DNA from: Patescibacteria group bacterium
GTDB taxonomy: Bacteria > Patescibacteriota > Minisyncoccia > Phycocordibacterales > Phycocordibacteraceae
Length of the DNA: 64,000 nucleotides
Assembly: GCA_040384725.1 (NCBI GenBank)
Contig: JAZKIS010000002.1
Span: forward strand, 7,682 to 71,681
Reading direction: 5' to 3'
The notes beneath the pieces are model-generated. The model saw nothing but the letters and a program-made list of their open reading frames with translations, made no database searches and was not told the origin of the DNA. Below, in pieces: positions 1 through 64,000 of the stretch; positions within the stretch are counted from its first letter, which is position 1, and every line of letters begins with the position of its first letter. Made by a program: the position numbers and the translations under genes.

Positions 1-329
1 AGGCTTTCATGCAGTTCTCGTCTGACCTCGATGCGAACACCAAGAAGCAGATCGAGGCAGGACAGCGCATGACGGAGATGCTCAAGCAGGGCAACGGCAA
101 GCCGATCGCGTTCGAGATGGAGTCTGCGATCATCTTCGCCGCGACTAACGGCTACTTCGATGGCTTCGCGCCTGAGGAGACCGCCGGCGCGGAGATACGT
201 CTTCAGGACTTCCTCAATCGCGAGGCGATGGGCGTCCTTGCAGCGATCCGCACCACCAAGGAGATCGGCGAGGCAACGGAGAAGGATCTCCGCACTGCAC
301 TCGATAAGTTCGTAGAGCGTTCTGCATAG
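1..329 (+). CDS. atpA: F1F0 ATP synthase alpha subunit, C-terminal fragment (5' end outside window)
   Basis: ORF in frame to the window edge; translation ...KKQIEAGQRMTEMLKQGN...FLNREAMGVLAAIRT matches the conserved C-terminal helical domain of AtpA; directly followed by atpG-atpD-atpC. Confidence 0.9.
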   Translation, partial: AFMQFSSDLDANTKKQIEAGQRMTEMLKQGNGKPIAFEMESAIIFAATNGYFDGFAPEETAGAEIRLQDFLNREAMGVLAAIRTTKEIGEATEKDLRTALDKFVERSA

Positions 330-337
330 CATCATCC

Positions 338-2660
<2,323 letters not shown>

Positions 2661-2662
2661 GT

Positions 2663-2911
2663 ATGGCGAAGACCTTCCACCTCACTATCGCGAACGTCGG
2701 AGAGAATCTCTTCGATGGTGAGGCGCTGTCGGTTACCCTTCCGGGAGCCGAAGGAATGTTCACCGTTATGGCAGGACATGAGGCCTTCGTTACGCCGCTT
2801 AAGGCAGGCGTCGCGCTCGTGAAGACCACCGACGGCGCCGAGACCTCCTACACGCTTCACCCAGGTGGCATCGCAGAAGTTTCGGGCGGGCAGGCGACCG
2901 TTCTTCTATAA
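2663..2911 (+). CDS. atpC: ATP synthase epsilon subunit, short form (N-terminal beta-sandwich only, 82 aa)
   Basis: MAKTFHLTIANVGENLFDGEALSVTLPGAEGMFTVMAGH... matches the epsilon beta-sandwich; stop followed immediately by an intrinsic terminator. Confidence 0.85.
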   Translation: MAKTFHLTIANVGENLFDGEALSVTLPGAEGMFTVMAGHEAFVTPLKAGVALVKTTDGAETSYTLHPGGIAEVSGGQATVLL

Positions 2912-2923
2912 GAAATAAGTAAA

Positions 2924-2960
2924 GCACCGCCCGGGTTCTCCCCGGGCGGTGCTTTACTTT
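2924..2960 (+). terminator. Rho-independent terminator of atp operon
   Basis: GCACCGCCCGGG-ttctc-CCCGGGCGGTGC perfect 12-bp stem followed by TTTACTTT. Confidence 0.85.
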
Positions 2961-2989
2961 ACACAGGTACGTACCATACTTACCCACAT

Positions 2990-3409
2990 ATGAATGAAGA
3001 CGGCGAGTTCGATCCAGTTCCTAAGGCGCCTTCGCATTACCATGGCGACACGGTGCGTGCCTATTTTCTTATTGCGGCCGTACTCATCTTTATAACGAGG
3101 TTCATTGGCGCTGAGCTGCCGTTCTCGTCGGGAGCTCAGATGCTTCTTATCCTTACGCTCGTTATCTTGGCAGGACTGACGAATCCAGCACAGAAAATGA
3201 TTCATTACGCCAACATGCTCGTCTCCATTGCGGGCGTCCTTACGTTCAGCGGCCTTGCGTTCTCACGCATTGAAACTCCCGAAGCCCTGTTCTCTGGAGC
3301 AGGTCTCGTGGTTATAATTGCGCTCGTGTTCCTTGCGACATTGTATTTCGCAACGCGTACCGTACGCGGACTCTCCGTGCCGCACATCCACATGCCTTCC
3401 GAAGACTAG
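2990..3409 (+). CDS. hypothetical membrane protein (3-4 predicted TM helices)
   Basis: 139-aa ORF with long hydrophobic stretches (AVLIFITRFIGAEL..., LLILTLVILAGL..., VVIIALVFLATLYF). Confidence 0.5.
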   Translation: MNEDGEFDPVPKAPSHYHGDTVRAYFLIAAVLIFITRFIGAELPFSSGAQMLLILTLVILAGLTNPAQKMIHYANMLVSIAGVLTFSGLAFSRIETPEALFSGAGLVVIIALVFLATLYFATRTVRGLSVPHIHMPSED

Positions 3410-3466
3410 TTTCGTCTACGCATCCCCAAGCGAGGCTTTTTCTGGTTGTGATAAAATAGGGTACAT

Positions 3467-3697
3467 ATGATTCAGAAATTCCTCGTACGCCAGGCTCTTA
3501 AGATGAAGATGAAGGATATGCCCGAAGCGCAGCGGGAGCAGATCCTAACACTCGTCGAGAAGGATCCGGAACTCTTCAAGAAGATCGGCGAAGAAGTGGA
3601 TCGCCGCGTGAAGGGAGGCGAGAACCAGATGAAGGCCTCCATGGAGGTTATGAAGAAGTACCGCACAGAGCTCTCGGGACTCGTGGGTCCTCAGTAG
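3467..3697 (+). CDS. hypothetical small K/E-rich protein
   Basis: 76-aa ORF, unbiased composition, no SD; upstream TGTGATAAAAT -10-like element. Confidence 0.4.
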   Translation: MIQKFLVRQALKMKMKDMPEAQREQILTLVEKDPELFKKIGEEVDRRVKGGENQMKASMEVMKKYRTELSGLVGPQ

Positions 3698-3705
3698 TAG
3701 TCTCT

Positions 3706-4290
3706 ATGAAAGCGAAGCGCATATTCATTCTTCTCGGCCATCCGGATTCCGGGATGGAGCCGATGTCTCGTACTCTAGCTGATACCTATGAGCAGGCTGC
3801 AAAGGACGCTGGACACGAAGTTCGAAGAATAAATATCTTCGACCTCTCGTTCGATCCGGTCTTGCATAAAGGATATCGCGCGATTCAGGAACTCGAGCCG
3901 GACCTGAAGACGGTGCAAGAGAACATAACGTGGTCCGAGCATTTCGTACTCGTGTATCCGAACTGGTGGGGCGGCATGCCCGCGCAACTTAAGGGCATGT
4001 GGGATCGCATGTTCCTGCCGCGCTTCGCGTTTCGTATGTGGAAGAACCGGTTCGGCTGGGACGCGCTTCTGAAGGGGCGCACGGCGCGCGTCCTCATAAC
4101 CTGCGGAAATCCAGCAATTCTCGACCATCTCGCGTTCGGCGACTTCACGTCTTCGATCAAAAGGTCGTTGCTTCAGTTTGCAGGATTCAGGACCTGGGTA
4201 TCCGCGTTCGGACATAGCGAGCACGCGTCAGAGAAGACGCAGGAACGTTGGAAGCGAGAGGTACGTTCGCTCGGACGGAGGGGACGATAA
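3706..4290 (+). CDS. flavodoxin-like fold NAD(P)H dehydrogenase (quinone) family protein (MdaB/KefF/azoreductase-like)
   Basis: MKAKRIFILLGHPD...HFVLVYPNWWGGMPAQLKGMWDRMF matches the Flavodoxin_2 family signature (FVxPxWWxxxPAxLKxxxDRV). Confidence 0.75.
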   Translation: MKAKRIFILLGHPDSGMEPMSRTLADTYEQAAKDAGHEVRRINIFDLSFDPVLHKGYRAIQELEPDLKTVQENITWSEHFVLVYPNWWGGMPAQLKGMWDRMFLPRFAFRMWKNRFGWDALLKGRTARVLITCGNPAILDHLAFGDFTSSIKRSLLQFAGFRTWVSAFGHSEHASEKTQERWKREVRSLGRRGR

Positions 4291-4361
4291 GTATAGAAAC
4301 TAACAGAGCCCCAATTCTAGCGGGCGTATGTACGTGTAGATTTGAGGCTCTGAAGAAGTTG

Positions 4362-4580
4362 TTACTTCTTAGTGACCTCCTTGATTTCGAACGTTCCCCA
4401 GACGTTAACGAGTACCAAGAGGCCTATGAGGGCCGGTATGTTCGAGATCATATAGAACACGAGTATCTGCCACCAGGCAAAGGTCGTGAAGATATGCATC
4501 CCTGCGAGTGGCCAAAGAATGAGGCCGACCGCGAGACTTACCAGTCCGACGAGAATGTACTTGTTCGTAACCTTGAGCAT
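4362..4580 (-). CDS. hypothetical small membrane protein (2 TM)
   Basis: 72-aa ORF, two hydrophobic helices (ILVGLVSLAVGLILWPLAG; ILVFYMISNIPALIGLLVLV). Confidence 0.4.
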   Translation of the reverse strand: MLKVTNKYILVGLVSLAVGLILWPLAGMHIFTTFAWWQILVFYMISNIPALIGLLVLVNVWGTFEIKEVTKK

Positions 4581-4647
4581 TGAAAACTCCTTTCGCTAAG
4601 GTACGGGTGAGTAATACCACCCGCATGCATGCATGTCAAACGAGCCC

Positions 4648-4676
4648 TTGACAATTTATATAAGAAGCGCTATATT
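4648..4676 (+). promoter_or_regulatory. sigma-70-type promoter (TTGACA-17-TATATT)
   Basis: Consensus -35 TTGACA at 4648-4653, 17-nt spacer, -10 TATATT at 4671-4676. Confidence 0.6.
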
Positions 4677-4683
4677 CATTCCA

Positions 4684-4818
4684 GGAAAGCAGACGGCGAA
4701 ATAAGCCAAGGACTTCTTCACCGAAAGAAACCCAGCACGTGGGAACGGAAAGATAGTCTTCTGCAGACCCAAGTCCCCGCGAGGCGCAGCAGCTGCGACC
4801 CGGGGACTTTTATTTTTA
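4684..4818 (+). ncRNA. candidate small RNA or terminated leader between promoter and intrinsic terminator upstream of ychF
   Basis: ~135 nt between consensus promoter and hairpin GTCCCCG...CGGGGAC followed by TTTTATTTTTAT (4773-4818); no ORF can start downstream of the promoter. Confidence 0.35.
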
Positions 4819-4842
4819 TACATAACCGCGTAAGGTGAACGT

Positions 4843-5937
4843 ATGAAAATCGGCATCGTAGGACTTCCGAACGTCGGGAAGTCCACTCTCTTTAATGCGC
4901 TCACCAAGGCCGCGGTCCCCGCGGAGAATTATCCGTTCTGCACCATAGACCCGTCTGTTGGTGTCGTGGGTGTTCCGGACGAGCGCCTAACGCGCCTCGC
5001 TGAGCTTTCGAAGTCAGAGAAGACCATCCCCGCAGCAATCGAGTTCGTTGATATCGCAGGACTCGTTAAGGGCGCGTCAGAGGGCGAGGGTCTCGGAAAC
5101 CAGTTCCTCTCTCACATCCGCGAGGTGGATGCCATTCTCCAGATGGTCCGTTTCTTCGACGATCCTGACGTTATCCATGTGCATGGGGACGTTGATCCGG
5201 TTCGCGACATCGAGATCATCAATCTCGAGCTCATCCTCGCGGACCAGCAGTCCGTATCTGGACGCCGCGAGCGCTTAGTGCGTGATGTTAAGGCTGGGAA
5301 CAAGGATGCAGTTGCCGAGGATGCTGTGCTCACCCAGATCGAGCAGGCGCTCCTCTCCGGAAAGCTGGCACGAACGGTAGAGCTCTCGGACGAGGACGCG
5401 AAGCGCATCAAGTCACTGAACCTCCTTACCTTGAAACCAATCCTCTACTCCTTCAACGGAAAGGCAGGCGGACACAATCTCTCCGAGATGAATGACGGGC
5501 GTGCGCAGGCTGCGTACGACCTCGTTGAGTCCTTGGGCGGGCGTTATGTAGAGGTTGATGCGCGTACCGAGCATGAGCTGAACGACGTTGCCTCGGAGGA
5601 CAAGGATATGTTCCGTTCCGAGCTCGGGGTGCAGGTAGACGGGCTCGAGGCGCTCATCCGTGGCGCGTACGATACGCTCGGCCTCATCACTTTCTTTACG
5701 ACGGGCCCTAAGGAGACACGGGCCTGGACCATTACGCGCGGAGCATCTGCGCCTGAGGCAGGAGCAGCCATCCATAACGACTTTAAGGACAAGTTTATTA
5801 GGGCCGAGGTTGTTGGATGCGATACGCTCGTTGCAGACGGCTCATGGAGCGCTGCCAGGGATAAGGGTGATATACGAACCGAAGGGAAAACGTACATCGT
5901 GAATGATGGGGACGTGATGGTGTTTTTGCATAGTTAG
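4843..5937 (+). CDS. ychF: ribosome-binding ATPase YchF (Obg-family GTPase)
   Basis: [21 protein letters not shown]...; C-terminal TGS domain; SD AAGGTGA upstream. Confidence 0.95.
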
Positions 5938-5974
5938 ATCACAGCAATAGAGGACACGGCAGTGCACTGCGTCC

Positions 5975-6006
5975 AAAAGGTTCGATCCCTCAGACTGCCA
6001 GCAATA
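5975..6006 (+). repeat. copy a of ~35-nt intergenic repeat family (aAAGGTTC..ATCGTCCCAGACTGCCAGCgATA)
   Basis: AAAAGGTTCGATCCCTCAGACTGCCAGCAATA. Confidence 0.45.
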
Positions 6007-6010
6007 TTTG

Positions 6011-6060
6011 TATAAAAAGAAAAGCCGCCCGGAGGAGCGGCGGGGAAGTAATTCCTCCGG
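6011..6060 (-). terminator. intrinsic terminator for minus-strand gene 6076..6399 (also separates it from ychF)
   Basis: CCGGAGGA...TCCTCCGG 8-bp stem; on the minus strand followed by CTTTTCTTTTTATAC. Confidence 0.55.
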
Positions 6061-6075
6061 GCTGCCTCGAGCGAC

Positions 6076-6399
6076 TTAGCGGCTCTGTTCTGTCAGGAGC
6101 CCTTCGGCGGCACTGACACATGAATAGAAGGTGTAATCCTTCTCTGGAGCGGTGCGCAAATCTCTGTTCCTGTCAGGAACCGGACTGCACATTCGTTCCG
6201 CTGCAGTGCGTAGGTCGCCATCCCAAACGATCTCACGATCGCCACGCGCGGAACCAGTCCGCGAAGGCTCGTACCCTATACGGCCGGTCTGGTAGGTGAC
6301 CTGTGTCGGTTCGGTATGAGTGTTGCTCGTGACCGTGACCGACAGTAGAGCCAGGGTGCCTCCAAAGAGAGCACCCCAGACAAACGATGAAGTAGACAT
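6076..6399 (-). CDS. hypothetical secreted protein (signal peptide, 2 Cys)
   Basis: Start at MSTSSFVWGALFGGTLALLSVTVTS with GGAGA SD 8 nt upstream; the longer ORF-track start lacks an SD. Confidence 0.5.
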   Translation of the reverse strand: MSTSSFVWGALFGGTLALLSVTVTSNTHTEPTQVTYQTGRIGYEPSRTGSARGDREIVWDGDLRTAAERMCSPVPDRNRDLRTAPEKDYTFYSCVSAAEGLLTEQSR

Positions 6400-6490
6400 G
6401 CTTTCTCCCAAGGAACGGTTTGATTCTATATAGTTATACTCTATATAAGTATATTTGTCAAGTATGATTTGATGCATAAAAGGTCCGCGC

Positions 6491-6513
6491 TTCGTCCCTG
6501 TCTGCCAGAAATA
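6491..6513 (+). repeat. copy f (degenerate) of the intergenic repeat family
   Basis: TTCGTCCCTGTCTGCCAGAAATA. Confidence 0.3.
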
Positions 6514-6542
6514 CTAAAGGGCTCGTCATATTCAGACGAGCC
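6504..6542 (-). terminator. intrinsic terminator of gene 6532..6720
   Basis: GGGCTCGTC-atattca-GACGAGCCC overlapping the stop codon, followed on the minus strand by TTTAGTATTT. Confidence 0.55.
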
Positions 6543-6720
6543 CCATGAATTTTAGAAGAAAGTAGACTGCAACACAGGCGAGGATTACCAAGAACACTAT
6601 TCCCAGTATTTCGGCCAAGTCATTTGCAGCTTCCCTTGCTTCCTCCCCCAGGATTCCCGTTATCCCTAGAAGAAGGAACGCGGGATTGGCGGCAAAGACA
6701 AAGTACCAGAACCAATACAT
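6532..6720 (-). CDS. hypothetical small membrane protein (2 TM)
   Basis: 62-aa ORF MYWFWYFVFAANPAFLLLGITGIL...; SD GGGAGAAAAG upstream. Confidence 0.45.
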   Translation of the reverse strand: MYWFWYFVFAANPAFLLLGITGILGEEAREAANDLAEILGIVFLVILACVAVYFLLKFMGLV

Positions 6721-6780
6721 GCTTTTCTCCCTGAACTTTCAGTATGAATAATACACTACAAACTATGTTTGTCAACAGTA

Positions 6781-6817
6781 AGGTAGGTTCCTCTATCGTC
6801 CCAGACTGCCTGCTATA
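6781..6817 (+). repeat. copy b of the intergenic repeat family
   Basis: AGGTAGGTTCCTCTATCGTCCCAGACTGCCTGCTATA. Confidence 0.45.
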
Positions 6818-6819
6818 CT
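6811..6819 (+). promoter_or_regulatory. extended -10 (TGcTATACT) 8 nt upstream of ATG, leaderless promoter
   Basis: TGnTATACT followed by tctcgcat-ATG. Confidence 0.5.
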
Positions 6820-6827
6820 TCTCGCAT

Positions 6828-7256
6828 ATGGAACTAAGCAATCTCATGGGTCCTGTAGAAATACAGTTTGTTATCGGTCTCGGGCTCTCCCTTATCCTCG
6901 GCTACCTTGTCGGCGCCGAGCGTGAGATGCGTCGCAAGGATGCAGGCATCAGCACGCACATAATGGTTATCGCGGGCTCGATGCTTTTCACGCTTCTTTC
7001 GAACGTGGTTGATCCGCTTTCAACCTCCCGCATCGCGTCCCAGATCGTAGTTGGTATCGGATTCCTCGGAGCCGGCCTCATCCTCAGGGAGGGGACGAGC
7101 GTTAAGAACCTCACGACGGCTGCGAGCGTCTGGTTCGCAGCTGCTATCGGCATGGCGCTCGGTTTCGGCTTCTACATCGTTGCGATTCTTGCGGCGCTCG
7201 TTATCGCGCTCGTACCGCGCATCCCGAGCCTGCACGAAGAGAAGCACGAGGAATAA
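6828..7256 (+). CDS. MgtC/SapB family membrane protein
   Basis: GLGLSLILGYLVGAEREMRRKDAGISTHIMVIAGSMLFTLLS is the MgtC N-terminal signature; start at MELS 8 nt after TGcTATACT, so leaderless. Confidence 0.7.
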   Translation: MELSNLMGPVEIQFVIGLGLSLILGYLVGAEREMRRKDAGISTHIMVIAGSMLFTLLSNVVDPLSTSRIASQIVVGIGFLGAGLILREGTSVKNLTTAASVWFAAAIGMALGFGFYIVAILAALVIALVPRIPSLHEEKHEE

Positions 7257-7269
7257 AAGTCTAGAGGCG

Positions 7270-7278
7270 TGGTATAAT
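7270..7278 (+). promoter_or_regulatory. extended -10 (TGgTATAAT) 8 nt upstream of ATG, leaderless promoter
   Basis: TGGTATAAT then ccgcgcat-ATG. Confidence 0.5.
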
Positions 7279-7286
7279 CCGCGCAT

Positions 7287-8264
7287 ATGGAAAACACCCC
7301 CGCTGCAGCGCCCTCCGCATCGAAGACGACACCGCGTGACTTCTTCTTCTGGGCAGGGCTCCTTGTAGCGCTCATCGGAAGCGTCATCTCGCTCACGACG
7401 CTTCTCTTCTCCTATATAAACTTTGCGTTCCCTGATCCGCTCGCGTACTACGGCGATCCGTACGGCGGCGAAGTACGTGTCGCGATGGCGTCCGTGATCG
7501 TATTCATCCCGACGGCGCTCATCCTCGCGCATCTGATCAGGCAGACCATCGTGAAGGAGGCTGGCAAGGCGAACATCTGGGTTCGTCGCTGGGCACTCGG
7601 TCTCATACTCTTCGTCGCGACCTTAACTATCCTCACGGACCTCATCACGCTCATCATGACGTTCCTCGGGGGCGAGATAACGATCCGCTTCGGTCTTAAG
7701 GTGTCGGTGGTGCTCCTGGTAGCGGCATTCATGTTCCTGCATTTCCTCGCGGACCTGAAGGGGTACTGGCTCGAGAACGTTAAGAAGGCAGGGCTCGTAT
7801 CGTCTTCGATACTCGCAATGGCGCTCGTCTCGGTTGTCGCCGGCTTCTTCATCATCGGTACGCCAGGCGAGATCCGCATGATGCGCTTTGACGAGCAGAA
7901 AGTAATGGACCTCCAGAGCATCCAGTACCAGGTGATGAACTACTACCAGCAGAAAGAGGAGCTCCCTGAGTCCCTTGCGGCACTCAACGATCCTATCTCA
8001 AGCTTCATGACGCCGGTTGATCCTCAATCTGGAGCGGCATACCAGTATCGCGTAACGAGCGCGCTCACGTTCGAGCTCTGCGCGGCATTCAATAAGCCGA
8101 CACCGGACACCCGCGGCCAAGGAGGGTACCCGGCTCGCGATATGAGCTACCCGTCCATGGGCATGGGAGTCGATGAGAACTGGCTGCATGAGGCGGGCGA
8201 TACCTGCTTCACGCGCACCATCGATCCTGAGCGCTACCCGGCCTTCGAGAAGCCTCTCCAGTAG
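7287..8264 (+). CDS. DUF5671-like multi-pass membrane protein with C-terminal soluble domain
   Basis: 325-aa ORF; N-terminal half four hydrophobic helices (FFWAGLLVALIGSVISL..., LVAAFMFLHFLADL...); architecture typical of DUF5671 proteins. Confidence 0.55.
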   Translation: MENTPAAAPSASKTTPRDFFFWAGLLVALIGSVISLTTLLFSYINFAFPDPLAYYGDPYGGEVRVAMASVIVFIPTALILAHLIRQTIVKEAGKANIWVRRWALGLILFVATLTILTDLITLIMTFLGGEITIRFGLKVSVVLLVAAFMFLHFLADLKGYWLENVKKAGLVSSSILAMALVSVVAGFFIIGTPGEIRMMRFDEQKVMDLQSIQYQVMNYYQQKEELPESLAALNDPISSFMTPVDPQSGAAYQYRVTSALTFELCAAFNKPTPDTRGQGGYPARDMSYPSMGMGVDENWLHEAGDTCFTRTIDPERYPAFEKPLQ

Positions 8265-8273
8265 AAACGGTAT

Positions 8274-11141
8274 ATGGCGAAAGAACGGTTCGATCACATT
8301 GCGATTGAGAAGTCCGCCCAGGAGAAATGGGAGGCGCTCGATATCTACGCAACGGATCTAACCGACTCCGAAAAAGAATCGTATTACCTACTGTTCGAGT
8401 TCCCGTACCCTTCGGGAGATCTCCATATCGGCCACTGGTTCGCGTTTGCCCTTACGGACATATTCGCGCGCTTCAAGCGCATGCAAGGGAAGAACATATT
8501 CTTCCCGATGGGATTCGATTCCTTCGGTCTTCCGGCCGAGAACGCCGCCATAAAGAACGGTGCGGATCCGGCCGTGTGGACCGAGGCGAACATGGAGCGC
8601 ATGCGCGCGCAGGTACGGACGATGGGAACCTCGGTAGATTGGTCCAAGGAAGTCGTGACGTCGAGCCCTGAGTACTACAAGTGGACCCAGTGGCTCTTCT
8701 CGAAGCTCTATGACCACGGACTCACGTACCGCAAGGAAGCGGCCGTTAAGTGGTGCCCGAAGGACCAGACCGTGCTCGCGAACGAGCAGGTAATCGACGG
8801 CAGGTGCGAGCGCTGCGATTCTGAGGTTGAGGAGAAGTTCCTCACCCAGTGGTTCATGGGAATCACAAAGTATGCGGAGCGCCTCCTTACGGACCTCGAT
8901 CCGCTTCCGTGGCGCGAAGAGATCAAGGACGCACAGCGCGCATGGATAGGAAAGTCAGAAGGCGCGAAGCTCTCCTTCCGTGTCCTCTTTGCAGACGACC
9001 AGAAGAACGAGTGGCGTGACGAGGAGGGAAATCCGGCTCAGGTTGCCGTATTCACTACGAGGCCTGATACCACCTTCGGAGCAACGTATGTCGTGCTCGC
9101 TCCCGAGCATCCATGGGTAGCGGGAGCGCTTGAGCACGGCACTGACGTATTTTCAAACGAGGAAGAGGTCCGTGCGTATATACAGGAGACGTCGAAGAAG
9201 ACCGAGCGTGAGCGCCTCGAGAACAAGGAGAAGACCGGCGTGAAGCTCGAAGGCGTCCGTGCCGTTAACCCAGCAACCAAGGAAGAAATCCCGGTCTATA
9301 TCGCTGACTACGTGCTTGCGTCCTATGGAACGGGTGCGGTTATGGCAGTACCGGCCCATGACGAGCGCGATTATGCGTTCGCGAAGAGGTTCAACCTCCC
9401 TGTTACGCCTGTTATCGATCCGGTCACCGGGGACGAGCAGGAGGACCCGCTCCATAAAGGAAAGATCGTCGCTGTCGTTGAGCATGAAGGGAGGGTGCTC
9501 TCGATACACTGGAAGCCAGAGCTCGGCGGCCGGCTTCTCGTGGGCGGCACGGTCGAAGAAGACGAGGACCCTGCCGTAACGGCTGCACGGGAGATTACGG
9601 AAGAGACCGGCTATACCGATCTCGAGCTCGTGGAGCGTGCCGAGGAGATGGTGCATCACGGGTATTTCGCCTTCTCGAAGAATCAGGCGACCCTCGCGCA
9701 TACCACGCTCCTCCACTTCAGGTTGAACAGCGACGCGTGTGACGAGCAGAAGCTCGAAGACAACGAGAAAGGAAAGTTCGAGGTCGAGTGGGTTACGGTC
9801 GAAGAGGCGGAACGCGAGATCCATGACGACCAGCATCTCTATGCGCTCGCGCGCTTTATGAAGCCAGGTGCCTACGTAGGAGACGGCCTCCTACGGAATT
9901 CCGGCCAGTTCGATGGCAGGGATAACCGCGAAGCGATGAGCGAGATCGTCGACTTCGTCGGAGGCGAACGCGTCACGAACTATCGGCTCCGTGACTGGCT
10001 CGTCTCTCGTCAGCGCTACTGGGGCTGCCCGATACCGGTCGTCTACGACCCTGAAGGCGCCGTACACCTGATCCCGTCCGAGCATCTCCCGTGGACCCTG
10101 CCAACGGATGTCGACTTCTCGCCGTCAGCAGAGTCTCCGCTCGCGACCTCGAAGGAGCTCAAGGAGCGCGTCGAGCGCATCTTCGGCGAAGGATGGACCC
10201 CTGAATACGATACGCTCGATACCTTCGTCGATTCTTCGTGGTATTTCCTACGCTATCTCGACGCAAACGACGAGAACGACTTCTCGGACCAGTCGCTTCT
10301 GAAGAAGTGGCTCCCGGTTAATCGGTACTCAGGGGGCAGCGAGCACACGACCATGCACCTGCTGTATTCGCGCTTCTTCCATAAGGCGCTCTACGACCTC
10401 GCGCTCGTGCCGACGCCCGAGCCGTTCGAAGAACGCTTCAATCGCGGACTCATCCTCGGCACCGATGGGCAGAAGATGTCGAAGCGCTGGGGCAACATCG
10501 TCAATCCGGACGAGATGGTCCAGAAATTCGGTTCCGATGCGGTGCGCATGTATCTCGCCTTCATCGGTCCATATAACGAACCGGGGAGCTATCCGTGGAA
10601 GCTTGATGGTGCGGTGGCGATGCGAAAGTTCCTCGACCGCGTCTTCCAGCTCTCAGAGAAGGTTGCGGACGAAGCAATGACCGAGAGCGAGCGAGTGTCG
10701 CTCGCAAAGGCCATAAAGAAGATAACGGGAGATACCGAGCGCTTTAAGTTCAATACGGCCATATCAGGACACATGGTGTTGGTTCGCGAGCTCGAGAATG
10801 CTGACGTCGTCTCAAAGGAAGCGTACCTCGCTCTCGTATCGCTTATGGCGCCGTTCGCTCCGCACCTTGCAGAGCATCTATGGGAGCGGATGGGGGGCGA
10901 GGGTAGCGTGCATACTGCTTCATGGCCGGAAGAGATCGCTGTTGAGGAGGATACCGTCGTTATAGGGGTACAGGTGAACGGGAAGCGAAGGGGGGAGATC
11001 AGCCTTGCTAAGGGCGCCTCAGAGGAGAAGGCCATGGAGGCGGCGAAAGCCGATGAGACCATTGGCCGCCTCCTTCATGAAGGCGTCCTGGACAAGGTGG
11101 TCTACGTTCCAGGCCGGATCCTGAACCTGGTGATAACATGA
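8274..11141 (+). CDS. leuS: leucyl-tRNA synthetase with an inserted NUDIX hydrolase domain
   Basis: HIGH-type motif (PYPSGDLHIGHW), CP1 editing motif TTRPDTTFGATY, KMSKR; 955 aa with ~130 extra residues carrying a perfect Nudix box GGTVEEDEDPAVTAAREITEETGY. Confidence 0.95.
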   Translation: MAKERFDHIAIEKSAQEKWEALDIYATDLTDSEKESYYLLFEFPYPSGDLHIGHWFAFALTDIFARFKRMQGKNIFFPMGFDSFGLPAENAAIKNGADPAVWTEANMERMRAQVRTMGTSVDWSKEVVTSSPEYYKWTQWLFSKLYDHGLTYRKEAAVKWCPKDQTVLANEQVIDGRCERCDSEVEEKFLTQWFMGITKYAERLLTDLDPLPWREEIKDAQRAWIGKSEGAKLSFRVLFADDQKNEWRDEEGNPAQVAVFTTRPDTTFGATYVVLAPEHPWVAGALEHGTDVFSNEEEVRAYIQETSKKTERERLENKEKTGVKLEGVRAVNPATKEEIPVYIADYVLASYGTGAVMAVPAHDERDYAFAKRFNLPVTPVIDPVTGDEQEDPLHKGKIVAVVEHEGRVLSIHWKPELGGRLLVGGTVEEDEDPAVTAAREITEETGYTDLELVERAEEMVHHGYFAFSKNQATLAHTTLLHFRLNSDACDEQKLEDNEKGKFEVEWVTVEEAEREIHDDQHLYALARFMKPGAYVGDGLLRNSGQFDGRDNREAMSEIVDFVGGERVTNYRLRDWLVSRQRYWGCPIPVVYDPEGAVHLIPSEHLPWTLPTDVDFSPSAESPLATSKELKERVERIFGEGWTPEYDTLDTFVDSSWYFLRYLDANDENDFSDQSLLKKWLPVNRYSGGSEHTTMHLLYSRFFHKALYDLALVPTPEPFEERFNRGLILGTDGQKMSKRWGNIVNPDEMVQKFGSDAVRMYLAFIGPYNEPGSYPWKLDGAVAMRKFLDRVFQLSEKVADEAMTESERVSLAKAIKKITGDTERFKFNTAISGHMVLVRELENADVVSKEAYLALVSLMAPFAPHLAEHLWERMGGEGSVHTASWPEEIAVEEDTVVIGVQVNGKRRGEISLAKGASEEKAMEAAKADETIGRLLHEGVLDKVVYVPGRILNLVIT

Positions 11142-11143
11142 AG

Positions 11144-11172
11144 TTGACTTTAAAAGCTCAATCTGGTATAAG
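11144..11172 (+). promoter_or_regulatory. sigma-70-type promoter TTGACT-17-TATAAG
   Basis: TTGACT 11144-11149, 17-nt spacer, TATAAG 11167-11172, ~17 nt before ATG at 11190. Confidence 0.55.
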
Positions 11173-11189
11173 AATACCACACTAATCGT

Positions 11190-12281
11190 ATGGCAAAATC
11201 AACAAAGAAGGCGGCTCCGGCCCCAAAGAAGGCTCCCGCAGCCAAGAAGAAGGCCGTAGCGTCTATCTCATTTGATACAACTACGCTCGTAAAGCGTCTT
11301 CTCGCTGAGGTGCCTGAGCGTGCTCGCGAGGTGCTCGTATTCCGCTTCGGTCTCGGCGCTAAGTCGAGCCGTGACACCCTCGAGGCTATCGGCGAGCGCT
11401 GGAGCATCACGCGCGAGCGCGTACGCCAGATCGAAGCTGCAGGCATCGAGTCTATCCGCAACAGCAAGGCCTTCAAGGACTCTCAGGACTCCTTTGACGA
11501 GCTCTGCCAGTACATGACCGCGCTCGGCAGCATCATCCCTGAGGACGAGCTTCTCGAGGGCCTCGCAACGGATGAGAAGTCCAGGAACCGCTTCCGTTTT
11601 CTCCTCGTCGTTGGAAGCTCCTTCTTCCGCGAGCGCGAGACCGACGATTTCTATGCACGATGGCATGTTGATCAGAAAACCGCCGAAGCGGTGCATGGCG
11701 CACTCTCTCGCCTCTATGAGACACTCGACGACGCTGAGGTGCTCGCTGAGGGCGATATCATCAACCGCTTCCTCGAGGAACTGAAGGACGTGAACAGCGC
11801 GTACCGCAACGAGGAGATTCTTAAGCGCTGGCTCACCATCTCGAAGACCATCGCGAAGAACCCGCTTTCAGAGTGGGGTAAGGCGCACGCGCCTGCGATC
11901 CGCACGAAGGGTATCCGCGACTACGCGTACCTCGTGATCAAGCAGAAGGGCGAGCCTATGCACTTCGGTGACGTGGCGAAGTCTATCGTCGAGGTCTTCA
12001 ACAAGAAGGCGCATGTCGCAACGACTCATAACGAGCTCATCAAGGATTCCCGCTTCGTACTCGTCGGTCGCGGCCTCTACGCGCTCGCTGAATGGGGCTT
12101 CTCTCCAGGCGTTGTGCGCGACGTGATCAAGAACGCGCTTGAGAAGGGTCCTCTCAATCGTGACGAGATCATCAAGGAGGTGAAGAAGGTCCGCTACGTG
12201 AAGGACAACACCATCCTCGTGAACCTCGGCGACACGCGGTACTTCAAGCGCAGCAAGGACGGCACTTACACAGCGGTGTAA
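11190..12281 (+). CDS. sigma-70 region 4 (HTH) domain protein with K/A-rich histone-H1-like N-terminal tail
   Basis: MAKSTKKAAPAPKKAPAAKKKAV tail; EVPERAREVLVFRFGLG...RWSITRERVRQIEAAGIESIRN is a sigma-70 region-4 HTH; no region 2. Confidence 0.7.
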   Translation: MAKSTKKAAPAPKKAPAAKKKAVASISFDTTTLVKRLLAEVPERAREVLVFRFGLGAKSSRDTLEAIGERWSITRERVRQIEAAGIESIRNSKAFKDSQDSFDELCQYMTALGSIIPEDELLEGLATDEKSRNRFRFLLVVGSSFFRERETDDFYARWHVDQKTAEAVHGALSRLYETLDDAEVLAEGDIINRFLEELKDVNSAYRNEEILKRWLTISKTIAKNPLSEWGKAHAPAIRTKGIRDYAYLVIKQKGEPMHFGDVAKSIVEVFNKKAHVATTHNELIKDSRFVLVGRGLYALAEWGFSPGVVRDVIKNALEKGPLNRDEIIKEVKKVRYVKDNTILVNLGDTRYFKRSKDGTYTAV

Positions 12282-12299
12282 ACACATTCCGTACACACA

Positions 12300-12335
12300 G
12301 AACGCCTCGCTCACTGCGAGGCGTTCTTGTTTTGT
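12300..12335 (+). terminator. Rho-independent terminator
   Basis: GAACGCCTCGC-tcac-TGCGAGGCGTTC followed by TTGTTTTGTT. Confidence 0.8.
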
Positions 12336-12350
12336 TGCTATACTTCGAAC

Positions 12351-13730
12351 ATGTCATCAGGCGGACACGGCGGAGGGGGACTACCGTTCCTCGATATTAT
12401 CGAGAACTGGGTGCATGGCGTGCATGAGGAAGGAGGTACAGCGGTTCAGCTCAAGCCGCTCCTGATCGCGTTTGCCGCCGAGATCATAGCGTTCTTCTTC
12501 GTGGCGCCTGCGCAATCCGTTACGAACTTCCAGTTCCTGCTGTTCGCTGCCCCGCTCTGGATACCGATCGTCTTGTACCCGTTCACGCTGAAGCGGTATA
12601 TCGATGCGAACAAGCTCGCATTCATCGCGAAACAGGATCACGTGCTGCTCGAGATTAAGATGCCGCGTGATACGCGTCGTACGCCCTTGGCTATGGAGAC
12701 GGTATTCTCGAGCATGCATATCGGCGGCGGCGAGACGACCTGGTACAAGCGCATCATCGAGGGGCGGTCACGCCCTTGGTACTCCTACGAGATAGCCTCC
12801 ATCGGAGGGCGTGTGCACTACTTCGTCTGGATGCGTGCCGGCTGGCGGCGTCCGTTCGAGAGCTATATCTACGCGCAGTATCCTGGCGTCGAGGTTATCG
12901 AAGCCATGGACTACTCCCGCCTCATTGATCCGTCGCATGAGCCGTATACCATGACGGCGTTCGAGTTCATGAAAACGAAGCCGGCCCCGTATCCCATAAA
13001 GACGTATGTCGAGTACGGACTCGACAAGGTGCAGAAGCCGGAGGAGCAGGTTGATCCGCTCGCGCAGATGCTCGAGGTTATGGGATCCCTCGGACCCAAG
13101 GAGCAGCTCTGGCTGCAGTTCGTGGTGCGTATCCATAAGGGAGAGAAGTATGGCGAGGACCAGAAGCGCACCTGGAAGGACGAAGCGAAGGAGGTTCTCT
13201 CTGAGCTGAAGGAGGAAGACGCCGTTACGAACGAGTACGTTGATGCGAATGGCGTAAAGAAGACGAGCGTTAGCTACCCGAACCCAACGCGCGCCATGGC
13301 GAGCCGCATCGAGGCTATCGAGAAGAATACCGGCAAGCAGGCGTACGACGTCGGCATCCGCGGTATCTATTGTGCGCCGAAGGATTCTGCGTACGGCACC
13401 ATGGGCGGCGTGCTCGTTAACCTCTTCAAGCCGTACAACTCAGAGCAGTTCAACTCCCTCATGCCGAGTAACGGCCGCTGGTCAAACCATTTCAATGATT
13501 ATCCTTGGGAGGACAAGCACGGGCATCATGCTGCGCACGCTAATCATGGCGTGCTTGAGTTCTATCGCATGCGTGCGTTCTTCCATCCACCGTATATCGG
13601 CGAGTACAACGTCATGAGCATCGAAGAGCTCGCAACCATGTACCATGTGCCATCGAGCTCGGTTACGACGCCATCCTTGCCGCGCATCCAGTCGACGACG
13701 AGCGAGGCGCCGAGCAATCTTCCTACGTAG
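12351..13730 (+). CDS. hypothetical protein (Gly-rich N-terminus, 2 TM, large soluble domain)
   Basis: Start at MSSGGHGGGG 6 nt after TGcTATACT (12336-12344); the ORF-track start 12327 is TTG inside the terminator T-tract. Confidence 0.5.
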   Translation: MSSGGHGGGGLPFLDIIENWVHGVHEEGGTAVQLKPLLIAFAAEIIAFFFVAPAQSVTNFQFLLFAAPLWIPIVLYPFTLKRYIDANKLAFIAKQDHVLLEIKMPRDTRRTPLAMETVFSSMHIGGGETTWYKRIIEGRSRPWYSYEIASIGGRVHYFVWMRAGWRRPFESYIYAQYPGVEVIEAMDYSRLIDPSHEPYTMTAFEFMKTKPAPYPIKTYVEYGLDKVQKPEEQVDPLAQMLEVMGSLGPKEQLWLQFVVRIHKGEKYGEDQKRTWKDEAKEVLSELKEEDAVTNEYVDANGVKKTSVSYPNPTRAMASRIEAIEKNTGKQAYDVGIRGIYCAPKDSAYGTMGGVLVNLFKPYNSEQFNSLMPSNGRWSNHFNDYPWEDKHGHHAAHANHGVLEFYRMRAFFHPPYIGEYNVMSIEELATMYHVPSSSVTTPSLPRIQSTTSEAPSNLPT

Positions 13731-13768
13731 TCGAGCGGGTTTCAAGCCTACTCCGTCAGCAATTGAAA

Positions 13769-13795
13769 CAGCCGCCCGATGGACTCGGGCGGCTG
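13769..13795. terminator. bidirectional hairpin between convergent genes
   Basis: CAGCCGCCCG-atggact-CGGGCGGCTG perfect 10-bp stem. Confidence 0.6.
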
Positions 13796-13805
13796 TGCCG
13801 TTCGG

Positions 13806-14276
13806 CTATGCGGCCGGTTTAAGAACCTGTCCAGTTTTCGTGACGACCACCGTTGCTCCGGGAGCATGGTCCTCTCGGTTGACCGGCCAGTCAATGATAT
13901 AGCTGACCTGATCTGGAAGCTTCACGCCGGGGTGTCGTTCCTGAAGCGCCTTGATCGCAAACGGAAGATCGGTGAAGCGATCGAACCAAACCGCGATGTC
14001 CCGATACTCGTCGTTGGTGAGCATCACCTGGCCGAAAATGCCGGAATCAGTAAAGCCTTCTTCGAAACTCAAGGCGTATTTGCCCGGAGGCATCCTCATC
14101 TTAAATTTCTCCATGCCTGGTTCGGCATCTCGCTTGTTGTTCAGGCGTTCGATAACGGCCGTGTCATAAATAACCAGCAGCAGGTCCGGATCATGCTTCT
14201 GGCCGAAGAACCTAGGCTGTTCTCCCGGTTCTCTGGGTTGGCGCTCTTCGACCACGATTCTTGTCACCATATCCAT
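13806..14276 (-). CDS. hypothetical protein
   Basis: 156-aa ORF with balanced composition and strong SD AAAGGAGG 6 nt upstream; the overlapping + ORF 13779..14369 is Arg/Cys-rich and judged a shadow ORF. Confidence 0.55.
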   Translation of the reverse strand: MDMVTRIVVEERQPREPGEQPRFFGQKHDPDLLLVIYDTAVIERLNNKRDAEPGMEKFKMRMPPGKYALSFEEGFTDSGIFGQVMLTNDEYRDIAVWFDRFTDLPFAIKALQERHPGVKLPDQVSYIIDWPVNREDHAPGATVVVTKTGQVLKPAA

Positions 14277-14318
14277 GGCAACCTCCTTTCATCTAGACAG
14301 AAGCTAGCACGCATTGCA

Positions 14319-14355
14319 GAAAGGTTCCAACATCGTCCTAGACTGCCAGCGATAA
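14319..14355 (+). repeat. copy c of the intergenic repeat family
   Basis: GAAAGGTTCCAACATCGTCCTAGACTGCCAGCGATA. Confidence 0.45.
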
Positions 14356-14371
14356 GTGCTACAGTTTAGCT

Positions 14372-14614
14372 ATGAATAAAAGAGAAGCCGTTCAATCAGG
14401 GAAAACATACGAGCACTACAAGGGTGGGCGCTACACGGTCCTTTTCGTTACTGAAGAGACTACAAATGCTCGGAAGGGTAATGCGGGTGGAGTTGTATAT
14501 GTCTCTCATACATATGGCAAGATCAAGCACCGAGACTTTGACGAGTTTACAGAAGAAATCGAGTGGCCTGATGGTGTTGTGCGCCCGCGCTTCATCCTTG
14601 CTGAGAAAGAATAG
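14372..14614 (+). CDS. DUF1653 family protein
   Basis: YEHYKGGRYTVLFVTEETTNAR...VVYVSHTYGKIKHRDFDEFTE...VRPRFI matches the DUF1653 pattern (YRHYKGGxY...VVY...RP). Confidence 0.7.
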   Translation: MNKREAVQSGKTYEHYKGGRYTVLFVTEETTNARKGNAGGVVYVSHTYGKIKHRDFDEFTEEIEWPDGVVRPRFILAEKE

Positions 14615-14645
14615 CTCTGACATCGTTCCCGACTGCTCGCAGCAA
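14615..14645 (+). repeat. copy d (partial) of the intergenic repeat family
   Basis: CTCTGACATCGTTCCCGACTGCTCGCAGCA. Confidence 0.35.
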
Positions 14646-14686
14646 AAGAAAACCGCCCAATCCACTTCCGTGGTATACCTTCATGC

Positions 14687-15715
14687 ATGAAAGGAGCGCG
14701 CGTATTCGTCGGTCTATCAGGCGGCGTTGACTCTGCCGTAACGGCGGCCCTCTTGAAAAAGGACGGTGCTGATGTCGTCGGCGTATTCATCAAGGGCTGG
14801 TATCCGCCCGGCATGCCCTGCACCTGGACACAAGATCGGAGAGACGCGATGCGTGTCGCGGCCAGACTCCATATACCGTTCGAGACACTGGACGCTTCGA
14901 GCGAGTACAAGCAGGGCGTCATAGACTATCTGCTCGCAGAATATAAGCGAGGACGAACCCCGAACCCGGACGTCATGTGTAACCGAGAGGTTAAGTTCGG
15001 AGCATTCTATCGCTACGCGAAGGAGCGCGGTGCAGACTACATCGCAACGGGGCACTACGCACGTGCCGAGAACGGACACTTGTATCGGGGCATCGATGCA
15101 AGCAAGGATCAGAGCTATTTCCTCTGGGCGGTGCCTAAGGATGCTATGTCCATGACGCTCTTTCCGCTCGGAGGGACGCGAAAGGTCGATACGCGCGGAC
15201 TCGCGAAGCGCTTCCATCTTCCGAATGCTGCGAAGAAGGATAGTCAGGGCATATGCTTCCTGGGCTCTATCTCCATAGAGGAGTTCCTCGTCTCAGAGTT
15301 CGGTAGCGAACCCGGTGTGGCACAGGACGCACAGGGAAATCAAGTGGGGCTCCACGACGGCGCCATACTGCACACGCTTGGCGAACGCATCGCACTTAGG
15401 GACGCTGATGCGGGTCCTTGGTATGTCGTACGGAAAGATATCGAGAGAAACCTCCTCGTTGTATCAGAGGAACGTCACACGACTGAATCAACCCAGGGAA
15501 TCAACCTTACCGATACCAACTGGTTCCAGGAACCGGAACCCGATGAGCGATTCTCCGCTCAGTTCAGATATCACGGCTCCCGTATCAGCGGTTCTCTTTC
15601 TGAAGACCGGTCTCTGTTCCTGCTGGACGCGCCGCTCCCCGAGCCGCTCGCCAGCGGCCAATCCCTTGTTATCTATAGAGGCGACGCAGTTGTCGGAGGC
15701 GGCATCATTGCCTAA
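14687..15715 (+). CDS. mnmA: tRNA-specific 2-thiouridylase
   Basis: PP-loop SGGVDS, NPDVMCN, catalytic Cys in QGICFLG context; TGgTATACC 7 nt before ATG. Confidence 0.92.
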   Translation: MKGARVFVGLSGGVDSAVTAALLKKDGADVVGVFIKGWYPPGMPCTWTQDRRDAMRVAARLHIPFETLDASSEYKQGVIDYLLAEYKRGRTPNPDVMCNREVKFGAFYRYAKERGADYIATGHYARAENGHLYRGIDASKDQSYFLWAVPKDAMSMTLFPLGGTRKVDTRGLAKRFHLPNAAKKDSQGICFLGSISIEEFLVSEFGSEPGVAQDAQGNQVGLHDGAILHTLGERIALRDADAGPWYVVRKDIERNLLVVSEERHTTESTQGINLTDTNWFQEPEPDERFSAQFRYHGSRISGSLSEDRSLFLLDAPLPEPLASGQSLVIYRGDAVVGGGIIA

Positions 15716-15750
15716 GAGCCTTAAAATCGAGGATGCTATGATACGGGTAA

Positions 15751-16584
15751 ATGAAGCCTGAGATCATCAAAGCAGACGGGACCGTAGAGATATTCGACGG
15801 CGTAAAGCTCGAGGCTTCGCTCGTGCGTGCCGGAGCAACCCAGTCGACCGCTGAGCGCATTCGCCACACCATCGAGTCCTCAATGGGCAACTCGGCGGAG
15901 AGTGCAGAGATATATCGCCGCGCATTCCAGATGCTTCGCCAGGAGGCTCGTCCCGTAGCCGCTCGCTATAGTCTACGGCGTGCGCTCTTCGATCTCGGTC
16001 CGTCAGGGCACCCGTTCGAAGACTTCGTTGCGGAGCTCTTCAAGAAGGAGGGATGGACCGTTGAGGGAAGGAGAATGATTCCAGGAAAGTGCGTACCGCA
16101 CGAGGTAGACGTATACGCGAAGCGCGGAAACGAGCACCTCGCTGCAGAGCTCAAGTACCACAACAGCCCTGGCTATAAGACTGACGTGAAGGTAGCGCTT
16201 TATGTAAAGGCGCGTTTCGACGATATCTGGCAGTGCAAGGAGGATGATGCGAAGACGTGCCCGGTTGATCTCGGGTATCTCATCACGAACACGAAGTTCA
16301 CGCGCCAGGCGATCGATTACGCAACTTGTTCCGGCATGGGTCTCCTTGGCTGGAGCTATCCTCACGAGGGGAATCTCTATGACCGCATCATCGCGAACAG
16401 CTTGTTCCCCGTAACGGCACTCACCACGCTCAAGAAAGCGGAGAAGCGGCTCCTTATCGACAAGGGTATCGTTACCTGCGACCAGGTGCGCGAGAACCGC
16501 GATGTTCTGCGAAGCGTCGGCCTTACGCCTGAGCGCATCGGGACGGTAGTGGCTGAGGTTAATACGCTATGCGCGAAAGATTAA
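15751..16584 (+). CDS. ATP-cone domain fused to Mrr-like (restriction endonuclease fold) domain protein
   Basis: N-terminal IIKADGTVEIFDGVKLEASLVRAG resembles the NrdR/NrdA ATP-cone; the middle FEDFVAELFKKEGWTVE...VDVYAKRGNEHLAAELKYH resembles the Mrr_cat core. Confidence 0.6.
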   Translation: MKPEIIKADGTVEIFDGVKLEASLVRAGATQSTAERIRHTIESSMGNSAESAEIYRRAFQMLRQEARPVAARYSLRRALFDLGPSGHPFEDFVAELFKKEGWTVEGRRMIPGKCVPHEVDVYAKRGNEHLAAELKYHNSPGYKTDVKVALYVKARFDDIWQCKEDDAKTCPVDLGYLITNTKFTRQAIDYATCSGMGLLGWSYPHEGNLYDRIIANSLFPVTALTTLKKAEKRLLIDKGIVTCDQVRENRDVLRSVGLTPERIGTVVAEVNTLCAKD

Positions 16585-16585
16585 T

Positions 16586-17368
16586 ATGACTGACTTCAAG
16601 CGATACAACCCGAATCGGAGTCCGGACTGGAACTATGGCGGCAAGAAGTGGCGCTTGTCGCGCTCAAAGATTGAGTTCTTCGTAGAGTGCCCGCGTTGCT
16701 TCTATGTAGACAATAAGCTCGGAACCAAGCGCCCTGGGTATCCTGAATTCACGCTCAACAAGGCGGTGGACGCGCTTTTCAAGAAAGAATTCGATGCGCA
16801 TCGGAAAGCCGCAACGGCGCACCCGCTTATGCAGCAGTACGGCATCGATGCGGTCCCGTTCGTGCACGCGAAGATGGATACATGGCGGGAGAACTTCGAG
16901 GGCGTTGAGTTCAAGCATCCTTCTACAGGATTCGTTATCTCGGGAGCCGTAGACGATATTTGGATAAACAAGGCAGGGGAACTCATCGTTGTTGACTACA
17001 AGGCAACGTCAAAGCCGGGCACCATAGAGACGCTCGGAGATTCGAGCTGGAACGAGCAGTACAAGCGTCAGATGGGCGTGTACCAGTGGCTTCTCCGGAA
17101 TAACGGATTCGAGGTCTCTTCGATGGGATACCTGGTCTATGCGAACGCGAGCGCGGACAAGGAGGCATTCGATGGCAGGCTCGAGTTCGAGGTAACGATC
17201 GTTGAATGCGAAGGACAGTCGGAATGGATAGATGAGATTCTGCCGAAGATAAAGGAGACACTCGAGAGCGATGCGATACCGGCTATTGGAGAAGCGTGTG
17301 AGTTCTGCCCATACCGCGAGGCTGCGGGAAAGAAGCTTCTCGCAATGCACCAAGCAAAGAAAAAATAA
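16586..17368 (+). CDS. RecB/Cas4-like PD-(D/E)XK nuclease with CxxC...CxxC (putative Fe-S or Zn) cysteines
   Basis: ELIVVDYKATSK (RecB-type hhhDYK), QYKRQMGVYQWLL (QxxxY), Cys pairs CPRC near the N-terminus and CEFC near the C-terminus. Confidence 0.65.
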   Translation: MTDFKRYNPNRSPDWNYGGKKWRLSRSKIEFFVECPRCFYVDNKLGTKRPGYPEFTLNKAVDALFKKEFDAHRKAATAHPLMQQYGIDAVPFVHAKMDTWRENFEGVEFKHPSTGFVISGAVDDIWINKAGELIVVDYKATSKPGTIETLGDSSWNEQYKRQMGVYQWLLRNNGFEVSSMGYLVYANASADKEAFDGRLEFEVTIVECEGQSEWIDEILPKIKETLESDAIPAIGEACEFCPYREAAGKKLLAMHQAKKK

Positions 17369-17371
17369 CTT

Positions 17372-18037
17372 ATGGAGGTTCGCATCGAAGAATCTTGGAA
17401 GAATAGACTGAAGGAAGAATTTGAAAAGCCTTACTTTCTGGAGCTTACGAAGCTTGTAAAGGAAGAATATGAGAATGGCACGGTCTATCCGCATCCGAAG
17501 AACATATTTCGAGCGTTTGAGTTAACGCCCTTCGATGCAGTCAGGGTCGTGATCCTTGGTCAGGATCCGTATCACGGACCGAAACAGGCGATCGGCCTAT
17601 CGTTCGCGGTTGAAGACGGAATTGCCCTTCCGCCTTCCCTTCGCAATATATACAAAGAGATCGAGAGCGATCTCGGAGAGAAGCCCAAGCCAAACGGAGA
17701 TCTATCACGATGGGCAACGCAGGGAGTGCTTCTTCTAAACGCTACCCTCACCGTTCGTGCGAGCTCTGCTGGCTCGCATCAGGGAAAGGGCTGGGAAGAG
17801 TTCACCGATGCAGCTATACGAGCTCTTTCAGAAGAACGAGAGCATCTCGTGTTCATACTGTGGGGCAATTATGCGCGTTCGAAAGGTGCTCATATTGATC
17901 GAACGAAGCATTTGGTTATCGAATCGCCACACCCGTCTCCGTTTTCAGCGAGCAACGGATTCTTCGGTTCAAGGCCATTCAGCAAGGCGAATGAGTATCT
18001 TACTAAGCAGGGGTTGCAAGCAATAGACTGGCTTTGA
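17372..18037 (+). CDS. ung: uracil-DNA glycosylase, family 1
   Basis: GQDPYHGP water-activating loop, LLLN, HPSPFS motifs. Confidence 0.92.
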   Translation: MEVRIEESWKNRLKEEFEKPYFLELTKLVKEEYENGTVYPHPKNIFRAFELTPFDAVRVVILGQDPYHGPKQAIGLSFAVEDGIALPPSLRNIYKEIESDLGEKPKPNGDLSRWATQGVLLLNATLTVRASSAGSHQGKGWEEFTDAAIRALSEEREHLVFILWGNYARSKGAHIDRTKHLVIESPHPSPFSASNGFFGSRPFSKANEYLTKQGLQAIDWL

Positions 18038-18073
18038 TTTGCCGCTCTTCTTGGGCGCTGGTATCGTCTACCT

Positions 18074-19831
18074 ATGACTGCACTTAAAACCGAGTGGGAC
18101 CTATCCGTGTTTTATAAGGGTGTTACTGATCCTGCGATCGAACAGGATCAAAAGATGGCTGACAAGGCTATGGCAGCGTTCGCGAAAAAGTATCGCGAGG
18201 ACAAACGGCACTTGAAGAATGCGAAGGCACTCGCGGAAGCGCTCACCGCTTACGAAGGGCTCATAGCGCTTCCCGCCGCGCGTGCCAGCTACTACGTCTT
18301 CTATCGGAAGGATCTCAATATCGAGGATAAGGAGGCCGAGGCGCTCGCAGCGCGCCTTGAGGAGCGAGGCACAAGGCGCGGGAATCAGATTCTTTTCTTT
18401 ACGCTCGAGCTCGGAAAGATCTCATTGGAAAAGCAACGCGAGTTCTTGAAGGCAACAGCGCTCGCGCCTTTCAAGTACTGGCTCGAGCAGGTATTCGAGA
18501 ACGCTCGGTACGACCTCTCAGAAGCCGAGGAGAAGATACTTTCCCTCAAGGAGGACGTGTCGCACGGGCGGTGGGTGCAGCTCACGGATAACGTGCTCAA
18601 CAAGAAGACAGTGGAGTTTAACGATACGATGCTTCCGCTCCCTGAGGCAGTTGGCATCCTTGCGAACCAGCCTACAGCGAAGCGCCGCAAGCTCGGTACG
18701 CTCCTTAACGAGGCGTACGAGAGCGTCGCGGACGTAGCGGAAGGCGAAATCAATGCGATCTACACTGACAAGAAGATCGAGGACGAGCTTCGCGGGATGA
18801 AAGAACCGTACGAGGCGACGATCCGTGGTTACCAGAACGACGTGAAGAGCGTGCTCGCGCTCGTCGAGGCTGTTGAAAAAAGCGCAAAGATCTCCCATCG
18901 CTTCTACGAGGCGAAGAGGAAGCTTCTGAAGCTCAGCCATCTCACGTATGCGGACCGCAGCGCCTCTATCGGCGAGTTGAAGACGAAGATGCCTTTCGAG
19001 AAGGCAGTACCTATCGTCCGCGAAGTATTCGAAGAGCTCGATCCAGCATACGCTCAAATCTTTGACCGCCTAATCGAGAACGGACAGGTAGACGTCCACC
19101 CGAAGAAAGGAAAGGCTGGAGGCGCTTACTGCGCATCGGGCCCTGGCGTACCGACCTTCGTGCTTTTGAACCACACGGACACGTTCGATTCGGTGAAGAC
19201 GCTCGCGCACGAGATGGGGCATGCCGTACACGCGGAACGCTCCAAAGACCAGCGCCCACTGTATGAAGGGCACCCAATCTCAACCGCTGAGACCGCAAGC
19301 ACATTCTTCGAGTACGCGGCATTAAAGCGCCTCGTTGCGAACCTTCCTAAGGAAGAACGCATTATCGCGCTCCATAACGTCATTCAGGACGATATAAGCA
19401 CGGTCTTCAGGCAGATTGCCTGCTTCAGCTTCGAGCGCTCGCTTCACGCGCTCATACGCAAAGAAGGCTACGTGCCGAAGGAACGCATCGCCGACCTCAT
19501 GAACGAGCGCATGCAAGCGTATCTTGGCCCTGCGTTCAAGCTTACGCGCGGGGACGGATACTTCTTCGTTAACTGGAGCCATATACGCCGATTCTTCTAC
19601 GTGTACTCGTATGCGTACGGCCAGCTCATCAGCAAGGGCCTGCATGCGAAGCTCGAGAAGGATCCTGCATTCATTAAGAAAGTGGACGGGTTCCTGTCAG
19701 CAGGCGAGAGCATGTCTCCCGAGGATATCTTCAAGAGGTGCGGCCTGAACACGAAGAAGCCAGACATCTTCCTTGAGGGGCTGAAGGCTATTGAGAAGGA
19801 CGTGGCGCAGCTCGAGCGGCTTATCAAATAA
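18074..19831 (+). CDS. pepF: oligoendopeptidase F (M3B family metallopeptidase)
   Basis: HEMGH zinc motif in LAHEMGHAVHAE, 585 aa; TGgTATCGT 6 nt before ATG. Confidence 0.85.
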   Translation: MTALKTEWDLSVFYKGVTDPAIEQDQKMADKAMAAFAKKYREDKRHLKNAKALAEALTAYEGLIALPAARASYYVFYRKDLNIEDKEAEALAARLEERGTRRGNQILFFTLELGKISLEKQREFLKATALAPFKYWLEQVFENARYDLSEAEEKILSLKEDVSHGRWVQLTDNVLNKKTVEFNDTMLPLPEAVGILANQPTAKRRKLGTLLNEAYESVADVAEGEINAIYTDKKIEDELRGMKEPYEATIRGYQNDVKSVLALVEAVEKSAKISHRFYEAKRKLLKLSHLTYADRSASIGELKTKMPFEKAVPIVREVFEELDPAYAQIFDRLIENGQVDVHPKKGKAGGAYCASGPGVPTFVLLNHTDTFDSVKTLAHEMGHAVHAERSKDQRPLYEGHPISTAETASTFFEYAALKRLVANLPKEERIIALHNVIQDDISTVFRQIACFSFERSLHALIRKEGYVPKERIADLMNERMQAYLGPAFKLTRGDGYFFVNWSHIRRFFYVYSYAYGQLISKGLHAKLEKDPAFIKKVDGFLSAGESMSPEDIFKRCGLNTKKPDIFLEGLKAIEKDVAQLERLIK

Positions 19832-19849
19832 TGGTATCGTCATAGCACT

Positions 19850-21766
19850 ATGACCGTATCTGAAGTCCGCAAGCGATTCCTCGCGTTCTACGAGGCAAGG
19901 AGCCACGCTATCGTGCCGTCCGCTCCGATCGTTCCCGGAAACGACCCGACAACCCTCTTTACCTCGAGCGGTATGCAGCCGTTGGTGCCGTATCTTCTTG
20001 GCGAGCCGCATCCAGCGGGTACGCGCATTGCGGACGCGCAGCTGTCCTTCCGTGCAGGCGACATCGAAGAGGTGGGAGACAATCGTCATACGACGTTCTT
20101 CGAGATGCTCGGGAACTGGTCTCTTGGCGACTATTTCAAGAGAGAACAGCTCCCGTGGATCTTCGAGTTCCTTACCTCCAAGGAAGTGGGGTTGGGATTC
20201 GATCCTGAGCGGGTGTACGTAACAGTCTTCGCCGGAGACCCGAGTACGGGTGTTGATGCGGACACCGAAGCGGTTGAGCTCTGGAAAGGACTCTTTAAAG
20301 AAAAGGGAATCGATGCAGGATTCGCATCCATTGGCACCGAGGAGGAGGGGTACGCACGCGGCATGAATCCTGGAGAGCGAATCTTTGCCTATGGCGACAA
20401 GAACTGGTGGAGCAGGGTTGGCGCGCCGTCCAAGATGACGGCAGGAGAGCCAGGAGGCCCTGATTCCGAGATGTTCTACGACTTTGGTACGCCGCACGAC
20501 ACGAAGTGGGGCGAACACTGCCACGTGAACTGCGATTGCGGGCGATTCGTTGAGATCTGCAACTCCGTATTCATGCAGTTCCTTAAGAACGAGGACGGCA
20601 GCTTCTCCGAGCTTCCGAAGCAGAACGTTGATTTCGGTGGAGGTCTCGAGCGTATCGTCGCCACGAGCATGGGGGAGTCCGATGTCTTCCTTATCGACGT
20701 CTTCGATTCCGCCCGCGCTGTTCTGGAGGCTCGTACCGGCAAGAAATACCTCGAGGACGAGGCGAGCACCCGTGCGTTCCGTATCATCATGGATCACATG
20801 CGTGCGAGTGCGTTCATGCTCGCGGAAGGCATCCTGCCGTCGAACACCGAGGCCGGCTACGTGTTGCGCAGGCTCCTGCGCCGGGCCATACGCGAATCAG
20901 ATCGCCTCGGTATCAAGGACGCGGTCCTCGCAGACGTCGCGAAGGGCTATGGCCAGGTCTATGCGGATCAGTATCCACATGTACTAGAGAACGCAGACAA
21001 GATCCGTGAAGAGATAGCGAAGGAAGAGGAGAAGTTCAGGAAGACCCTTACGAGCGGCATGCGCGAGCTCGAGAAGCTTTCTTCGAACGGAACTATCAGT
21101 GCTGAGAACGTATTCACCCTTTTCACTACCTTCGGCTTCCCTGTCGAGCTTACCGAAGAGATCGCGAACGAGCGTGAGATTGAGATAGACCTTACGGCAG
21201 TCGTAGCACTGATGAGGCAGCATCAGGAGACCTCACGCGCAGGAGGTGCACAGCGCTTCGCGGGAGGGCTTGCAGACCATGCGGAGCAGACCGTCCGGTA
21301 TCACACCACGCACCATATTCTTTTGAAGGCGCTTCAGATGGTGCTGGGATCTGAAGTTAAGCAGCGAGGCTCAAACATAACCTCAGAACGTCTTCGTATA
21401 GACTTCGCATCTCCCGGCAAGATGTCGGACGAGCAGAAGGCTGAGGTTGAGAGAATCGTGAACGAGACCATATACCAGGATCTTCCGGTTACGCGCACCG
21501 TTATGCCACGCGAAGAGGCTGAGAAGCTCGGAGCTGAGATGGAGTTCGGTGTTAAGTATCCGGACATGGTGTCCGTGTATTCGGTCGGACCTATCCATGC
21601 CACAGAAGCGACACCGGATATTCCGAACGCCTTCTCGCTTGAATTCTGCGGAGGTCCGCATGTTTCAAACACGAGCGAGATACATGCAGACGGACGTACG
21701 TTTCGGATCCAGAAAGAGGAAGCCGTTGCGAGTGGCGTTCGGAGGATCAAAGCGGTGTTGGACTAA
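19850..21766 (+). CDS. alaS: alanyl-tRNA synthetase, short form lacking the C-Ala domain
   Basis: Class II catalytic core plus editing-domain HxxxH (HTTHHILLKAL); only 638 aa. Confidence 0.9.
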   Translation: MTVSEVRKRFLAFYEARSHAIVPSAPIVPGNDPTTLFTSSGMQPLVPYLLGEPHPAGTRIADAQLSFRAGDIEEVGDNRHTTFFEMLGNWSLGDYFKREQLPWIFEFLTSKEVGLGFDPERVYVTVFAGDPSTGVDADTEAVELWKGLFKEKGIDAGFASIGTEEEGYARGMNPGERIFAYGDKNWWSRVGAPSKMTAGEPGGPDSEMFYDFGTPHDTKWGEHCHVNCDCGRFVEICNSVFMQFLKNEDGSFSELPKQNVDFGGGLERIVATSMGESDVFLIDVFDSARAVLEARTGKKYLEDEASTRAFRIIMDHMRASAFMLAEGILPSNTEAGYVLRRLLRRAIRESDRLGIKDAVLADVAKGYGQVYADQYPHVLENADKIREEIAKEEEKFRKTLTSGMRELEKLSSNGTISAENVFTLFTTFGFPVELTEEIANEREIEIDLTAVVALMRQHQETSRAGGAQRFAGGLADHAEQTVRYHTTHHILLKALQMVLGSEVKQRGSNITSERLRIDFASPGKMSDEQKAEVERIVNETIYQDLPVTRTVMPREEAEKLGAEMEFGVKYPDMVSVYSVGPIHATEATPDIPNAFSLEFCGGPHVSNTSEIHADGRTFRIQKEEAVASGVRRIKAVLD

Positions 21767-21822
21767 AGACACTGGCGATGCTTAGATGAGGCCAGACTAA
21801 GGAACCGTATAAGGAGAGGCGA

Positions 21823-22035
21823 ATGATTGCGTTCGAGATTACTCAGCACAATGAAGTTGAAATCAAATCCTGGCTCGAGAGGCATGACAAAACCTGCATG
21901 TTCAAGGCACGTTCAGGCCAAGGAGCAGTTGGAGGCCGTTTGACCTACAGCTTCAGTCCAACGGATGTCGGCGTGATGAAAAAAGTCTCATGTGCCTGCG
22001 GCGCAGAGACTAGTATCGGCCTCAATGATCTCTAG
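21823..22035 (+). CDS. hypothetical small protein
   Basis: 70-aa ORF with SD AAGGAGAGG 6 nt upstream; followed by a terminator. Confidence 0.45.
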   Translation: MIAFEITQHNEVEIKSWLERHDKTCMFKARSGQGAVGGRLTYSFSPTDVGVMKKVSCACGAETSIGLNDL

Positions 22036-22051
22036 GGCTCAGGTATACGTT

Positions 22052-22086
22052 GAAGGGCCGCTTCATCGCGAAGCGGCCCTTTTGCC
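22052..22086. terminator. intrinsic terminator (between convergent genes)
   Basis: GAAGGGCCGCTTC-atcgc-GAAGCGGCCCTT then TTTGCC. Confidence 0.7.
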
Positions 22087-22114
22087 TATTGGTTCGAAAC
22101 TCGTTCGAAGCTAC

Positions 22115-22987
22115 TTAGTCCTGAACGGTAATAGCGGTGCCCAGTGGCGCCCATTCATAGAGCTCCCTCGCCATAGCAAGCGGCACGTTCACGCAGCCGT
22201 GCGACCACTGCTGCCCGAACTTGGTATGCCAGTACGCGCCGTGTATGGCGCCGCCTTCCTTGGTGAAGTACATATTCCACGGAACCCCGGGGAGGTCATA
22301 GTAGTCCTCGGAGACGTCGGGAAGCGGCCCCTGCATGTAGCGGCTCGGCGTCTTCTTGAAGACTCTGAAGCTTCCTCGGGGCGTTGGTGTCAGGTCGTGT
22401 CCCGTTGAGATCGTCGTCTTGAGAGCGAGCTCCTCACCGTCATAGGCATAGAGCATCTGCTCGGAACGATCGACAACGATACGCTTCGTCGTCGTCTCGT
22501 CTCCTGGCAGCAAAAGCGTCGTGCCTGGATCATAGAACGCCCGTACCTGATCGCTCGCGACGTACCAGTCTTTCGCAACGCGGTCCTTGTAGCGAATCCA
22601 CTCACTGAACTCCACCTTGTACCAGACACGACCAGATGCGTCCGTCTCGGTCTCTTTTGCTATAGGAAGTACCGTTCCCGTGCGCAACTTTCCGATCGCC
22701 GGAGCCGAGGTAGTTGCCTCCATACGGATGTTCACGCAGCTGCCGGAGAAATCAGCGCCGCACCCGTCGAGCACTTCAATGTACGTAGGGAGCTCTATCT
22801 TAGGTTCCTCCGCAGACACGAGCTCCGAAACCGCAGTAGCTGCTTCCTCAAGCGTGACGCTCTTGCCGTTAAGGAATAGGAACGCAAGGACCGCAACAGC
22901 GAGCATGACGATCCCGAGCGCGATGAGGAGAATCTTCCTATTCCTATGCATGTCCCTAGAGTACAACACAAGGGTGCCCTTGGTCAT
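22115..22987 (-). CDS. L,D-transpeptidase (YkuD domain) with N-terminal TM anchor
   Basis: Catalytic SHGCVN motif near the C-terminus, preceded by HGAYWH; N-terminal hydrophobic anchor ILLIALGIVMLAVAVLAFLFL. Confidence 0.85.
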   Translation of the reverse strand: MTKGTLVLYSRDMHRNRKILLIALGIVMLAVAVLAFLFLNGKSVTLEEAATAVSELVSAEEPKIELPTYIEVLDGCGADFSGSCVNIRMEATTSAPAIGKLRTGTVLPIAKETETDASGRVWYKVEFSEWIRYKDRVAKDWYVASDQVRAFYDPGTTLLLPGDETTTKRIVVDRSEQMLYAYDGEELALKTTISTGHDLTPTPRGSFRVFKKTPSRYMQGPLPDVSEDYYDLPGVPWNMYFTKEGGAIHGAYWHTKFGQQWSHGCVNVPLAMARELYEWAPLGTAITVQD

Positions 22988-23005
22988 CCTGGTATACTGG
23001 CCCGT

Positions 23006-24172
23006 ATGGCTCTTTTTCCGTTCGGAAAGAAGAAGGCGCGCTCCGTCGCGCTGATTGATATCGGTTCAGCGTCGGTAGGCGGCGCGTATGTGCACTACGA
23101 GGAAGGGAAGCCACCGATAATCTACTACACCGCGCGCGTTGACGTTGAGGTGCGCGAAGGCGAGACCATCAGGGACGGCATGCTCCGCTCACTCGCCTTC
23201 CTCGAGCGGCTCCTCATCGAAGAAGGGGCTCCTGCGCTCCGACGTGAGACGGGGAGTGCGGTTATTGAGAAAGTGCTCGTGTCCGTAGCGGCTCCCTGGC
23301 AGGACACGCTCGTTTCAACGACTAATATCCAGCAGAAGAATCCTTTCACGTTCACGTTCACGCACATGCATCTTGCGGATGCGGTTAAGAAGACCTCGGT
23401 GGTACCCAAAGACCGGGTAAGCTCAGGACACACCGTCATCGCAACCATCCTGAACGGATACGAAACGCCGAGTCCCTTCGGAAAGCGCGTAACTCGTGCA
23501 GAGCTCGTGATTCTCGCGTCGACGCTTGAGAAGGAGGCGGCGCACGCTATAGAAGCATCTTTGCGAAAAGCATTCCATACGAATGAGATCGAGCTAACCG
23601 CATTCGCGCCCGTTGCGTATACGGTCTTCAGGGATCTGTACCCACACCAGAAGGATTTCGTAGTGCTCGACGTGTCCGGAACCGGGACTGACGCGGCATT
23701 CGTGAAGCGCGGGCTCCTCGTAGAGGTCCGGAGCGTTGCCTACGGCACGCAGGACCTCCTTATCGCTGCACGCAAAGCAGGGCAGCGGGCGCACCTGTCT
23801 TCCGTTGATATGATCGATCCGGTTGCGAACGAATCCTTCGCGAAGGAATCCGAGGAGGCAGAGCGCATCTGGCTCGACGGATTGCATGGAGCGTTCGCGA
23901 GCGTCGCGAGCGTGCAGGCGCTTCCGCGCACCCTCCTTCTGCTTGCAGACACCGAAGCGCGTGACTACCTGAAGCGCACCCTTGAAGAGAGTGGACTGCG
24001 TACGCTCTGGCTTTCGGACGAACCCCTGTCCGTTATACCGATCACGCCGTCGCACCTTGCCGCGAGAGTGAAGACGAGGGGGCTCGGGGACGGGGACCTT
24101 TTCCTTGCTCTCCTTGCGCTCTATGCCGCCAGAGGCACCAGTCTTCCAGAGGCGGTGCCTGAATCGGTCTAG
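23006..24172 (+). CDS. actin-like ATPase fold protein (FtsA/PilM-like), putative
   Basis: SVALIDIGSASVGGAYV and FVVLDVSGTGTDAAFVKRGLL resemble the two phosphate-binding motifs of the FtsA/PilM/MreB superfamily; start moved to an internal ATG to avoid the convergent gene. Confidence 0.4.
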   Translation: MALFPFGKKKARSVALIDIGSASVGGAYVHYEEGKPPIIYYTARVDVEVREGETIRDGMLRSLAFLERLLIEEGAPALRRETGSAVIEKVLVSVAAPWQDTLVSTTNIQQKNPFTFTFTHMHLADAVKKTSVVPKDRVSSGHTVIATILNGYETPSPFGKRVTRAELVILASTLEKEAAHAIEASLRKAFHTNEIELTAFAPVAYTVFRDLYPHQKDFVVLDVSGTGTDAAFVKRGLLVEVRSVAYGTQDLLIAARKAGQRAHLSSVDMIDPVANESFAKESEEAERIWLDGLHGAFASVASVQALPRTLLLLADTEARDYLKRTLEESGLRTLWLSDEPLSVIPITPSHLAARVKTRGLGDGDLFLALLALYAARGTSLPEAVPESV

Positions 24173-24258
24173 GCGTTATACCCTTCGAGAACGAAGGGCT
24201 CCTTGTGCGGGTGTATACTTACCCGGTACTACTCATATCGAGGCTTTTCTACGTAGAT

Positions 24259-25530
24259 ATGCAAAAGAATCTGAATGACATCATCCCTCCATCACGGAGA
24301 CGTGCTATGGAAGGCAGCGAGGACGCTCCGGCATACACCTCATCTGCAGTCCCGCCGCCCGTTCCTCCCGAGCGACCTGCCTACGCGCGTCCTCTTGCGC
24401 CGCGTCCGAAGCGCTCGTTCCCCGTTGGGACCGCCATCGTTGCAGCGATCGTTATCCTCGGCTCTATCGGCGCGCTGTTTGCGTTCTCAGGCGCTGAGGT
24501 AAAGGTAACGGCAACCGAGAATCAGACTGCCGTATCAGGCGAGTTCCTTGCCACCGGTTCCGGAGGCGATCTCCCGTTCGAGATCCTCACCGTCGAGAAG
24601 ATAGCGAGCGTCGAGGTTGAGAGCGAGGGAACCGAAACGGTTAACCAGTCCGCCCAGGGCACTCTCACCATCGAGAACAAGCAGGACGTTCCGCAGCAGC
24701 TCATCAAGAACACCCGCTTCGAGACGCCGGACGGCCTCATATTCCGTATCCGTGACTCCGTAACGGTGCCAGCCGCCAAAGGCGGCGCACCCGGCACCCT
24801 CGTCACGACCGTCTACGCGGACGCGACCGGAGAAAGCTATAACGTAGGCGCAACCACTTTCACGCTTCCGGGTCTTAAGGGCGGCGCGACCTTCACGCAG
24901 GTAACCGGACGCTCCACCGAATCCATGAAGGGCGGATTCGCCGGACCTCGCCCGAGCGTTAAGGCAGCGACCCGTGAGGCGAAAGGACAGGAGATTCGCA
25001 CGAAGCTCGGCTCTGATATCGAAGCAGCGATCAGGGATGCTGTTCCTGAAGGGTACATCCTCGTTCCCGGCGGAAGCCGCGTGACGTACGAGCCTCAGCC
25101 GGACCAGGCAGCGGCAGGGAACTCCGTGCAGCTTTCAGAGAAGGCGATCGCTTCGGTCGTAGTCTTCCCGAAGGAAGCGCTCGCACGCGCTATCGCGTAC
25201 CAGGTCGTGGGTTCCTATAGCGGCCAGCCTATCACCATCGAGGACGCATCAGGCCTTACCTTGGCGCCCGTAGGGGACCTACCTGTCCCAGGAACCGAGG
25301 AATTCGCGTTCTCCCTCGCGGGGAATACCAAGGTCTTGTGGAGCGTAGACCCGTCAAAGATCGCAAGCGCGGTGGCCGGAAAGACTGCGGATCAGGCTGA
25401 AACCGTACTCGCGGGATACCCTGAAGTGGAGCGCGCGGCGCTCGTCTTGCGCCCTTTCTGGAACCGTTCCTTCCCGGCAGACCCGGCCAAGATCGACGTA
25501 AAGGTCGAGAACGCTCCGAAACCCAAGTAA
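24259..25530 (+). CDS. hypothetical membrane-anchored protein (Pro-rich linker, single TM, large extracytoplasmic domain)
   Basis: TM segment VGTAIVAAIVILGSIGALFAF after a PPPVPPERP stretch; no recognizable catalytic motif. Confidence 0.5.
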   Translation: MQKNLNDIIPPSRRRAMEGSEDAPAYTSSAVPPPVPPERPAYARPLAPRPKRSFPVGTAIVAAIVILGSIGALFAFSGAEVKVTATENQTAVSGEFLATGSGGDLPFEILTVEKIASVEVESEGTETVNQSAQGTLTIENKQDVPQQLIKNTRFETPDGLIFRIRDSVTVPAAKGGAPGTLVTTVYADATGESYNVGATTFTLPGLKGGATFTQVTGRSTESMKGGFAGPRPSVKAATREAKGQEIRTKLGSDIEAAIRDAVPEGYILVPGGSRVTYEPQPDQAAAGNSVQLSEKAIASVVVFPKEALARAIAYQVVGSYSGQPITIEDASGLTLAPVGDLPVPGTEEFAFSLAGNTKVLWSVDPSKIASAVAGKTADQAETVLAGYPEVERAALVLRPFWNRSFPADPAKIDVKVENAPKPK

Positions 25531-25546
25531 ACTAGGGATAACGCGG

Positions 25547-25578
25547 TTGACGCTCCTGCCAGTCCTTGGTAGGATAAT
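25547..25578 (+). promoter_or_regulatory. sigma-70-type promoter TTGACG-17-TAGGATAAT for the infA operon
   Basis: TTGACG 25547-25552; TAGGAT/GATAAT 25570-25578; ATG 10 nt downstream (near-leaderless). Confidence 0.55.
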
Positions 25579-25588
25579 GAAGCTTCAC

Positions 25589-25804
25589 ATGGAGGTAAGT
25601 AAAGAAGGCGCAGCAACCGGCTCCGTAGAGGAGGTGCTTCCTAATTCCCTTTTCAGGGTTAGGATGCCGACGGGAGAGCTCCAGCTTGCTTACCTTGCAG
25701 GAAAGATGCGCCTGCACCGGATACGCGTTCTGGTAGGTGACCAGGTAGAACTGGTTATCGACCCGTATGGCGGCCGGGCACGCATCGTGAGGCGGCTTAG
25801 CTAA
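25589..25804 (+). CDS. infA: translation initiation factor IF-1
   Basis: [26 protein letters not shown]...[24 protein letters not shown] aligns to E. coli IF-1 (S1-like OB fold); alternative start at 25577. Confidence 0.88.
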
Positions 25805-25815
25805 ATATCCTAACG

Positions 25816-25932
25816 ATGAAGGTACGCGCATCCATTAAAGTCCAGCAGCCTGGAGATATCATCGTCCGCCGTCGCGGACGCTTGTACCGTATCAACAAGC
25901 GCAACCCTCGCCGCAAGGCACGTCAGGGCTAG
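25816..25932 (+). CDS. rpmJ: ribosomal protein L36, Cys-less (zinc-independent) form
   Basis: 38-aa [41 protein letters not shown] (too short for the ORF track); conserved position between infA and rpsM. Confidence 0.85.
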
Positions 25933-25974
25933 AGCCGTCTTACTTTCTTTTACCTTACTTAATTCTCGTATCCC

Positions 25975-26355
25975 ATGCGTATCGCCGGTGTAACCCTTCC
26001 AGACGACAAGCAGCTCGCCTACGCGCTGCCTCTTATCTTTGGTATCGGACCGACGCGTGCGCTCGACATCCTCAAGGCTGCAAAGGTTGAGCCTACCCGC
26101 AAGGGAAGCGACCTCTCTGCTGACGAGGAGCAGACGATCCGTACTCTTGCGGAGGCCTACACCATCGAAGGAGAGCTCCGCCGCGAGGAGGGACAGAACG
26201 TAAAGCGCTTGAAGGACATCCGTTCCGCACGCGGTATCCGCCATGAGCGCCGTCTCCCGGTCCGCGCACAGCGCACCAAGACGAACTCCCGCACCGTCCG
26301 TGGCAACACTCGTAAGACGATGGGTTCTGGTCGCCGTACGCTCGAGAAGACATAA
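25975..26355 (+). CDS. rpsM: ribosomal protein S13
   Basis: MRIAGVTLPDDKQLAYALPLIFGIGPTRA... canonical S13. Confidence 0.95.
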   Translation: MRIAGVTLPDDKQLAYALPLIFGIGPTRALDILKAAKVEPTRKGSDLSADEEQTIRTLAEAYTIEGELRREEGQNVKRLKDIRSARGIRHERRLPVRAQRTKTNSRTVRGNTRKTMGSGRRTLEKT

Positions 26356-26382
26356 TCCGCGGACATACACTTTTAATTCACT

Positions 26383-26817
26383 ATGGGAAAGAAACGAATC
26401 ATCAAGAAGTCGGGCAAGGGCATGGACCAGGGCCGCAAGGACCGTGCGATGTCCAAGGCCGTCAAGAAGCGTCTCGAGCGCGGCGTACTTCACGTCGAGG
26501 CAACCTTCAACAACACGAAGGTCGTGCTCACGGACGAGGCTGGGAACGCGATCATGTCTTCTTCTGCAGGCGCCCTCGGCTTCTCTGGTGCTCGCAAGTC
26601 CACTCCGTACGCCGCTACCAAGGTCGGCGAGCTCATCGGCGACAAGGCGATCCTCATCGGCCTCAAGGAGGCTTCCGTGGTTATCCGTGGCATCGGTGCA
26701 GGACGCGAGTCCGCGCTCCGCGGCTTCTCGACCAAGGGCATCGCTATCCGTTCCATCAAGGACGCGACTCCGGTCCCGCATAACGGCCCCCGCCCTAAGA
26801 AGGCTCGTCGCGTATAG
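26383..26817 (+). CDS. rpsK: ribosomal protein S11
   Basis: VLHVEATFNNTKVVLTDEAGNAIMSSSAGALGF... canonical S11. Confidence 0.95.
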   Translation: MGKKRIIKKSGKGMDQGRKDRAMSKAVKKRLERGVLHVEATFNNTKVVLTDEAGNAIMSSSAGALGFSGARKSTPYAATKVGELIGDKAILIGLKEASVVIRGIGAGRESALRGFSTKGIAIRSIKDATPVPHNGPRPKKARRV

Positions 26818-26838
26818 TCTTTCTCATCCTCTCTACCT

Positions 26839-27453
26839 ATGAAAATCGGACCTAAGTACAAGATCGCGAAGCGCCTCGGCGCATCCGTCTTCGAGAAGAC
26901 CCAGACCCAGAAGTTCGCTATCGCGGAAGAGCGCGCTGCGCGTAACAAGAAGGGACGTCGCCAGAACCAGACTGAGTTCGGCAAGCAGCTCCTTGAGAAG
27001 CAGAAGGTACGCATGACTTACGGCCTTTCTGAGCGCCAGTTCTCGAACTACGTCGCGACCGCAACGTCCACCCACTCGGCCCCTCCGGCTCAGACCCTCC
27101 ACCGCCTTCTTGAGCTCCGTCTCGACAACATCGCGTATCGCCTCGGGTTGGCCCCGACGCGCCGTGCTGCTCGCCAGATGGTCTCGCACGGTCACCTCAC
27201 GGTGAACGGCGTGAAGACCACGATTCCGTCGCGTGCGATGAAGATCGGTGACAAGATCGCGGTTCGCGAAGGTTCGAAGAGTGCGGTGCTGTTCGAGAAT
27301 TTCGCCGAGAAGTTCCTAGAGCGCCCGACCCTGTCGCCGTGGCTTTCATGGAATCCTAAGGCGATGGAGGGCAGTGTGAACGAGGTTCCGACCGAGGAGG
27401 CAGCGTCTCCTGCAGGCGATCTCGTTGCGGTGCTCTCGTTCTACAGCCGCTAG
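26839..27453 (+). CDS. rpsD: ribosomal protein S4
   Basis: MKIGPKYKIAKRLG...; S4 RNA-binding domain RLDNIAYRLGLAPTRRAARQMVSHGHLTVNG. Confidence 0.93.
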   Translation: MKIGPKYKIAKRLGASVFEKTQTQKFAIAEERAARNKKGRRQNQTEFGKQLLEKQKVRMTYGLSERQFSNYVATATSTHSAPPAQTLHRLLELRLDNIAYRLGLAPTRRAARQMVSHGHLTVNGVKTTIPSRAMKIGDKIAVREGSKSAVLFENFAEKFLERPTLSPWLSWNPKAMEGSVNEVPTEEAASPAGDLVAVLSFYSR

Positions 27454-27500
27454 TCTTTATACGTTTTTCAGCTTTATTGTTGGTTTAATCTGATTGAGTT

Positions 27501-28454
27501 ATGGAATACCACATCACGCTCCCGTCGAAGCCCCGTGTCGTCTCAGAAGAAGGCGTTCAGGGCGTTTATGAGATCGATTCTCTGTACCCAGGCTACGGCC
27601 ATACCCTCGGCAACTCGCTTCGCCGCATCATCCACGCATCGCTTCCGGGCGCTGCAGTTACCTCCGTTAAGATCGAGGGCGTCTCGCACGAGTTCGCTAC
27701 CATGGACGGCGTGCGCGAGTCCGTCATGGAGGTGCTTCTTAACTTGAAGCGCGTGCACTTCTCGCTTCACGGCGATGAGGCGCAGACCATTTCGCTCTCG
27801 GTTAAGGGACCGAAGCAGGTTACCGCTGCTGATTTCAAGCTTCCGTCTCAGGTAGAGATCGCGAACCCTGACATGCACATCGCGGACATCTCCGGAAAGG
27901 TAGCATTCGAGCTCGAGGCAACCATCGAGCGCGGCCTCGGCTACGTACCGCGCGAGACTCTTACGAAGGAGAAGGTTGATATCGGCACCATCGCGCTCGA
28001 TGCCACGTTCACCCCTATCCGCCGCGTTAACTACGAGGTAGAGAACATGCGCGTTGGCGACCGTACGGACTTCAACCGTCTCCGCATGCTCATCGAGACG
28101 AACGGTACGATCTCTCCTCGCGAGGCGCTCGAGCGCTCTATCGAGACCATGATCCAGCAGCTTTCCGCGGTTATCGGATTCCAGGACTCCCGTGAAGAGT
28201 CTGCAGATTCCTCTTCGAAGGCTGTCGCTGACGACAAGTCGGCAGGAAAGGATCCTGCGAAGGTGAAGGTTGAGGAGCTAGAGCTCGGGGGCCGCGTAAC
28301 AACCGCCCTTCAGGACGCAGGTATCAAGAGCGTTGCCGGCCTCGTTAAGAAGACGTCCGCTCAGCTCCTTGAGCTTGACGGCGTCGGCGAGAAGGCCGTC
28401 GTTGATATCTCTGAGGCCCTCGACAAGCTCGGACTCGAGCTTAAAGGCGAGTAA
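27501..28454 (+). CDS. rpoA: DNA-directed RNA polymerase alpha subunit
   Basis: N-terminal dimerisation domain and C-terminal alpha-CTD HhH (LELGGRVTTALQDAGIKSVAGLV). Confidence 0.95.
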   Translation: MEYHITLPSKPRVVSEEGVQGVYEIDSLYPGYGHTLGNSLRRIIHASLPGAAVTSVKIEGVSHEFATMDGVRESVMEVLLNLKRVHFSLHGDEAQTISLSVKGPKQVTAADFKLPSQVEIANPDMHIADISGKVAFELEATIERGLGYVPRETLTKEKVDIGTIALDATFTPIRRVNYEVENMRVGDRTDFNRLRMLIETNGTISPREALERSIETMIQQLSAVIGFQDSREESADSSSKAVADDKSAGKDPAKVKVEELELGGRVTTALQDAGIKSVAGLVKKTSAQLLELDGVGEKAVVDISEALDKLGLELKGE

Positions 28455-28491
28455 TTTGGACGCCGTAAGGAATTCGTGTTAAAAAAGATAT

Positions 28492-28845
28492 ATGCGCCAT
28501 CATCACAAAGGAAGGACGTTCGGACGACCGCATGACCAGCGCGTAGCGTTGATGCGTTCCCTGATGCGTTCCCTCATCATCCACGAGCGCATCTCGACGA
28601 CCGAGGCAAAGGCTAAGGAGCTCCGCCCGATCATCGAGAAGCTCGTATCCCACGCCCGCGTGGACTCGGTGGCTAACCGCCGCCTCGTGGCTGCACGCCT
28701 CGGCAACGATGACGAGTCGACCGCGAAGCTCTTCGCGACGATCGCTCCTCGCTATACCGAGCGTCCTGGTGGCTACACCCGTATCGTGAAGCGTGCTGCA
28801 ACCGCGACCGACGGACGTAAGCAGGCCTACATCGCATTCGTATAA
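28492..28845 (+). CDS. rplQ: ribosomal protein L17
   Basis: MRHHHKGRTFGRPHDQRVALMRSLMRSLIIHERISTT canonical L17. Confidence 0.95.
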   Translation: MRHHHKGRTFGRPHDQRVALMRSLMRSLIIHERISTTEAKAKELRPIIEKLVSHARVDSVANRRLVAARLGNDDESTAKLFATIAPRYTERPGGYTRIVKRAATATDGRKQAYIAFV

Positions 28846-28849
28846 CATC

Positions 28850-29227
28850 ATGACTACCACTAAGACCCAGAAAGGAGAGCGCACGCTCTACACCATCGAC
28901 GCCACAGGAGGCGCACTCGGACGCGTCGCGTCTGAAGCGGCTTCCGTACTTCTCGGAAAGAAGTCTGCGAACTACATGCAGAACGAGGTCATGCCGGTTG
29001 AGGTTGAGATCGTGAACGCGTCGAAGCTCGTCATGACGGAGAAGCGCATCGCTGGCAAGGAGTACACCCGCTACACGGGCTACCCAGGCGGCCTTCGCAT
29101 TACTTCGCTCGCAAACCTCCTTCAGAAGAAGGGTGTCGGCGAGGCACTCTGGAAGGCTGTTGACGGGATGATCCCACGCAACAAGCTTCGCAAGGAGCGC
29201 ATGAAGCGTCTTACCATAACTGATTAA
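28850..29227 (+). CDS. rplM: ribosomal protein L13
   Basis: MTTTKTQKGERTLYTIDATGGALGRVASEAASVLLGK canonical L13; start at an internal ATG 2 nt after the rplQ stop. Confidence 0.93.
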   Translation: MTTTKTQKGERTLYTIDATGGALGRVASEAASVLLGKKSANYMQNEVMPVEVEIVNASKLVMTEKRIAGKEYTRYTGYPGGLRITSLANLLQKKGVGEALWKAVDGMIPRNKLRKERMKRLTITD

Positions 29228-29228
29228 T

Positions 29229-29633
29229 ATGCCCGAGAACACCCAGAACTACGTCACCGCCGTCGGACGCCGCAAAACGGCATCCGCACGCGTGAAGCTG
29301 ACTCCCGCGGACAAGAACTCAGTTACAGTTAACGGCATGGATGCGCGTGAGTATTTCAATACCGCAGAGCGCGAGTCCGTTACCGGAGACGCCTTCCGCG
29401 TCGAGGAGCATAAGAACAACTACGAGGTTATGGCGCGCGTCCAGGGTGGCGGCAAGAGCGCTCAGGCCGTAGCGGTTCGTCACGCGATCTCGCGCGCGCT
29501 CACTCTCATCGAGGAGGGTAGCCGTCCCGCTCTTAAGGCTGCAGGCTTCCTCAAGCGCGATCCTCGTGCTGTGGAGCGCAAGAAGCCAGGTCTTCGTAAG
29601 GCACGCAAGAGTCCTCAGTGGTCCAAGCGTTAG
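29229..29633 (+). CDS. rpsI: ribosomal protein S9
   Basis: YVTAVGRRKTASARVKL...C-terminal ...KARKSPQWSKR. Confidence 0.95.
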   Translation: MPENTQNYVTAVGRRKTASARVKLTPADKNSVTVNGMDAREYFNTAERESVTGDAFRVEEHKNNYEVMARVQGGGKSAQAVAVRHAISRALTLIEEGSRPALKAAGFLKRDPRAVERKKPGLRKARKSPQWSKR

Positions 29634-29650
29634 TTTTCCTATCGAACGTC

Positions 29651-29690
29651 GATCAAAGGCTCCAGATATGGAGCCTTTGATCGTTTGTTG
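29651..29690 (+). terminator. Rho-independent terminator of the ribosomal alpha operon
   Basis: GATCAAAGGCTCC-agatat-GGAGCCTTTGATC perfect 13-bp stem then GTTTGTTG. Confidence 0.85.
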
Positions 29691-29756
29691 ACGGCATGCC
29701 GGGAGCCATGTAATCTCCCCATAGACTCTGTACTCTGTCAATTGGAGGACTTCCCC

Positions 29757-30599
29757 GTGATAAATCGAAAGAAGCTTTGGGCGGCGGTCCTCACTAGTTG
29801 GGGATACACGCTCATGGGCATGTTCAACATCCTGTTCATGTGCGTGCTGGCTACGGTCATAGCGTCTCGGGTCATCGGGCCCGAGGCGATCATGCTGCTG
29901 CTCATGCCTGCCCTCGCACTCATGTTCGCTACGTTCATGCTGGGCGAGGTGGTCGTGAACTTCTACATGAACGCCGAGACGCCGCACCCAATCAGGGATA
30001 AGCGGTATCTGGACGCGGTCAGGAGCGTGTCTCGAAAGGCGCGCATGCTGATCCGTCCTCGCGCATGGATCGTCTCCATCGGAGGCAAGCCGAACGCGAT
30101 GGCCTACGGCCCCGGCCTGCCGTTCATGGCAGCGATCGGCGTGAGCCGTGAGCTGATCGACATGCTCGATCAGGAAGAGCTCGAAGCCGTGCTCGCGCAC
30201 GAGTTCGGGCACATCAGGTGTCGGGATACCGGCATCCTCGCGATCATAAGCCTTATCTTAGGACTCATAAACAAGCTGCATGGAGCACTGAAGGTCCGAA
30301 CGGCCCTCTTGCTTCAGAATCCCTTGTTGTTCGTGCTGGGTTGGGTCGTATACCTGCTCGGCAAGATCGCGACCTACGTGTCTCGATTCTCTGTCTCGCA
30401 GGAACGCGAACTCGCAGCCGATGCGTTAAGTGCCTATTACATGGATACGCCGGAACCGCTCATACGCGCGCTGACGAAGCTCGATGCTTCGCACGCACGA
30501 AGGGACGAGTCCGAGAGACCCATGTTCGAAGAGCTTATGCTCGCTCATCCCGGTCTTGAGGAACGTATCGCGTCCCTCAGATCCCTCACCACTGCTTAA
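29757..30599 (+). CDS. M48 family zinc metallopeptidase (HtpX/Ste24-like), membrane
   Basis: HExxH in AVLAHEFGHIRCRD; four TM segments; GTG start with SD GGAGGA 8 nt upstream, chosen because the longer ORF would run through the terminator. Confidence 0.8.
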   Translation: MINRKKLWAAVLTSWGYTLMGMFNILFMCVLATVIASRVIGPEAIMLLLMPALALMFATFMLGEVVVNFYMNAETPHPIRDKRYLDAVRSVSRKARMLIRPRAWIVSIGGKPNAMAYGPGLPFMAAIGVSRELIDMLDQEELEAVLAHEFGHIRCRDTGILAIISLILGLINKLHGALKVRTALLLQNPLLFVLGWVVYLLGKIATYVSRFSVSQERELAADALSAYYMDTPEPLIRALTKLDASHARRDESERPMFEELMLAHPGLEERIASLRSLTTA

Positions 30600-30608
30600 G
30601 GAGAAGCA

Positions 30609-32186
30609 ATGACTACCCACTCAACTCGCCATCACGGGAAGGCGAAGGTGGCACTGGTGAACCTTGCGGTTACCGGTGTCGTCCTCGTCGGCATGTATTT
30701 CCTGTTTCCGAGCATCCTGCAGGACCTGGTCTTCGACCTGGGCATTCGGAAAGGGTGGTATGTGCTGCCCTGGCTCATCGTCGGCGCGGTCGCCCTGAGC
30801 TATTACCGGAATCATCCGGGCATCGGGCCGCACAACGTCGCGGAGCACCGACGGCCGCTCGCGGTCCTGGTGACGCTCGTGGTCCTTGCCGCGATCGCAA
30901 ACATTGGGGTGTTCGCGACCTTCGACCTCATGGCTTACCGGCTCGAGGTCGGGAGGTTCGCACCCCGTCAGGGGCTCATTCCAGCGTCGGTGGAGGCGAC
31001 GAGGTTCACACCTCGCGCAAACGCCTGCACTGACATGAGCAACTCAGTGTCGGCGACCGGCGAGCATGTGGACTGCAAGTATGTCCAACCCATGATCACT
31101 GATCACGGCTTCGGCTACGTCGCGCCCATCACTCCGTCAGGGATAATCAATACATTCCTGTCGAAGAACCCGGGCTTCCTCAGGCTCGACGACGCAGCAT
31201 CGGTGAACGGCGATCCGACCAGGCGACTGGTTCGGATCGACGAACGCCAAGAAGTCGGCCAAGGCATGCACTGGTTCGATGACGTGAAGTATGTGCTCGC
31301 TCGCACCGACTTCTTCGCCAGCTACGATACGCCGCATTTCCTCGCGCTCGATCCGACGACGCCCGACGTTCTCACGCTGGTCGTTCCGAAGATCAAGTAT
31401 CGGTATTTCCGATTCCCGTACTGGGGCGGCGTCGTGCTCATCCATTCGGATGGGCGCGTCGAGAACCTGTCGGCGGACGAGGCGATGAAGGATCCCCGGC
31501 TCGCCGGGAAGTGGATCTATCCGCTCAGCCTCGCGCGGCGGTATGTGAAGCTTCAGAACTACGCGGCGGGCCACGGCATTATGACGCCGTTCGTCCGTCT
31601 CGTCGGGAAGTTCCAGATCGAAGACATCCCGGGGAATAACGAGTTCCCGCTTCTGACGCGCGGCGCCGATGGGAGAACCTATCTCGTCACCGCGACCAAA
31701 GGGGAAGGGTCGGCCAAAGGCCTGTTCCGGATGTATTTCACTGACGCCACGACGGGCCGGACGACCTATCATCAGTTCGGCTCGCACGAGGTCGTGTACG
31801 GCGTGGGCGCGTCGCTTGACCGCATCACCAATATCCCGGGCTACCAGTGGCGACACGGGGACACCGGGGTGATGGAGGCGATCGAGCCGGTGTATATCGT
31901 TCGCCAGCACGATCCGACCTTGTACTGGAAGTTCACCATCACCAATCTGGACCACTCGGGCATCTCCGCAACTGCGGTTGCGAACGCTTCGAGACCTGAT
32001 GACGTGCGGGTGTTCACCAGGAGGGCTGATTTCGAGGCCTGGCTGCGGGGCACGGAGACCGGACCTTCCGGCCAAGGTGCTCAACAGCAAGGCACACCGG
32101 AGCAGGCCATGCTTGCGACGCTTGCCGGGCTCGAGGCCCAGCTGAAGACTCTGCGCGAGCAGGTCACAGCGCTTCCGGGCGACTAG
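30609..32186 (+). CDS. hypothetical membrane protein (high GC, N-terminal TMs, C-terminal coiled coil)
   Basis: 525-aa ORF with SD AAGGAGAAG; GC clearly higher than flanks; no recognisable motifs. Confidence 0.55.
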   Translation: MTTHSTRHHGKAKVALVNLAVTGVVLVGMYFLFPSILQDLVFDLGIRKGWYVLPWLIVGAVALSYYRNHPGIGPHNVAEHRRPLAVLVTLVVLAAIANIGVFATFDLMAYRLEVGRFAPRQGLIPASVEATRFTPRANACTDMSNSVSATGEHVDCKYVQPMITDHGFGYVAPITPSGIINTFLSKNPGFLRLDDAASVNGDPTRRLVRIDERQEVGQGMHWFDDVKYVLARTDFFASYDTPHFLALDPTTPDVLTLVVPKIKYRYFRFPYWGGVVLIHSDGRVENLSADEAMKDPRLAGKWIYPLSLARRYVKLQNYAAGHGIMTPFVRLVGKFQIEDIPGNNEFPLLTRGADGRTYLVTATKGEGSAKGLFRMYFTDATTGRTTYHQFGSHEVVYGVGASLDRITNIPGYQWRHGDTGVMEAIEPVYIVRQHDPTLYWKFTITNLDHSGISATAVANASRPDDVRVFTRRADFEAWLRGTETGPSGQGAQQQGTPEQAMLATLAGLEAQLKTLREQVTALPGD

Positions 32187-32279
32187 CTCTTGACGACGAT
32201 GCCGCAGACTTCTGGTCTGCGGCATTTTCCTTGCCAGGATCCTAAGGAAGGGTATGATTTTCCTAGAGGAGGACCAGAG

Positions 32280-32477
32280 ATGGCCACAGCAAGAGACTGC
32301 GAGTGCGGAAGGCGCATCATGGTGTTCCAACGGGGCAAGGGCATGGTGCCCGCTCCGGACAAGAACCATGATCTCTGCCAGAAATGCTGGGATGCCCTGT
32401 TGGCGTCCTTCGCGAGAAAGGCCCAGGAATTCTTCCGTGGCATTATGTCAGCCCTAGGAATGAATCTGCGCCGGTGA
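32280..32477 (+). CDS. hypothetical small zinc-ribbon-like protein (CxC...CxxC)
   Basis: 65-aa ORF MATARDCECGRRIMVFQRGKG...HDLCQKCWDAL with SD GGAGGA 6 nt upstream. Confidence 0.5.
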   Translation: MATARDCECGRRIMVFQRGKGMVPAPDKNHDLCQKCWDALLASFARKAQEFFRGIMSALGMNLRR

Positions 32478-32484
32478 TTTCGAA

Positions 32485-32520
32485 AGGGGGCCTTGCGTTT
32501 GCAAGGCCCCCTTCTTCATA
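32485..32520 (+). terminator. Rho-independent terminator
   Basis: AAGGGGGCCTTGC-gttt-GCAAGGCCCCCTT then CTTCAT. Confidence 0.75.
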
Positions 32521-32570
32521 GCTTCCTAAGGAAGTGTCGGGGTATCCTTACAGGACTAACCCAAACAAGC

Positions 32571-32963
32571 ATGAAAGGATTCATAAACGACATCGAAGCG
32601 GAGACCCTAGAGAACAAGAATTTCCGTAAGGTGCTCTACACCGCGTCGTACATGCAGCTCGTGTTGATGAGCATTCCGGTCGGAGAAGACATCGGAGAGG
32701 AAGTGCACGGCCAGGACCAGTTCATCCGTATAGAGGCCGGGAGCGGGCAAGCAATCCTAGACGATGTCTCGCACGATATCGCGGACGGCTCAGCTATCGT
32801 TATACCGGCGGGCACCAAGCACAATATCGTAAACGGCGGACACGAGGACCTAAAGCTCTATTCGATATACGCGACACCGCATCACAAGGATGACGTCGTG
32901 CATAAGACGAAAGCTGATGCGGAGAAGGATGAGGAAGAGTTCCTCGGGGATACGACCGAATAA
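32571..32963 (+). CDS. cupin domain protein
   Basis: Two-motif cupin pattern: GEEVHGQDQFIRIEAGSG ... AIVIPAGTKHNIVNGGHEDLKLY. Confidence 0.7.
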   Translation: MKGFINDIEAETLENKNFRKVLYTASYMQLVLMSIPVGEDIGEEVHGQDQFIRIEAGSGQAILDDVSHDIADGSAIVIPAGTKHNIVNGGHEDLKLYSIYATPHHKDDVVHKTKADAEKDEEEFLGDTTE

Positions 32964-32964
32964 G

Positions 32965-33002
32965 GAAGGGTTCGATTCCTAGCCTCCCAGCACTGCTATA
33001 AT
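32965..33002 (+). repeat. copy g (divergent) of the intergenic repeat family
   Basis: GAAGGGTTCGATTCCTAGCCTCCCAGCACTGCTATAAT. Confidence 0.35.
32994..33002 (+). promoter_or_regulatory. extended -10 (TGcTATAAT) 7 nt upstream of ATG, leaderless promoter
   Basis: TGCTATAAT then tcaggtc-ATG. Confidence 0.5.
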
Positions 33003-33009
33003 TCAGGTC

Positions 33010-33510
33010 ATGAGCGAACACATGGGTCGACCAGAAAGTAGGGAGAGAATAAGCGCTCCACTTGTAATCAGCGGATTTCCTGGAATTGGAAAAAGTACCC
33101 TGTTCGAAAACTCGGGCGAGTGTTCGTACTCAGATAGCGACTCAACCAATTTTTCGTGGAAAGATTCCAGCAAGCAGGAGCGTAACCCGGAATGGCCGAA
33201 AAACTATATTGATCACATTAGGTCAAATACTTCTAAAAACGATGCTTTATTCGTTTCGACTCATAAAGAAACTCGTGATGCGCTCAAGTCCTCCAACATC
33301 CCATTTGTCCTGGTCTACCCATCACTCGAGATGAAAGAAGAATATATACAACGGTATATAGACCGAGGGAGTGATGAGAAATTTATTGAATTGTTACGGA
33401 ATAATTATGAATCATGGGTTACAGAACTTATGACTCAAGAGGGATGTAAGCACGTGGTTCTGAAACCAGGTCAGTATCTTTCTGACGTTATGGAACAGAT
33501 AAGGACTTAG
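33010..33510 (+). CDS. P-loop NTPase/kinase-like protein (low GC, probably acquired)
   Basis: Walker A ISGFPGIGKST; AT-rich codon usage (~42% GC) unlike neighbours. Confidence 0.6.
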   Translation: MSEHMGRPESRERISAPLVISGFPGIGKSTLFENSGECSYSDSDSTNFSWKDSSKQERNPEWPKNYIDHIRSNTSKNDALFVSTHKETRDALKSSNIPFVLVYPSLEMKEEYIQRYIDRGSDEKFIELLRNNYESWVTELMTQEGCKHVVLKPGQYLSDVMEQIRT

Positions 33511-33517
33511 AGAATTA

Positions 33518-33553
33518 GAAAAGTTTCAACATCGTCCCAGACCCGGTAAGGAC
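33518..33553 (+). repeat. copy e of the intergenic repeat family
   Basis: GAAAAGTTTCAACATCGTCCCAGACCCGGTAAGGAC. Confidence 0.45.
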
Positions 33554-33582
33554 TTCTCCTATATGGCGTCTATACTAGTAGT

Positions 33583-34134
33583 ATGAAAAACCCATTCGTA
33601 TTCCTAGCGATAGCTCTGGCAATGTTCGCAATTCCCGCCATAACCAAGGCGGAGAGTCCGATGATGTGCACCATGCAGTACGATCCGGTCTGTGGCACGG
33701 AAAAGGGTGTCTATAAGACCTACGGGAACGGATGCGTGCTTGGTGCAGAAGGCGCTACCTATCAGCACGAGGGCGAATGCACAGCGACGGAACTTAATGG
33801 AGAGCAGGAGGGAACCTATACGCCGCCCGCACACTGCACCGCATGGTTTGACGGTTGCAACAGCTGCAGCAGGAACGCGAACGGCCAGAGCATGTGTACG
33901 CTCATGGCATGCATGGGAGAGCCTAAGGCTGGGTACTGTAGAGCGTATGGAGAGACACAGACCGAAGGACCTCCAGCACCTCCTAAAGGCAATGGATCGA
34001 GCGGCATCGTTACCCCTGCTGAAACCGTTGAGACAGACGTAGCGGTAGAGGCTACAACAACGGTTGAGACCGACCCGGGATTCTTCTTCGGGATCTGGAG
34101 GGCTATCACTGCCTGGTTCAGGGGATTCTTCTAA
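33583..34134 (+). CDS. secreted Cys-rich protein with Kazal-type inhibitor-like domain
   Basis: Signal peptide MKNPFVFLAIALAMFAIPAITKA; CTMQYDPVCGTEKGVYKTYGNGCVLGAEGATYQHEGEC follows the Kazal spacing (C..YxPVCGxxGxTYxNxC....GxC); second Cys-rich module; hydrophobic/aromatic C-terminus. Confidence 0.6.
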   Translation: MKNPFVFLAIALAMFAIPAITKAESPMMCTMQYDPVCGTEKGVYKTYGNGCVLGAEGATYQHEGECTATELNGEQEGTYTPPAHCTAWFDGCNSCSRNANGQSMCTLMACMGEPKAGYCRAYGETQTEGPPAPPKGNGSSGIVTPAETVETDVAVEATTTVETDPGFFFGIWRAITAWFRGFF

Positions 34135-34176
34135 TCTCTTTGACGGTCCTGTCCGTTTCGGGCATAGTCTTTGTAT

Positions 34177-34731
34177 ATGGATGAGAACGAAGACCTAACG
34201 ATAGAGCGCGACGGCTCTGAAGAAGACGGCATGAGCGAGGTTGAGCTCGAGGAACGCGAGTCCCGCGCTGACACGAAGCTCTCAAAGATCAAGAAAGAAC
34301 TTGATACCTGCAAGCAGGAGCGCCAGGAACACCTCGACGGATGGCAGCGTGCAAAGGCGGACTATGTGAACGCTCTGAAGCGCTTCGAAGAGGAACGCAT
34401 GGAGGCCGTAAAGCTCGGTACCGTTAAGGCGTCGCGTGCATTCATAACCGCCATGGACTCTCTTGCGCGCGCCGAGTCTGCAGGGGAGATCCCAGCATCC
34501 TTCCAGGCGATCGCAAAGCAGCTCCACGATGCCGCGAATTCGCTCGGACTCGAGACCTTCGGAGCAAGTGGAGAAGCATTCGATCCGATGCTGCATGAGG
34601 CCCTTGGCCAGGACCCGGTAGACGCGCAGGAGAAGGACGATACCGTAACGGCCGTGCTTGAGCCAGGATGGAAGGCAGGGGATCATGTGGTGCGTCCAGC
34701 CAAGGTTCGCGTCGGAAGCTTCGAAGGCTAG
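34177..34731 (+). CDS. grpE: nucleotide exchange factor GrpE
   Basis: Coiled-coil N-terminus, WQRAKADYVNALKR, C-terminal FDPMLHEALG...RPAKVRV. Confidence 0.9.
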   Translation: MDENEDLTIERDGSEEDGMSEVELEERESRADTKLSKIKKELDTCKQERQEHLDGWQRAKADYVNALKRFEEERMEAVKLGTVKASRAFITAMDSLARAESAGEIPASFQAIAKQLHDAANSLGLETFGASGEAFDPMLHEALGQDPVDAQEKDDTVTAVLEPGWKAGDHVVRPAKVRVGSFEG

Positions 34732-34826
34732 GGACTTGAACCCAGCTGCAGGAAGCGTAAAATAGAGGCACTTGGGCGCATGGGCGTTTTTGTAAGGGTT
34801 TCTCTAACAACCTAACTAATTTCACT

Positions 34827-36719
34827 ATGGGAAAGATTCTCGGTATCGATCTCGGCACGACCAACTCCGCCATGGCTATCATGGAGGGCGGCGAGCCGCG
34901 CGTTCTTGAGAACGCAGAGGGGACGCGCACGACCCCTTCGGTTGTTGCTATCGCGAAGAACGGCGAGCGCCTCGTGGGTACGCTCGCGAAGCGCCAGGCC
35001 GTTACAAATCCGAAGAACACCATCTACGGTATCAAGCGCTTCATGGGTCATGCCTTCAAGGATGATGTGGTGCAGAAGGACAAGGACGTGGTGCCGTACG
35101 AGATCAAAAGCGGACCGAACGGTGGCGTTGAGGTGCGCCTTAGCGACAAGGACTATCGTCCTGAGGAGGTTTCCGCGATGATTCTCTCTAAGATGAAAGC
35201 GGACGCCGAGAAGAAGCTCGGCGAGACCATCACGCAGGCGGTTATCACGGTACCTGCGTACTTCGATGACGCGCAGCGCGCGGCAACGAAGGCAGCCGGA
35301 CAGGTGGCGGGTCTCGAGGTTCTTCGCATCATCAATGAGCCGACAGCAGCGGCGCTCGCCTACGGCTTCAACAAGAAGAAGGAAGAGAAGATCGTGGTCT
35401 ACGACTTCGGAGGAGGTACGTTCGACGTATCCGTACTCGAGGTTGGCGACGATGTTATCGAAGTGAAGTCTACCGATGGCGACAGCCACATGGGCGGCCG
35501 CGATATCGACCAGAAGATCGTCCGGTACCTCGCGGACGAGTTTAAGAAAGAGTCGGGTATCGATGTCACGAAGGATCCACTCGCGCTCCAACGCCTCGAC
35601 GAAGGTGCAGAGAAAGCGAAGCACGAGCTATCTACGTCTTCAGAGACCGAAGTGAACATCCCGTTCATCACCGTTGGTTCTGACGGGAATCCGCAGCATC
35701 TTCTCGTTAAGCTTACGTGTGCGAACCTTGAGTCCCTTTCAGACGAGTACATCTCACGCTCGATCGATATAACGAAGCGTGCGCTCGAAGTGTCCGGTAT
35801 CAAGGCGTCTGACGTGAACGAGGTCATCCTCGTGGGCGGCCAGACCCGCATGCCAAAGATCCAGGAAGAGGTCGAGAAGCTCTTCGGCAAGAAGCCGCAC
35901 CGCGACGTGAACCCGGACGAGGTAGTTGCTATCGGTGCTGCTATCCAGGCAGGTATCCTCCAGGGCGACGTGAAGGACATCCTTCTCGTGGATGTTATTC
36001 CGCTCTCGCTCTCGATCGAGACCATGGGAGGCGTCGCGACGAAGCTCATCGAGCGCAATACAGCCGTGCCTACCTCGCGCAGCCAGACGTTCTCGACAGC
36101 GTCAGATAACCAGACGAGCGTAGAGATCCATGTCACGCAGGGCGAGCGCGCCATGGCAGCCGACAACAAGTCGCTCGGCCGCTTCATGCTCGACGGCATA
36201 CCGCCGGCTCCTCGCGGACTCCCGCAGGTAGAAGTCTCCTTCGACCTCGACACGAACGGCATCCTTACCGTTAAGGCGGTAGAGAAGACAACCGGCAAGG
36301 AACAGTCCATCCGCATCGAAGGTTCTACAGGACTCTCTGAAACTGACATCGAGAAGATGAAGGCTGACGCTGAGACGCACGCAGGAGAAGACGCGAAGCG
36401 AAAGGAGCTTGTAGAAGCGAAGAACCTCGCTGAGCAGATGATCTACACGGCAGAGAAAGCGGTGAAGGATGCAGGTGAGAAGGCTCCTGCCGAGGTTGTT
36501 ACCGAGGTGAACGAGAAGGTTGCAGCGCTCCGTACGGCACGTGACGGAGACGACATGGAAGCAATCAAGAATGCTTCTGAGGCTCTCTCCGGCTCGCTCT
36601 CAAAGATCGGCGAAGCAATGATGAAGGATCAGGGACAAGCGGCTCCGGAAGGCGAAGCAGCGCCTGACACTTCGGCAACCGATGCAGAGTTCAGCGAAGA
36701 GGAGAAGCCAAAAGAGTAA
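34827..36719 (+). CDS. dnaK: molecular chaperone DnaK (Hsp70)
   Basis: [22 protein letters not shown] (DLGGGTFD-type), EKAKHELS motifs. Confidence 0.97.
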
Positions 36720-36734
36720 GGCATAAGGGATGTT

Positions 36735-36772
36735 GCAATAGCCATGACCTTGTCGTGGCTATTGACTTTTAG
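36735..36772 (+). terminator. intrinsic terminator after dnaK
   Basis: CAATAGCCA-11 nt loop-TGGCTATTG 9-bp stem then ACTTTTAG. Confidence 0.55.
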
Positions 36773-36838
36773 TACTAAATGGTGTATTGTTAGAACAACG
36801 TTTAATCAGCCTTCGGGCACGGATACGGAGTTCCTTCC

Positions 36839-37420
36839 ATGGTTGCCTATGTCAAAGAGAAGTTGCCGTTCTTGCTGCTGTGCCTCGTGGGCATAGTGGT
36901 GGGTCTCACCAGCTTCCCGTCGCTCTCAAAGGCGCAAGAAGCTCCGTCCTGCCGTGACCGCGAGGCCATGGGGGAGATGGTTCTCGCATGTCCCGACGGT
37001 CTGTACCAGATGCTCAACCTGAGCTCGGGTCGCATCATCGTCAAGATCGACACCGGAGGCGTGGACCCCAGGTCCTGTAGTCCCGAGGTCTCTCATGGCG
37101 CAATCGTCGCTCGATGCGGCGAACATCGCTACGAGTGGCAGCGGGTGAACGGCCTGCTCAGCCTGCGACTGATTCCCGAAGTCAGTCGCGAGGAGGCGCA
37201 ACGCCTGATCTATCTGGACAGCGCGCGGCAGCGTTCGGCGGTGTACGGATACGTTCCGCCCGAATGCGGCGTCATGATCGAGCGCAACACGCAACGATGC
37301 GACGACGCACGCTGGCGACGACGCAATGTCGTTCACTGTTACGGCCCCTATACGGGAACACCCGTGTATGAGGCCGAAACGTGCATCAGCTGGCGCGAAC
37401 AGCGCCGATTCGGCAACTGA
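36839..37420 (+). CDS. hypothetical secreted Cys-rich protein (high GC) inserted between dnaK and dnaJ
   Basis: Signal peptide LPFLLLCLVGIVVGLTSFPSLSKA; 10 Cys; own promoter-like TTGACT-17-TATTGT upstream and own terminator. Confidence 0.5.
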   Translation: MVAYVKEKLPFLLLCLVGIVVGLTSFPSLSKAQEAPSCRDREAMGEMVLACPDGLYQMLNLSSGRIIVKIDTGGVDPRSCSPEVSHGAIVARCGEHRYEWQRVNGLLSLRLIPEVSREEAQRLIYLDSARQRSAVYGYVPPECGVMIERNTQRCDDARWRRRNVVHCYGPYTGTPVYEAETCISWREQRRFGN

Positions 37421-37423
37421 AAG

Positions 37424-37462
37424 GAGGGCGGTCTTCGAACGAAGACCGCCCTTTTCATTTTC
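37424..37462 (+). terminator. Rho-independent terminator
   Basis: GAGGGCGGTCTTC-gaac-GAAGACCGCCCTT then TTCATTTTC. Confidence 0.85.
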
Positions 37463-37521
37463 TATACAGAACCAGTAGGTTACTTTGCCTCTCTAAACGC
37501 GGAAGCGTATAGTAGGTACAC

Positions 37522-38592
37522 ATGGCAAAGAACTATTACGACATCCTCGGCGTCGACAAGAAGGCCACGCAAGACGACGTCAAGAAGGCGTTCCGTAAGC
37601 TCGCGCAGAAGCACCATCCTGACAAGGGAGGAGACGAGTCGAAGTTCAAGGAGATAACGGAAGCCTATAGCACGCTATCGGACGAGAAGAAGCGTCGCGA
37701 ATACGATTCATACGGACAGACCTTCCAGGGCGGAGGTGCGGGAGGGTACGGGGGCTTCGATCCGTCTCAGTTCGGCGGCTTCGGACAGGGCGGGGTGGAA
37801 TTCGATCTGAACGATCTCTTCGAAGGGTTCGGGGATATATTTGGTGGGCGAGGCGGGCGCTCTCGTGCGAAGCGCGGGCGGGATATCTCCATAGATATCG
37901 AAGCCTCATTCAAGGAGTCGATCCTTGGCGGCAGCCGCTCCGTACTGCTTACGAAAGTAGGCACCTGTGACACCTGCGAAGGCTCCGGCGCGAAGCCGGG
38001 GACCGAGCTTGAGACCTGCAAGACCTGTAACGGGCAGGGGAAGATGCATGAGACCCGCAACTCGCCACTTGGCGCCTTTACGAGCGTGCGGACTTGCTCT
38101 ATCTGTGAAGGCTCGGGGAAGATTCCGAAAGAGAAGTGCGCAACGTGCTCAGGGCACGGAGTGCAGCGTCGTGAGGAGGAGATCAAGATTCAGATCCCTA
38201 AGGGCATCGATGGCGGAGAGATGATCCGGATGCCGGGTCAAGGCGAGGCGATAAAGGGTGGCACGTCAGGGGACTTGTACGTAAAGGTGCATGTGAAGCC
38301 GCATGCAGTGTTCAAGAAGGAGGGCATGAATCTCGTGATGAACATGCCCATGAAGCTCACGGACGCGCTTCTTGGTACTACTGCTACGATAACGACCATC
38401 GATGAGAAGAAGCTCGAGGTGAAGATACCCGCCATGGCCGAGGCGCAGCAGACACTCCGCCTCAAAGGAAAGGGTGTCTCGATCGACGGGCATGAGGGCG
38501 ACCTTCTCATTCGTCTCACCGCGACCCTGCCGAAGAAGATTTCCGCGAAGGCGAAGAAGGCGATCGAGGAACTGAAGAGCGAAGGGCTCTAG
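37522..38592 (+). CDS. dnaJ: chaperone DnaJ
   Basis: J domain with HPD (KHHPDKGG), G/F-rich region, four CxxCxGxG zinc-finger repeats. Confidence 0.95.
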   Translation: MAKNYYDILGVDKKATQDDVKKAFRKLAQKHHPDKGGDESKFKEITEAYSTLSDEKKRREYDSYGQTFQGGGAGGYGGFDPSQFGGFGQGGVEFDLNDLFEGFGDIFGGRGGRSRAKRGRDISIDIEASFKESILGGSRSVLLTKVGTCDTCEGSGAKPGTELETCKTCNGQGKMHETRNSPLGAFTSVRTCSICEGSGKIPKEKCATCSGHGVQRREEEIKIQIPKGIDGGEMIRMPGQGEAIKGGTSGDLYVKVHVKPHAVFKKEGMNLVMNMPMKLTDALLGTTATITTIDEKKLEVKIPAMAEAQQTLRLKGKGVSIDGHEGDLLIRLTATLPKKISAKAKKAIEELKSEGL

Positions 38593-38616
38593 AGTTCACA
38601 GTTCGCATGCCGAGGC

Positions 38617-39150
38617 ATGGCGTGCGTCTGCTATGCTGATGCTATGGATGCACTTAATCAGTTTGCGACAGGAGGGTTCGGATCGATCGTAACGTTCTTC
38701 GGCAACTTTCTCGTTCTCGTCGTTATCGCGGCATTGCTGTTCTTCTTCGCACTCAGGGCGGGACGAGCGATGCTCATATCGCTCATACTTGCCCTCTATG
38801 TAGGCTTCGCGCTCTTTACGGTATTCCCGTACAAGGAGATGTTCCTCGTGGGGGATTCGGCGCTCGTGCGTGCGGTTGCCGGCATTGCACTCTTTGCCGT
38901 GTTCACGTTCTTTCCATACATACTGCTCAGGCGTGTAGCGACCTCCGGCTCGATGCAGATCAATCCGGTCGTACTTTCAGCACTCGCGCTCGTTACAGGC
39001 GGCTTCGTGCTCGCGCTCGGGTACCACGTGCTCGATATCGCAGCTGTTATCCCGCTCACACCGTCCCTCGATGCGTTGTTCGCTCCGGACAAGTACTTCT
39101 TCTGGTGGTTCCTGGCACCGCTCGCGGGCGTCTACCTTACGGCCCGTTAA
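38617..39150 (+). CDS. hypothetical membrane protein (5 TM)
   Basis: 177-aa ORF of hydrophobic helices; true start possibly at MDALNQF (38644). Confidence 0.5.
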   Translation: MACVCYADAMDALNQFATGGFGSIVTFFGNFLVLVVIAALLFFFALRAGRAMLISLILALYVGFALFTVFPYKEMFLVGDSALVRAVAGIALFAVFTFFPYILLRRVATSGSMQINPVVLSALALVTGGFVLALGYHVLDIAAVIPLTPSLDALFAPDKYFFWWFLAPLAGVYLTAR

Positions 39151-39172
39151 TTAGGCCACGTGCGGCTTTATG

Positions 39173-39197
39173 AAGTTCGTGGTATAATCACGAACTT
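39173..39197 (+). promoter_or_regulatory. 9-bp inverted repeat AAGTTCGTG/CACGAACTT bracketing a TGgTATAAT -10 directly upstream of the ABC exporter ATG (putative operator plus leaderless promoter)
   Basis: aAAGTTCGTGgTATAATCACGAACTT-ATG. Confidence 0.45.
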
Positions 39198-41000
39198 ATG
39201 ACGCCTCCTGTAGAAACGACAAAGATACCGAGACGCTCGATGCCGGTTATCCGTGACTATTTTACGGCCGCGAAGAAGTATCCGTGGCTTTTGATACTGG
39301 TATTCGTCGGCAGCTTCATCATTGAGTTGGCGAGCATCATCTCCCCGCTCTTCATAAAGCAGTTCATCGATCGCATCTCTGCGGGCGATATCTCTGATGC
39401 GGTCGTGATGGGGCTCTTCGGCGTTCTTGTAATGTATGGAGGCTCAGCACTCCTCGGATGGACGGGACGCCGCATACAGATGCTCTCGCTTATGTACCTT
39501 GAGGCGAAGGTCATGGTTGACCTGTATAACCGCGCATTCGCGTACCTCATCGGCCATTCGCATGACTTCTTCTCGAAGAACTTCGCCGGGTCCCTGCAGA
39601 GGCGCGTGAGTCGCTATGCGCAGTCCTTCGAGTCGGTTATCGACATCTTCACGTTCAACTTCTTCTCAACGGCTGTATTCGCCGTGGGTGTCGTTATCGT
39701 ACTCATCCAACGAAATGTCTATATCGGCCTCGGCATCCTCGGCTGGACGATTGTCTTCATCTGGATACAGATCCTCATGACCAAGTGGCGCCAGCCGCTT
39801 CGAGTTGCGCGCGCCGCAGAGGAAAGCAACGTTACGGGCGTGCTTTCTGATTCCGTGAGCAACCAGTCCACCATTAGCCTCTTTGCCGCAGACACGCACG
39901 AGCGCGGCATTCTCGGAGACGCGCTCACTAAGTGGTACAAGGCCACGATGAAGTCGTGGACGGCTGACGTGTGGATCATGGCCATACAAGGCATCCTCGC
40001 TATCGCTATCGAGCTCGCGCTCCTTGGCGGAGCGGTACTCCTCTGGCAGGAGGGCCTTATTACGGTCGGAGACTTCGTGCTCATCCAGGTATACATCCTC
40101 GGCCTTATTGACCGCGTGTGGGGCATCGGCGGGTCCATGCGTCGCATGTTCACCGCGTTCGCCGATGCGAACGAGATGATCGAGATCTTCGATACGCCGC
40201 ACTCGGTCATGGACGCTCCTGATGCTCGTCCGCTTATCGTTGATAAGGGGCAGATCAGCCTTGAGAAGGTGTCGTTCGGGTTCAGCGAGGAGCGCGTTAT
40301 CCTCTCTGACTTCAATCTGGTTGTCGCACCTGGCGAGAAGATAGCGCTCGTAGGGCCGTCCGGAGCCGGCAAGTCCACGGTTACGAAACTCCTTCTGCGC
40401 ATGTATGACGTAACGTCGGGAAGCATTCGCGTAGACGGACAGAATATCGCAGAGGTTACGCAGACGAGCTTGCGCGATGCCATCTCATTCGTTCCGCAGG
40501 AGCCCATCCTCTTCCATCGCTCGCTACGAGACAATATCCGCTACGGGCGTCCCGAGGCTACCGACGACGAGGTTATCGACGCTGCAAAGAAGGCGCACTG
40601 CCATGAGTTTATCGAGAGCCTTAAGGAAGGCTATGAGACTCATGTTGGGGAGCGGGGCGTGAAGCTCTCTGGGGGCGAGCGTCAGCGTGTCGCTATCGCG
40701 CGTGCCATCCTTAAGAACGCACCGGTTCTCATTCTGGACGAGGCGACGTCTGCGCTCGATTCCGAATCGGAAGCCCTCATCCAGGATGCACTACGCGTTC
40801 TCATGCAAGGGAAGACGGTTATCGTTATCGCGCACCGGCTCTCAACCATCATGACTATGGATCGCATTATCGTTATCGAAGGCGGGAAGATCGCTGCCGA
40901 AGGAACTCATGACGAGCTCGTGACGCACAAGGGAGGCCTATACCAGAAGCTCTGGAGTATTCAGGCTGGAGGGTTTCTCGACGATAGCAAGTCTCTGTAG
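39198..41000 (+). CDS. ABC transporter, fused permease/ATP-binding subunit (MsbA-like exporter)
   Basis: Six N-terminal TMs; Walker A GPSGAGKST, signature LSGGERQR, Walker B ILILDEATSALD. Confidence 0.9.
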   Translation: MTPPVETTKIPRRSMPVIRDYFTAAKKYPWLLILVFVGSFIIELASIISPLFIKQFIDRISAGDISDAVVMGLFGVLVMYGGSALLGWTGRRIQMLSLMYLEAKVMVDLYNRAFAYLIGHSHDFFSKNFAGSLQRRVSRYAQSFESVIDIFTFNFFSTAVFAVGVVIVLIQRNVYIGLGILGWTIVFIWIQILMTKWRQPLRVARAAEESNVTGVLSDSVSNQSTISLFAADTHERGILGDALTKWYKATMKSWTADVWIMAIQGILAIAIELALLGGAVLLWQEGLITVGDFVLIQVYILGLIDRVWGIGGSMRRMFTAFADANEMIEIFDTPHSVMDAPDARPLIVDKGQISLEKVSFGFSEERVILSDFNLVVAPGEKIALVGPSGAGKSTVTKLLLRMYDVTSGSIRVDGQNIAEVTQTSLRDAISFVPQEPILFHRSLRDNIRYGRPEATDDEVIDAAKKAHCHEFIESLKEGYETHVGERGVKLSGGERQRVAIARAILKNAPVLILDEATSALDSESEALIQDALRVLMQGKTVIVIAHRLSTIMTMDRIIVIEGGKIAAEGTHDELVTHKGGLYQKLWSIQAGGFLDDSKSL

Positions 41001-41028
41001 AGTTGCTCCGTGATACGATATTCACACC

Positions 41029-42492
41029 ATGTCAGCATTCGATGAGATACGCGCTGAGAAGCTTCGCAAACTGTCGCTCCTTGAAGCGGCAGGCAAGAAT
41101 CCGTATCCGAACAATTCCCGCCGCACCCATGAGATCGGTCAGATCTTAGGAGGCTTCAGCGTGCTAGAAACTGAAGGCGGCAGCCTTGTAGCTGACGGCA
41201 GGATCCGTTCCATCCGTACCCACGGCGGCTCATCTTTCATCGATATCGATGATGGGACAGAAAAGATGCAGCTCTTCCTTAAGAAGGATGAGATCGGCGA
41301 GGAAGCATTCACGCTCTTTATCGACACCATTGATGTCGGGGACTTCGTCGAAGCAACGGGCGTACCTATGCGCACTAAGAGCGGGCAAGAGAGCCTGCTT
41401 GTCTCTGACTGGCGCATACTCTCGAAGGCCCTTCGTCCGATTCCAGACGAATGGTACGGATTCTCTGACGAGGACGAGCGGTTCCGGCGCCGGTATCTCG
41501 ACATGCTCCTTAACAAGGAGGTGCTCGAGAACGCAAAGAAGCGCTCGGTCTTCTGGAACGCGTTCCGTACGTACCTCCTTACGCGCGAATTCGTAGAGGT
41601 AGAGACTCCCGTGCTCGAGAACACAACGGGAGGTGCTGAGGCACGCCCTTTCATAACGCATCATAATGCGCTCAATATCGACGTATTCCTCCGTATCTCG
41701 GCAGGAGAGCTCTGGCAGAAGATGCTGCTCGTTGGAGGGCTTCCGAAGACCTTCGAGATAGGTCGCATCTTTAGGAACGAGGGAATGTCGAGAGAGCATC
41801 TCCAGGATTACACGCAGCTCGAGTTCTACCAGGCCTATTCGGATTACGAGGAGGGCATGCGCATGGTTACGGATATGTACCGTTTCGTTGCGCAGGAGAC
41901 CTTCGGCACCCTTGCGTTCACTATCGGCGAACACGAGGTTGATCTCGGGAAGGAATGGGAGGTCTATGACTTCTGTGAGGTTCTTAAGAAAGAGTACGGC
42001 CTGGATCCCCTTACCGCCACCTTAGATGAGGTAAAGGCTGCACTCAAGGATGCTGGGATCGAGAAGGATGCTGACTCTATGAGCATCGGGCGCGGCGTCG
42101 ATCTCCTCTGGAAGCGCATCCGGAAGGGTATTGCAGGTCCCGGATTCCTCATCGGCGTACCGGTATATCTCGAACCGCTCGCGAAGAGGAGCGAGAAGAA
42201 CGGGGAGGTTGTAGAGCGATTCCAGGTGCTTCTTGCAGGAAGCGAGATGGGCAAGGGCTTCTCTGAACTCAACAACCCGATTGATCAGAAAGACCGCTTC
42301 CTCGCGCAGCAGGCGCTTCGGGACGCCGGGGACGACGAGGCGCAGATGGCCGACATGGACTTCGTCGAGGCGCTCGAGTACGGCATGCCGCCCGCGTTCG
42401 GATTCGGGGTATCCGAGAGACTCTTCAGCTTCCTCATGAATAAGGATGTGCGGGAGACGCAGCTGTTTCCGCTGATGCGGCCAAGGGATTAA
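41029..42492 (+). CDS. lysS: lysyl-tRNA synthetase, class II
   Basis: N-terminal OB anticodon-binding domain, class II motifs (FRNEGMSREH, GSEMGKGFSELNNP). Confidence 0.93.
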   Translation: MSAFDEIRAEKLRKLSLLEAAGKNPYPNNSRRTHEIGQILGGFSVLETEGGSLVADGRIRSIRTHGGSSFIDIDDGTEKMQLFLKKDEIGEEAFTLFIDTIDVGDFVEATGVPMRTKSGQESLLVSDWRILSKALRPIPDEWYGFSDEDERFRRRYLDMLLNKEVLENAKKRSVFWNAFRTYLLTREFVEVETPVLENTTGGAEARPFITHHNALNIDVFLRISAGELWQKMLLVGGLPKTFEIGRIFRNEGMSREHLQDYTQLEFYQAYSDYEEGMRMVTDMYRFVAQETFGTLAFTIGEHEVDLGKEWEVYDFCEVLKKEYGLDPLTATLDEVKAALKDAGIEKDADSMSIGRGVDLLWKRIRKGIAGPGFLIGVPVYLEPLAKRSEKNGEVVERFQVLLAGSEMGKGFSELNNPIDQKDRFLAQQALRDAGDDEAQMADMDFVEALEYGMPPAFGFGVSERLFSFLMNKDVRETQLFPLMRPRD

Positions 42493-42502
42493 CTTGTGTA
42501 AG

Positions 42503-43036
42503 CTATTGCTTACTGGCACGTACTTTTGCTGCAAACTCTGCAATCTCCTCTTGCGACATCAAGGTGATTGAGAGATTCTCGGCGGCCTGCATTATCTTCT
42601 TATCGGCCTCATCCTTTTCACTGAGGTCTGCAACGACTATCTCGAGTTCTGCATGATACTTCCAGTCCTCGCTCCACTTGAGCGCAATTTCTACCTCTCC
42701 ATACTTAAAATTAGTTCTCTTCTGCGTACCCGCTATGATCTGCTGAGGCTCGCTGATGGCATGGCATATTGATCGCATGGTCTCATACTGATCTGCAGGA
42801 AAGGGCACTTCGAACTCCTGAAAAGACGAGCCTTCTCCGAGCGCGTTCAGCTTGAGGGAGAGTACACCCGTGTTCTTTGAAAGATTGTTAACTACTTTCA
42901 AGAGCTTATCGGGGAAGATGATATATTCTACTTCTTTATCATCTTGGCCGATCAGTGTCCCTTCCTGTGTCAGCTTTTCGAGGAGAGCAGTATAGCTATC
43001 CTCGGTTAACAGCGTGCGGTGTTCTATCTCGTACAT
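42503..43036 (-). CDS. CYTH-like (triphosphate tunnel metalloenzyme/CyaB-like) domain protein, paralog 1
   Basis: N-terminal YEIEHRTLL (ExExK-type start) and C-terminal acidic EVEIALKWSEDWKYHAELEIVV strands typical of the CYTH tunnel. Confidence 0.5.
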   Translation of the reverse strand: MYEIEHRTLLTEDSYTALLEKLTQEGTLIGQDDKEVEYIIFPDKLLKVVNNLSKNTGVLSLKLNALGEGSSFQEFEVPFPADQYETMRSICHAISEPQQIIAGTQKRTNFKYGEVEIALKWSEDWKYHAELEIVVADLSEKDEADKKIMQAAENLSITLMSQEEIAEFAAKVRASKQ

Positions 43037-43039
43037 ACG

Positions 43040-44296
43040 CTAGATAGTAGCATTCGACTTCCTACACACGACAGCGTTAACCCTATGTGAATCGTCTCCG
43101 GCGCGCGCAATAACTTCAAAGCCTTCTTTTTTTAGGTTCTGGACCATGCGCCCATAGGTCATATATGCCTTGCGCCTTCGCTGTCTTGCCTCATCGGGCT
43201 CAAAGTGGGTGATGAAATCGAATATGAAGAGACCGTTGTTTTTGAGGACACGGGAGTGTTCCTTGATGAAAAGATTTACGTACGCCTTCCCGACATGAGA
43301 AATGAGGACACCCCGGGAACAGACGAGATTGAAATACTCATCCTCATAAGGAAGATCGAGACTATTTGCGAGGATGTAGTGCCTCATCGATGAGTCTTTA
43401 TCGGCGTGCTCGAGCATTCGAGGAGAGATATCCACCGCCACTACCTGATAGCCCTTGGTATTAAGCTGCTTTGCAATTACGCCAGTCCCACAACCGGAAT
43501 CTAATGCGAGCTCAGAGTTACCGCTCTTAGTATCTGGCACCTGCGCTTCTATAAAATCAAGGAAACGTGAATATCCATCCTCGATATTCACGTAATGAGA
43601 CGGGTCCTTAATCACAGTGTCCCAGGTTTCAGCTTCTTTATCCCAGTTATCTCTTACTTCGCTGGCTTTGAAATAGCTTGATTCCTTCAGACGCTTTATG
43701 GCGTCAGTGATCTTTGGCAGGTCCGCATCATAGAGCTGCGCACTGAGGATGAACGCGGTCACCTGACCCCTTGAAATTTGCAGCGAACGAGCTATCTCTG
43801 CATGGACAGCAGAGAGCTCTACCATGTCGGGTATGAACTTCTTTGCAAGGTCGCTACTCTTGAATATAACGTTCATTGAAATCTGACCGTTTCTTACAGC
43901 GAAGTTTATCTCGCTCACACATGGCTGCTTACGCGAGTTTGGATCAGCAAGGATTATCGTCGCTGACCTAGTCAGTGGCTCTGCCTGCAGCCTCTCGATC
44001 ACACGCGATACCTGATCAATGCCGTTCATGGCACGCATGAGCGCATAATAGTTGCGCCCTGTTGCAGGATCTCCGGAAGGCGAGTAGATCCTGCGCATGT
44101 AGTCAAGATACTCGCTGCCGAAAAGGTCGATGTACTGGGGAGTTTCGATCTCAAATGCGTTTGCGTATGATATTTCTAGGTTGCGAATCTCGAGAAAAGG
44201 CTCGCTATCATCGACCTTGTTTCCTTGAATTGCAGTACGGATAGCCTGAAGCCAAGCACCCTCAAGGGTATTCTTAACGGCATTTGAAGATTTCAT
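43040..44296 (-). CDS. fusion: thymidylate-synthase-fold (ThyA/dNMP hydroxymethylase-like) N-domain + class I SAM methyltransferase C-domain
   Basis: N-half: QVSRVIERLQAEPLTRSATIILADPNSRKQPCVSEINF...KSSDLAKKFIPDMVELSAVHAEIA parallels ThyA [53 protein letters not shown] (catalytic Cys retained). C-half: motif I LDSGCGTGV, motif II-like FNLVCSRGVL. Confidence 0.6.
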   Translation of the reverse strand: MKSSNAVKNTLEGAWLQAIRTAIQGNKVDDSEPFLEIRNLEISYANAFEIETPQYIDLFGSEYLDYMRRIYSPSGDPATGRNYYALMRAMNGIDQVSRVIERLQAEPLTRSATIILADPNSRKQPCVSEINFAVRNGQISMNVIFKSSDLAKKFIPDMVELSAVHAEIARSLQISRGQVTAFILSAQLYDADLPKITDAIKRLKESSYFKASEVRDNWDKEAETWDTVIKDPSHYVNIEDGYSRFLDFIEAQVPDTKSGNSELALDSGCGTGVIAKQLNTKGYQVVAVDISPRMLEHADKDSSMRHYILANSLDLPYEDEYFNLVCSRGVLISHVGKAYVNLFIKEHSRVLKNNGLFIFDFITHFEPDEARQRRRKAYMTYGRMVQNLKKEGFEVIARAGDDSHRVNAVVCRKSNATI

Positions 44297-44298
44297 GC

Positions 44299-44913
44299 TT
44301 AGCTATGGTCTAGGTACTTTCGGTACTGCTTATCCTCGTCGCGCATATGGCGGAGGATAAGGTTACGAATAAATTCGGACCTATTAATTTTATACGTGAA
44401 GCTTGCCCAATCCAAATAGTTTTCTATCTCCTTTGTGAGTACGATATTGAACTTCACGACCGGCCTTGCACCGTTGTTATTCAGGAAGTCATTGAGAATA
44501 TCCGCGAGGTTGGAATCGTCATACTCGACCACCTTGAGGAGAGGAGAGGTTAGGCCTGCAAGGAAGGAGTCCTTCGGCTTGCCGCCTTTCTTTGGACCTG
44601 GAGCCTTCTTAACGAGGAAGAGGGTAGGCTTATTCTTCGAAAGCCCGAGCGTAACCTGATGTCCAACACTAAAGCTCGTAACCGTTCCTTCGATTATGAC
44701 CACATCTGAGGCGAGAATGGAGGCGACGACGCTGTTGTAAACCTCTTCGCGATCAAGAGTACTGACCGCCTTCTGCTCTACAAGCTTGATTGCTTCTTCG
44801 AGCCAATCACGACTGATACTATGCCCCATCTCCTTAATAAGGGAGCATATCTGCCTATAGTCATCCTTGTAGGTTTCCAGCTCGGAAGTTGAGCAGGCGA
44901 AGTGGACTTTCAT
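44299..44913 (-). CDS. fusion: DNPH1/nucleoside 2-deoxyribosyltransferase-like domain + C-terminal ribbon-helix-helix
   Basis: KVHFACS...ASDVVIIEGTVTSFSVGHQVTLGLSKNKPTLFLVKK parallels DNPH1 ALYFCGS...QADVVVAEVTQPSLGVGYELGRAVAFNKRILCLFR. C-terminus KFNIVLTKEIENYLDWASFTYKINRSEFIRNLILRHM is a beta-alpha-alpha RHH pattern. Start at MKVHFAC. Confidence 0.55.
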   Translation of the reverse strand: MKVHFACSTSELETYKDDYRQICSLIKEMGHSISRDWLEEAIKLVEQKAVSTLDREEVYNSVVASILASDVVIIEGTVTSFSVGHQVTLGLSKNKPTLFLVKKAPGPKKGGKPKDSFLAGLTSPLLKVVEYDDSNLADILNDFLNNNGARPVVKFNIVLTKEIENYLDWASFTYKINRSEFIRNLILRHMRDEDKQYRKYLDHS

Positions 44914-44987
44914 GCTGTTTTTATAACACAAGTGTGTATCATATGCAATATTGTGTATATATGTAAGTGTGTATACCATACATACTT
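44914..44987. promoter_or_regulatory. AT-rich divergent promoter region with three direct TGTGTAT repeats (candidate RHH operator)
   Basis: TGTGTAT at 44933, 44952, 44968 (spacing 19 and 16 nt); also ACACAagTGTGT inverted element. Confidence 0.4.
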
Positions 44988-46502
44988 ATGAACCTTAAAG
45001 GCAGACGTAGGGTTACTGGCCGCAAAAACCTAGGAACTGGGGAGGCAGTAGCTGTCCTTATGGTCGGGTTTGGCCCGCACGCACAGCGTATCCATTTCCC
45101 AGCCATTCAAAAGAATGGAGCAGAATTCAATGCATACGTAGCTGCGATCGTTGAGCTTCAGTCAAAGGAGGAGGATGTACGGTCGTATATAGCAGGCCTG
45201 TCATTAGCAGTGGAGCCAGAGCTTCTGTTTCTACCAGATAGCCAGGCAGGGTCTGAACTTAGTCAAGCATTCAGAAGTAAGCTCGACCTTTATGTACAGA
45301 CTTTGGGTATCTCTGCAGTTATCATTGCTACCGAGCCTCTCGCGCACATTCCGTATGCACGCTGGGCACTTAAGAAAGGTCTTCATGTTCTCATGGACAA
45401 ACCGATCTCGACGAAGAAGAATGCGTCTTGTGATATAGCCGCTGCACGCGAAATAGCTAAAGATTATGATGACTTGCTCGCACTTCTTAAGCGCTCTAGG
45501 CTTCAGAACCCTTCCTTAGTGTTTGATCTTGTTGCGCAGCGCAGATTCCATCCTGCCTTTTTACTGCTGCAGAGTCTTGTGACAGAAGTAGCGGAGCGGA
45601 CAGGCATGCCCATATCATCAGTGTCGTCGGTCCATAGTGACGGACAATGGCGCATGCCTGATGAGATTATTGATATCGACTACCATTCCTACAACCAGGG
45701 ATACGGGAAGTGTTCCCATTCCGGATATCATTCACTCGACATACTCTCTTGGCTCATTGAGACGACCACACCGGATTCGAAAAGGCCCGATGCGATAGAT
45801 GTTTTCAGCAACTTCATGCGCCCGCAATCGTTCTACAAGCAGCTAACACGAAATGATTATCAGAAAATATTTCCTGACTACAGCTCAGTCTCTGTAAGGT
45901 CTGATAGGAAGCTGCAAACTAAGTTCACGGGCATGGGGGAGATCGATGCTCTCCTCTCACTAACCTTCAAGAAGAAAGGAGTACCGATGACGTTAGCATC
46001 CATAAGCCTCCTCCATAACGGCACTTCACAACGCGGATGGGTTAATTCTAAAGATAGAGACCTCTACAAGGGAAACGGCAGAATTCGTCATGAATCCCAC
46101 TACATCGTTCAAGGGCCTTTTCAGGCAATATCCTTTGTCTCGTACCAGAGCAAGGAATACGGCCAGTCGCGGAATGATATATACGGCATGGGAGGGGAGC
46201 ACCACCTCGATGTGCATGTATTCAGGAATGACTCGCTATTTCCTGACTGGGAGGCCCGGAGAACGTATACGTTCAAAGATATCTCCGCAGTAGAGAGTGG
46301 CGGTGCATCACAAGGCCATCAGGAGGATGCCAGACGCCTGTGCATCAAGAATTTCTTTGAGCAGGTGCACACCGGAAATCTAAACTCGAACTCCTCCCTT
46401 GAAGATCACCGCACGTCTGCACATCTGCTTAGTGCAGTATATGAATCAGCATGCAAGAGGCTGGGGACTGAGAACCCCTTGGTTACCTTACAAACTGTAT
46501 AG
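44988..46502 (+). CDS. Gfo/Idh/MocA family NAD(P)-dependent oxidoreductase
   Basis: Rossmann N-domain VLMVGFGPHAQRIHFPAI...IIATEPLAHIPYARWALKKGLHVLMDKP typical of Gfo/Idh/MocA; start uncertain (alt 45060). Confidence 0.65.
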   Translation: MNLKGRRRVTGRKNLGTGEAVAVLMVGFGPHAQRIHFPAIQKNGAEFNAYVAAIVELQSKEEDVRSYIAGLSLAVEPELLFLPDSQAGSELSQAFRSKLDLYVQTLGISAVIIATEPLAHIPYARWALKKGLHVLMDKPISTKKNASCDIAAAREIAKDYDDLLALLKRSRLQNPSLVFDLVAQRRFHPAFLLLQSLVTEVAERTGMPISSVSSVHSDGQWRMPDEIIDIDYHSYNQGYGKCSHSGYHSLDILSWLIETTTPDSKRPDAIDVFSNFMRPQSFYKQLTRNDYQKIFPDYSSVSVRSDRKLQTKFTGMGEIDALLSLTFKKKGVPMTLASISLLHNGTSQRGWVNSKDRDLYKGNGRIRHESHYIVQGPFQAISFVSYQSKEYGQSRNDIYGMGGEHHLDVHVFRNDSLFPDWEARRTYTFKDISAVESGGASQGHQEDARRLCIKNFFEQVHTGNLNSNSSLEDHRTSAHLLSAVYESACKRLGTENPLVTLQTV

Positions 46503-46559
46503 CCTGGCAACTACTATGTAACTTCGCCAGGCAACAGCATCAAAAGAAAGGAGGAGACG

Positions 46560-47276
46560 ATGATCTTTACAGTTGGATTTGAAGGCGTAAACCGCACAGG
46601 AAAAGGGACTCAGATTGGTCTGCTCCGCACTAAGCTGGAGCTCCAATCGATCCCCACACTCGTACTACGGGGTAATGGATCGCGCGAAGCACAGGGAAGT
46701 CACAAAGGTGATCCGCTCTCTGCTTGGTGGGATAAGGCTAACGACCTCCGGGATGAGATGTTTGACGCAGGGTGGTGGGTGCGCGCGAGCGTTAGGCTCG
46801 CGCGTGAATACCTGGCATGGCGCGAGTATATCTTTCCGCGCTTTCTCGAGCGCACTGGTAACACCGACGGGATTATCCTAGTGGACAGGACTGTCCTATC
46901 TGCGTTCATGTTGCTACTTGAAAATGGCGACACGGACTGGAGAAAGCTGTATCCGCCCCATGCAGGACCAAGAGGTACTGAGATCTCCGGCGAGCTAGTG
47001 TGCCCTGATCTTATCTTTAACTTCATTGCCCCAGCAGCGGCCTTGCTCCCTCGGTTAGCACCTGACGATCCGAAGCATGACTTCAGAAAGGGGCTGATCG
47101 AGCGGAACGCTGGTAAGTACGCCATAGCGTCCGCACTAGTACCCCCTGATGTGCGCCGCAGAATCCATGAGTTGGACGCTTCGCTCACTGAGGAAGTCTT
47201 GCATGAAAGCATCGTGGCAACCCTTGGGTGCTATGCACCAAAACGTATTGGAGACGCGCTTCATGCGAATCCATAA
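46560..47276 (+). CDS. thymidylate-kinase-like P-loop nucleotide kinase with divergent P-loop
   Basis: IFTVGFEGVNRTGKGTQI aligns to the dTMP kinase I(A/T)FEGxDGSGKTTQ; LID-like basic region; 238 aa. Confidence 0.5.
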   Translation: MIFTVGFEGVNRTGKGTQIGLLRTKLELQSIPTLVLRGNGSREAQGSHKGDPLSAWWDKANDLRDEMFDAGWWVRASVRLAREYLAWREYIFPRFLERTGNTDGIILVDRTVLSAFMLLLENGDTDWRKLYPPHAGPRGTEISGELVCPDLIFNFIAPAAALLPRLAPDDPKHDFRKGLIERNAGKYAIASALVPPDVRRRIHELDASLTEEVLHESIVATLGCYAPKRIGDALHANP

Positions 47277-47281
47277 CAACT

Positions 47282-47316
47282 TTCACCCTCCGAAGAGTAT
47301 CGGAGGGTGAACTTTA
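47282..47316 (+). terminator. hairpin after the kinase gene (weak T-tract)
   Basis: TTCACCCTCCGA-agagta-TCGGAGGGTGAA perfect 12-bp stem then CTTTAG. Confidence 0.4.
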
Positions 47317-47338
47317 GAAATCGTGATAACTTGATTAT

Positions 47339-47908
47339 ATGAATGAATACGAGGTAAAGCTCACTGGCCTAGACAAGGCATCTGTAAGAGAAGTGCTCGC
47401 GCGAACCGGCACACTAGAGAACGCGGAGCATGTACAGCACAATCTCGCCTATCACCTTCCCCCAGGAAGGGAGATCGAGGGAGGATGGCTTCGCATCAGG
47501 AACGAGAACGGATGCATAGCGATGAGCCTTAAGATAATCGCGAGCGACCGCATAGAGGATCAATTCGAATACCGTCTTGTAGCGAGCAGCATGGAAGAAG
47601 CGAGAGGGTTCCTTGAGCTCATGGGCGCTACACAGAAAGCCGAACAGGAAAAGAAAAGGGAAATATGGCGTGTGGACGATTGTGAAGTGGTAATAGATGA
47701 GTGGCCATTCCTCGAAGCGTATCTCGAAGTTGAAGGGCCTTCAGAAGCATCGGTTAAGGCTGTAACGGAGAAGCTTGGTTTTGATTACGCATCAGCACGT
47801 GTCTGCTCAGCCTCACGGCTCTATACTGAAAAGTACGGTGTACCGGAGAAGACAGTAAACGACGAGACTCCTATTCTTATATTTGGGATGGATAATCCCT
47901 TCACCTAG
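47339..47908 (+). CDS. CYTH-like domain protein, paralog 2
   Basis: MNEYEVKLTGL start; EIWRVDDCEVVIDEWPFLEAYLEVEG acidic tunnel strands; shares motif layout with the 42503..43036 gene. Confidence 0.5.
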   Translation: MNEYEVKLTGLDKASVREVLARTGTLENAEHVQHNLAYHLPPGREIEGGWLRIRNENGCIAMSLKIIASDRIEDQFEYRLVASSMEEARGFLELMGATQKAEQEKKREIWRVDDCEVVIDEWPFLEAYLEVEGPSEASVKAVTEKLGFDYASARVCSASRLYTEKYGVPEKTVNDETPILIFGMDNPFT

Positions 47909-48015
47909 ACTGGTTAGATACTTTGGTTTAACGATATTGACTATTCTAATAAAAGAAGTATCGTAAATCCACGTTAGCGAAAGCATGGTGCTAACAACAT
48001 AGAGAGGAGAGGTAC

Positions 48016-48357
48016 ATGCGTAAGATTGTTCTTGCCGCTTTAATCGGTTCGGCTCTGATGTCTTCGAGCGCAGAAGCGTCTGGACGAAACGGAAGGATTG
48101 AACGGCTTCGCGTAGAAATCGAGCAGTGCCTTGCACGTCAGGAGCACTGTGAAGGCGCGTATCTCCGGGTTCGTGGGGAACGCGGGACCATGCCTTTCCT
48201 GAGAGTATCCAGGGAGGCAGGGGCCGGAAGCATTTCGTTCGACGAGCTCGGGGATCTGTACGAGAATCGTCCGCTTCTAAGGGACGTAGGAATCGGCCTG
48301 GTTTTCAGGAACGAACCGTCCTGGATCCAGATTCACGAGTCCGTAACAAGACAGTGA
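48016..48357 (+). CDS. hypothetical secreted protein
   Basis: Signal peptide MRKIVLAALIGSALMSSSAEA; SD GAGAGGAGAGG; promoter-like TTGACT-16-TATCGT upstream. Confidence 0.5.
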   Translation: MRKIVLAALIGSALMSSSAEASGRNGRIERLRVEIEQCLARQEHCEGAYLRVRGERGTMPFLRVSREAGAGSISFDELGDLYENRPLLRDVGIGLVFRNEPSWIQIHESVTRQ

Positions 48358-48520
48358 CGCAAATTGCGAAGAAACTAGGTATGAGGGCGGTCTTGGAATC
48401 TCCAGGCCGCCCTTCTTCTACAACCAGTAGACCGAGCGAAGGACTTGCAATTTATAATGATTGTGCTATAGTTTTATAGCCGTAATGGGTGCGCCATTAC
48501 ATGAACCTTAGGAGGGCCGC

Positions 48521-49147
48521 ATGGCCGAAGATATTGCGATCGGCTGCAACCTTGCAGCTGGTCTGCTTGTTCTCGTCGCGTTTGCGGTCTACAACCTCAA
48601 AGACGCCAAGATCAGCACCGGCACCTGGATCATCCTCGCGTTTGGAGATTCGCTCGACCTCGCGTCGTACTTCGAAATGACCGACGAGTGGTGGAAATCC
48701 ATCGTTCCCGCCGCCTTCGCCTTGGGAAGCATCCTCACCTTCGGGATTGGGTGCATCCGGAGACGTTTCTCGTGGCCCGACGGCTATGACTGGTTCATCG
48801 TTCTACTCGATGTGGCCATCATCGGCGTCTGGTCGTGGTCCGAGACGAGAGGGATGCCGTTCAGCATCGGATCGTACGAGTTTGCCCCGCCCGCGGCGGC
48901 AAACCTGGCGCTCCAGGCAACGGCGGTGATCGCCTTCATTCCGATGTATCGAGGCCTACTGACCGGAAGGGAGCGTGAACATGCGTTGCCGTGGGTCCTG
49001 TGGACCTCCGCCTTCGTACTGTTCTGCATCTCGTCCGTATCCACCTTCAGCACTGTCGAAGAAGTGGCATATCCGGTCGTGGGACTTCTTACCCACGCGC
49101 TGGTAGCCGCAATCGCGTTTGCTGCTATCAAGCCCCTCCGCACCTAA
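48521..49147 (+). CDS. hypothetical membrane protein (6 TM, high GC)
   Basis: 208-aa hydrophobic ORF, SD GGAGGG; upstream TTGCAA-16-TATAGT promoter-like element. Confidence 0.5.
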   Translation: MAEDIAIGCNLAAGLLVLVAFAVYNLKDAKISTGTWIILAFGDSLDLASYFEMTDEWWKSIVPAAFALGSILTFGIGCIRRRFSWPDGYDWFIVLLDVAIIGVWSWSETRGMPFSIGSYEFAPPAAANLALQATAVIAFIPMYRGLLTGREREHALPWVLWTSAFVLFCISSVSTFSTVEEVAYPVVGLLTHALVAAIAFAAIKPLRT

Positions 49148-49204
49148 TTGGCGGAGGGGTTTCTGCATACGGCATGGTATAATAACGACATTAAGTGATT
49201 TTCA

Positions 49205-49408
49205 ATGAAATCGACCTTTATTTACATTGGTTTGTTCCTGGCAATCTGCATCTCGATGTACTTTATGTACGAGCGATCCTTCGTGACCCGTGACTTTGAA
49301 GTAGTGAATTCCGAAGAAGCTTCTGTGGAAGAGGAACTGGCACCAGAGGAAGTCGTTCCTGAAGAAGAGGAAATGTTACAAGCCGAGATTAGCGAGATCG
49401 AAGAATAG
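49205..49408 (+). CDS. hypothetical small protein (one TM plus acidic tail)
   Basis: 67-aa ORF IYIGLFLAICISMYFMY then an E-rich tail; no SD. Confidence 0.3.
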   Translation: MKSTFIYIGLFLAICISMYFMYERSFVTRDFEVVNSEEASVEEELAPEEVVPEEEEMLQAEISEIEE

Positions 49409-49423
49409 CCCGATCACGACAAT

Positions 49424-50500
49424 ATGAAAGATTCTTCTCCAGTTTGGTCTTGCAACGAATGGGATCCTCTCGAGGAAGTGATCGTTGGCAGCGTCGAGGG
49501 AGCGATTGTGCCTGAGCTGGATGAGGCAGTGGATGCCATCATGCCCGAGCATGCAGAATGGTTCTTCAGGGAGTATGGAGGAAAGCCCTTTCCCGAGGAC
49601 ATGATTCAAAAGGCGACGGTCGAGCTCGACAACCTCTCGAACGTTCTTTCTGATCTTGGCGTAACGGTCAGGCGGCCTGAGCCAATGGCGTTCTCAGAAG
49701 AATACAAGACGCCGTGGTGGAAAAGCTACGGCCTCTATGCTGCCATGCCTCGTGACGTGTTTATGGTCTTCGGGGATACGATCATTGAAGCCCCGATGGC
49801 ATGGAGGAGCCGCTACTTCGAGCATTTCTCGTACCGAACACTCATGAACGAGTACTTCGATAAGGGCGGCCGCTGGCTTGTTGCTCCTAAGTCAACCATG
49901 GGTGCCGGGTTCTACGATGAGTCGTATGATTCAAACAACCCAACCACTAAGGACGGCAAGAAGCGCTTTGTTATTACAGAGAACGAGATAGCGTTCGACG
50001 CGGCAGATTTCATTCGCTGCGGAAAGGATGTGTTTGTTCAGAAGAGCAACGTGACGAACGAGAAGGGCATCGAGTGGGTGCGTCGGCATGCCGGCTCAGA
50101 ATTTACGATCCATGAAGTGGAGTTCGGCGACTCGCATCCGATGCATATAGACACGACTATCGTCCCCCTCGCGCCTGGAAAGATCCTCATCAACCCTGAG
50201 TGGGTTAAGAAGCTTCCGCCTATATTTGATTCGTGGGATGTGCTCGTTGCGCCGCCTCCAACCAAGTCTGAGGATAAGGCCCTCTATTTCTCTAGCGACT
50301 GGCTTACGATTAACACGCTTAGCGTTGACGAGAAGCGTATCATCGTTGAAGAACAGGAAACGCCGCTCATTGAGGCGCTCAAGGGGTGGGGATTTGAACC
50401 GATTCCTGTGCCGTTTAGGAACTTCTACCCCTTCGGAGGATCGGTACACTGCGCAACCCTCGATGTCCGCCGTAAGGGTATCCTGAAGTCCTACTTCTAA
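49424..50500 (+). CDS. amidinotransferase (glycine/inosamine-phosphate amidinotransferase family, AGAT/StrB1-like)
   Basis: Collinear match to vertebrate AGAT: SCNEWDPLEEVIVG, AMPRDVFMVFGDTIIEAPMAWRSRYFE, FDAADFIR (catalytic Asp), HPMHIDT (His), GGSVHCATLDVRR (catalytic Cys). Confidence 0.85.
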   Translation: MKDSSPVWSCNEWDPLEEVIVGSVEGAIVPELDEAVDAIMPEHAEWFFREYGGKPFPEDMIQKATVELDNLSNVLSDLGVTVRRPEPMAFSEEYKTPWWKSYGLYAAMPRDVFMVFGDTIIEAPMAWRSRYFEHFSYRTLMNEYFDKGGRWLVAPKSTMGAGFYDESYDSNNPTTKDGKKRFVITENEIAFDAADFIRCGKDVFVQKSNVTNEKGIEWVRRHAGSEFTIHEVEFGDSHPMHIDTTIVPLAPGKILINPEWVKKLPPIFDSWDVLVAPPPTKSEDKALYFSSDWLTINTLSVDEKRIIVEEQETPLIEALKGWGFEPIPVPFRNFYPFGGSVHCATLDVRRKGILKSYF

Positions 50501-50586
50501 CCGAACTCCGGTTCAGGCCGTGTGGTATCATTCGGCCAACAAAAGTTTATCCGCCCTAGAGACTTACGATATTAATTTCGACGCAT

Positions 50587-51432
50587 ATGGACATGGACGA
50601 AGCATTTAGCTCCATAGATCTTGTAACGCAGTGTCTTACCGACAAGAAGCGTACGGATAAGTTTCAAACGGTTATCGATCGGGTCGTAAAGCCGGGAGAT
50701 GTAGTGCTCGACTCCGGCACGGGTTCAGGTGTGCTTGCCCTCATGGCGGCGAGGGCTGGAGCTAAGAAAGTTTTCGCGATTGAGTACGACCCCTATATTG
50801 CGAAGCTCGCAGCGCAAAGCGTTCTCCTGAACGGCTTCTCTGATGTTGTCGACATCGTGGTCGGTGACGTGAGGAACGTTAATTTCCCGAAGGATACGGT
50901 CTTCGATGTCGTTATCATGGAAATGCTCACCACCGGCATGATTGATGAGTACCAGGTGTGGACCATGAATAATCTCCATGCGAAGGGATACATAACTAAG
51001 GAGACGCGTCTCATACCGCAGAGACAGGATACGTATATCTCTCTCGCTAACGCGGACTTCACTAACTACGGCCTCACCATGCGTATGGTGCGCCACATCT
51101 GGGAGCCGCACAGCACGATCGATTTGAGCATTCTTACGAAGACGGAGCTATTGAATTCGATTGCGTTCAATACTACGAATTCACTATCTTCCAATACGAT
51201 TACGGTCTTTACGGCGGAAAAGGCAGGAACGGTCAACAGTGTCTATATTACGAGCAAGACCATACTCGACGAAGAGACCGAGGTCGGTGATACGGCTGCC
51301 CTTAACGCACCGGTGGTGTGGCCGCTCGAGAAGGATATTGAGGTTGAAAAGGGCGATTCGCTCGAGGTTGCGATCAATTACAGTTTTGGCGGCGGTTTCC
51401 GCAACTTCAGCGTTCAGGTCCGCAAACTATAG
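50587..51432 (+). CDS. class I SAM-dependent methyltransferase with PRMT-like (arginine/guanidino N-methyltransferase) motif layout
   Basis: VVLDSGTGSGVLALMAARAGAKKVFAIE vs PRMT motif I [27 protein letters not shown]; post-I acidic, DIVVGDV, FDVVIMEMLTTGMIDE vs VDIIISEWMGYCL double-E loop; no THW loop seen. Confidence 0.55.
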   Translation: MDMDEAFSSIDLVTQCLTDKKRTDKFQTVIDRVVKPGDVVLDSGTGSGVLALMAARAGAKKVFAIEYDPYIAKLAAQSVLLNGFSDVVDIVVGDVRNVNFPKDTVFDVVIMEMLTTGMIDEYQVWTMNNLHAKGYITKETRLIPQRQDTYISLANADFTNYGLTMRMVRHIWEPHSTIDLSILTKTELLNSIAFNTTNSLSSNTITVFTAEKAGTVNSVYITSKTILDEETEVGDTAALNAPVVWPLEKDIEVEKGDSLEVAINYSFGGGFRNFSVQVRKL

Positions 51433-51447
51433 GGTATACTTTTTTCA

Positions 51448-53064
51448 ATGGATTTATTGTGTCCTTGGGAAGCTCCGCAATATTTGATCTTCTCGTCAAA
51501 TATTCCTACGCTCCATTACTATTCTCACCTGGTCGCCATTCTTGCGGCGGTAGTGTTCGCATTCGCACTCATCGGTCGCTTCCGAGAAAGCAGCACCGTG
51601 CGCTGGCTCTTCGTTACAATCTTCCTCTTCTCTATCTGGACGGCGATCGACACGCTGCTGTGGGCATCCAACAGGCCTGACCTGGTTCTATTCCTTTGGA
51701 ATACACAGATACTGCTCGAAGCACTCTTCTACGCTTCTGCATTCTGCTTATCCTACGCATTCATTACCAACAAGGATCCGGGAGCGATTAACGTGTCACT
51801 TCTGGCCGTCCTGGTTCTGCCTATCATTGCCGTTATACCGACGGGCCATGCGCTGGAAGGGATAGATATTGCATACTGCAATGCGCTTGAGACGCCATTC
51901 ATTATTTTCTACACCTATGCGGTGCAGATACTGATCGCGCTTTCCATCCTGTTCCTAACCTTTAGAGAGTCGGCCCGTTCGCAGGGCCGCGCGCTACCCA
52001 TACAGCTCTTTGCTGCAGGCATGATCATCTTCCTGATCGCGTTCTCTTCGGGCAATATCATCGGAAGCATTACGGATGACTGGGAGCTGGCTCAGGCCGG
52101 TCTTCTGGGAATGCCTATATTCATCGGATTCCTCGCCTACACAACGGTTAGGTTTAGGACATTCAACGTTAAGATCCTTGGAGCGCAGGCGCTCGTGGTG
52201 TCACTCTGGCTCGTTACGTTCTTCCAGCTTTTCGTAAGGTCTGTCGAGAACATGCGACTCATCATCGGCGTGAATCTGGTGCTCTTCAGTATCATCGGGT
52301 ATTTCCTTATAAAGGGCGTGCGCAGGGAGGTCCAGCAGCGCGAACGAATTCAGGTGCTTGCCGCAGATCTTGAGAAGGCAAACAAGCAGCAGGTCACCCT
52401 TATCCACTTCATCACGCACCAGATCAAGGGCTTCGTTACTAAGTCACGCAACATATTCTCGCTTATGCGTGAAGGTGATCTCGGTCCGATCCCTGAAGCG
52501 ATGAAGCCTATGATCGAGGAAGGATTCCGCTCTGATACGAAGGGCGTGACGACTATTCAGGAGATCCTCAACGCCGCTAACATCAAGAGCGGGAAGGTGA
52601 CCTACAGCAAGGAGCCGTTCGATCTGAAGGCGCTTATCGATGAGATTCTCCAAGATCTCAAAGCCGCCGCCGACGCTAAAGGTCTCGTCCTCCAGACAAA
52701 CACCGGCGATACGCCTCTCATGTACCCAGGAGATAAGGCGCAGCTCACGAACGCGCTTAAGAACCTTATCGACAACTCGATCAAGTACACCATGCAGGGT
52801 GAGGTTCGCGTTACGCTTGCACAAGAGGCCGGCAAGGCTCGCTTCACCGTAGAGGACACCGGTGTCGGTATCACTCCCGAGGATATGGCGCATCTCTTTA
52901 CCGAGGGCGGTCACGGAGCGAACTCAGCGAAAATAAACGTTGAGTCCACAGGCTTCGGTCTCTACATCGTGAAGAACATCGTCGAGGCGCATAACGGCAA
53001 GGTCTGGGCGGAATCAGACGGGGAGGGCAAGGGTTCCCGATTCATCGTTGAGCTTCCGGTATAG
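51448..53064 (+). CDS. sensor histidine kinase with 7-8 TM N-terminal domain (orphan, no adjacent response regulator)
   Basis: H-box LIHFITHQIKGFV, HATPase_c N/G1/G2 boxes (LKNLIDNSIKYT, EDTGVGI, STGFGL). Confidence 0.85.
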   Translation: MDLLCPWEAPQYLIFSSNIPTLHYYSHLVAILAAVVFAFALIGRFRESSTVRWLFVTIFLFSIWTAIDTLLWASNRPDLVLFLWNTQILLEALFYASAFCLSYAFITNKDPGAINVSLLAVLVLPIIAVIPTGHALEGIDIAYCNALETPFIIFYTYAVQILIALSILFLTFRESARSQGRALPIQLFAAGMIIFLIAFSSGNIIGSITDDWELAQAGLLGMPIFIGFLAYTTVRFRTFNVKILGAQALVVSLWLVTFFQLFVRSVENMRLIIGVNLVLFSIIGYFLIKGVRREVQQRERIQVLAADLEKANKQQVTLIHFITHQIKGFVTKSRNIFSLMREGDLGPIPEAMKPMIEEGFRSDTKGVTTIQEILNAANIKSGKVTYSKEPFDLKALIDEILQDLKAAADAKGLVLQTNTGDTPLMYPGDKAQLTNALKNLIDNSIKYTMQGEVRVTLAQEAGKARFTVEDTGVGITPEDMAHLFTEGGHGANSAKINVESTGFGLYIVKNIVEAHNGKVWAESDGEGKGSRFIVELPV

Positions 53065-53071
53065 ATAGAAG

Positions 53072-53102
53072 AAGCCGCTCCCTAGGGAGCGGCTTTCAGT
53101 TT
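53072..53102. terminator. bidirectional intrinsic terminator
   Basis: AAGCCGCTCCC-tag-GGAGCGGCTT then TCAGTTTG; convergent GNAT gene on the other side. Confidence 0.7.
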
Positions 53103-53109
53103 GAATTCA

Positions 53110-53763
53110 TCAGGGTTGTTGGTTAGTTTCTTTCGTTACGCGCTTGCGTTGCAGCGCCGTGAGTTTCGGGAGCGTTCTTGAGGATTGGTACTTCCCCCAG
53201 ACACGCTCCCAATCCTCGCGGAAGCACTCGAGGACGAGCACGTCGACGTAGGCGCCTTCGTGAAAATCATGGGCCTTCCTGCGACCGATGATCTTATAAC
53301 CGCACTTCAAGAGGTGTCCGAGGCTCGGCGCATTGAACGCCTTCACCTCGGACAAGAGCTTGCGCAGCCCGAGGATCTTGAACGCGTGATACTGCATCCA
53401 GAGCTTCGCTTCAGTACCGTATCCTTTCTCGCGCGCGTTATCAGCGCCGAGCACGGATCCGGTTGTAGCATGTCCCGAGGGCCACTCCACATCGTGGATG
53501 CCCGCGTGTCCGAGATAGCGGTACTCCCGACCCGTCTCCGTGTCCTCGTGCGCGAGGACCGCGAAGACTTCGTGCACGCCTTTGCCCTTACGGAGCTTTT
53601 CGATCCATTCGTCGAAGTCTTCGGGGTAGTAGGGCGGGCGCTGGAGCGTTCCGCTGATCGCGGTGCGCCGGTTGGGCCACGGAAGGTACTCCGGGCCGTA
53701 CATGCGCTGCATAAGGGCCAGCGACATGGTTATGCCTTCATACGCGATGATATGCGTAGCCAT
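53110..53763 (-). CDS. GNAT family N-acetyltransferase (RimJ/RimL-like)
   Basis: Acetyl-CoA motif A REKGYGTEA; 217 aa; SD AAAGGAAC. Confidence 0.75.
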   Translation of the reverse strand: MATHIIAYEGITMSLALMQRMYGPEYLPWPNRRTAISGTLQRPPYYPEDFDEWIEKLRKGKGVHEVFAVLAHEDTETGREYRYLGHAGIHDVEWPSGHATTGSVLGADNAREKGYGTEAKLWMQYHAFKILGLRKLLSEVKAFNAPSLGHLLKCGYKIIGRRKAHDFHEGAYVDVLVLECFREDWERVWGKYQSSRTLPKLTALQRKRVTKETNQQP

Positions 53764-53807
53764 CGTGTGTTCCTTTCAAAGAACGTGCTCTGCTCCAAAA
53801 ACGAGAA

Positions 53808-53841
53808 AACCTCGGCTTCTGCAGAGCCGAGGTTTTTCTTT
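53808..53841 (+). terminator. orphan intrinsic-terminator-like hairpin in divergent intergenic region (upstream of GNAT start)
   Basis: AACCTCGGCT-tctgcag-AGCCGAGGTT 10-bp stem then TTTTTCTTT; T-rich on both sides. Confidence 0.45.
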
Positions 53842-54068
53842 ACGGAAACGTGGGGAAAGAAGAATCGCGGCTATGCATAAGCAACAGAAAAGGCGAGGTC
53901 GGTGAGGACCTTCGACATGATCTGCTCTGCATATCCGCGGTTGTTCATCATGCACATAGAATATAAGAAAGTGCGCTTATGTCAAGAAATATTTTGACTA
54001 GTAGCTGAAATACTGTTATTCTGCGCCGAGATGTGCATTTCGTGCATTGATAGCTGAGAGGAAGCAGG

Positions 54069-54809
54069 ATGAAAGACGTGAGAGAGACCGCTACTGCTGT
54101 GGCGGGGAGAGTCGTTGAGCTGTTCCCGGGCAAACGGGTGCAGCCGCGGCTCAGCAATATGAGTCCCTTCACCCACGACGACGGTACGTTGTGGGGCATG
54201 GCCTTCGACGGCGGCGATTCCTCTCAGCGTAGGGGGATTGAGAAAATCCAGGATGCGTTCGGGATTACCGGCCAACGCTCCCTCGGAGAAGGGATGGATT
54301 CCGCGAAGCTTACCGGCATCGGAAACCGTTCCATCCAGGTACGTCCGAGTCCGTCGCGGCTTCGCAACAGCTACGATATGGACACGGGCATCCATGTCGT
54401 CAGCTACAACATGGAGTTGCCCGAGGGTCTCAATCTCGAGAAAGGCGCCGTTCAAGGGCTCTGGAACAAGAGCTCTTTCCTTTTCGTCAGCCAAGACGAC
54501 GAAAAGGACCACCTTCGGGTGGTGGAGAAAGCGCTCCGGCGCTTGGACGCGGCGATCTTCCTGTCCGACAAGAAGGCGTTCGGCTTCTTCATCCCGTCTG
54601 TGGCGCCTGCCTGGTTCCTGGACAAACTCAACGATCGAGACGTGAGGGAAGTGCAGGCTCGGCACAAGAGGCTCGAAGACGAAGAGAAGGCCCGTCTCGA
54701 GAAGCAGAACTTCGACGCCGACTGGAAGGGCGACAGCATCCTCGATGCTGAAAGCCCGAGGGAGCCGGCACAGCCAGCGACCGGCGGCGCCGAAACCAAG
54801 GCCGCGTAG
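54069..54809 (+). CDS. hypothetical protein (C-terminal coiled coil)
   Basis: 246-aa ORF with SD GAGAGGAAG; the antisense 282-aa ORF is Arg/His/Pro-rich and judged a shadow. Confidence 0.5.
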   Translation: MKDVRETATAVAGRVVELFPGKRVQPRLSNMSPFTHDDGTLWGMAFDGGDSSQRRGIEKIQDAFGITGQRSLGEGMDSAKLTGIGNRSIQVRPSPSRLRNSYDMDTGIHVVSYNMELPEGLNLEKGAVQGLWNKSSFLFVSQDDEKDHLRVVEKALRRLDAAIFLSDKKAFGFFIPSVAPAWFLDKLNDRDVREVQARHKRLEDEEKARLEKQNFDADWKGDSILDAESPREPAQPATGGAETKAA

Positions 54810-54830
54810 AACGCGCGGCAGACAACACAT

Positions 54831-54872
54831 CCGCGAGGAGAAGCTACGGCTTCCCTCGCGGATTTTTCTTTT
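54831..54872 (+). terminator. intrinsic terminator
   Basis: CCGCGAGG...CCTCGCGG stem then ATTTTTCTTTT. Confidence 0.7.
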
Positions 54873-54877
54873 CCCTC

Positions 54878-54886
54878 TGCTATACT
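54878..54886 (+). promoter_or_regulatory. extended -10 (TGcTATACT) 6 nt upstream of the tyrS ATG
   Basis: TGCTATACT cgcttc ATG. Confidence 0.5.
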
Positions 54887-54892
54887 CGCTTC

Positions 54893-56143
54893 ATGAACCT
54901 GGCGGATGAACTCGAAGCACGCGGCCTTATAGAGCACGTTTCAGCACCACTTGAGACCATCCTTAAGGAGAAGCGCACGGTATATCTCGGGGTCGATCCG
55001 TCTGCGGATTCGATGCACGCAGGGAACCTGCTCGTGGTGCTGATGATGAAGCGGCTCGCGCTCGCGGGGCATAAGATCATGCTCCTCGTCGGCGGAGGGA
55101 CCGGTATGATCGGCGATCCGCGCGAGAGCGGAGAGCGCGTGCTTTCCGATAGGAAGGTCGTCGAGAGGAACAAGAAGGCACTGAAGGCTCAGATGCAAAG
55201 GATCGTGGGCACGAACGTGACCGTTGTCGACAATGCTGACTGGCTCCTCAAGGTGCACCTCATCGATTTCCTCCGGGACATCGGGAAGCACTTCACGGTG
55301 AACGAGCTCGTGAAGCGCGACATCATAAAACGCAGGCTCGAGAATCCAGACGACAGCATCTCCTATACCGAGTTCGCCTACTCCTTGCTGCAGGGGTACG
55401 ACTACCTCGTCCTTAACAAGGAAAAGGGTGTTGATCTCCAGGTAGGGGCGAGTGATCAGTGGACTAACATCCTTTCTGGCGTAGAACTTATTCGACGCAA
55501 GGAAGGAAAGACCGCATACGCGCTCTGTACACCGCTTGTTACGGACTCGACCGGAAAGAAGTTCGGCAAATCGGAAGGGAATGCTATCTGGCTCGATGCC
55601 GAGAAGACCTCGCCCTACGCGTTCTACCAGTTCTGGCTCAATCAGCCGGACGACATGGTGGGAACGTACCTGAAGATGTTTACGTTCCTTCCTATCGAGG
55701 AAATCGATACGCTTCTCGACTGGCATAAGGACAATGCACAGGCACGAAAGGCGCAGAGAACGCTCGCGCACGCCGTAACCGAGCTCGTGCATGGCGTCCG
55801 TGCCGCTGACGCTGCAGCGTCGGCCTCGAGCGCGCTCTTTGGCGAGATGGCACTCTCTGAGCTCGATCAAAGCGCGCGCTCTATAGTACTGAAAGAGGCT
55901 CCGACGCTTTCAGTGCTGAAGAGGGATCTCGCGCATGGCCTCACCGTCCTTGACGCTCTCGCGACGAGCCCGCTCAGCTCCTCTAAATCAGATGCCCGGC
56001 GGCTTATCGAAGGCAAGGGCGTGAGCCTGAACGGCATAAGTGTCGACTCGACCGATCAGAAGCTTGCTGAAGGCGATTTCTCGGGCGGGCTCGGGCTCCT
56101 TAAGAAAGGAAAGCGGGAGATGTGCATCCTCGTTTTGAAATAG
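54893..56143 (+). CDS. tyrS: tyrosyl-tRNA synthetase
   Basis: HIGH-type DSMHAGNL, KMSKS-type KFGKSEG, C-terminal S4 domain. Confidence 0.93.
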   Translation: MNLADELEARGLIEHVSAPLETILKEKRTVYLGVDPSADSMHAGNLLVVLMMKRLALAGHKIMLLVGGGTGMIGDPRESGERVLSDRKVVERNKKALKAQMQRIVGTNVTVVDNADWLLKVHLIDFLRDIGKHFTVNELVKRDIIKRRLENPDDSISYTEFAYSLLQGYDYLVLNKEKGVDLQVGASDQWTNILSGVELIRRKEGKTAYALCTPLVTDSTGKKFGKSEGNAIWLDAEKTSPYAFYQFWLNQPDDMVGTYLKMFTFLPIEEIDTLLDWHKDNAQARKAQRTLAHAVTELVHGVRAADAAASASSALFGEMALSELDQSARSIVLKEAPTLSVLKRDLAHGLTVLDALATSPLSSSKSDARRLIEGKGVSLNGISVDSTDQKLAEGDFSGGLGLLKKGKREMCILVLK

Positions 56144-56172
56144 ATACGGCATATCGTATACTCGGGCGTATT

Positions 56173-56258
56173 GCGTCGGTGGTAGAGTGGTCAATTACAA
56201 CAGGCTGTAAACCTGTCGGCTTCGGCCTTCGTTGGTTCGAATCCAACCCGGCGCACCA
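56173..56258 (+). tRNA. tRNA-Tyr (anticodon GTA), class II with long variable arm, CCA encoded
   Basis: Manual cloverleaf: acceptor GCGTCGG/CCGGCGC, D-arm GTAG/TTAC with GG loop, anticodon stem ACAGG/CCTGT loop CTGTAAA, 14-nt variable arm, T-arm GTTGG-TTCGAAT-CCAAC, discriminator A, CCA. Confidence 0.9.
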
Positions 56259-56262
56259 TAGA

Positions 56263-56287
56263 AAAGGCCTCCTTGGAGGCCTTTTCG
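56263..56287 (+). terminator. Rho-independent terminator after tRNA-Tyr
   Basis: AAAAGGCCTCC-ttgg-AGGCCTTTT then CGCG. Confidence 0.75.
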
Positions 56288-56300
56288 CGTCTCCTTGGCG

Positions 56301-56309
56301 TGGTATCGT
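56301..56309 (+). promoter_or_regulatory. extended -10 (TGgTATCGT) 6 nt upstream of the trpS ATG
   Basis: Same TGGTATCGT element precedes pepF (18059) and alaS (19832). Confidence 0.5.
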
Positions 56310-56315
56310 AGCGGT

Positions 56316-57272
56316 ATGGAATCAGACAAGCCCATCCTCCTTTCCGGCATCAAGCCGACCGGAGCCGCTCATATCGGAAATTACTTCGGCGCTATCAAGC
56401 AGTGGAAGGAATTCCAGACGGTAGGCTCTCATCAGTGCTACTTCATGATCGCCGACTATCATGCGCTCAATTTCGTGCAGAGCGCAGGCGATATGCGCGA
56501 CCTCACGCGCGACCTTGTCCTCACCTATCTCGCCGCGGGCATCAATCCCGAGAAAGTGGTCCTTTTCAAGCAGTCTGACGTGCCGGCGCACACCGAGCTC
56601 GCGTGGATATTCGACACCATCACCACGATGCCGTACCTCGAGCGGGCGCATGCGTATAAGGACGCAGAAGCGAAGGGCAAGGAAGTATCGGTAGGCACTT
56701 TCAACTATCCGATGCTCATGGCAGCGGACATCCTGCTCTATGACGCGGCTCGCGTTCCCGTTGGCCAGGACCAGAAGCAGCACATCGAGTATGCCCGCGA
56801 TACCGCGGAGAAGTTCAACCGTATCTACGGGGACACGTTCACCCTTCCTGAGGAGTTCATCATTCCGGAAGTGGCTACCGTGCCCGGCGTCAACGGCCGC
56901 AAGATGAGCAAGAGCTACAGCAACACCATCCCGCTCTTCTCCACGCGCCATGAGATCGAAGACCTCGTGATGAGCATCGTTACGGACTCCTCGGGAGACA
57001 GACCGGAGAATGTCTATGCCATCCACAGGCTCCTTAAGACCGAGCGCGAGCTCGATGCGCTCTATGACGAGCACCAAGGACGGTACAAGGCGCTCAAGGA
57101 GGCTCTTGTCGAAGACCTCGATGCATTCATCAAGCCGCTTCGCGAGAAGTATCACGAGCTCGCATCAGATCCACGCACCGTAGAGGACGTGCTGGAGAAG
57201 GGCGGTCAGCTGGCGCGCGAGCGGGCGAACGCGAAGATTGAGCAGGTGCGAAGGGCTGTAGGTGTTAGCTGA
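56316..57272 (+). CDS. trpS: tryptophanyl-tRNA synthetase
   Basis: GIKPTGAAHIGNYFG (HIGH-type), KMSKS; start at ATG 56316 rather than the TTG at 56295. Confidence 0.92.
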   Translation: MESDKPILLSGIKPTGAAHIGNYFGAIKQWKEFQTVGSHQCYFMIADYHALNFVQSAGDMRDLTRDLVLTYLAAGINPEKVVLFKQSDVPAHTELAWIFDTITTMPYLERAHAYKDAEAKGKEVSVGTFNYPMLMAADILLYDAARVPVGQDQKQHIEYARDTAEKFNRIYGDTFTLPEEFIIPEVATVPGVNGRKMSKSYSNTIPLFSTRHEIEDLVMSIVTDSSGDRPENVYAIHRLLKTERELDALYDEHQGRYKALKEALVEDLDAFIKPLREKYHELASDPRTVEDVLEKGGQLARERANAKIEQVRRAVGVS

Positions 57273-57276
57273 TACC

Positions 57277-57411
57277 ATGGGTTCTGATACAGGTACAGAA
57301 GAACTACTCGCTGCGATCGAGTTGCGTGCTCGTGAGAAGATTGATACGGCTGCACAGGAACTCGAGCATCAACTAACGCTCGCAGAGGCTGAACTACGCT
57401 ATGGAGCATGA
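57277..57411 (+). CDS. possible 44-aa coiled-coil micro-ORF overlapping the start of the next gene
   Basis: ATG 5 nt after the trpS stop; MGSDTGTEELLAAIELRAREKIDTAAQELEHQLTLAEAELRYGA; stop overlaps the downstream start (ATGGAGCATGA). Confidence 0.2.
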   Translation: MGSDTGTEELLAAIELRAREKIDTAAQELEHQLTLAEAELRYGA

Positions 57412-58459
57412 ACCTAACGCCAGGTCGCTTGAACAGGTACCAACACCGGCTGAGAGGCTAGGTAATCGCGTGAATTCTTTCATCGACGCCCTGCAAAAGG
57501 CCGGGAAGGATAGTGTGAGTCCAGGATCGATGGATCGAATGTACGGGGCGGCACGCCGGATGGTGAAGGCGGTGAGCTACACCGCACTTACGATGTCGCT
57601 TGCCGCAACCATGAACCATGCACGCACCCGTTACGAAATAACAGAGACAGCGAGCGCCGAGGGAGGGGTGGTGTACGAGCATGAAGATGAGCGGACCACG
57701 CAGATTATGCGTTTCCTAACCGGCGCCGGCGAGCTTCCTCCTGAAGACCGCACGATGTTCATACGAGAGGCAGTCCGGGCTGAGTTTGGAACATACAATG
57801 CCGAGATCGAGGCGAGTCTTCCTGGCATTCCTGAGGATTTTGAATCTCTAGACGAGGCCGCTCTCCGCACGCTCCTTCTTACGCGTTTTGAAGCGGTAGA
57901 GGAGCACATGAAGAAAATATTTCCTGAGCACAGGAGTGGAGGACGTGGGAGGAGAGTGTATTCTAGCGATCGCGTTGAGGAGATATTCAAAGAAGCCGTG
58001 GAGTCTCCAATGGAGAACGACCCCGAATATGCACAACTCATCTGGGAACTCCAGCAACGCGTTGGCGCCCCGAGAATCAGATGGGCTGCAGAAGGTGAGG
58101 ATGGCCTCGCGAGCTTCATGGCGCATCATGCAGGTGACGGGAACTCCTTTTACAATCCTGTAACGAACACGGTGTATCTCGCGCCACATTACTCAATCAA
58201 CGCTCTCGCATCAGAAGACGCACACTCGCTTCAGTTCAATGAGCGCCCCATCCTCTCCTACGCACACGGCATCTCGAGTTACGCGAGTACCGTTATGCTC
58301 GCATTGAGCGGCAAAGGAACTCTGAGCATTAGCCACCAGGGCCAGTACCAACACCCGGGAAGCTTTGAGCACGAGGCGCACTCAGTTATCGAGCCCCAAC
58401 TAATAAAAGACATCCAGGAAGAAGAGGATAGGATTGATGTCTTACGAGGGGAACAATAG
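57401..58459 (+). CDS. hypothetical protein
   Basis: 352-aa ORF with protein-like composition; no recognizable motif. Confidence 0.5.
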   Translation: MEHEPNARSLEQVPTPAERLGNRVNSFIDALQKAGKDSVSPGSMDRMYGAARRMVKAVSYTALTMSLAATMNHARTRYEITETASAEGGVVYEHEDERTTQIMRFLTGAGELPPEDRTMFIREAVRAEFGTYNAEIEASLPGIPEDFESLDEAALRTLLLTRFEAVEEHMKKIFPEHRSGGRGRRVYSSDRVEEIFKEAVESPMENDPEYAQLIWELQQRVGAPRIRWAAEGEDGLASFMAHHAGDGNSFYNPVTNTVYLAPHYSINALASEDAHSLQFNERPILSYAHGISSYASTVMLALSGKGTLSISHQGQYQHPGSFEHEAHSVIEPQLIKDIQEEEDRIDVLRGEQ

Positions 58460-58506
58460 TCATACCTGCGCGCGGAATGTGCCCGGGCGTGGTATTTTAG
58501 GCCTAT

Positions 58507-59862
58507 ATGCAGGACCGCACGATGATAGGGGACCTTGCCGCAAAGGCAGGGGAATCAGTAACGATAAAAGGTTGGGTAGACGTCAGACGTGACCAGGGCA
58601 AGCTCGTCTTCTTCGACTTCCGCGATAGGTCAGGAACCGTTCAAGGAGTCGTGCTGCCCGGGGACGAAGCTCTCATGGAAGCGGCGAAGAGCGTCCGCCA
58701 CGAGTTCGTCGTATCGGTCGAAGGAATCGTTAATAAGCGTCCTGAGAAGAACGTGCAGGAAGGGAAAGTGAACGGAGATATAGAACTCGAGATCAAGGGT
58801 ATCGAGACACTCGTTGCTCCAGAGGAGGTTCCCTTCGACAAGGACGCAGACGACCTGACTATCGAGACGCGTTTTGATTACCGGCCGTTCACACTTCGAA
58901 GCCAGCGAGACCGAGACATATTCCGCGTGCAGTCGACCGTCCTTACCGCGTTCAGGAACTCGCTCGCAGAGCAGAGCTTCACTGAATTCCAGGCACCCGT
59001 GCTCGTAGGCGGAGACGCCGAAGGCGGCGCGGCCGTATTCGAGATTCCTGATTACTACGGCAAGCGCGCATTCCTCGCGACCTCCGGTCAGCTCTACAAG
59101 CAGATCATGGTAGGGCCCTTCGAGCGCGTGATGACGATCGCGAAGACGTTCCGTGCCGAGAAGAGCGCTACGACGCGCCACCTCTCGGAAATCGTACAGC
59201 TCGAGTTCGAGCTGGGATTCGTGAAGTCGCACGAAGATGTAATGGACGTGCTCGAATCAGTAGCACGCTCAATTTCCCAAGCGGTTGCAGACGCACACGC
59301 GGACGTGCTCGAAAGATTCAAGGTAGTCCCAGCGCTCCTTCCAGAAGGGACGTTCCCCCGCTTCACTCTTAAAGAAGCGCAAGAGATCATCGAGCGCGAG
59401 TTCGGCACTAAATGCATCGGCGAGCCGGACCTTGAGCCGGAGCACGAGCGACAGATTTGCGAGTATGCGAAGAGGGAGCTCGGTTCTGACTTCGTATTCG
59501 TGACGCATTTCCCGACCACCAAGCGTGCGTTCTACACCATGGCCGATCCTGAGGACCCGGAGCGCTCGCTCTCGTTCGACCTCCTGTTCCGCGGACTTGA
59601 GATCAATAGCGGCGCTCAGCGCATCCATGACTATGAGGAGCTCGTAGCGAAGATGAAGAGCCGCGGCATGGACCCGGAAAAATTCTCGTATTACCTCCAG
59701 GCTTTCAAGTACGGCATCCCGCCGCACGGCGGCTGCTCGACAGGACTCGAGCGCATAACCGCGCGTATGCTGGAACTACAGAACGTTAAGGAGGCGTCGA
59801 CGTTCCCGCGCGATATGAACCGTATCGACCTGCTTCTCTCAGAGGCGCAGCCTGAAGGATAG
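58507..59862 (+). CDS. aspS: aspartyl-tRNA synthetase (short archaeal/eukaryal-like class IIb form)
   Basis: N-terminal OB fold, motif 2 FRAEKSATTRH, motif 3 GGCSTGLERI; 451 aa; TGgTATTTT 8 nt before ATG. Confidence 0.9.
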   Translation: MQDRTMIGDLAAKAGESVTIKGWVDVRRDQGKLVFFDFRDRSGTVQGVVLPGDEALMEAAKSVRHEFVVSVEGIVNKRPEKNVQEGKVNGDIELEIKGIETLVAPEEVPFDKDADDLTIETRFDYRPFTLRSQRDRDIFRVQSTVLTAFRNSLAEQSFTEFQAPVLVGGDAEGGAAVFEIPDYYGKRAFLATSGQLYKQIMVGPFERVMTIAKTFRAEKSATTRHLSEIVQLEFELGFVKSHEDVMDVLESVARSISQAVADAHADVLERFKVVPALLPEGTFPRFTLKEAQEIIEREFGTKCIGEPDLEPEHERQICEYAKRELGSDFVFVTHFPTTKRAFYTMADPEDPERSLSFDLLFRGLEINSGAQRIHDYEELVAKMKSRGMDPEKFSYYLQAFKYGIPPHGGCSTGLERITARMLELQNVKEASTFPRDMNRIDLLLSEAQPEG

Positions 59863-59867
59863 GACCT

Positions 59868-61286
59868 ATGAAGATATCATTCGCGAAGACTGCTATAGGC
59901 TCTGCACCGAAGGGATATCTTCGGATGCGCTTTACCGAGGAACCGAGAGGCACGAAGAAATTCGTTCGGGAAGACGGCACTGAATGGCTTGAGCTCGGGA
60001 TTGGAAAAGCAAAGGACCTCACCAATCGCAAGTTCACTATCCTCATCCGCTCTCTCGTGCAGGCGGCGAAGCAGCAGGGAGCGCGCAAGATCGCCGTCTC
60101 CTTCGAGGCAACCCCACAGCTGTGGGAGAACATCTCGTTCGCGTCGGAAGAGCGCGGTGCGCAATCGTTCGCGGAGAACGTTGTTATGGCGAACTTCGAG
60201 TTCCGCACCTTCAAGACCGCACCCAAGGATGGGTGGAAGGACGTTCAGGAGATCCTTATCTGCGACGCTGCAACGCCCGCGATGCGTGCAGGCATCAAGA
60301 AAGGCCTCATCATCGGAGAGGCCGTAAACGCGACGAGGGAACTCTCGAACACTCCTGGCGGCTCCATGACCCCGAAAGGGCTTGCGAAAGCAGCGAAAGC
60401 TGCCGTAGCAGGGCTTCCGGTAACGGTTGCCACCTTGGACCGTGCAGCGCTCAAGAAGCTCGGCATGGGACTCCTTGCAGGCGTGGGTGCCGGCTCTTCC
60501 GACGAGCCTACGTTCACCGTTATGACGTACAAGGGCGGTAAGCCTTCCGAGAAGCCGATCGTGCTCGCCGGGAAAGGCATAACCTTTGATTCGGGTGGCC
60601 TTAACATCAAGCCGTCGAACAGCATCTATGAGATGCATCTCGATATGTCGGGCGCGGCGAGCGTTATCTATGCAGTGGCCCTTGCAGCAAGACTCAAACT
60701 GAAGAAGAACGTCATCGCGCTGGTGCCTGCAGCCGAGAACATGCTCGGGAACGACGCGACGCGTCCCGGCGACATCCTTACGTCCCTTTCCGGAAAGACC
60801 GTCGAGGTAACCGATACCGATGCGGAAGGACGGCTCGTGCTCGCTGACGCAATCACCTACGCGAAGCGCTTAAAGCCGGGTGTGGTTGTCGATGTCGCGA
60901 CGTTGACGGGCGCAGCTATGGTTGCGCTCGGTTTCCATGCATCAGGCCTCATGACCAAGGACGATACGCTCGCGAACCAGCTTCTCGCGCTTGGCGAAGA
61001 GTCCGGAGACTATGTATGGCGCCTGCCGCTCTGGGACGAGTACGAGACGGTTATCAAGAGCGACTTCGCTGACATACAGAACCACTCGATTGCAGGCGGG
61101 CGTTACGGAGGCGCTACGAACGGAGCCATATTCTTGTGGCAGTTCGCACGCGAGCTGAACTGCCCATGGGCCCATCTTGATATCGCCCCGAGAATGACAT
61201 CAGCGCGTGGCGAGGAGCTCGCGAAAGGCGCTGCAGGAGCGCCGGTGCGGCTTCTCATAGCGTTTATCGAATCATGGAAGGCGTAA
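59868..61286 (+). CDS. pepA: leucyl aminopeptidase (M17 family)
   Basis: NTDAEGRLVLADAITYA signature and upstream metal ligands. Confidence 0.92.
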   Translation: MKISFAKTAIGSAPKGYLRMRFTEEPRGTKKFVREDGTEWLELGIGKAKDLTNRKFTILIRSLVQAAKQQGARKIAVSFEATPQLWENISFASEERGAQSFAENVVMANFEFRTFKTAPKDGWKDVQEILICDAATPAMRAGIKKGLIIGEAVNATRELSNTPGGSMTPKGLAKAAKAAVAGLPVTVATLDRAALKKLGMGLLAGVGAGSSDEPTFTVMTYKGGKPSEKPIVLAGKGITFDSGGLNIKPSNSIYEMHLDMSGAASVIYAVALAARLKLKKNVIALVPAAENMLGNDATRPGDILTSLSGKTVEVTDTDAEGRLVLADAITYAKRLKPGVVVDVATLTGAAMVALGFHASGLMTKDDTLANQLLALGEESGDYVWRLPLWDEYETVIKSDFADIQNHSIAGGRYGGATNGAIFLWQFARELNCPWAHLDIAPRMTSARGEELAKGAAGAPVRLLIAFIESWKA

Positions 61287-62014
61287 CCGCATACACGGGG
61301 TTCACGATACGCACCGGCTCGTTTGAGGGGCCCTACGACCTCATCCTCGACCTCATCGACAAGCGGAAGCTCTCGGTGAACGAACTGTCGCTTACGCAGG
61401 TTACCGACGACTACATCGCGTTCGTGCGCGGGCACGAGGCATTCCCGATGGAAGAGGCCGCTCAGTTCATCGGCGTCGCCGCGACGCTTCTTCTTATCAA
61501 GTCGAAGTCGCTCATTCCGGAGCTCGAGCTCTCCATGGAAGAAGAGGAGGATGTCGACGATCTAAAAAGGAGACTCGCGATGTACGAGAAGGTACGCGAG
61601 GCACGCTCGGAACTCTCACGGATATTCGGGAGGAACGTCATGGTGTCCGCGGGCGAGCGCGCGCCCACCCCGATGTTCGCGCCCGCCCGCGATCTTACGC
61701 TTAAGAACCTTTCAGACGCATTGGCGACCGCGCTCGCCACTCTCGAGAAGGCTGAAGAGAAGCTTCCAGAGGCTCGCGTACGCCCTTTGGTTACCATAGA
61801 GGAGATGATGGATACGCTCCTCTCTCGCGTGCAGCGCGCCATGACGCTCTCCTTCAAGGAATTCTCGGCCGGCAATACCGAGAAGGTCGAGGTTATCGTC
61901 TCATTCCTCGCGCTGCTTGAGCTCGTTAAGCAAGGCGCCGTTGAGGCAGCACAGCACGATCCCTTTACCGACATCAGGATCACGAACACGTCAGCGGGGG
62001 TACCACGCTATTAG
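61274..62014 (+). CDS. scpA: segregation and condensation protein A
   Basis: FEGPYDLILDLIDKRKLSVNELSLTQVTDDYIAF N-terminal ScpA signature. Confidence 0.85.
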   Translation: MEGVTAYTGFTIRTGSFEGPYDLILDLIDKRKLSVNELSLTQVTDDYIAFVRGHEAFPMEEAAQFIGVAATLLLIKSKSLIPELELSMEEEEDVDDLKRRLAMYEKVREARSELSRIFGRNVMVSAGERAPTPMFAPARDLTLKNLSDALATALATLEKAEEKLPEARVRPLVTIEEMMDTLLSRVQRAMTLSFKEFSAGNTEKVEVIVSFLALLELVKQGAVEAAQHDPFTDIRITNTSAGVPRY

Positions 62015-62016
62015 TT

Positions 62017-62559
62017 ATGACTGTACGCATCACTTATTTTGTACACGGGACCACGACCGATAACGAGAACGGTCTATCTTCCGGATGGAATGACGTAGAT
62101 CTTTCGGCGCGCGGTATTGAGCAGTCGAAGGAATTGCCAAGCCTCCTTGCTGATAGCTCGTTCGACGTCGTATTCTGCTCTGATCTTAAGCGTGCAGTCC
62201 GCTCCGCGAGCCTTGCGTTCGGAGGCATCTATCCGATCATAGAGGATTCCCGACTGCGCGAGTGCAACTACGGAGACATGAACGGATTGCCGTCAGGTGC
62301 GGTAGAGCCGATGCAGGAGACTGCCATTACGACGCCCATGCCAAACGGGGAGAGCTATGAGGAGGTTAAGGTGCGCATTGCTGATTTCCTAGACATGCTC
62401 AAGAAGGAACATGATGGGAAGCATGTTGCGATCGTTGCGCATAAGGCACCGCAGCTTGCGCTCGAGGTACTGCTCAAGGGTAAGTCCTGGGACGAGGCGT
62501 TCGCCGAGGATTGGCGCAAGACGAAGGCGTGGCAGCCCGGATGGGAGTACGTGCTTTAG
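62017..62559 (+). CDS. histidine phosphatase family protein (phosphoglycerate mutase-like)
   Basis: VHGTT-type RHG motif (ITYFVHGTTTDNE), C-terminal His in AIVAHKAP. Confidence 0.7.
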   Translation: MTVRITYFVHGTTTDNENGLSSGWNDVDLSARGIEQSKELPSLLADSSFDVVFCSDLKRAVRSASLAFGGIYPIIEDSRLRECNYGDMNGLPSGAVEPMQETAITTPMPNGESYEEVKVRIADFLDMLKKEHDGKHVAIVAHKAPQLALEVLLKGKSWDEAFAEDWRKTKAWQPGWEYVL

Positions 62560-63368
62560 TAAAGAACAATAGAGAAGAAGAGCACCGCGAGTACGATGCG
62601 ATAGATGCCGAACGGTATGAAAGTGTAGCGGCGCACGATCTGCAGCAGGAAGCGCATCGAAAGGAGCGCGACGAGGAAGGCGGTTACGAAGCCGAGTGCG
62701 AGGAGACCGAAGTCGTCGGTTGCGAACGTATCCGCTGACTTCAGAAGGTCGTATCCTGTAGCCGCTATCATGGTTGGCACCGCAAGCAGGAACGAGAACT
62801 CGACGATTGCTACCCTGCGCATGCCGGCCACAAGACCTCCTATGATAGTTGCAGCAGATCGGGATACTCCAGGAATAATCGCGATGGACTGGAAGAGACC
62901 TACGAGGAGCGCCTGCCTGTAGGTTATCTCTTTCGCGCCCTCAAGTGATTCCGGCTTCTCCTTATGCATGAGCTCGAAGAGAATCAGTATGATGCCACCG
63001 ATAAAGAGGGAGGTGACCACGACCAACGAATTCCCGAGCAGGAACCCTTTCACATACGGATACACGAGGAACCCAACGAGGCCGGTGGGCAGGAAGGCTA
63101 CGAAGAGCTTCTTCAGGAACGTAAAGTCGAGGAAAGACTTCCAGTAGAGGAAGATGACGGCCGCGATAGCGCCGAGCTGTATTGCGATCTGGAACGACGA
63201 CAGGAAGGCGCTCGGGGGGATGCTGAGGAGCTCGCTTGCGAGTATGAGGTGGCCCGTAGAGGAGATCGGGAGGAATTCGGTGATGCCCTCGATAATGCCA
63301 AGGATAACGCTGTCGAGCGGAGTCATAGTGGAAAAAGTATACCAGGGCTTTCTCGTCCCCAGTCCCAA
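62556..63368 (-). CDS. uppP: undecaprenyl-diphosphate phosphatase
   Basis: ILGIIEGITEFLPISSTGHLIL signature, eight TMs. Confidence 0.9.
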   Translation of the reverse strand: MGLGTRKPWYTFSTMTPLDSVILGIIEGITEFLPISSTGHLILASELLSIPPSAFLSSFQIAIQLGAIAAVIFLYWKSFLDFTFLKKLFVAFLPTGLVGFLVYPYVKGFLLGNSLVVVTSLFIGGIILILFELMHKEKPESLEGAKEITYRQALLVGLFQSIAIIPGVSRSAATIIGGLVAGMRRVAIVEFSFLLAVPTMIAATGYDLLKSADTFATDDFGLLALGFVTAFLVALLSMRFLLQIVRRYTFIPFGIYRIVLAVLFFSIVLY

Positions 63369-63409
63369 AGGGTTGCCGTACCAGCGTTTGACGGTATTCT
63401 TTAGGGACT

Positions 63410-63952
63410 ATGGCGCTCGCGCTCTCATCCCGGCTTGAAGCCCTTCTCTTTGCCTCTGGCGAACCGCTTACGAAGAAGCGACTCGCGGCATTTCTGGATA
63501 CGAATCAAGACGGTATCGAGGATGCTCTGAACGCGCTCAGGATCACGCTCGAGGATAGAGGACTCATGCTCGTTGAGGCAGGAGAGACAGTCGAGATGCG
63601 CACGAGCCCTGAGGCTGCCGACACTATCCAGAAGCTGCGCGAGAGCGAGCTTTCAAGGGACCTCGGAAAGGCGAGCCTGGAGACGCTCGCTATCATCCTC
63701 TATAAGGGAGGCTCGACGCGCGGGGAGATCGACTGGGTACGCGGCGTGAATTCAGGAGCGGCTATCCGCGCACTTCTCTTGCGGGGACTTATCGAGCGCA
63801 CCGAAGACAAGGACGACAAGCGCCGTGCCTTCTATAAGCCGACCGTCGATGCGCTCGCGCATCTTGGCGCAGGCAAGCTCGAGGACCTTCCTCGCTATGC
63901 AGAACTGCACGAGGCACTTGCCGCGAACGAAGCAACCGCATCCGACGTATGA
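63410..63952 (+). CDS. scpB: segregation and condensation protein B
   Basis: LEALLFASGEPLTKKRLAAFL...; two winged-helix repeats. Confidence 0.88.
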   Translation: MALALSSRLEALLFASGEPLTKKRLAAFLDTNQDGIEDALNALRITLEDRGLMLVEAGETVEMRTSPEAADTIQKLRESELSRDLGKASLETLAIILYKGGSTRGEIDWVRGVNSGAAIRALLLRGLIERTEDKDDKRRAFYKPTVDALAHLGAGKLEDLPRYAELHEALAANEATASDV

Positions 63953-64000
63953 CCACACCCGCTCCAGACCTGAAGACGCTCATACGGAGGCTCGAGAAGC
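63949..64000 (+). CDS. 5' fragment of an unidentified CDS (continues beyond window)
   Basis: ATG overlapping the scpB stop (ATGA); MTTPAPDLKTLIRRLEK... open to the window end. Confidence 0.3.
   Translation, partial: MTTPAPDLKTLIRRLEK

Follow-up and report, generated by a model that had tools for sequence, protein, structure and literature searches.

Pathways that modify cytosine nucleotides have been described. The bacimethrin cluster bcmABCD encodes a hydroxymethylase together with a glycosidase, a methyltransferase and a kinase, and phage T4 makes hydroxymethyl-dCTP by a route of (d)CTP breakdown to (d)CMP, C5-hydroxymethylation and re-phosphorylation. In the known pathways, cleavage of hydroxymethyl-CMP (hmCMP) falls to MilB or BcmB, both of which have the DNPH1 fold (PMC5175136; PMC10603095). 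The E104Q substitution of human DNPH1 is inactivating, yet the mutant still binds (traps) its substrate (PMC10603095). In phages whose DNA is modified, it has been proposed that CYTH and MazG triphosphatases are equivalent in clearing NTPs (PMC7824862). We analyzed a locus in a 64-kb stretch of a Patescibacteria genome (hereafter the window), where a first-pass annotation of the sequence had described a low-GC module of six genes.

Organization and distribution of the operon

All six ORFs were verified at the coordinates and strands first annotated (Table 1), with one start revised: the DNPH1-like ORF, previously opened at 44979, begins at M23 (44913), as in all orthologues. The domain calls largely held in profile and fold comparisons, the kinase and ribbon-helix-helix (RHH) calls being weaker than claimed. 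The six genes had been taken as one module, but the conserved unit comprises three, a translationally coupled minus-strand operon at 42503–44913 with gaps of 2–3 nt, whereas the oxidoreductase and kinase genes are separable and CYTH2 lies behind a hairpin. The order of the core genes was the same in ~20 Patescibacteria loci in a neighborhood comparison. The low GC content noted at first pass was confirmed: the core (0.472 versus 0.556 ± 0.029) is the lowest 2.4-kb stretch in the whole window, and the orthologous operons fell below their own flanks at 13 of 15 loci. With about 65–116 clusters among 5.8 billion, the operon is rare and patchily distributed. Its neighborhoods vary between genomes; in two core loci (L003 and L004) they contain a resolvase, transposase and excisionase-like HTH protein. 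As the first-pass annotation had supposed, no description of this operon or gene combination was located in the searchable literature.

Table 1. Features of the locus in window coordinates
Feature	Position	Strand	Remarks
CYTH1, triphosphate-tunnel (CYTH) enzyme, 177 aa	42503..43036	-	third core gene
ThyA-fold::SAM-methyltransferase fusion, 418 aa	43040..44296	-	second core gene; Pfam and NCBIfam matches
Class I methyltransferase domain, aa 215-418	43043-43654	-	
ThyA-like domain, aa 1-205	43682-44296	-	
DNPH1-like::RHH protein, 204 aa from M23	44299..44913	-	first operon gene
Probable ribbon-helix-helix, aa 150-204	44302-44466	-	predicted
DNPH1-fold domain, aa 1-147	44473-44913	-	
Divergent control region	44914..44987		conserved element, half-site array, promoter
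Minus-strand promoter	-35 TTGCAT (44943-44948), -10 TATAAA (44920-44925)	-	predicted
GTGTGTAT-type half-sites	44932-44939, 44951-44958, 44967-44974		in control region
Inverted copy of GTGTGTAT-type half-site	44978-44985		in control region
Gfo/Idh/MocA-family oxidoreductase, 504 aa	44988..46502, alternative start 45060	+	
Thymidylate-kinase-like P-loop kinase, 238 aa	46560..47276	+	partner of oxidoreductase
Perfect 12-bp hairpin	47282..47311		between kinase gene and CYTH2
CYTH2, canonical ExExK CYTH protein, 189 aa	47339..47908	+	Pfam CYTH E=3.8e-13

The ThyA-fold::methyltransferase fusion

The proposed fusion of a ThyA fold with a SAM-dependent methyltransferase was backed by matches of the ThyA-like domain to Pfam Thymidylat_synt (36.3 bits) and NCBIfam TIGR03283 (E=6e-23) and of the class I methyltransferase domain, whose SAM motifs are intact, to Methyltransf_11 (E=1.5e-19). 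The fusion family consists of 67 clusters, most of about 415 aa, in which C126, D149, D157 and the SAM motif LDSGCGTG are invariant. The AF2 model had a pLDDT of 90.7 and a pTM of 0.90, the latter indicating a fixed arrangement of the two domains. In the profile search the CMP hydroxymethylase MilA ranked first among PDB entries (8e-11, versus 1e-8 for true thymidylate synthases), and it was also the best solved relative by fold (6e-12).

Cys126 aligns with the catalytic cysteine and Asp157 with ThyA Asn177/MilA Asp186, the cytosine-specifying position. Given the invariance of Asp157 and MilA as the top solved relative, the target base of the ThyA-like domain, as read from its sequence, is cytosine and not uracil. 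Arg110 and Ser147 fit the deoxy-preferring pattern, making dCMP a more likely substrate of this protein than CMP. The equivalent of ThyA Asp169 is kept as Asp149, and the flavin 5-hydroxylase signature (D169N) is thus absent. The position of ThyA Leu143 is occupied by a near-invariant Lys, neither acidic as in known hydroxymethylases nor hydrophobic as in methylases, an equivalence made uncertain by the different loop length. Since Ser111 takes the place of one of the two phosphate arginines of the partner subunit and two invariant lysines stand at the folate-pocket positions Leu172/Gly173, the cofactor may not be ordinary folate.

A DNPH1-like protein and its control region

The DNPH1-like family (116 clusters) had no precomputed Pfam domain, and a single-sequence Pfam search gave an insufficient match to Nuc_deoxyrib_tr (E=0.02). 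The DNPH1-like fold assigned at first pass was nevertheless borne out by the family profile, which matched Rcl/DNPH1 at E=1.7e-6, and by Foldseek, which ranked DNPH1 first (E=6e-7, TM normalized to target 0.8); the AF2 model of the whole protein had a pLDDT of 84. The protein was 70–81% identical between loci and better conserved than its neighbors. Cleavage of a hydroxymethylated nucleotide, the activity first ascribed to it, was not supported: the nucleophilic Glu of DNPH1 is replaced by an invariant Gln (Q86) in all 32 aligned members, the same change as in the human E104Q mutant, and the catalytic triad also lacks its Tyr and Asp. The phosphate-binding Ser is retained (S80), and an invariant Asp36 stands at the position where MilB reads cytosine by a Glu. 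The invariant residues His85, Glu75 and His4 might make up an alternative active site.

The C-terminal domain is probably an RHH, as first annotated. Four indirect and statistically weak lines point to it: the AF2 model shows a helix-helix pattern, 3 of 17 members matched Pfam RHH_1 (E=0.03 at best), hhalign gave a match that is in register (E=5.5e-4, probability 30%), and the operator is conserved. A ~75-nt element ahead of the regulator gene was kept across 14 loci with proteins about 55% identical, and the palindrome in the control region occurred nowhere else in the window and not once in 100 shuffles. The GTGTGTAT half-site array overlaps the operon promoter, the -10 box of which lies only 6 nt ahead of the ATG, suggesting a leaderless mRNA. 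The DNPH1-fold domain is predicted to be unable to cleave because of the Glu-to-Gln change, and the first gene product is most likely a catalytically dead, nucleotide-sensing autoregulator that probably binds the GTGTGTAT half-sites over its own promoter and controls both divergent units.

CYTH proteins and the oxidoreductase-kinase module

CYTH1 scored 23.1 bits against the Pfam CYTH cut-off of 23.2, its family profile matched the CYTH protein PH1819 (4.4e-6), and it has an ExExR motif together with conserved basic and acidic tunnel residues. In 10 loci its gene comes after that of the fusion, while in 6 others the slot holds a MazG/DCTPP1-like protein (profile matches to YpjD at 1.7e-7 and dCTP pyrophosphatase 1 at 1.2e-4) with invariant EExxE and ExxD motifs, the two being mutually exclusive at this position. 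From this swap CYTH1 may be a (d)CTP-to-(d)CMP pyrophosphohydrolase, which is a guess because CYTH chemistries are several, including cyclases, polyphosphatases and thiamine triphosphatase.

CYTH2 (Pfam CYTH, 50 bits) has an intermediate GC content of 0.50, and its relatives neighbor an ABC transporter in L008 and are located a few kb away in L010/L011; it is probably a backbone gene outside the system, and the hairpin before it is the probable end of the oxidoreductase-kinase transcription unit. The two CYTH genes had been called paralogous flanks suggestive of an inverted duplication or cassette boundary. This was not supported, as they share 18% identity over 83 alignable residues (E=1.0), a relation at the superfamily level only and not that of recent paralogues, and no DNA inverted repeat bracketing the island was found.

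The oxidoreductase matched the Pfam GFO_IDH_MocA Rossmann domain above its cut-off (29.8 bits) and falls in a subfamily with 661 representatives; family members elsewhere are fused to HD, NUDIX or P-loop kinase domains. It is arranged divergently in L007 as in the window and is linked to a kinase in four loci (L040, L041, L042 and L044). The thymidylate kinase likeness of its partner persisted, but below threshold (Pfam Thymidylate_kin, 18.4 bits versus a cut-off of 27, E=0.0019; PDB profile, TMPK E=0.006). A word-indexed database search with the kinase matched only the protein itself; its P-loop and DR motif are common to the L007 orthologue (36% identity), and a GGAGG Shine-Dalgarno sequence precedes its gene by 6 nt. 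The kinase of the divergent unit is TMPK-like in the window and L007, and a cytidylate-kinase-like gene takes its place in L001, L010 and L016; most core loci lack a neighboring kinase. In some loci the partner of the oxidoreductase is an APH-type small-molecule kinase, so the kinase in the window need not act on nucleoside monophosphates. The independent locus L040 brings together the oxidoreductase, a TMPK-like kinase and a cytosine-type ThyA-fold enzyme. The oxidoreductase-kinase pair is a separate, widespread module, not part of the three-gene core, and the oxidoreductase is probably an accessory that tailors a nucleoside or nucleotide.

Proposed pathway and alternatives

We propose, with about even confidence, that the cluster is a pathway, horizontally mobile and self-regulated, in which a cytosine nucleotide is modified as the monophosphate. 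This keeps the general idea of the first-pass annotation, an RHH-controlled pathway to a C5-modified pyrimidine nucleotide, with the base narrowed to cytosine and the RHH as probable. Every step is a predicted activity drawn from sequence, fold and gene context. CYTH1, or elsewhere the MazG/dCTP-pyrophosphatase-like protein, would split (d)CTP into (d)CMP and pyrophosphate. Cys126 would then attack C6, and a one-carbon unit, most likely ending as a hydroxymethyl group, would be transferred from a folate-type cofactor to cytosine C5. The fused methyltransferase would methylate this intermediate, the candidate atoms being the new hydroxyl, a ring nitrogen or the exocyclic nitrogen, and the divergent accessory pair would tailor and/or re-phosphorylate the product. 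The DNPH1-fold domain probably binds the 5-substituted cytidylate without cleaving it, and the regulator on the GTGTGTAT array would tune both divergent units to the level of modified nucleotide. The logic resembles that of the T4 route.

An antiviral or interference module, also raised at first pass, would drain dCTP or make a toxic or chain-terminating cytidine analogue on induction, like prokaryotic viperins and their partner kinases, with the oxidoreductase-kinase pair modifying the sugar. The low-GC, patchy, accessory operon with its variable neighborhoods, nearby mobility genes and tight regulation through a conserved control region would suit such a role, as would the HD and NUDIX fusions of oxidoreductase homologues and the adjoining SIR2-TPR (L042) and Fic (L040) proteins; by analogy only, oxidoreductase, phosphohydrolase and kinase recall 3'-deoxynucleoside (cordycepin) synthesis. 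We consider this unlikely, as no PADLOC defense model matched the cluster beyond a generic methyltransferase domain, no infection sensor or effector was recognizable, and a ligand-sensing repressor of a biosynthetic operon suits metabolism equally.

A free-base antimetabolite pathway of the bacimethrin/mildiomycin kind, in which 5-hydroxymethyl-CMP made by the ThyA-like domain is split by the DNPH1-like protein, acting as an N-glycosidase, to free 5-hydroxymethylcytosine, and the methyltransferase O-methylates the base to a bacimethrin-like thiamine antivitamin or antibiotic precursor, is in our view improbable. The kinship with MilA, the DNPH1 fold common to MilB and BcmB and the set of functions shared with bcmABCD speak for it, but the Glu essential in DNPH1/MilB and the rest of the triad are lost, and MilB and BcmB were undetected by the DNPH1-like family profile even at E<=10. 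Moreover, such a product needs neither an NTP pyrophosphatase nor NMP-type kinases, and Ser147 and Arg110 point to a deoxy substrate.

Housekeeping or salvage is very unlikely, whether as conversion of dCTP through dCMP to 5-methyl- or 5-hydroxymethyl-dCMP and its deamination to a dTMP analogue, or as a clean-up of modified nucleotides that were scavenged from a host or a phage. Patescibacteria rely heavily on salvaging nucleotides, the kinase is thymidylate-kinase-like, DCTPP1 and DNPH1, the closest characterized relatives of two components, sanitize pools, and the L040 cluster has a dCMP-deaminase-family gene. However, a rare, patchy and compositionally foreign operon is unlike a core function, a C1 transferase and a methyltransferase add modifications rather than remove them, the DNPH1-like domain has no hydrolytic residues, and thymidylate synthesis leaves the fused methyltransferase without a role. 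Least probable of all is a folate-independent C5 methylase, in which Cys126 activates the nucleotide for direct methylation from SAM as in DNA and RNA C5-methyltransferases: the constant fusion with predicted rigid packing, the short ThyA-like domain (about 205 aa, missing the C-terminal stretch through which classical thymidylate synthase contacts folate) and the pocket lysines favor it, but the Asp169 equivalent, a pterin contact in thymidylate synthase that is lost in folate-independent flavin hydroxylases, is invariant here, and the same short type occurs as stand-alone archaeal ThyA proteins (TIGR03283).

The product of the proposed cytosine-nucleotide pathway would be a doubly modified cytosine nucleotide, which may serve in the organism's own DNA, as a nucleotide antimetabolite or in defense.

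A three-gene operon recurs in Patescibacteria

All six open reading frames of the island were found at the coordinates first assigned to them. The first-pass annotation had treated them as one six-gene module; comparison of about 20 loci, collected from contigs encoding relatives and from genome and metagenome scans, upheld a three-gene core operon that recurs in these loci, comprising a DNPH1-like::RHH protein as predicted regulator, a fusion of a ThyA-fold domain to a SAM methyltransferase, and a CYTH protein (CYTH1), and set the oxidoreductase and kinase apart as a separate pair and the second CYTH gene (CYTH2) as probable backbone. The fusion family comprised 67 clusters, most of them of about 415 aa. 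In every locus compared, the DNPH1-like gene lay directly upstream of the fusion gene, its stop codon overlapping or adjoining the start codon of the latter, and it was the best conserved gene of the set across loci (70–81% identity versus 52–62% for the fusion). The third position of the operon was occupied by a CYTH1 orthologue in 10 loci and by an unrelated protein of ∼128 aa in 6. The named sources of the operon were Patescibacteria/Paceibacterota, and no description of it was found in the searchable literature, in line with the initial impression that it was a new one.

Windowed GC analysis bore out the low GC content noted earlier, with values of 0.46–0.49 across positions 42500–46250 against about 0.55–0.59 in the lysS/ABC-transporter flank. 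The lowest-GC stretch of 2.4 kb in the whole 64 kb started at position 42601 (0.472, compared with a mean of 0.556 and a standard deviation of 0.029), and the kinase gene (0.545) and CYTH2 (0.50) were nearer to the background than the core. The GC content of the operon was below that of its flanks in 13 of 15 loci, and its neighborhoods were variable, at times with a resolvase, a transposase or an excisionase-like HTH gene. We delimited the foreign segment of the window to roughly 42503–47311.

GC content was also lowered (about 0.49–0.53) at a locus further downstream, where a gene for a 358-aa protein with no Pfam match is followed by genes for a PrmA/TRM5-like methyltransferase and then a histidine-kinase-type ATPase protein. 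The C-terminus of the 358-aa protein (...GGSVHCATLDVRR) resembles the part of amidinotransferase or arginine-deiminase-type enzymes that ends them and carries the catalytic Cys. A GNAT (Acetyltransf_3) gene directly followed the CYTH gene in the P0006 locus, and the window has one of its own at a distance of about 5 kb from the operon, which may be a coincidence.

Coordinates of the features in the window and in the other loci compared
Sequence	Feature	Coordinates	Strand	Remarks
Window	Core operon	42503-44913	-	Regulator, fusion, CYTH1
Window	Fusion protein	43040-44296	-	ThyA-like N-terminal half, class I SAM methyltransferase C-terminal half
Window	Regulator gene	44299-44913	-	204 aa, from M23
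Window	Start region of regulator gene	44911-44925		-10 element close to the start codon
Window	Half-site 1	44932-39		Inside promoter spacer
Window	Half-site 2	44951-58		Abuts -35 element
Window	Half-site 3	44967-74		
Window	Half-site 4	44978-85		Inverted
Window	Gfo/Idh/MocA oxidoreductase	44988-46502	+	
Window	TMPK-like kinase	46560-47276	+	
Window	Perfect 12-bp hairpin	47282-47311		Between kinase gene and CYTH2
Window	CYTH2	47339-47908	+	
Window	Locus of the 358-aa protein	49424-51432		
Window	PrmA/TRM5-like methyltransferase	50587-51432		
Window	Histidine-kinase-type ATPase protein	51448-53064		
Window	GNAT (Acetyltransf_3) gene	53110-53763		
L003	Distant DNPH1-like::RHH paralogue	188-769		
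L040	Independent AT-rich locus	3894-10116		
L042	Oxidoreductase homologue with APH-type kinase	2527-7995		
L044	Oxidoreductase homologue with APH-type kinase	514-4280		
L001	Alternative divergent unit	5415-7036		
L010	Alternative divergent unit	5312-7344		
L016	Alternative divergent unit	918-2794		

The ThyA-fold domain carries a cytosine signature

The ThyA fold assigned at first reading was corroborated by Pfam (Thymidylat_synt, 36.3 bits versus a cut-off of 24.3), with which profile and Foldseek searches agreed. A PDB profile search with the ThyA-like domain alone ranked MilA first (8e-11), followed by thymidylate synthases (∼1e-8) and the T4 dCMP hydroxymethylase (3e-3), and Foldseek with the AlphaFold model of the fusion (pLDDT 90.7, pTM 0.90) likewise pointed to MilA (E = 6e-12). 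MilA is the CMP 5-hydroxymethylase of mildiomycin biosynthesis, and its substrate determinants are published (PMC5175136), as are those of phage ThyA homologues (PMC13326640). We read the fusion-family alignments against both sets.

Diagnostic residues of the ThyA-like domain, numbered as in the window's protein
Residue	Equivalent	Reading
Cys126, invariant	Catalytic Cys of MilA and thymidylate synthase	Catalysis probably retained; P125 also invariant (23 sequences)
Asp157, invariant	ThyA Asn177 / MilA Asp186, the Asn of the thymidylate synthase PFN motif	Asp as in the cytosine-specific T4 gp42, MilA and BcmA; predicts cytosine, not uracil
Asp149, invariant in FKSSD motif	ThyA Asp169	Lacks the D169N change of flavin 5-hydroxylases
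Arg110 and Ser147	MilA Lys133' and Ala176	Arg/Ser pattern of deoxy-specific enzymes; Lys at 110 in a divergent clade
Tyr83	Tyr in the MilA AYG stretch; ThyA Tyr94 by our own reading	Consistent with retained catalytic machinery
Lys123, near-invariant, 3 positions before Cys	ThyA Leu143 by counting	Polar, but not the acidic residue that marks hydroxymethylases
Ser111, Lys152, Lys153	Phosphate-binding Arg and two folate-pocket residues	Possibly an atypical mode of binding cofactor or phosphate

At Lys123, the loop falls 4–6 residues short of its length in thymidylate synthase and MilA, which makes the equivalence of this residue to ThyA Leu143 uncertain; read as aligned, it would weakly favor a hydroxymethyl product. 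We rejected a true thymidylate synthase converting dUMP to dTMP because Asp157 stands in place of Asn177 and Arg110/Ser111 in place of Arg126'/Arg127', and because the match to the archaeal-type thymidylate synthase family TIGR03283 of NCBIfam (E = 6e-23) reached 81 bits against an equivalog cut-off of 174.55. Flavin-dependent 5-hydroxylation was ruled out by the retained Asp149. The phage 5-hydroxy-dCMP synthases (RB69 gp48, DLP3 gp80 and HY126 AfhB) are likewise short, cytosine-directed ThyA-fold enzymes, and AfhB superposes well on the fusion model (TM 0.73, rmsd 3.7 Å), but these enzymes carry D169N and use flavin.

The methyltransferase proposed for the C-terminal half was confirmed by a Methyltransf_11 match (70.9 bits, E = 1.5e-19), and its SAM motifs are intact, with LDSGCGTG (glycine-rich motif I) and D289 (acidic residue of motif II) both invariant. 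Its fold matches include 3l8d, 6f5z and 5ufm, a likeness to small-molecule methyltransferases that gives no pointer to the substrate.

Unrelated triphosphate hydrolases alternate in the third position

CYTH1 scored 23.1 bits against the Pfam CYTH cut-off of 23.2 and carries the variant EIEHR of the ExExK motif, and its family profile matched the CYTH protein PH1819 (E = 4.4e-6). The ∼128-aa protein found in its place elsewhere, for example at 9233–9619 in L001, has invariant EExxE and ExxD motifs, and its profile matched the MazG-type pyrophosphohydrolase YpjD (1.7e-7) and dCTP pyrophosphatase 1 (1.2e-4). Two unrelated triphosphate hydrolases thus alternate in one operon slot, and this alternation is the strongest clue that CYTH1 would convert an NTP to its monophosphate. 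For phages whose DNA is modified, Aravind and colleagues suggested that MazG-like and CYTH triphosphatases are equivalent in clearing NTPs (PMC7824862).

The two CYTH genes had been taken for paralogs marking an inverted duplication or the ends of a cassette. CYTH2 matched Pfam CYTH with 50.1 bits and has the motif EYEVK, but the two proteins aligned with 18% identity over 83 residues at E = 1.0, sharing only membership of a common superfamily, and no inverted repeats flank the island; we therefore discarded both ideas. Relatives of CYTH2 were located beside an ABC transporter in one locus (L008) and a few kilobases from the operon in two others (L010 and L011). Given these locations, the unrelatedness of the two proteins, the lack of an inverted repeat and the hairpin that separates CYTH2 from the kinase gene, CYTH2 is most simply a backbone gene.

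A DNPH1-like protein without the catalytic triad is a predicted sensor-regulator

The DNPH1 fold proposed for the first gene of the operon held, and its start codon did not: all of the orthologues begin at the equivalent of M23, from which the gene and its residues are numbered here. A single-sequence Pfam search gave a weak Nuc_deoxyrib_tr match (E = 0.02), whereas a profile of 32 members matched rat and human DNPH1/Rcl over residues 3–144 (E = 1.7e-6). DNPH1 was also the top PDB match of Foldseek with the AlphaFold model (pLDDT 84; E = 6e-7, target-normalized TM about 0.8), and length and topology are alike.

In the profile alignment, the regulator motif SFSVGHQ sits on PSLGVGYE of DNPH1. 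The phosphate-binding serine is kept (Ser80, rat Ser87 and human Ser98), and the nucleophilic glutamate (rat 93, human 104) is replaced by Gln86, which is invariant in 32 of 32 aligned sequences. The catalytic triad Tyr24/Asp80/Glu104 is thereby represented by His4, a variable residue and Gln86, and an invariant Asp36 occupies the position of the base-contacting His56. Human DNPH1, which recognizes a 5-hydroxymethyl pyrimidine deoxynucleotide, is inactivated by E104Q and still binds intact hydroxymethyl-dUMP, and a glutamate at the His56 position of MilB reads cytosine (PMC10603095). With its triad missing, the protein does not fit the hydrolase first proposed, and a classical glycosidase role was ruled out; the alignment indicates that it is probably a sensor.

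The ribbon-helix-helix (RHH) domain at its C-terminus is a tentative assignment. The AlphaFold2 model of the last 55 residues shows an extended segment followed by helices 161–174 and 178–192, and sequence profiles gave weak but consistent support: Pfam RHH_1 matched 3 of 17 family members (best E = 0.031), and hhalign against four classical RHH sequences aligned in register (E = 5.5e-4, probability 30%). The PDB sequence-profile search found no RHH match. The motif NRSEFIR in this region resembles that of NikR. We also found a distant DNPH1-like::RHH paralogue (24% identity over 204 residues, E = 3e-6) on the contig of locus L003, ∼7 kb from the core operon, adjoining genes for a short-chain dehydrogenase and a Ppx/GppA phosphatase. 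Other operons concerned with nucleotides may thus also employ the predicted sensor-regulator architecture.

A conserved putative operator lies between the divergent genes

Conservation of the 75 nt upstream of the regulator gene extends to 14 loci, at a protein identity of only about 55%, with the consensus GTGTGTAT-N-ATATACATAC-TTACATATATACACAATATTGC...TGGTATAA. The window contains four half-sites of the GTGTGTAT type between -15 and -70, and the palindrome occurs once in the window, with 0 matches in 100 shuffles. The promoter has a -35 element TTGCAT and a -10 element TATAAA that ends 6 nt before the ATG. Since the -10 element ends only 6–8 nt before the start codon, here and in the orthologous loci, and there is no Shine-Dalgarno sequence, the regulator mRNA is probably leaderless. 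The kinase gene differs in this respect, a strong GGAGG being placed 6 nt ahead of it. As the predicted operator lies between two divergent units, one regulator could control both. An Rfam search for known RNAs or a riboswitch in the intergenic regions gave tRNA-Tyr alone in the window.

The oxidoreductase-kinase pair belongs to a separate module

The oxidoreductase assignment was sustained by its GFO_IDH_MocA Rossmann domain (29.8 bits versus a cut-off of 24); its C-terminal two-thirds matched no solved structure by sequence. The kinase, first read as thymidylate-kinase-like, retained the TMPK-like fold, the P-loop and a DR motif, with scores below the cut-offs (Pfam 18.4 versus 27 bits; TIGR00041 13.6 versus 83; PDB profile E = 0.006), and a predicted TMPK-like fold, not thymidylate kinase proper, is the accurate description. 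A word-indexed database search for kinase homologues returned only the query itself.

The same divergent arrangement of oxidoreductase and kinase was found in locus L007 (40 and 35% identity, respectively), and most core loci are without the pair. An exhaustive HMMER search placed the oxidoreductase in a large, distinct subfamily of 480–500 aa proteins, for which 661 representatives were counted at 50% identity. Among them are fusions with an HD phosphohydrolase, NUDIX domains or a P-loop/TMPK-like kinase, and unfused members adjoin genes for kinases of the TMPK-like or APH type, for NUDIX proteins or for a methyltransferase. One member, P0252 (805 aa), is fused to a PLP-dependent Beta_elim_lyase domain, a misfit with a purely nucleotide-directed role. 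In L042 and L044, the homologues are paired with APH-type, not P-loop, kinases, next to a 1066-aa, defence-like SIR2_2-TPR protein and a 399-aa Methyltransf_11 protein, respectively; the latter was rejected as a second fusion, as its relatedness is limited to the methyltransferase domain.

In the AT-rich locus L040, which is independent of the operon, we found, in this order, an 812-aa HD::oxidoreductase fusion, a protein of 331 aa that matches no Pfam family, a TMPK-like kinase and a 208-aa ThyA-fold protein with both the cytosine signature (Asp at Asn177) and the hydroxylase signature (Asn at Asp169), with NUDIX and dCMP-deaminase-family genes alongside and DUF2357 and Fic genes flanking. 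Judged by its gene content, this locus looks like a different, uncharacterised cytosine-nucleotide modification cluster. The oxidoreductase-kinase module and a cytosine-directed ThyA-fold enzyme have thus been paired at least twice independently, which supports a functional link.

In several other loci (L001, L009, L010, L012, L015 and L016), the divergent unit instead encodes a GTP-cyclohydrolase-II-like protein that keeps the zinc cysteines of RibA, a Cys-rich protein of ∼108 aa and a cytidylate-kinase-like protein, which places an enzyme of a purine-ring-opening type beside the predicted cytosine pathway.

A proposed monophosphate-level pathway and its alternatives

Gene order, protein folds, conserved residues, the exchange of CYTH for MazG-like proteins and the conserved putative operator were observed directly, and from them we infer the substrates, the product, the methylated atom, binding by the regulator and the fate of the product, for which a T4-like pathway at the monophosphate level is the most coherent reading. 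A triphosphatase (CYTH1 or the MazG-like protein) would make (d)CMP, the ThyA-fold domain would put a one-carbon unit on cytosine C5, the fused methyltransferase would add a methyl group, and the accessory kinase and oxidoreductase would process the product. The catalytically dead DNPH1-like domain, joined to a DNA-binding domain, would sense the 5-substituted cytidylate and control transcription.

The pre-replicative hydroxymethyl-dC pathway of phage T4 (gp56 dCTPase, gp42 dCMP hydroxymethylase and gp1 dNMP kinase) has the same three functions and the same logic, in which a triphosphatase yields the monophosphate, a cytosine-specific ThyA-fold enzyme (Asp at Asn177) modifies C5 and a kinase re-phosphorylates. 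Unlike the T4 system, the operon resides in cellular Patescibacteria genomes and in no viral contig or phage genome searched, its predicted hydroxymethylase is fused to a SAM methyltransferase, its triphosphatase is a CYTH protein, and its kinase is TMPK- or CMK-like and absent from most loci. It also has a predicted dedicated sensor-regulator and no glycosyltransferase.

Searches of IMG/VR viral contigs and GenBank phage genomes yielded neither the fusion nor the regulator, and on these grounds a phage origin was rejected; no fusion was found in plasmids. Fold matches of the fusion model in BFVD were single domains. The one exception, an ambiguous entry of 484 aa assigned to an uncultured Caudovirales phage (A0A6J5LU22, ‘AdoMet_MTases domain containing protein’), aligned over 386 columns at an rmsd of 20 Å; in this viral protein, the same two domains might be oriented differently.

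The defence module envisaged in the first-pass annotation was not borne out by PADLOC, which matched the generic methyltransferase domain alone (mad2, MTase_II) and none of the other five proteins; a role in defence is possible, as is one in salvage. A free-base pathway of the mildiomycin (MilA/MilB) or bacimethrin (BcmA-D) type would account for MilA being the nearest solved relative of the ThyA-like domain and for a hydroxymethylase being paired with a DNPH1/MilB-fold protein; in bacimethrin synthesis, these two are joined by a methyltransferase and a kinase. Two points weaken this alternative: the glycosidase residues are missing, and a triphosphatase and kinases are present. The operon's DNPH1-fold protein lacks the catalytic Glu/Tyr/Asp triad and carries a predicted DNA-binding domain; Ser147/Arg110 follow the deoxy-specific pattern, unlike Ala/Lys of MilA; and, as a further difference, an NTP pyrophosphatase is integral to the operon. 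The cordycepin cluster (Cns1 oxidoreductase, Cns2 HD phosphohydrolase and Cns3 kinase), which also combines these three activities on a nucleoside and recalls the HD, NUDIX and kinase fusions of the oxidoreductase subfamily in other genomes, was kept as an analogy only; the window has no HD or NUDIX gene.

A bolder version of the T4-like pathway, which we consider unlikely, is that a Patescibacteria episymbiont installs a doubly modified cytosine, such as methylated 5-hydroxymethylcytosine, in its own chromosome by a phage-like pre-replicative route. A CYTH dCTPase, the hydroxymethylase fused to a methyltransferase and then the kinase would act in turn, and the dead DNPH1, as sensor of the pool, would determine how high the modified nucleotide rises.

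Phages and two antibiotic pathways are already known to have cytosine-modifying ThyA-fold enzymes, those of phages forming hydroxymethyl-, methyl- and hydroxy-dCMP. The operon would add a predicted cytosine-directed version that is widespread in Patescibacteria genomes with a permanently fused second methylation step. The exchange of CYTH for MazG-type proteins is a clear non-orthologous replacement and gives an orphan CYTH family a testable biochemical role, and the oxidoreductase-kinase module, with its 661 representative families, gains a nucleotide-centered context. The regulator would be a transcription factor that has taken over a natural E-to-Q DNPH1 to bind its ligand, and thus a biosensor for 5-substituted cytidylates that comes ready-made. 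Should the product enter DNA, this would be pre-replicative hypermodification by a cell and not by a virus; if it stays out of DNA, it would likely be a new nucleotide antimetabolite from organisms that exploit other cells.

Follow-up and report, generated by a model that had tools for sequence, protein, structure and literature searches.

A ThyA-fold protein fused to a SAM methyltransferase in a conserved three-gene operon of Patescibacteria: a candidate pathway for deoxycytidine nucleotide modification

Architecture and distribution of the fusion protein

A gene named "thymidylate synthase" by NCBI lies in the window (the whole 64,000-nucleotide stretch analyzed here, from a Patescibacteria group bacterium) and encodes a protein that continues into a SAM methyltransferase, which raises the question of what nucleotide such a protein might act on and what it might make of it. 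The original prediction described a single polypeptide in which a ThyA-fold domain retaining the nucleophilic Cys is joined to a class I SAM methyltransferase, proposed that both domains belong to one nucleotide pathway, and knew of no characterized enzyme with this architecture. The gene and its two parts are as follows.

43040..44296, minus strand: fusion gene, open reading frame of 418 aa, mini-ThyA domain plus class I SAM methyltransferase
43682..44296, minus strand: N-domain (residues 1-205), ThyA fold assigned to the cytosine type from alignments to ThyA and family invariants
43043..43681, minus strand: C-domain (residues 206-418), helical lid and Rossmann methyltransferase core

The codon positions of the gene were checked and are correct. 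At least 67 homologs from independent assemblies, nearly all of 400 to 430 aa and 37 to 61% identity, have the same architecture, so the fusion is not an assembly artifact. All named homologs belong to Patescibacteria/Paceibacterota; the most divergent ones, at loci L010 and L015, are 37 and 35% identical to the window protein by tblastn, the L015 N-domain being 29% identical. A pattern-based scan of 185,579 GTDB species representatives yielded two genuine fusion loci. Among phage sequences, INPHARED gave single-domain matches alone, IMG/VR gave none, and BFVD gave no two-domain match. PADLOC and PHROGs matched the window genes with generic thymidylate synthase or methyltransferase models alone.

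An AlphaFold model of the fusion, computed from a 33-sequence alignment, has a pLDDT of 91.2 and a pTM of 0.90; the latter value indicates that the domains are rigidly packed in the model through a fixed and extensive interface and are not beads on a string. Foldseek searches of the PDB with this model placed ThyA-family proteins on top, with MilA as the best match (E=8e-13), many thymidylate synthases at E ~1e-11, and the phage dCMP hydroxylase 9iqu at TMt 0.73, while the other half matched the methyltransferase 3l8d (TMt 0.73). Profiles, AlphaFold and Foldseek thus agree with the domain composition first proposed, and, in the HMM and structure checks that the original prediction had suggested, one half gave Pfam Thymidylat_synt with a ThyA fold and the other Methyltransf_11 with a methyltransferase fold. 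A search of the PDB, BFVD, INPHARED, IMG/VR and the literature consulted likewise found no characterized enzyme of ThyA-methyltransferase architecture, and that literature held nothing relevant on such a fusion or on DUF4346.

The C-domain has a helical lid (NWDKEAETWD ... HYVNIEDGYSRF) and SAM motif I, LDSGCGTGV (residues 265-273, positions 43478-43504), in which D266, G268 and G270 are invariant. D289, the acidic residue following strand 2, is also invariant, as are five basic residues (R244, R328, R349, K376, R405). Pfam Methyltransf_11 matches residues 265-359 (E=1.5e-19; 70.9 bits versus a cut-off of 21.2), and Methyltransf_25 and Methyltransf_31 match as well. With its Rossmann core, motif I, strand-2 acid and score above the Pfam threshold, the domain is recognizable as a class I SAM methyltransferase. 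It is complete, judged by these features, and homologous to stand-alone small-molecule methyltransferases over residues 212-407, the range over which 3l8d aligns in a PDB profile search. Locus L009 encodes a stand-alone homolog of the C-domain (L009_MT214, E=2.3e-39), and its operon also contains a separate mini-ThyA of the uracil type, Ham1 and a kinase-like gene; this arrangement independently backs the idea that the two domains serve one nucleotide pathway.

A cytosine-type site with few folate contacts

Pfam Thymidylat_synt (PF00303) matches residues 87-205 of the fusion (E=4.4e-9; 36.3 bits versus a cut-off of 24.3). NCBIfam TIGR03283, the methanogen-type short thymidylate synthase (e.g., MJ0757), aligns residues 8-195 with positions 5-200 of its 201 (E=6e-23), so that the same compact core of ~200 aa is matched end to end; however, the score of 81.4 bits is far under the curated cut-off of 174.55, the pyrimidine-reading position has Asp instead of Asn, and a methyltransferase is fused. 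The motifs QPC, KSSD and LDSGCGTGV quoted from the original prediction were all located in the fusion, and the first two align with ThyA. None of 33 sequences departs from P125-C126, which aligns with the Pro-Cys of ThyA, C126 (codon 43919-43921) being the equivalent of the nucleophile C146. The downstream region proposed to resemble RSxD...NIASYALL fared unevenly: KSSD (K146-S147-S148-D149) corresponds to R166-S167-C168-D169, whereas the NIASYALL part is not conserved as such. Further correspondences to E. coli ThyA are Y83=Y94, R110=R126, S111=R127, K123=L143, K152-K153=L172-G173, D157=N177, Q187=H207 and Y189=Y209; the equivalents of Cys146, Tyr94, Asp169 and Tyr209 are kept across the fusion family.

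The residue at the Asn177 position is documented to determine whether cytosine or uracil is used, with Asp giving cytosine preference (PMC5175136, PMC13326640). Each of the 33 aligned fusions has Asp here (Asp157 in the window protein, codon 43826-43828), and since Asp is invariant where the uracil-reading Asn would be expected, we assign the N-domain to the cytosine type. The conversion of dU to a 5-substituted dU, one of the options originally raised, conflicts with this signature. Ser147 is of the deoxyribose type; the CMP-specific enzymes MilA and BcmA have Ala there (PMC5175136). At the Leu143 position the window protein has Lys123 and the family Lys or His, polar but not acidic, while Asp or Glu is typical of known hydroxymethylases (PMC13326640).

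The closest characterized enzymes are the dCMP hydroxymethylase T4 gp42 and the CMP hydroxymethylases MilA (Streptomyces) and BcmA (Clostridium), which share with the N-domain the ThyA fold, the Cys nucleophile, Asp at position 177 and a retained Asp169, and are likewise short, without the long ThyA C terminus. Their settings are comparable too, as T4 gp42 works with the dCTPase gp56, and MilA and BcmA with the DNPH1-superfamily proteins MilB and BcmB. Identity to the N-domain is, however, only about 14 to 17%, and the fusion differs in having Lys at Leu143, Lys146 for Arg166, Gln187 for His207, Lys-Lys at 172-173, no W80 loop, a covalently attached methyltransferase and a cellular (Patescibacteria) rather than phage or actinomycete origin.

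A check of the folate-binding residues, also suggested originally, covered I79, W80, W83, L172, G173, F176 and the closing C terminus, together with the phosphate-binding R21 and R127, and showed the canonical contacts to be largely missing. I79/W80 are deleted, K152-K153 stands for L172-G173, P156 stands for F176, and ThyA residues 225-264, the last 40, have no counterpart, leaving no C-terminal closure; among the phosphate-binding residues, R127 is replaced by Ser111. Only the equivalent of the pterin-N3-contacting Asp169, Asp149, is kept, and it is invariant. The use of methylene-folate is made insecure by these losses. On sequence grounds the NCBI name is wrong: the protein has the fold, the PF00303 match and the Cys of thymidylate synthase (EC 2.1.1.45), but Asn177 is invariantly Asp and most of the canonical folate contacts are missing.

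These losses bear on a reading in which the SAM domain takes the place of the missing folate-binding part. The SAM methyl group would then be transferred, in a composite active site, to C5 of Cys126-activated dCMP, with chemistry as in DNA cytosine-5 and tRNA m5U methyltransferases, and the product, 5-methyl-dCMP made without folate, could after deamination even feed dTMP synthesis. Such a site is consistent with the absent contacts and closing segment, with the fixed interface of the model and with the general lack of folate synthesis in Patescibacteria. In uracil-type relatives, a pterin-binding PterinBD-DUF4346 domain follows the mini-ThyA exactly at the position of the fusion's methyltransferase, and mini-ThyA genes adjoin those of other methyl-donor enzymes (MtrA-like and B12-radical SAM proteins). 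The invariance of Asp149 points the other way, as does the fact that many Asp-type mini-ThyA proteins stand alone (their cluster names are uninformative), so that the core is presumably self-sufficient; the methyltransferase, for its part, retains a complete lid and an acceptor pocket of its own, besides having a stand-alone homolog. The rarity of the fusion in the GTDB scan implies that it is no general solution for thymidylate or 5-methyl-dCMP supply, and we know of no composite SAM-driven enzyme on a ThyA fold. We consider a composite site rather unlikely.

The missing folate contacts would also suit a flavin-type route modeled on the phage 5-hydroxy-dCMP synthases RB69 gp48 and HY126 AfhB, in which the N-domain would hydroxylate C5 of dCMP and the methyltransferase would O-methylate the new 5-hydroxyl to give 5-methoxy-dCMP. 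Chemically, an enolic 5-hydroxyl is easy to O-methylate, tRNA 5-methoxyuridine being an example. Although 9iqu is among the best size-matched structural neighbors, T4-type hydroxymethylases match the fold equally well, and flavin-related genes (GTP cyclohydrolase II, ApbE, FMN_bind) occur close to the fusion operon in only two related loci. The substitution D169N is reported to be diagnostic for all tested 5-hydroxy-dCMP synthases (RB69 gp48, DLP3 gp80 and HY126 AfhB) (PMC13326640) and is absent here. Identity with these synthases was rejected for lack of that signature, and the route is retained as a minor rival that we regard as quite unlikely.

The three-gene operon and its setting

The fusion is the middle gene of a conserved operon, found in the window and at 11 further independent loci, L010 and L015 included, which consists of an upstream partner gene, the fusion and, downstream, a predicted triphosphatase gene. 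This context, with its pseudo-DNPH1 partner and its triphosphatase, is the most informative evidence on the fusion and was missing from the original prediction. The neighboring features in the window are given below.

44914..44995, minus strand: promoter/operator-like region upstream of the partner gene, recognized from sequence
44299..44913, minus strand: partner gene, 204 aa, DNPH1/Rcl-like domain and probable ribbon-helix-helix C terminus
42503..43036, minus strand: third gene, 177 aa, putative triphosphate tunnel metalloenzyme of the CYTH type

The true start of the partner is MKVHF; the mechanical open reading frame extends to 44979. None of its 116 homologs has a Pfam domain; the window protein itself gave a weak Nuc_deoxyrib_tr match. 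The family profile matches Rcl/DNPH1 in the PDB (E=1.6e-6). In agreement with this, every top fold match of its AlphaFold model (pLDDT 84) is DNPH1, at TMt ~0.8. The partner shares with the 5-hydroxymethyl-dUMP N-hydrolase DNPH1 (human and rat Rcl) and MilB/BcmB the fold and the invariant phosphate-binding Ser (S80), and those proteins also pair with a ThyA-like hydroxymethylase producing a 5-modified pyrimidine nucleotide. The nucleophilic Glu of the hydrolase (E104 in human, E93 in rat), however, is Gln86 in all members (codon 44656-44658), Y24 is replaced by His or Cys, E55 by Arg and H56 by Asp, so that four of the five catalytic residues differ, the Tyr/Asp/Glu triad is broken, and Asp70 (equivalent to D80) is the only one kept. 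In human DNPH1, E104Q abolishes activity and preserves hmdUMP binding (PMC10603095). The partner is predicted from its residues to bind a nucleotide and not to hydrolyze it.

Unlike DNPH1, the partner has an additional C-terminal β-α-α domain (about residues 154-192). Its predicted strand-helix-helix layout fits a ribbon-helix-helix, and RHH_1 is the Pfam family with the most matches among partner members, yet these are weak and number 3 of 17 (best E=0.03). At locus L016, a partner-family gene and a ThyA-like operon are transcribed divergently, an arrangement frequent for regulators. Against a regulatory role stand the weakness of the RHH_1 match, the lack of a ribbon-helix-helix match for this segment in a PDB profile search, and the sequence of the partner being more conserved than that of the enzyme, which is unusual for a regulator.

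The region upstream of the partner contains a conserved element (...GTATGGTATACACACTTACATATATACACAATATTGCATATGATACACACTTGTGTTATAAAA...), a direct repeat (ATACACACTT, two copies) and a palindrome (CAATATTG), and a related element precedes the operon at loci L001, L004, L005, L008 and L012. A sigma-70 scan of this region found promoter-like -35/-10 sequences not above shuffle expectation.

The weak Nuc_deoxyrib_tr match first prompted a comparison with the bacimethrin and mildiomycin pathways, in which a ThyA-like hydroxymethylase, an N-glycosidase and a methyltransferase would yield a methylated 5-hydroxymethylcytosine antimetabolite as a free base, by the logic of BcmA/BcmB/BcmC. The same enzyme classes are indeed adjacent here (an Asp-type ThyA homolog, a member of the nucleoside-deoxyribosyltransferase/DNPH1 superfamily and a SAM methyltransferase), and MilA is the top fold match. 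But the glycosidase Glu is invariantly Gln, and the MilB variant E103A is dead; Ser147, which is Ala in MilA and BcmA, is of the deoxyribose type, none of the loci encodes a ThiD-like kinase or a thiaminase, and the conserved third gene is a triphosphatase instead. We rejected a BcmA/BcmB/BcmC-like pathway on the Gln nucleophile, Ser147 and the lack of ThiD and thiaminase, and a free-base product appears highly improbable.

The third gene is assigned to the CYTH type in six loci and to an unrelated MazG/dCTPase-like type in the other six. In the window, its product reaches 23.1 bits against the Pfam CYTH cut-off of 23.2 (E=7e-5), and the L003 ortholog 36.9 bits; the profile of the CYTH-type family matches PH1819 in the PDB over its full length (E=9.9e-7). 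An N-terminal ExExR motif (E3-x-E5-x-R7) replaces the ExExK of known CYTH triphosphate tunnel enzymes, the C terminus carries an ELE strand, and E3, E5, E130 and E132 are invariant in the family. Profiles place each third-gene protein either with CYTH enzymes or with the all-α NTP pyrophosphatases DCTPP1/RS21-C6, YpjD and MazG, although at a distance (E 1e-6 to 1e-3). DCTPP1 acts on dCTP and 5-modified dCTP. Ham1 and NUDIX pyrophosphatases occur as direct fusions to relatives of the N-domain; together with the CYTH and MazG-like operon genes, they tie four unrelated triphosphatase folds to the mini-ThyA core.

The flanks of the triad differ between genomes, the GC content is 0.475-0.51 across 42-52 kb of the window and 0.55-0.60 in its flanks, and recombinase or transposase genes lie close to the triad at loci L003 and L008. 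Together with a sensor-like pseudo-enzyme joined to a putative DNA-binding tail, and with the existence of defenses that deplete dCTP, such a setting would fit an inducible nucleotide-pool defense or poisoning module. Once the partner sensed a nucleotide signal, dCTP would be drained into a non-usable modified dCMP, or a phage-specific nucleotide would be modified, and replication of the invader or host would be blocked. Nothing, however, accounts for a need of two chemical steps in depletion; generic methyltransferase models were the only significant PADLOC matches, and the BFVD, IMG/VR and INPHARED searches gave no phage association. A defense module is very unlikely in our view.

Proposed pathway and its significance

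We favor, with a probability of about 0.45, a reading of the sequence evidence in which the fusion, as a bifunctional enzyme, modifies deoxycytidylate within a pathway of three genes that acts on the nucleotide pool and includes a sensing partner. The CYTH or MazG/dCTPase-like product of the third gene would convert deoxycytidine triphosphate to the monophosphate. Judging from the retained catalytic residues, Cys126 would then add to C6 of dCMP, with Asp157 reading N3/N4 of the cytosine and Ser147, Lys146, Arg110, Gln187 and Tyr189 holding the phosphate and deoxyribose. A methylene-pterin-type donor, its pterin N3 contacted by Asp149, would deliver a one-carbon unit to C5, and because a polar Lys123 is found where ThyA has the water-excluding Leu143, 5-hydroxymethyl-dCMP would be the likely product. 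The attached methyltransferase domain would methylate this product, either on the new hydroxyl to give 5-methoxymethyl-dCMP or on a ring or exocyclic N or O. The partner would probably bind the 5-modified dNMP without cleaving it, given that its Glu is naturally Gln as in the substrate-trapping variant of human DNPH1, and its probable ribbon-helix-helix tail would probably let it regulate the operon from the conserved element upstream. The final nucleotide could enter DNA after phosphorylation, or could serve as a pool poison or signal.

Several observations count against this pathway: Lys at the Leu143 position where known hydroxymethylases have Asp or Glu, the missing folate contacts, a core operon that encodes no dNMP kinase, and a literature in which we found no precedent for a nucleotide being methylated by SAM on an aliphatic hydroxymethyl group.

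The same logic, in which a ThyA homolog adds a handle at cytosine C5 and a second enzyme decorates it, operates in phages, where it yields glucosylated 5hmC. Other phage examples are 5-carbamoyloxymethyl-C (PMC8670742) and the arabinosylation of 5-hydroxy-C (PMC13326640). The fusion differs from these systems in that its second enzyme is a SAM methyltransferase, is covalently joined and resides in a cellular genome. Since the methyltransferase is joined to the ThyA-like domain, it is probably mononucleotides that this second enzyme decorates.

It is tempting to go further and suppose that Paceibacteria place the novel deoxycytidine made by this operon (e.g., 5-methoxymethyl-dC or 5-methoxy-dC) in their own DNA, or else that the fusion, on a thymidylate synthase fold, methylates C5 from SAM without any need of folate; we hold this pair of conjectures to be doubtful. 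If the product did enter the organism's own DNA, the operon would be the first cellular case of the phage-style strategy that combines a dCTPase, a ThyA homolog and a tailoring enzyme.

ThyA-family enzymes that modify cytosine nucleotides have been described in phages and in a small number of antibiotic pathways, and they are entry points to hypermodified DNA bases. What is distinct here is a conserved, cell-encoded version in ultra-small, host-dependent Patescibacteria, with a SAM-dependent step hard-wired to it, triphosphatases that are interchangeable between loci, and a partner that, as a presumably natural substrate-trapping DNPH1 homolog, may represent a novel type of nucleotide sensor. 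From its gene content and conserved residues, the operon looks like an uncharacterized pathway to a doubly modified deoxycytidine nucleotide. Its characterization could put right the widespread misannotation as "thymidylate synthase", by which metabolic reconstructions of these organisms are distorted, show the one-carbon source of a minimal ThyA core without the canonical folate site, and reveal a new natural nucleotide.

A ThyA-like core and a methyltransferase in one protein

The following ORF is genuine, and its codon positions were verified.

43040..44296, minus strand: 418-aa fusion of a ThyA-fold N-domain to a class I SAM methyltransferase C-domain

Residues 87 to 205 match Pfam Thymidylat_synt above the gathering score, and the N-terminal half covers TIGR03283, the model of the short methanogen-type thymidylate synthase, from end to end (E=6e-23), with a score of 81 bits that lies far under the 174.55-bit cut-off. 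The C-terminal half gives strong matches to Methyltransf_11, 25, and 31 (Pfam), and profile comparison showed residues 212 to 407 to be homologous to stand-alone small-molecule methyltransferases such as 3l8d. An AlphaFold model with 33 family members in the input alignment was confident (pLDDT 91.2, pTM 0.90), and the pTM value implies that the two modeled domains are packed in a fixed arrangement. In a Foldseek search of the PDB, the CMP hydroxymethylase MilA was the best match (E=8e-13), followed by dozens of thymidylate synthases; the phage dCMP hydroxylase 9iqu was matched too (TMt 0.73), and the methyltransferase half matched 3l8d (TMt 0.73). The original prediction of a ThyA-fold half and a SAM methyltransferase half in a single ORF is borne out by Pfam, profiles, AlphaFold, and Foldseek, as the N-domain matches ThyA-family folds and C126 aligns with ThyA C146.

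The same architecture was found in 66 further proteins, nearly all of 400 to 430 aa (37 to 61% identity), and both domains are also present in the more divergent representatives P0186, P0188, and P0276. A pattern-based scan covering a single genome for each GTDB species yielded only two genuine fusion loci, in a Paceibacterota MAG and an uncultured bacterium. No fusion copies were found in IMG/VR viral contigs, in sequenced phages, or among predicted viral structures. The 484-aa 'AdoMet_MTases domain containing protein' of an uncultured Caudovirales (BFVD A0A6J5LU22) aligned to the fusion model over 384 columns with an rmsd of 20.7, and may represent a phage protein that joins a ThyA-like part to a methyltransferase in a different domain geometry. 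The original prediction knew of no characterized enzyme with this architecture, and none was found here either.

Substrate and cofactor residues of the N-domain

The family was aligned to the E. coli ThyA sequence, which was checked against 20 canonical residue numbers.

Residues of the window fusion and their E. coli ThyA equivalents
Y83: Y94
R110: R126
S111: R127
K123: L143
C126: C146
K146: R166
S147: S167
D149: D169
K152-K153: L172-G173
P156: F176
D157: N177
Q187: H207
Y189: Y209

All 33 aligned fusion members share C126, S147, D149, K153, and D157 without exception. Asp at the Asn177 position marks cytosine users (T4 dCMP hydroxymethylase, MilA, BcmA, and 5-hydroxy-dCMP synthases), and Asn marks uracil users (PMC5175136; PMC13326640); D157 therefore points to a cytosine nucleotide and not to the uracil nucleotide of one of the original options. 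At the Ser167 position, enzymes that use deoxyribose have Ser, whereas MilA and BcmA, which are specific for ribose, are reported to have Ala (PMC5175136); the fusion family has Ser. A rival reading, flavin-type hydroxylation followed by O-methylation, is disfavored by the absence of the D169N signature, which is reported to be diagnostic for flavin-dependent 5-hydroxy-dCMP synthases (PMC13326640), whereas the fusion family keeps Asp. Hydroxymethylases are reported to have an acidic residue at Leu143 (PMC13326640), whereas Lys, polar though not acidic, stands there in the fusion family.

Examination of the folate-binding residues was largely negative: in the alignment, ThyA I79 and W80 have no counterpart in the N-domain, Lys-Lys stands for L172-G173 and Pro for F176, and the final 40 residues, with which ThyA closes over its cofactor, are missing. 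The equivalent of Asp169, which hydrogen-bonds pterin N3 in ThyA, is kept. Folate dependence of the fusion is doubtful. Judged by these residues, the N-domain is not a thymidylate synthase; the comparisons with the ThyA family suggest an active C5-modifying enzyme of the cytosine and deoxyribose type, with an uncertain one-carbon donor. We rate the fusion as belonging with ThyA-family pyrimidine C5-modifying enzymes that have tailoring steps.

The three-gene operon and its DNPH1-like partner

The original prediction left out the operon context, which is informative. Upstream of the fusion gene lie the following features.

44299..44913, minus strand: partner gene, whose true start is the conserved MKVHF
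44914..44995, minus strand: conserved non-coding element upstream of the partner gene, also present in loci L001, L004, L005, L008, and L012

The window and 11 other independent loci (L001, L003, L004, L005, L008, L009, L010, L012, L015, L017, and the P0006 locus) carry a triad of partner, fusion, and a third gene. In 12/12 loci, the fusion occupies the central position, the three genes are closely packed or overlap, and nothing else is consistently conserved around them. The third gene encodes either of two unrelated proteins.

Third gene of the triad, by locus
CYTH type: window, L003, L004, L010, L017, and the P0006 locus; family profile matches PH1819 in the PDB over its full length (E=1e-6)
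All-α type, ~128 aa: L001, L005, L008, L009, L012, and L015; profile matches YpjD (6e-7), nucleotide pyrophosphohydrolase 5ie9 (2e-6), dCTP pyrophosphatase 1 (4e-3), and MazG (4e-3)

The MazG-like protein is highly conserved (62 to 77% among the six loci). Encoded on the opposite strand, at a distance of 2.4 kb from the triad, is a second, more canonical CYTH gene (47339..47908, plus strand, 189 aa, Pfam E=3.8e-13), which is only distantly related to the triad CYTH family profile (E=0.002).

DNPH1 is a 2'-deoxynucleoside 5'-phosphate N-hydrolase, now known as 5-hydroxymethyl-dUMP hydrolase. The partner family comprises 116 proteins, none with a Pfam annotation; its profile matches Rcl/DNPH1 (E=1.6e-6), and the top 50 fold matches of the AlphaFold model (pLDDT 84) are all DNPH1 structures (TMt ~0.8). 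The partner retains the phosphate-binding Ser (S80) and Asp70 (equivalent of D80), and has an invariant Gln86 for the DNPH1 nucleophile Glu of GVGYELG, and His/Cys, Arg, and Asp for Y24, E55, and H56. Human DNPH1 E104Q has lost catalysis and crystallizes with intact hmdUMP (PMC10603095), and MilB E103A is likewise inactive (PMC4081090). Because of the Gln86 change and these inactive mutants, the partner is most simply read as a nucleotide-binding pseudo-enzyme. A bacimethrin-like free-base pathway is disfavored by the dead glycosidase, the missing kinase, and the Ser of deoxyribose type.

The last ~50 partner residues are predicted to form strand-helix-helix; Pfam RHH_1 is matched weakly in 3/17 members (best E=0.03), as are PHROG repressors (E ~0.05), and no PDB profile match was obtained, so that a ribbon-helix-helix (RHH) tail is probable only. 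A related element lies 5' of the operon in at least six loci (GTATAnTATACAyACTTACAyAy.TACACAAyATTGC, then an extended -10-like TGTGTTATA), with palindromes TGTATAnTATACA and CAATATTG; in the window, two ATACACACTT repeats stand either side of a promoter-like -35/-10. This upstream element is a candidate operator. In L016, a partner-family member is transcribed divergently from a ThyA-like operon, which together with the element supports a regulatory role for the partner. In every locus pair, conservation of the partner exceeds that of the fusion (e.g., 79 versus 55% and 55 versus 37%), which is odd for a simple regulator, so it may be a subunit of a complex.

The divergent neighbor (44967..46502, plus strand) is an unusually long GFO_IDH_MocA-like oxidoreductase ORF (511 aa), whose real start is probably further downstream since its mechanical GTG start overlaps the region upstream of the partner gene. 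L010 also has a GFO_IDH_MocA gene and a PrmA/TRM5-like methyltransferase near the triad. GC content is 0.475 to 0.51 across 42000..52000 and 0.55 to 0.60 in the flanks, and this stretch, in which ORFs 46560..47276, 48521..49147, and 49424..50500 have no Pfam hit, may be an acquired island. The sole tRNA of the window is tRNA-Tyr (GTA; 56173..56258, plus strand).

Mini-ThyA relatives and a possible dCMP modification pathway

With the N-domain as query, a full phmmer run against 1.84 billion representatives retrieved 507 relatives, most of them stand-alone mini-ThyA proteins of ~200 to 230 aa. Others are fused to Ham1 (P0187, P0306) or NUDIX (P0223), or carry a C-terminal pterin-binding PterinBD-DUF4346 domain (P0209, P0222, P0288), P0209 also with an N-terminal MtrA-like domain. 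The fusion family, its nearest stand-alone proteins, P0187, and P0223 are of the Asp type and share a conserved (G/A)KK motif, P0187 and P0223 being the two NTPase fusions in which the motif was read; the pterin-domain fusions are of the Asn (uracil) type. That uracil-type proteins carry PterinBD-DUF4346 suggests that, for its pterin cofactor, a minimal ThyA core can depend on a domain attached to it. Two further operons contain Asn-type mini-ThyA genes.

L009, 944..4885, minus strand: back-to-back with the triad; stand-alone mini-ThyA (241 aa), B12-binding radical SAM protein, Ham1, 214-aa methyltransferase, AAA_17 kinase-like protein
L016, 759..6439: divergent from a partner-family gene with no adjacent fusion; mini-ThyA (265 aa), thymidylate kinase interrupted by a frameshift (50 + 92 aa), QueC-like protein, CYTH-like protein (IETEIK), 304-aa methyltransferase

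L016 has a NUDIX gene on the opposite side. In L014 (1294..7233), an Asp-type mini-ThyA+Ham1 fusion is clustered with QueC-like, UDG-family, asparagine-synthase-like, and dCTP-deaminase-family (DCD) genes, a grouping that resembles the clusters for DNA hypermodification in phages.

The L009 operon looks like a uracil-type multi-step nucleotide modification pathway, and its 214-aa methyltransferase is a specific homologue of the fusion C-domain (E=2.3e-39) and shares its lid motif. In a rival reading, SAM would take the place of the absent folate site within a composite active site; this would fit the missing folate contacts, the rigid packing of the fusion domains, and the extra domain carried at the same position by the pterin-domain relatives, but Asp149 is retained, stand-alone relatives of the N-domain are presumably self-sufficient, and the methyltransferase homologue is stand-alone and complete. 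The mini-ThyA/methyltransferase link occurs both fused and as neighboring genes, and the triphosphatase/mini-ThyA link with four unrelated hydrolase folds; such recurrence is classic evidence that the predicted triphosphatase, mini-ThyA, and methyltransferase activities are consecutive steps of one nucleotide pathway. The proposal that one nucleotide undergoes two one-carbon steps is plausible, and the methyltransferase homologue beside a mini-ThyA lends it comparative support, with a cytosine nucleotide, not a uracil nucleotide, as the likely substrate.

The best-supported reading, in which we infer every step and whose probability we put at about 0.45, is a four-step scheme for dCMP modification by the triad. 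The triphosphatase would yield dCMP from dCTP, following the logic of T4 gp56 plus gp42. Cys126 would then activate dCMP for transfer of a one-carbon unit onto C5, probably a hydroxymethyl, as the Leu143 position holds a polar residue and the Asp169 equivalent is kept. The fused methyltransferase, in which invariant basic residues could hold the 5'-phosphate, would methylate this product, and the partner would sense a modified dNMP and regulate the operon. A rival to this dCMP modification is a nucleotide-pool defense module.

Names given to fusion relatives by JGI vary between thymidylate synthase and UbiE-type methylase, and the window fusion is named "MAG: thymidylate synthase [Patescibacteria group bacterium]" at NCBI, probably a misannotation in view of the Asp157 signature. 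The label 'thymidylate synthase' would wrongly credit these genomes with dTMP synthesis.

Follow-up and report, generated by a model that had tools for sequence, protein, structure and literature searches.

The DNA analysed here, a stretch of 64,000 nucleotides from the genome of an uncultivated, ultra-small member of the Patescibacteria that is referred to below as the window, encodes a protein in which an N-terminal domain of the DNPH1/MilB type (NDT superfamily) is joined to a C-terminal ribbon-helix-helix (RHH) domain. Its gene heads a leftward operon, and a short spacer separates it from a divergent gene set on the opposite strand (Table 1). A 226-aa open reading frame with a start further upstream (44299..44979, minus strand) was rejected, as it would cross the operator region and the homologs begin with MKVHF. 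All 48 aligned homologs share this MKVHF start, which places the true start codon at 44913 (ATG) and gives a protein of 204 aa. The divergent arrangement described in the initial annotation was borne out, the spacer measuring 74 bp (44914..44987) instead of 75 bp, with the rightward gene beginning at the ATG at 44988. None of the 116 homologs of the fusion protein carries a name, Pfam and NCBIfam scans placed the protein in no family above cut-off, and a PDB search with the single sequence gave no match. Searches with PADLOC and PHROGs were also without a match for the protein, and on these grounds an origin in defence systems or phages was put aside.

Table 1. Coordinates of the genes, domains and regulatory elements discussed, in the numbering of the window.
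Feature	Position	Strand	Details and basis
CYTH protein (triphosphate tunnel metalloenzyme)	42503..43036	-	177 aa; third operon gene; Pfam CYTH 7e-5
MilA-like/SAM methyltransferase fusion	43040..44296	-	418 aa; starts 2 nt after the regulator stop; Pfam and profile
DNPH1-like/RHH fusion gene	44299..44913	-	204 aa; stop TAA 44299-44301; ORF list and homolog starts
Linker, RHH and extra C-terminal helix, residues 149-204	44302..44469	-	AF2, Foldseek, family profile
N-terminal DNPH1/MilB-like (NDT superfamily) domain, residues 1-148	44470..44913	-	Profile against PDB, Foldseek, AF2
His85-Gln86 codons (CAT CAG)	44656..44661	-	HMM alignment: DNPH1 GYE, here GHQ
Inferred promoter of the leftward operon	44920..44948	-	Conserved blocks in 27 aligned upstream regions
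Extra half-site TGTGTAT	44933..44939	+	Within the 17-bp -35/-10 spacer
Extra half-site TGTGTAT (ATACACA in gene orientation)	44952..44958	+	Directly upstream of the -35 hexamer
Main operator candidate, 19-bp palindrome GTGTGTAT-ACC-ATACATAC	44967..44985	.	Conserved in 19 loci
Divergent gene set	44988..47908	+	Pfam
Gfo/Idh/MocA-like oxidoreductase	44988-46502	+	Pfam
dTMP-kinase-like P-loop kinase	46560-47276	+	Pfam
Second CYTH protein	47339-47908	+	Pfam

The N-terminal domain is of the DNPH1 type, as had been proposed, with profile (E=2e-6) and Foldseek (TM ~0.8) in agreement. A profile built from 49 orthologs matched 12 DNPH1/Rcl sequences in the PDB over positions 3-144, with E-values from 2e-6 to 1e-4. 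The AF2 model of the full protein has a pLDDT of 84, with values of ~90 in the core of the N-domain and lower ones in a lysine-rich loop (residues 103-125), and the top 50 Foldseek matches to this model are all DNPH1, at a target-normalised TM of ~0.72-0.85. The Pfam family PF05014 scores 15.9 bits on the fusion protein, under its cut-off of 28.8, and 35.1 bits on one distant paralog, which is above it. DNPH1 is thus the best match in both sequence and fold, and the domain shares with DNPH1 (Rcl), MilB and BcmB the flavodoxin-like alpha/beta fold, evident from AF2 and Foldseek, and the motif layout DVVxxE-T-x-S-x-x-G-x-[E/Q] followed by K-P-x-L. It differs from these three enzymes in the replacement of Glu by Gln, of Tyr by His or Cys and of Asp by Val, and in the lysine-rich loop, which is an insertion.

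The C-terminus was modelled by AF2 with a pLDDT of 90 as an extended segment, two helices and one further helix. The RHH portion (residues ~150-192) comprises the extended segment 149-160, which holds the beta-strand VKFNIVL, helix A (161-174) and helix B (178-192). DSSP assigns no strand in the monomer model, as is expected where strand pairing requires the dimer. Nearly all 40 Foldseek matches to this region are RHH proteins, among them Reg576, ORF56, Arc, CopG, the PutA DNA-binding domain, AmrZ, ParD and NikA, with probabilities up to 0.97 and TM values of 0.6-0.88, each at E >= 0.2; for CopG, PutA and AmrZ the rmsd is 1.2-1.9 A over 39-44 columns. At the sequence level, a broad family profile matched TTHA0139 (E=0.0017), CopG (0.075), AvtR, VapB26 and, weakly, NikR in the PDB, and the C-terminal profile of close orthologs matched no RHH chain there. 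The Pfam family RHH_1 falls under its cut-off for the fusion protein and matches three of 20 orthologs (best E = 0.033), and among the paralogs both RHH_1 and RHH_3 lie near threshold, the best RHH_1 score being 20.4 bits against a cut-off of 20.5. The strand V-K-F-N-I-V-L alternates polar or basic with hydrophobic residues; K154 and N156 are invariant in the orthologs, and across 143 representatives of the family R/K154 is present in 100% and N156 in 92%. Helix B opens with the motif N-[KR]-S-E-[FY]-I-R and its N-capping S/T, and this pattern of beta-strand, helix and N-capped helix aligns with that of CopG. The proposal that the C-terminus is an RHH domain is hence upheld by the predicted layout and by the structural matches.

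The catalytic residues of the N-domain fared otherwise. The initial annotation had quoted a DNPH1 pattern containing G-x-E-L-G, but the sequence actually reads SVGHQVT and the catalytic Glu is absent. In its place stands Gln86, which aligns with the nucleophile Glu of human DNPH1 (E104), MilB (E103) and NDT, and which in the HMM alignment matches the engineered DNPH1 E104Q chain 8qhq. The His85-Gln86 pair (GHQ) is invariant in all 49 aligned orthologs, and at the nucleophile position the 143 family representatives have Q in 67% and E in 14%, some distant paralogs retaining both Tyr and Glu (GHE/GYE). The triad Tyr (human Y24) aligns to His4, with His or Cys among the orthologs, and the triad Asp (human D80) aligns to Val62 in a helix where the alignment is less certain, so that all three triad residues are substituted. 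E75, S80 and G84 lie at what we take to be the sugar- and phosphate-binding positions of the NDT and DNPH1 structures, and E75 is, along with Gln86, His85, D36 and W37, invariant in the orthologs. The DNPH1 variant E104Q is described as inactive yet still able to bind its substrate (PMC10603095), and MilB E103A is inactive as well (PMC4081090). In view of these substitutions, the earlier view of the N-domain as a DNPH1-like nucleotide hydrolase is not supported, and because the catalytic Glu is an invariant Gln and the triad Tyr is His or Cys, the domain is more likely to be a ligand-sensing pseudoenzyme, a sensor of nucleotides, than a hydrolase. That Gln, and not a random residue, occupies the position in 67% of the representatives suggests selection for binding.

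The genes around the fusion gene bear on what such a domain might bind. The 418-aa partner, which lies directly downstream of the fusion gene in most orthologous loci, consists of a MilA-like pyrimidine C5-hydroxymethylase or C5-methylase domain and a class I SAM methyltransferase (Pfam Thymidylat_synt 4e-9, Methyltransf_11 1.5e-19). The best PDB match of its profile is the CMP 5-hydroxymethylase MilA (E=1.3e-7). The residue that specifies the base is Asn in thymidylate synthases and Asp in MilA, and it is with this Asp that an invariant P-D of the partner aligns. Since the partner is MilA-like, the likely ligands are cytosine-type nucleotides, and not 5hmdUMP, which the initial annotation had named as the substrate of DNPH1. 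A gene for a thymidylate synthase (TS)-like enzyme paired with an NDT-like gene has a documented precedent in MilA/MilB (PMC4081090), MilB thus having a comparable genomic partner. The resemblance to MilA/MilB- or BcmABC-type pathways extends to the cytosine-type Asp of the TS-like partner, but here the NDT-family partner lacks the nucleophile Glu. In many loci the CYTH gene, too, is retained on the downstream side of the fusion gene, and a search for an intrinsic terminator after the leftward operon found none. The divergent gene set may share the operator region and, judged by its position, be regulated from it; one orthologous locus (L015) has the same divergent arrangement, and the kinase and CYTH genes recur near orthologs.

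This gene set is also what lends weight to a bifunctional enzyme-regulator as put forward in the initial annotation, an explanation we regard as rather unlikely, in which the N-domain would be an active N-glycosidase working by an altered mechanism and the operon would be under PutA-like autoregulation through the RHH domain. His85, E75 or D36 could, for example, activate water whilst Gln86 positions the substrate, and a modified pyrimidine base would be freed from the product of the MilA-like/methyltransferase enzyme by a bacimethrin-like route. The operon parallels both MilA/MilB and BcmA (TS-like), BcmB (an NDT-like glycosidase) and BcmC (a methyltransferase), and the partner is closest to MilA. 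If a bacimethrin- or mildiomycin-like pathway operates here, it would need a glycosidase step, for which the fusion protein would be the only candidate in the operon. The invariance of Gln86, His85, E75, D36 and W37 would also fit an altered catalytic mechanism, as this polar cluster, together with Y59, resembles a maintained active site, and the GHE/GYE forms in some distant paralogs imply that the family descends from active enzymes. Against this stand the replacement of Y24, D80 and E104 by H/C, V and Q, and the loss of activity that follows the E-to-Q change in DNPH1 and the E-to-A change in MilB; we know of no NDT-superfamily glycosidase without the Glu.

The heptamer TGTGTAT occurs at 44933, 44952 and 44968, and only four times on both strands of the whole window (2.8 expected), so that three of its four copies fall inside 42 bp, which is far beyond chance. 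As the copies are conserved across orthologs, their clustering is not an accident of composition. The three direct repeats reported previously are therefore real, but the main element is a 19-bp palindrome, one arm of which is the third TGTGTAT. Its consensus is GTRTGTAT-N3-ATACAYAC, two 8-bp half-sites with centres 11 bp apart. A search for the pattern GTRTGTAT-N1-6-ATACAYAC in 442 kb (378 kb of loci and the 64-kb window) gave a single occurrence in each of 19 independent loci, always ahead of the orthologous operon, and no occurrence elsewhere, against a chance expectation estimated at <0.01. The palindrome moves with the operon promoter where gene order differs: in locus L034, where the regulator gene comes last in the operon, the palindrome (one mismatch) stands 39 bp in front of the gene that comes first. 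In a few orthologous loci (L018, L023, L035 and L037) it is missing or rearranged.

Alignment of the upstream regions also revealed a putative promoter for the leftward operon, with a -35 element TTGCAT (44948..44943), a 17-bp spacer and an extended -10 element TGtTATAAA (44928..44920). The palindrome shares a conserved block with these elements and lies mostly upstream of the -35 hexamer, a position compatible with repression or activation. Of the two extra half-sites, the one beside the -35 hexamer is kept, as ATACACA-AYATTGC, in most orthologous upstream regions, and the one at 44933 is kept as ATACAYA in L018, L025, L028, L029, L007 and L027, others having TGTGGATAA instead. The ATG lies only 6 nt past the -10 hexamer, with no Shine-Dalgarno sequence visible, and the operon mRNA is for this reason probably leaderless. 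The conserved promoter was missed by a simple sigma-70 consensus scan, since its -10 hexamer ends in A; two other weak matches from that scan were discarded, not being conserved. The conserved operon contains no gene for a further regulator, and the footprint across 19 loci, with the shifted position in L034, backs the suggestion that the repeats are putative RHH operators of the leftward operon. Control of the rightward genes, suggested at the same time, is plausible in this window, where only 2 bp separate the palindrome from their ATG, but these genes are not conserved partners across loci.

The palindrome might instead act in a transcript, as an RNA hairpin that, for example, masks the rightward start, or be the site of another factor, with the C-terminus serving only oligomerisation or protein contacts. 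As RNA, the plus strand does form a hairpin (12 bp, -11.4 kcal/mol, z = -4.1) that ends a few nucleotides before the rightward ATG, and the single RHH matches are weak, but such folding is common to all palindromes, conservation of the arms is by sequence and not by compensatory change, and the sole variable position gives a G-U wobble on either strand, varying by locus. The palindrome precedes the conserved -35 element in this clade and thus falls outside the operon mRNA, the divergent gene lacks conservation across loci, and in L034 the palindrome follows the operon that encodes the RHH protein, all of which makes this explanation improbable. More improbable still is a conflict or defence system with a TIR/NDT-like effector and an antitoxin-like RHH domain, for which weak ThsB_TIR/TIR_2 matches in distant paralogs (E = 0.002-0.03), the arrangement of these paralogs in tandem arrays of two to five genes and the frequency of RHH domains among antitoxins could be cited, but PADLOC and PHROGs found no match, the TIR scores are well under the DNPH1 scores, and the ortholog group of the fusion protein is single-copy, with tight linkage to genes of nucleotide metabolism.

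The reading we favour, with a probability of roughly one half, is that the fusion protein is a nucleotide-sensing, one-component autoregulator of a pyrimidine-modifying operon. The RHH domain would dimerise and place its two-stranded beta-ribbon in the major groove, with K154, N156 and V158 facing the DNA, and two RHH dimers would bind the palindrome on its two 8-bp arms, whilst further dimers may sit on the single half-sites by the -35 hexamer and in the promoter spacer. Operator binding would set the transcription of the leftward operon (regulator, MilA-like/SAM methyltransferase and CYTH) and, in this genome, probably also that of the divergent oxidoreductase, kinase and CYTH genes. The N-domain, presumably descended from a nucleotide N-glycosidase of the DNPH1/MilB type with Gln replacing the nucleophile Glu, most likely binds, without cleaving it, a 5-modified pyrimidine nucleoside monophosphate from the partner enzyme. 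If the N-domain dimerises as in DNPH1, it would join two RHH dimers into a tetramer, and a ligand at the N-domain dimer interface could alter operator affinity, as nickel does in NikR.

NikR, in which an RHH domain is combined with a ligand-binding, tetramer-forming domain and whose operator is a palindrome with two separated half-sites, offers the same logic as that proposed here, but its RHH domain is N-terminal and its sensor is an ACT-like metal site, compared with a C-terminal RHH domain and a nucleotide-enzyme fold in the fusion protein. PutA is the classic enzyme-RHH fusion that regulates its own divergent operon, and its DNA-binding domain matches at a target-normalised TM of 0.88; it is, however, a large active flavoenzyme with an N-terminal RHH domain, whereas the enzyme-like domain here is without the canonical catalytic residues. 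Pseudoenzyme-sensor regulators are represented by Bacillus subtilis PurR (PRT-like domain, PRPP) and NrtR (Nudix-like domain, ADP-ribose), in which the fold of a nucleotide-metabolism enzyme is likewise reused as the effector domain of a repressor of related metabolic genes, although with winged-helix DNA-binding domains and other enzyme folds. The operators of CopG, Arc and omega-type proteins consist of short 7-8-bp units, inverted and direct, as does the candidate operator here, and the half-site spacing of the Arc operator is 11 bp, equal to that of the palindrome, but these proteins are stand-alone, of 45-70 aa and without a sensor domain, and the GTRTGTAT half-site is specific to the fusion family. 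The fusion protein would add to the ligand-controlled RHH regulators; no characterised enzyme of the DNPH1/MilB type has a C-terminal RHH domain such as the fusion protein has.

Other RHH-fused proteins of the NDT family, a search for which had been suggested in the initial annotation, were found in number, the DNPH1-like/RHH fusion family comprising ~1,660 clusters at 50% identity, all unannotated. Literature searches on fusions of RHH domains with deoxyribosyltransferases or DNPH1, and on CMP hydroxymethylase, CYTH and Patescibacteria, returned nothing relevant, and no report of an NDT/DNPH1-like sensor domain was found in the literature searched. It is a tentative and somewhat unlikely extension of our reading that Patescibacteria possess, in the DNPH1-like/RHH proteins, a large and so far undescribed class of transcription factors that sense nucleotides through a naturally "substrate-trapping" glycosidase fold, the present member controlling a hitherto unknown pathway that makes a 5-modified cytosine nucleotide. 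Such a pathway would involve the MilA-like hydroxymethylase/methyltransferase, the dTMP-kinase-like kinase and the CYTH triphosphatases, with a QueC-like enzyme in a sister clade, and its product could be a precursor for DNA hypermodification or an antimetabolite against the host bacterium.

DNPH1 is a drug target, and a natural Glu-to-Gln version of its fold is consequently of interest as a nucleotide-binding scaffold. With a predicted operator and a short list of candidate ligands, the hypothesis can be tested in vitro without cultivation. Patescibacteria are generally credited with very few regulators and with no biosynthesis of nucleotides. The favoured reading, if true, would flag a conserved modified-pyrimidine operon that has so far gone unstudied, and if a nucleotide-binding pseudo-glycosidase is indeed coupled to an RHH domain throughout the family, the ~1,660 unnamed clusters would amount to a whole added class of regulators.

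The regulator, in which an N-terminal DNPH1/MilB-like domain is fused to a C-terminal ribbon-helix-helix (RHH) domain, is likely to be a DNA-binding autoregulator (probability roughly 0.75–0.8), and if so, its N-domain would somewhat more probably be a sensor than an enzyme. The gene is taken as the 204-aa form because all 48 aligned homologs start with MKVHF. A longer form, starting at an ATG about 22 codons further upstream (226–229 aa) in the public gene calls for the proteins P0002, P0009 and P0019, was rejected. The next gene to the left starts (ATG, 44296) only 2 nt beyond the stop codon, and the intergenic region before the rightward ATG at 44988 is 74 bp.

Coordinates of features in the window and in fetched loci (L numbers)
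Feature	Position	Strand	Remark
Regulator gene	44913..44299	-	204 aa
ORF list entry for regulator	44299..44979	-	226 aa
Extension of regulator ORF	44914-44979	-	crosses operator and promoter; without conservation
Gln86 codon	44656-44658	-	nucleophile position
Lysine-rich loop	44539-44607	-	residues 103-125
Partner gene	43040-44296	-	TS-like/methyltransferase fusion
Palindrome	44967-44985		19 bp
TGTGTAT copy	44968		one palindrome arm
TGTGTAT half-site	44952		abuts -35 hexamer
TGTGTAT half-site	44933		within 17-bp spacer; kept in part of clade only
Extended -10 to ATG	44913-44930	-
Gfo/Idh/MocA-like, 504 aa	44988-46502	+	first in divergent unit (44988-47908); Pfam
Weak dTMP-kinase-like P-loop protein	46560-47276	+	behind Gfo/Idh/MocA-like gene
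Second CYTH protein	47339-47908	+	behind Gfo/Idh/MocA-like gene
358-aa ORF	49424-50500	+
Paralog array	L047:1179-3682
Paralog array	L046:30-1626
Paralog array	L044:107-1602
Paralog array	L011:3759-6579
Paralog array	L012:1991-3734
Paralog array	L040:4953-7716
Distant homolog	L014:5836-6402
Divergent paralog	L001:799-1380

As a single sequence, the regulator matches PF05014 at E = 0.014 (15.9 bits, cut-off 28.8), and phmmer against the PDB gave no match. A profile of 49 orthologs matches DNPH1/Rcl chains in the PDB over positions 3–144 (E = 2e-6 to 1e-4), and the best 50 Foldseek matches of the full-length AF2 model (mean pLDDT 84, core ~90) are exclusively DNPH1, with target-normalised TM up to 0.85. 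As a description of the sequence, the initial annotation is accurate but for one point: the pattern G-x-E-L-G that it quotes for this domain is absent, S-V-G-H-Q-V-T standing there instead. The HMM alignment (regulator ...SFSVGHQVT... opposite DNPH1 ...SLGVGYELG...) pairs GYE with GHQ and so puts Gln86 where DNPH1 has its nucleophile, a substitution identical to the engineered E104Q of chain 8qhq, itself among the profile matches. His4 aligns to the triad Tyr of DNPH1 (VYFCGS), with His or Cys in the orthologs, and Val62 to the triad Asp; F5, Y19, G30, W37, Y59, E75, G76, S80, G84, H85, Q86, K95 and P96 are invariant in the ortholog alignment. The DNPH1-like fold is interrupted at residues 103–125 by a loop, KKAPGPKKGGKPKDSF, that is rich in lysine and modelled with low confidence. 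At this place in DNPH1, a serine is contributed to the phosphate site of the adjacent subunit; the inserted loop could contact DNA or phosphate.

DNPH1 E104Q has been termed "inactivating", yet hmdUMP still binds (PMC10603095), and MilB E103A is without hydrolytic activity (PMC4081090). We infer that the N-domain binds nucleotides without cleaving them by the canonical route. The regulator belongs to the NDT/DNPH1 superfamily by descent, but falls short of the catalytic requirements of that family, and annotation as a DNPH1-type hydrolase is therefore inappropriate. That the N-domain is nonetheless an active glycosidase, working by an altered mechanism in addition to autoregulation, is regarded as rather unlikely.

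The RHH nature of the C-terminus, proposed in the initial annotation, agrees with structure prediction. AF2 models of the full-length protein and of residues 146–204 alone (pLDDT 90 for the latter) contain an extended segment, helices 161–174 and 178–192 and one extra helix. The 40 Foldseek matches of the isolated domain are RHH proteins nearly throughout, including Reg576, ORF56, Rv0298, AtaR, Arc, CopG, the PutA DNA-binding domain, AmrZ, ParD, TacA, NikA and the MatP RHH, with E-values of at least 0.2, as is usual for a domain so small, and an rmsd of 1.2–1.9 Å to 44-residue RHH proteins. Sequence evidence from close orthologs is marginal but becomes stronger when the profile is built from 55 diverse members of the family: this one matches TTHA0139 at 0.0017 and CopG at 0.075, the latter alignment spanning the strand and both helices, followed by AvtR, VapB26, CopG-family regulators and NikR, and one distant paralog scores 20.4 bits with RHH_1 (cut-off 20.5). 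The strand V-K-F-N-I-V-L alternates as expected of RHH, with K154 and N156 invariant in orthologs.

The three TGTGTAT copies noted earlier beside the gene are indeed present, with one further copy in the 64-kb window, where 2.8 are expected. Orthologs have in common an upstream block that reads AGTRTGTAT-NNT-ATACAYAC-TTACAYAT-ATACACA-AYATTGCWT-(13)-TGnTATAAW-(6-11)-ATG in gene orientation and stands amid unrelated flanking sequence. The window and all 24 fetched loci (19 independent) have exactly one copy each of the palindrome GTRTGTAT-N1-6-ATACAYAC, invariably 55–110 bp upstream of the regulator gene, and no other copy is present in the 378 kb of loci or in the 64-kb window; chance matches are estimated at <0.01 (14 fixed and 2 two-fold positions). 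Four additional loci carry it with 1–2 mismatches. In locus L034 it precedes the first operon gene, rather than the regulator, by 39 bp, and is therefore an element of the operon's promoter. Its half-site centres are 11 bp apart, the spacing of the paired RHH dimers that occupy the Arc operator. The extended -10 (TGnTATAAW) ends 6–11 nt before the ATG in the window and orthologous loci, with no Shine-Dalgarno sequence present, and the operon mRNA is probably leaderless. The palindrome could instead act as an RNA hairpin, folding at -11.4 kcal/mol, or as the site of another factor; this is improbable, as its arms are conserved in sequence, the strand of wobble varies inconsistently from locus to locus, and it lies upstream of the -35 hexamer.

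In the autoregulatory reading, RHH dimers would sit on both arms of the palindrome and on the additional half-sites. Once those beside the -35 hexamer and within the spacer were filled, RNA polymerase would be kept off the promoter, so that autorepression is the inferred direction; activation from the upstream palindrome is an alternative. The N-domains, if dimerising as DNPH1 does, would bridge RHH dimers, and affinity for the operator would then be adjusted by a 5-modified (d)CMP-type nucleotide bound in the pocket that contains Gln. By this mechanism, the regulator would resemble NikR and PutA, which join RHH to a ligand-binding or enzyme domain, as well as pseudoenzyme-sensor repressors. 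A role as a conflict-system protein is very improbable, with no PADLOC or PHROGs matches.

The 116 close homologs (200–230 aa or fragments) come from metagenomes or Patescibacteria MAGs and are all labelled "hypothetical" or unnamed. At E ≤ 1e-3, an exhaustive profile search gave 1,664 cluster representatives (937 at ≤ 1e-10), of which the best 150 are nearly all 180–215 aa and match over both domains. In a set of 143 of these, 67% have Gln at the nucleophile position, 14% have Glu and most of the others have a hydrophobic residue, with R/K154 in 100% and N156 in 92%. Distant paralogs (25–30% identity; Shapirobacteria, WS6 and others) share the two-domain architecture, frequently in tandem arrays of 2–5 genes on Shapirobacteria-type and other CPR contigs, in which some copies keep the Tyr and Glu and others have lost them. 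Two arrays (L040, L011) contain a radical-SAM-like gene (CxxxCxxC) on the opposite strand, and L040 also a stand-alone 150-aa NDT-like gene. A distant homolog with 27% identity and a GHE motif comes from a contig, L014, that binning assigned to Gammaproteobacteria, through either horizontal transfer or binning error, and a second, divergent 193-aa NDT-like/RHH paralog (motif VIFQ) lies 7 kb from the regulator ortholog on the L001 contig. No Pfam or NCBIfam model covers the fusion, and it is unmentioned in the literature searched (RHH with deoxyribosyltransferase or DNPH1; CMP hydroxymethylase/CYTH/Patescibacteria).

The regulator gene is directly followed, in the majority of orthologous loci, by one for a 412–422-aa thymidylate-synthase-like (TS-like) and class I SAM methyltransferase fusion, and then usually by a CYTH gene. 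A sister clade (50–55% identity; L003, L009, L034, L035) is linked to a different module, of a 250–265-aa TS-like gene, dTMP kinase, a QueC-like ATP-pyrophosphatase gene and CYTH; in L034 all five genes share one strand, in the order TS, kinase, QueC-like, CYTH, regulator. With CYTH genes in both the leftward operon and the divergent unit, two CYTH paralogs flank one regulator, and L015 repeats the window's layout. The Gfo/Idh/MocA-like protein is unusually long, its recognisable part being the N-terminal Rossmann only. The 358-aa ORF has no Pfam match at E ≤ 1; its C-terminus, GGSVHCATLDVRR, is reminiscent of the motif around the catalytic Cys in enzymes of the amidinotransferase or arginine-deiminase type.

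The gene neighbourhood thus amounts to a pyrimidine-nucleotide modification module, and MilA/MilB is the documented precedent for pairing TS-like and NDT-like genes (PMC4081090). The partner's TS-like domain retains the catalytic P-C and, among PDB entries, is most closely related to the CMP 5-hydroxymethylase MilA (E = 1.3e-7), with every thymidylate synthase ranking lower; its invariant P-D aligns to the base-specifying Asp of MilA, which is Asn in thymidylate synthases. These features of the partner gene point to a pathway for a 5-modified cytosine nucleotide, as yet unstudied, in Patescibacteria.
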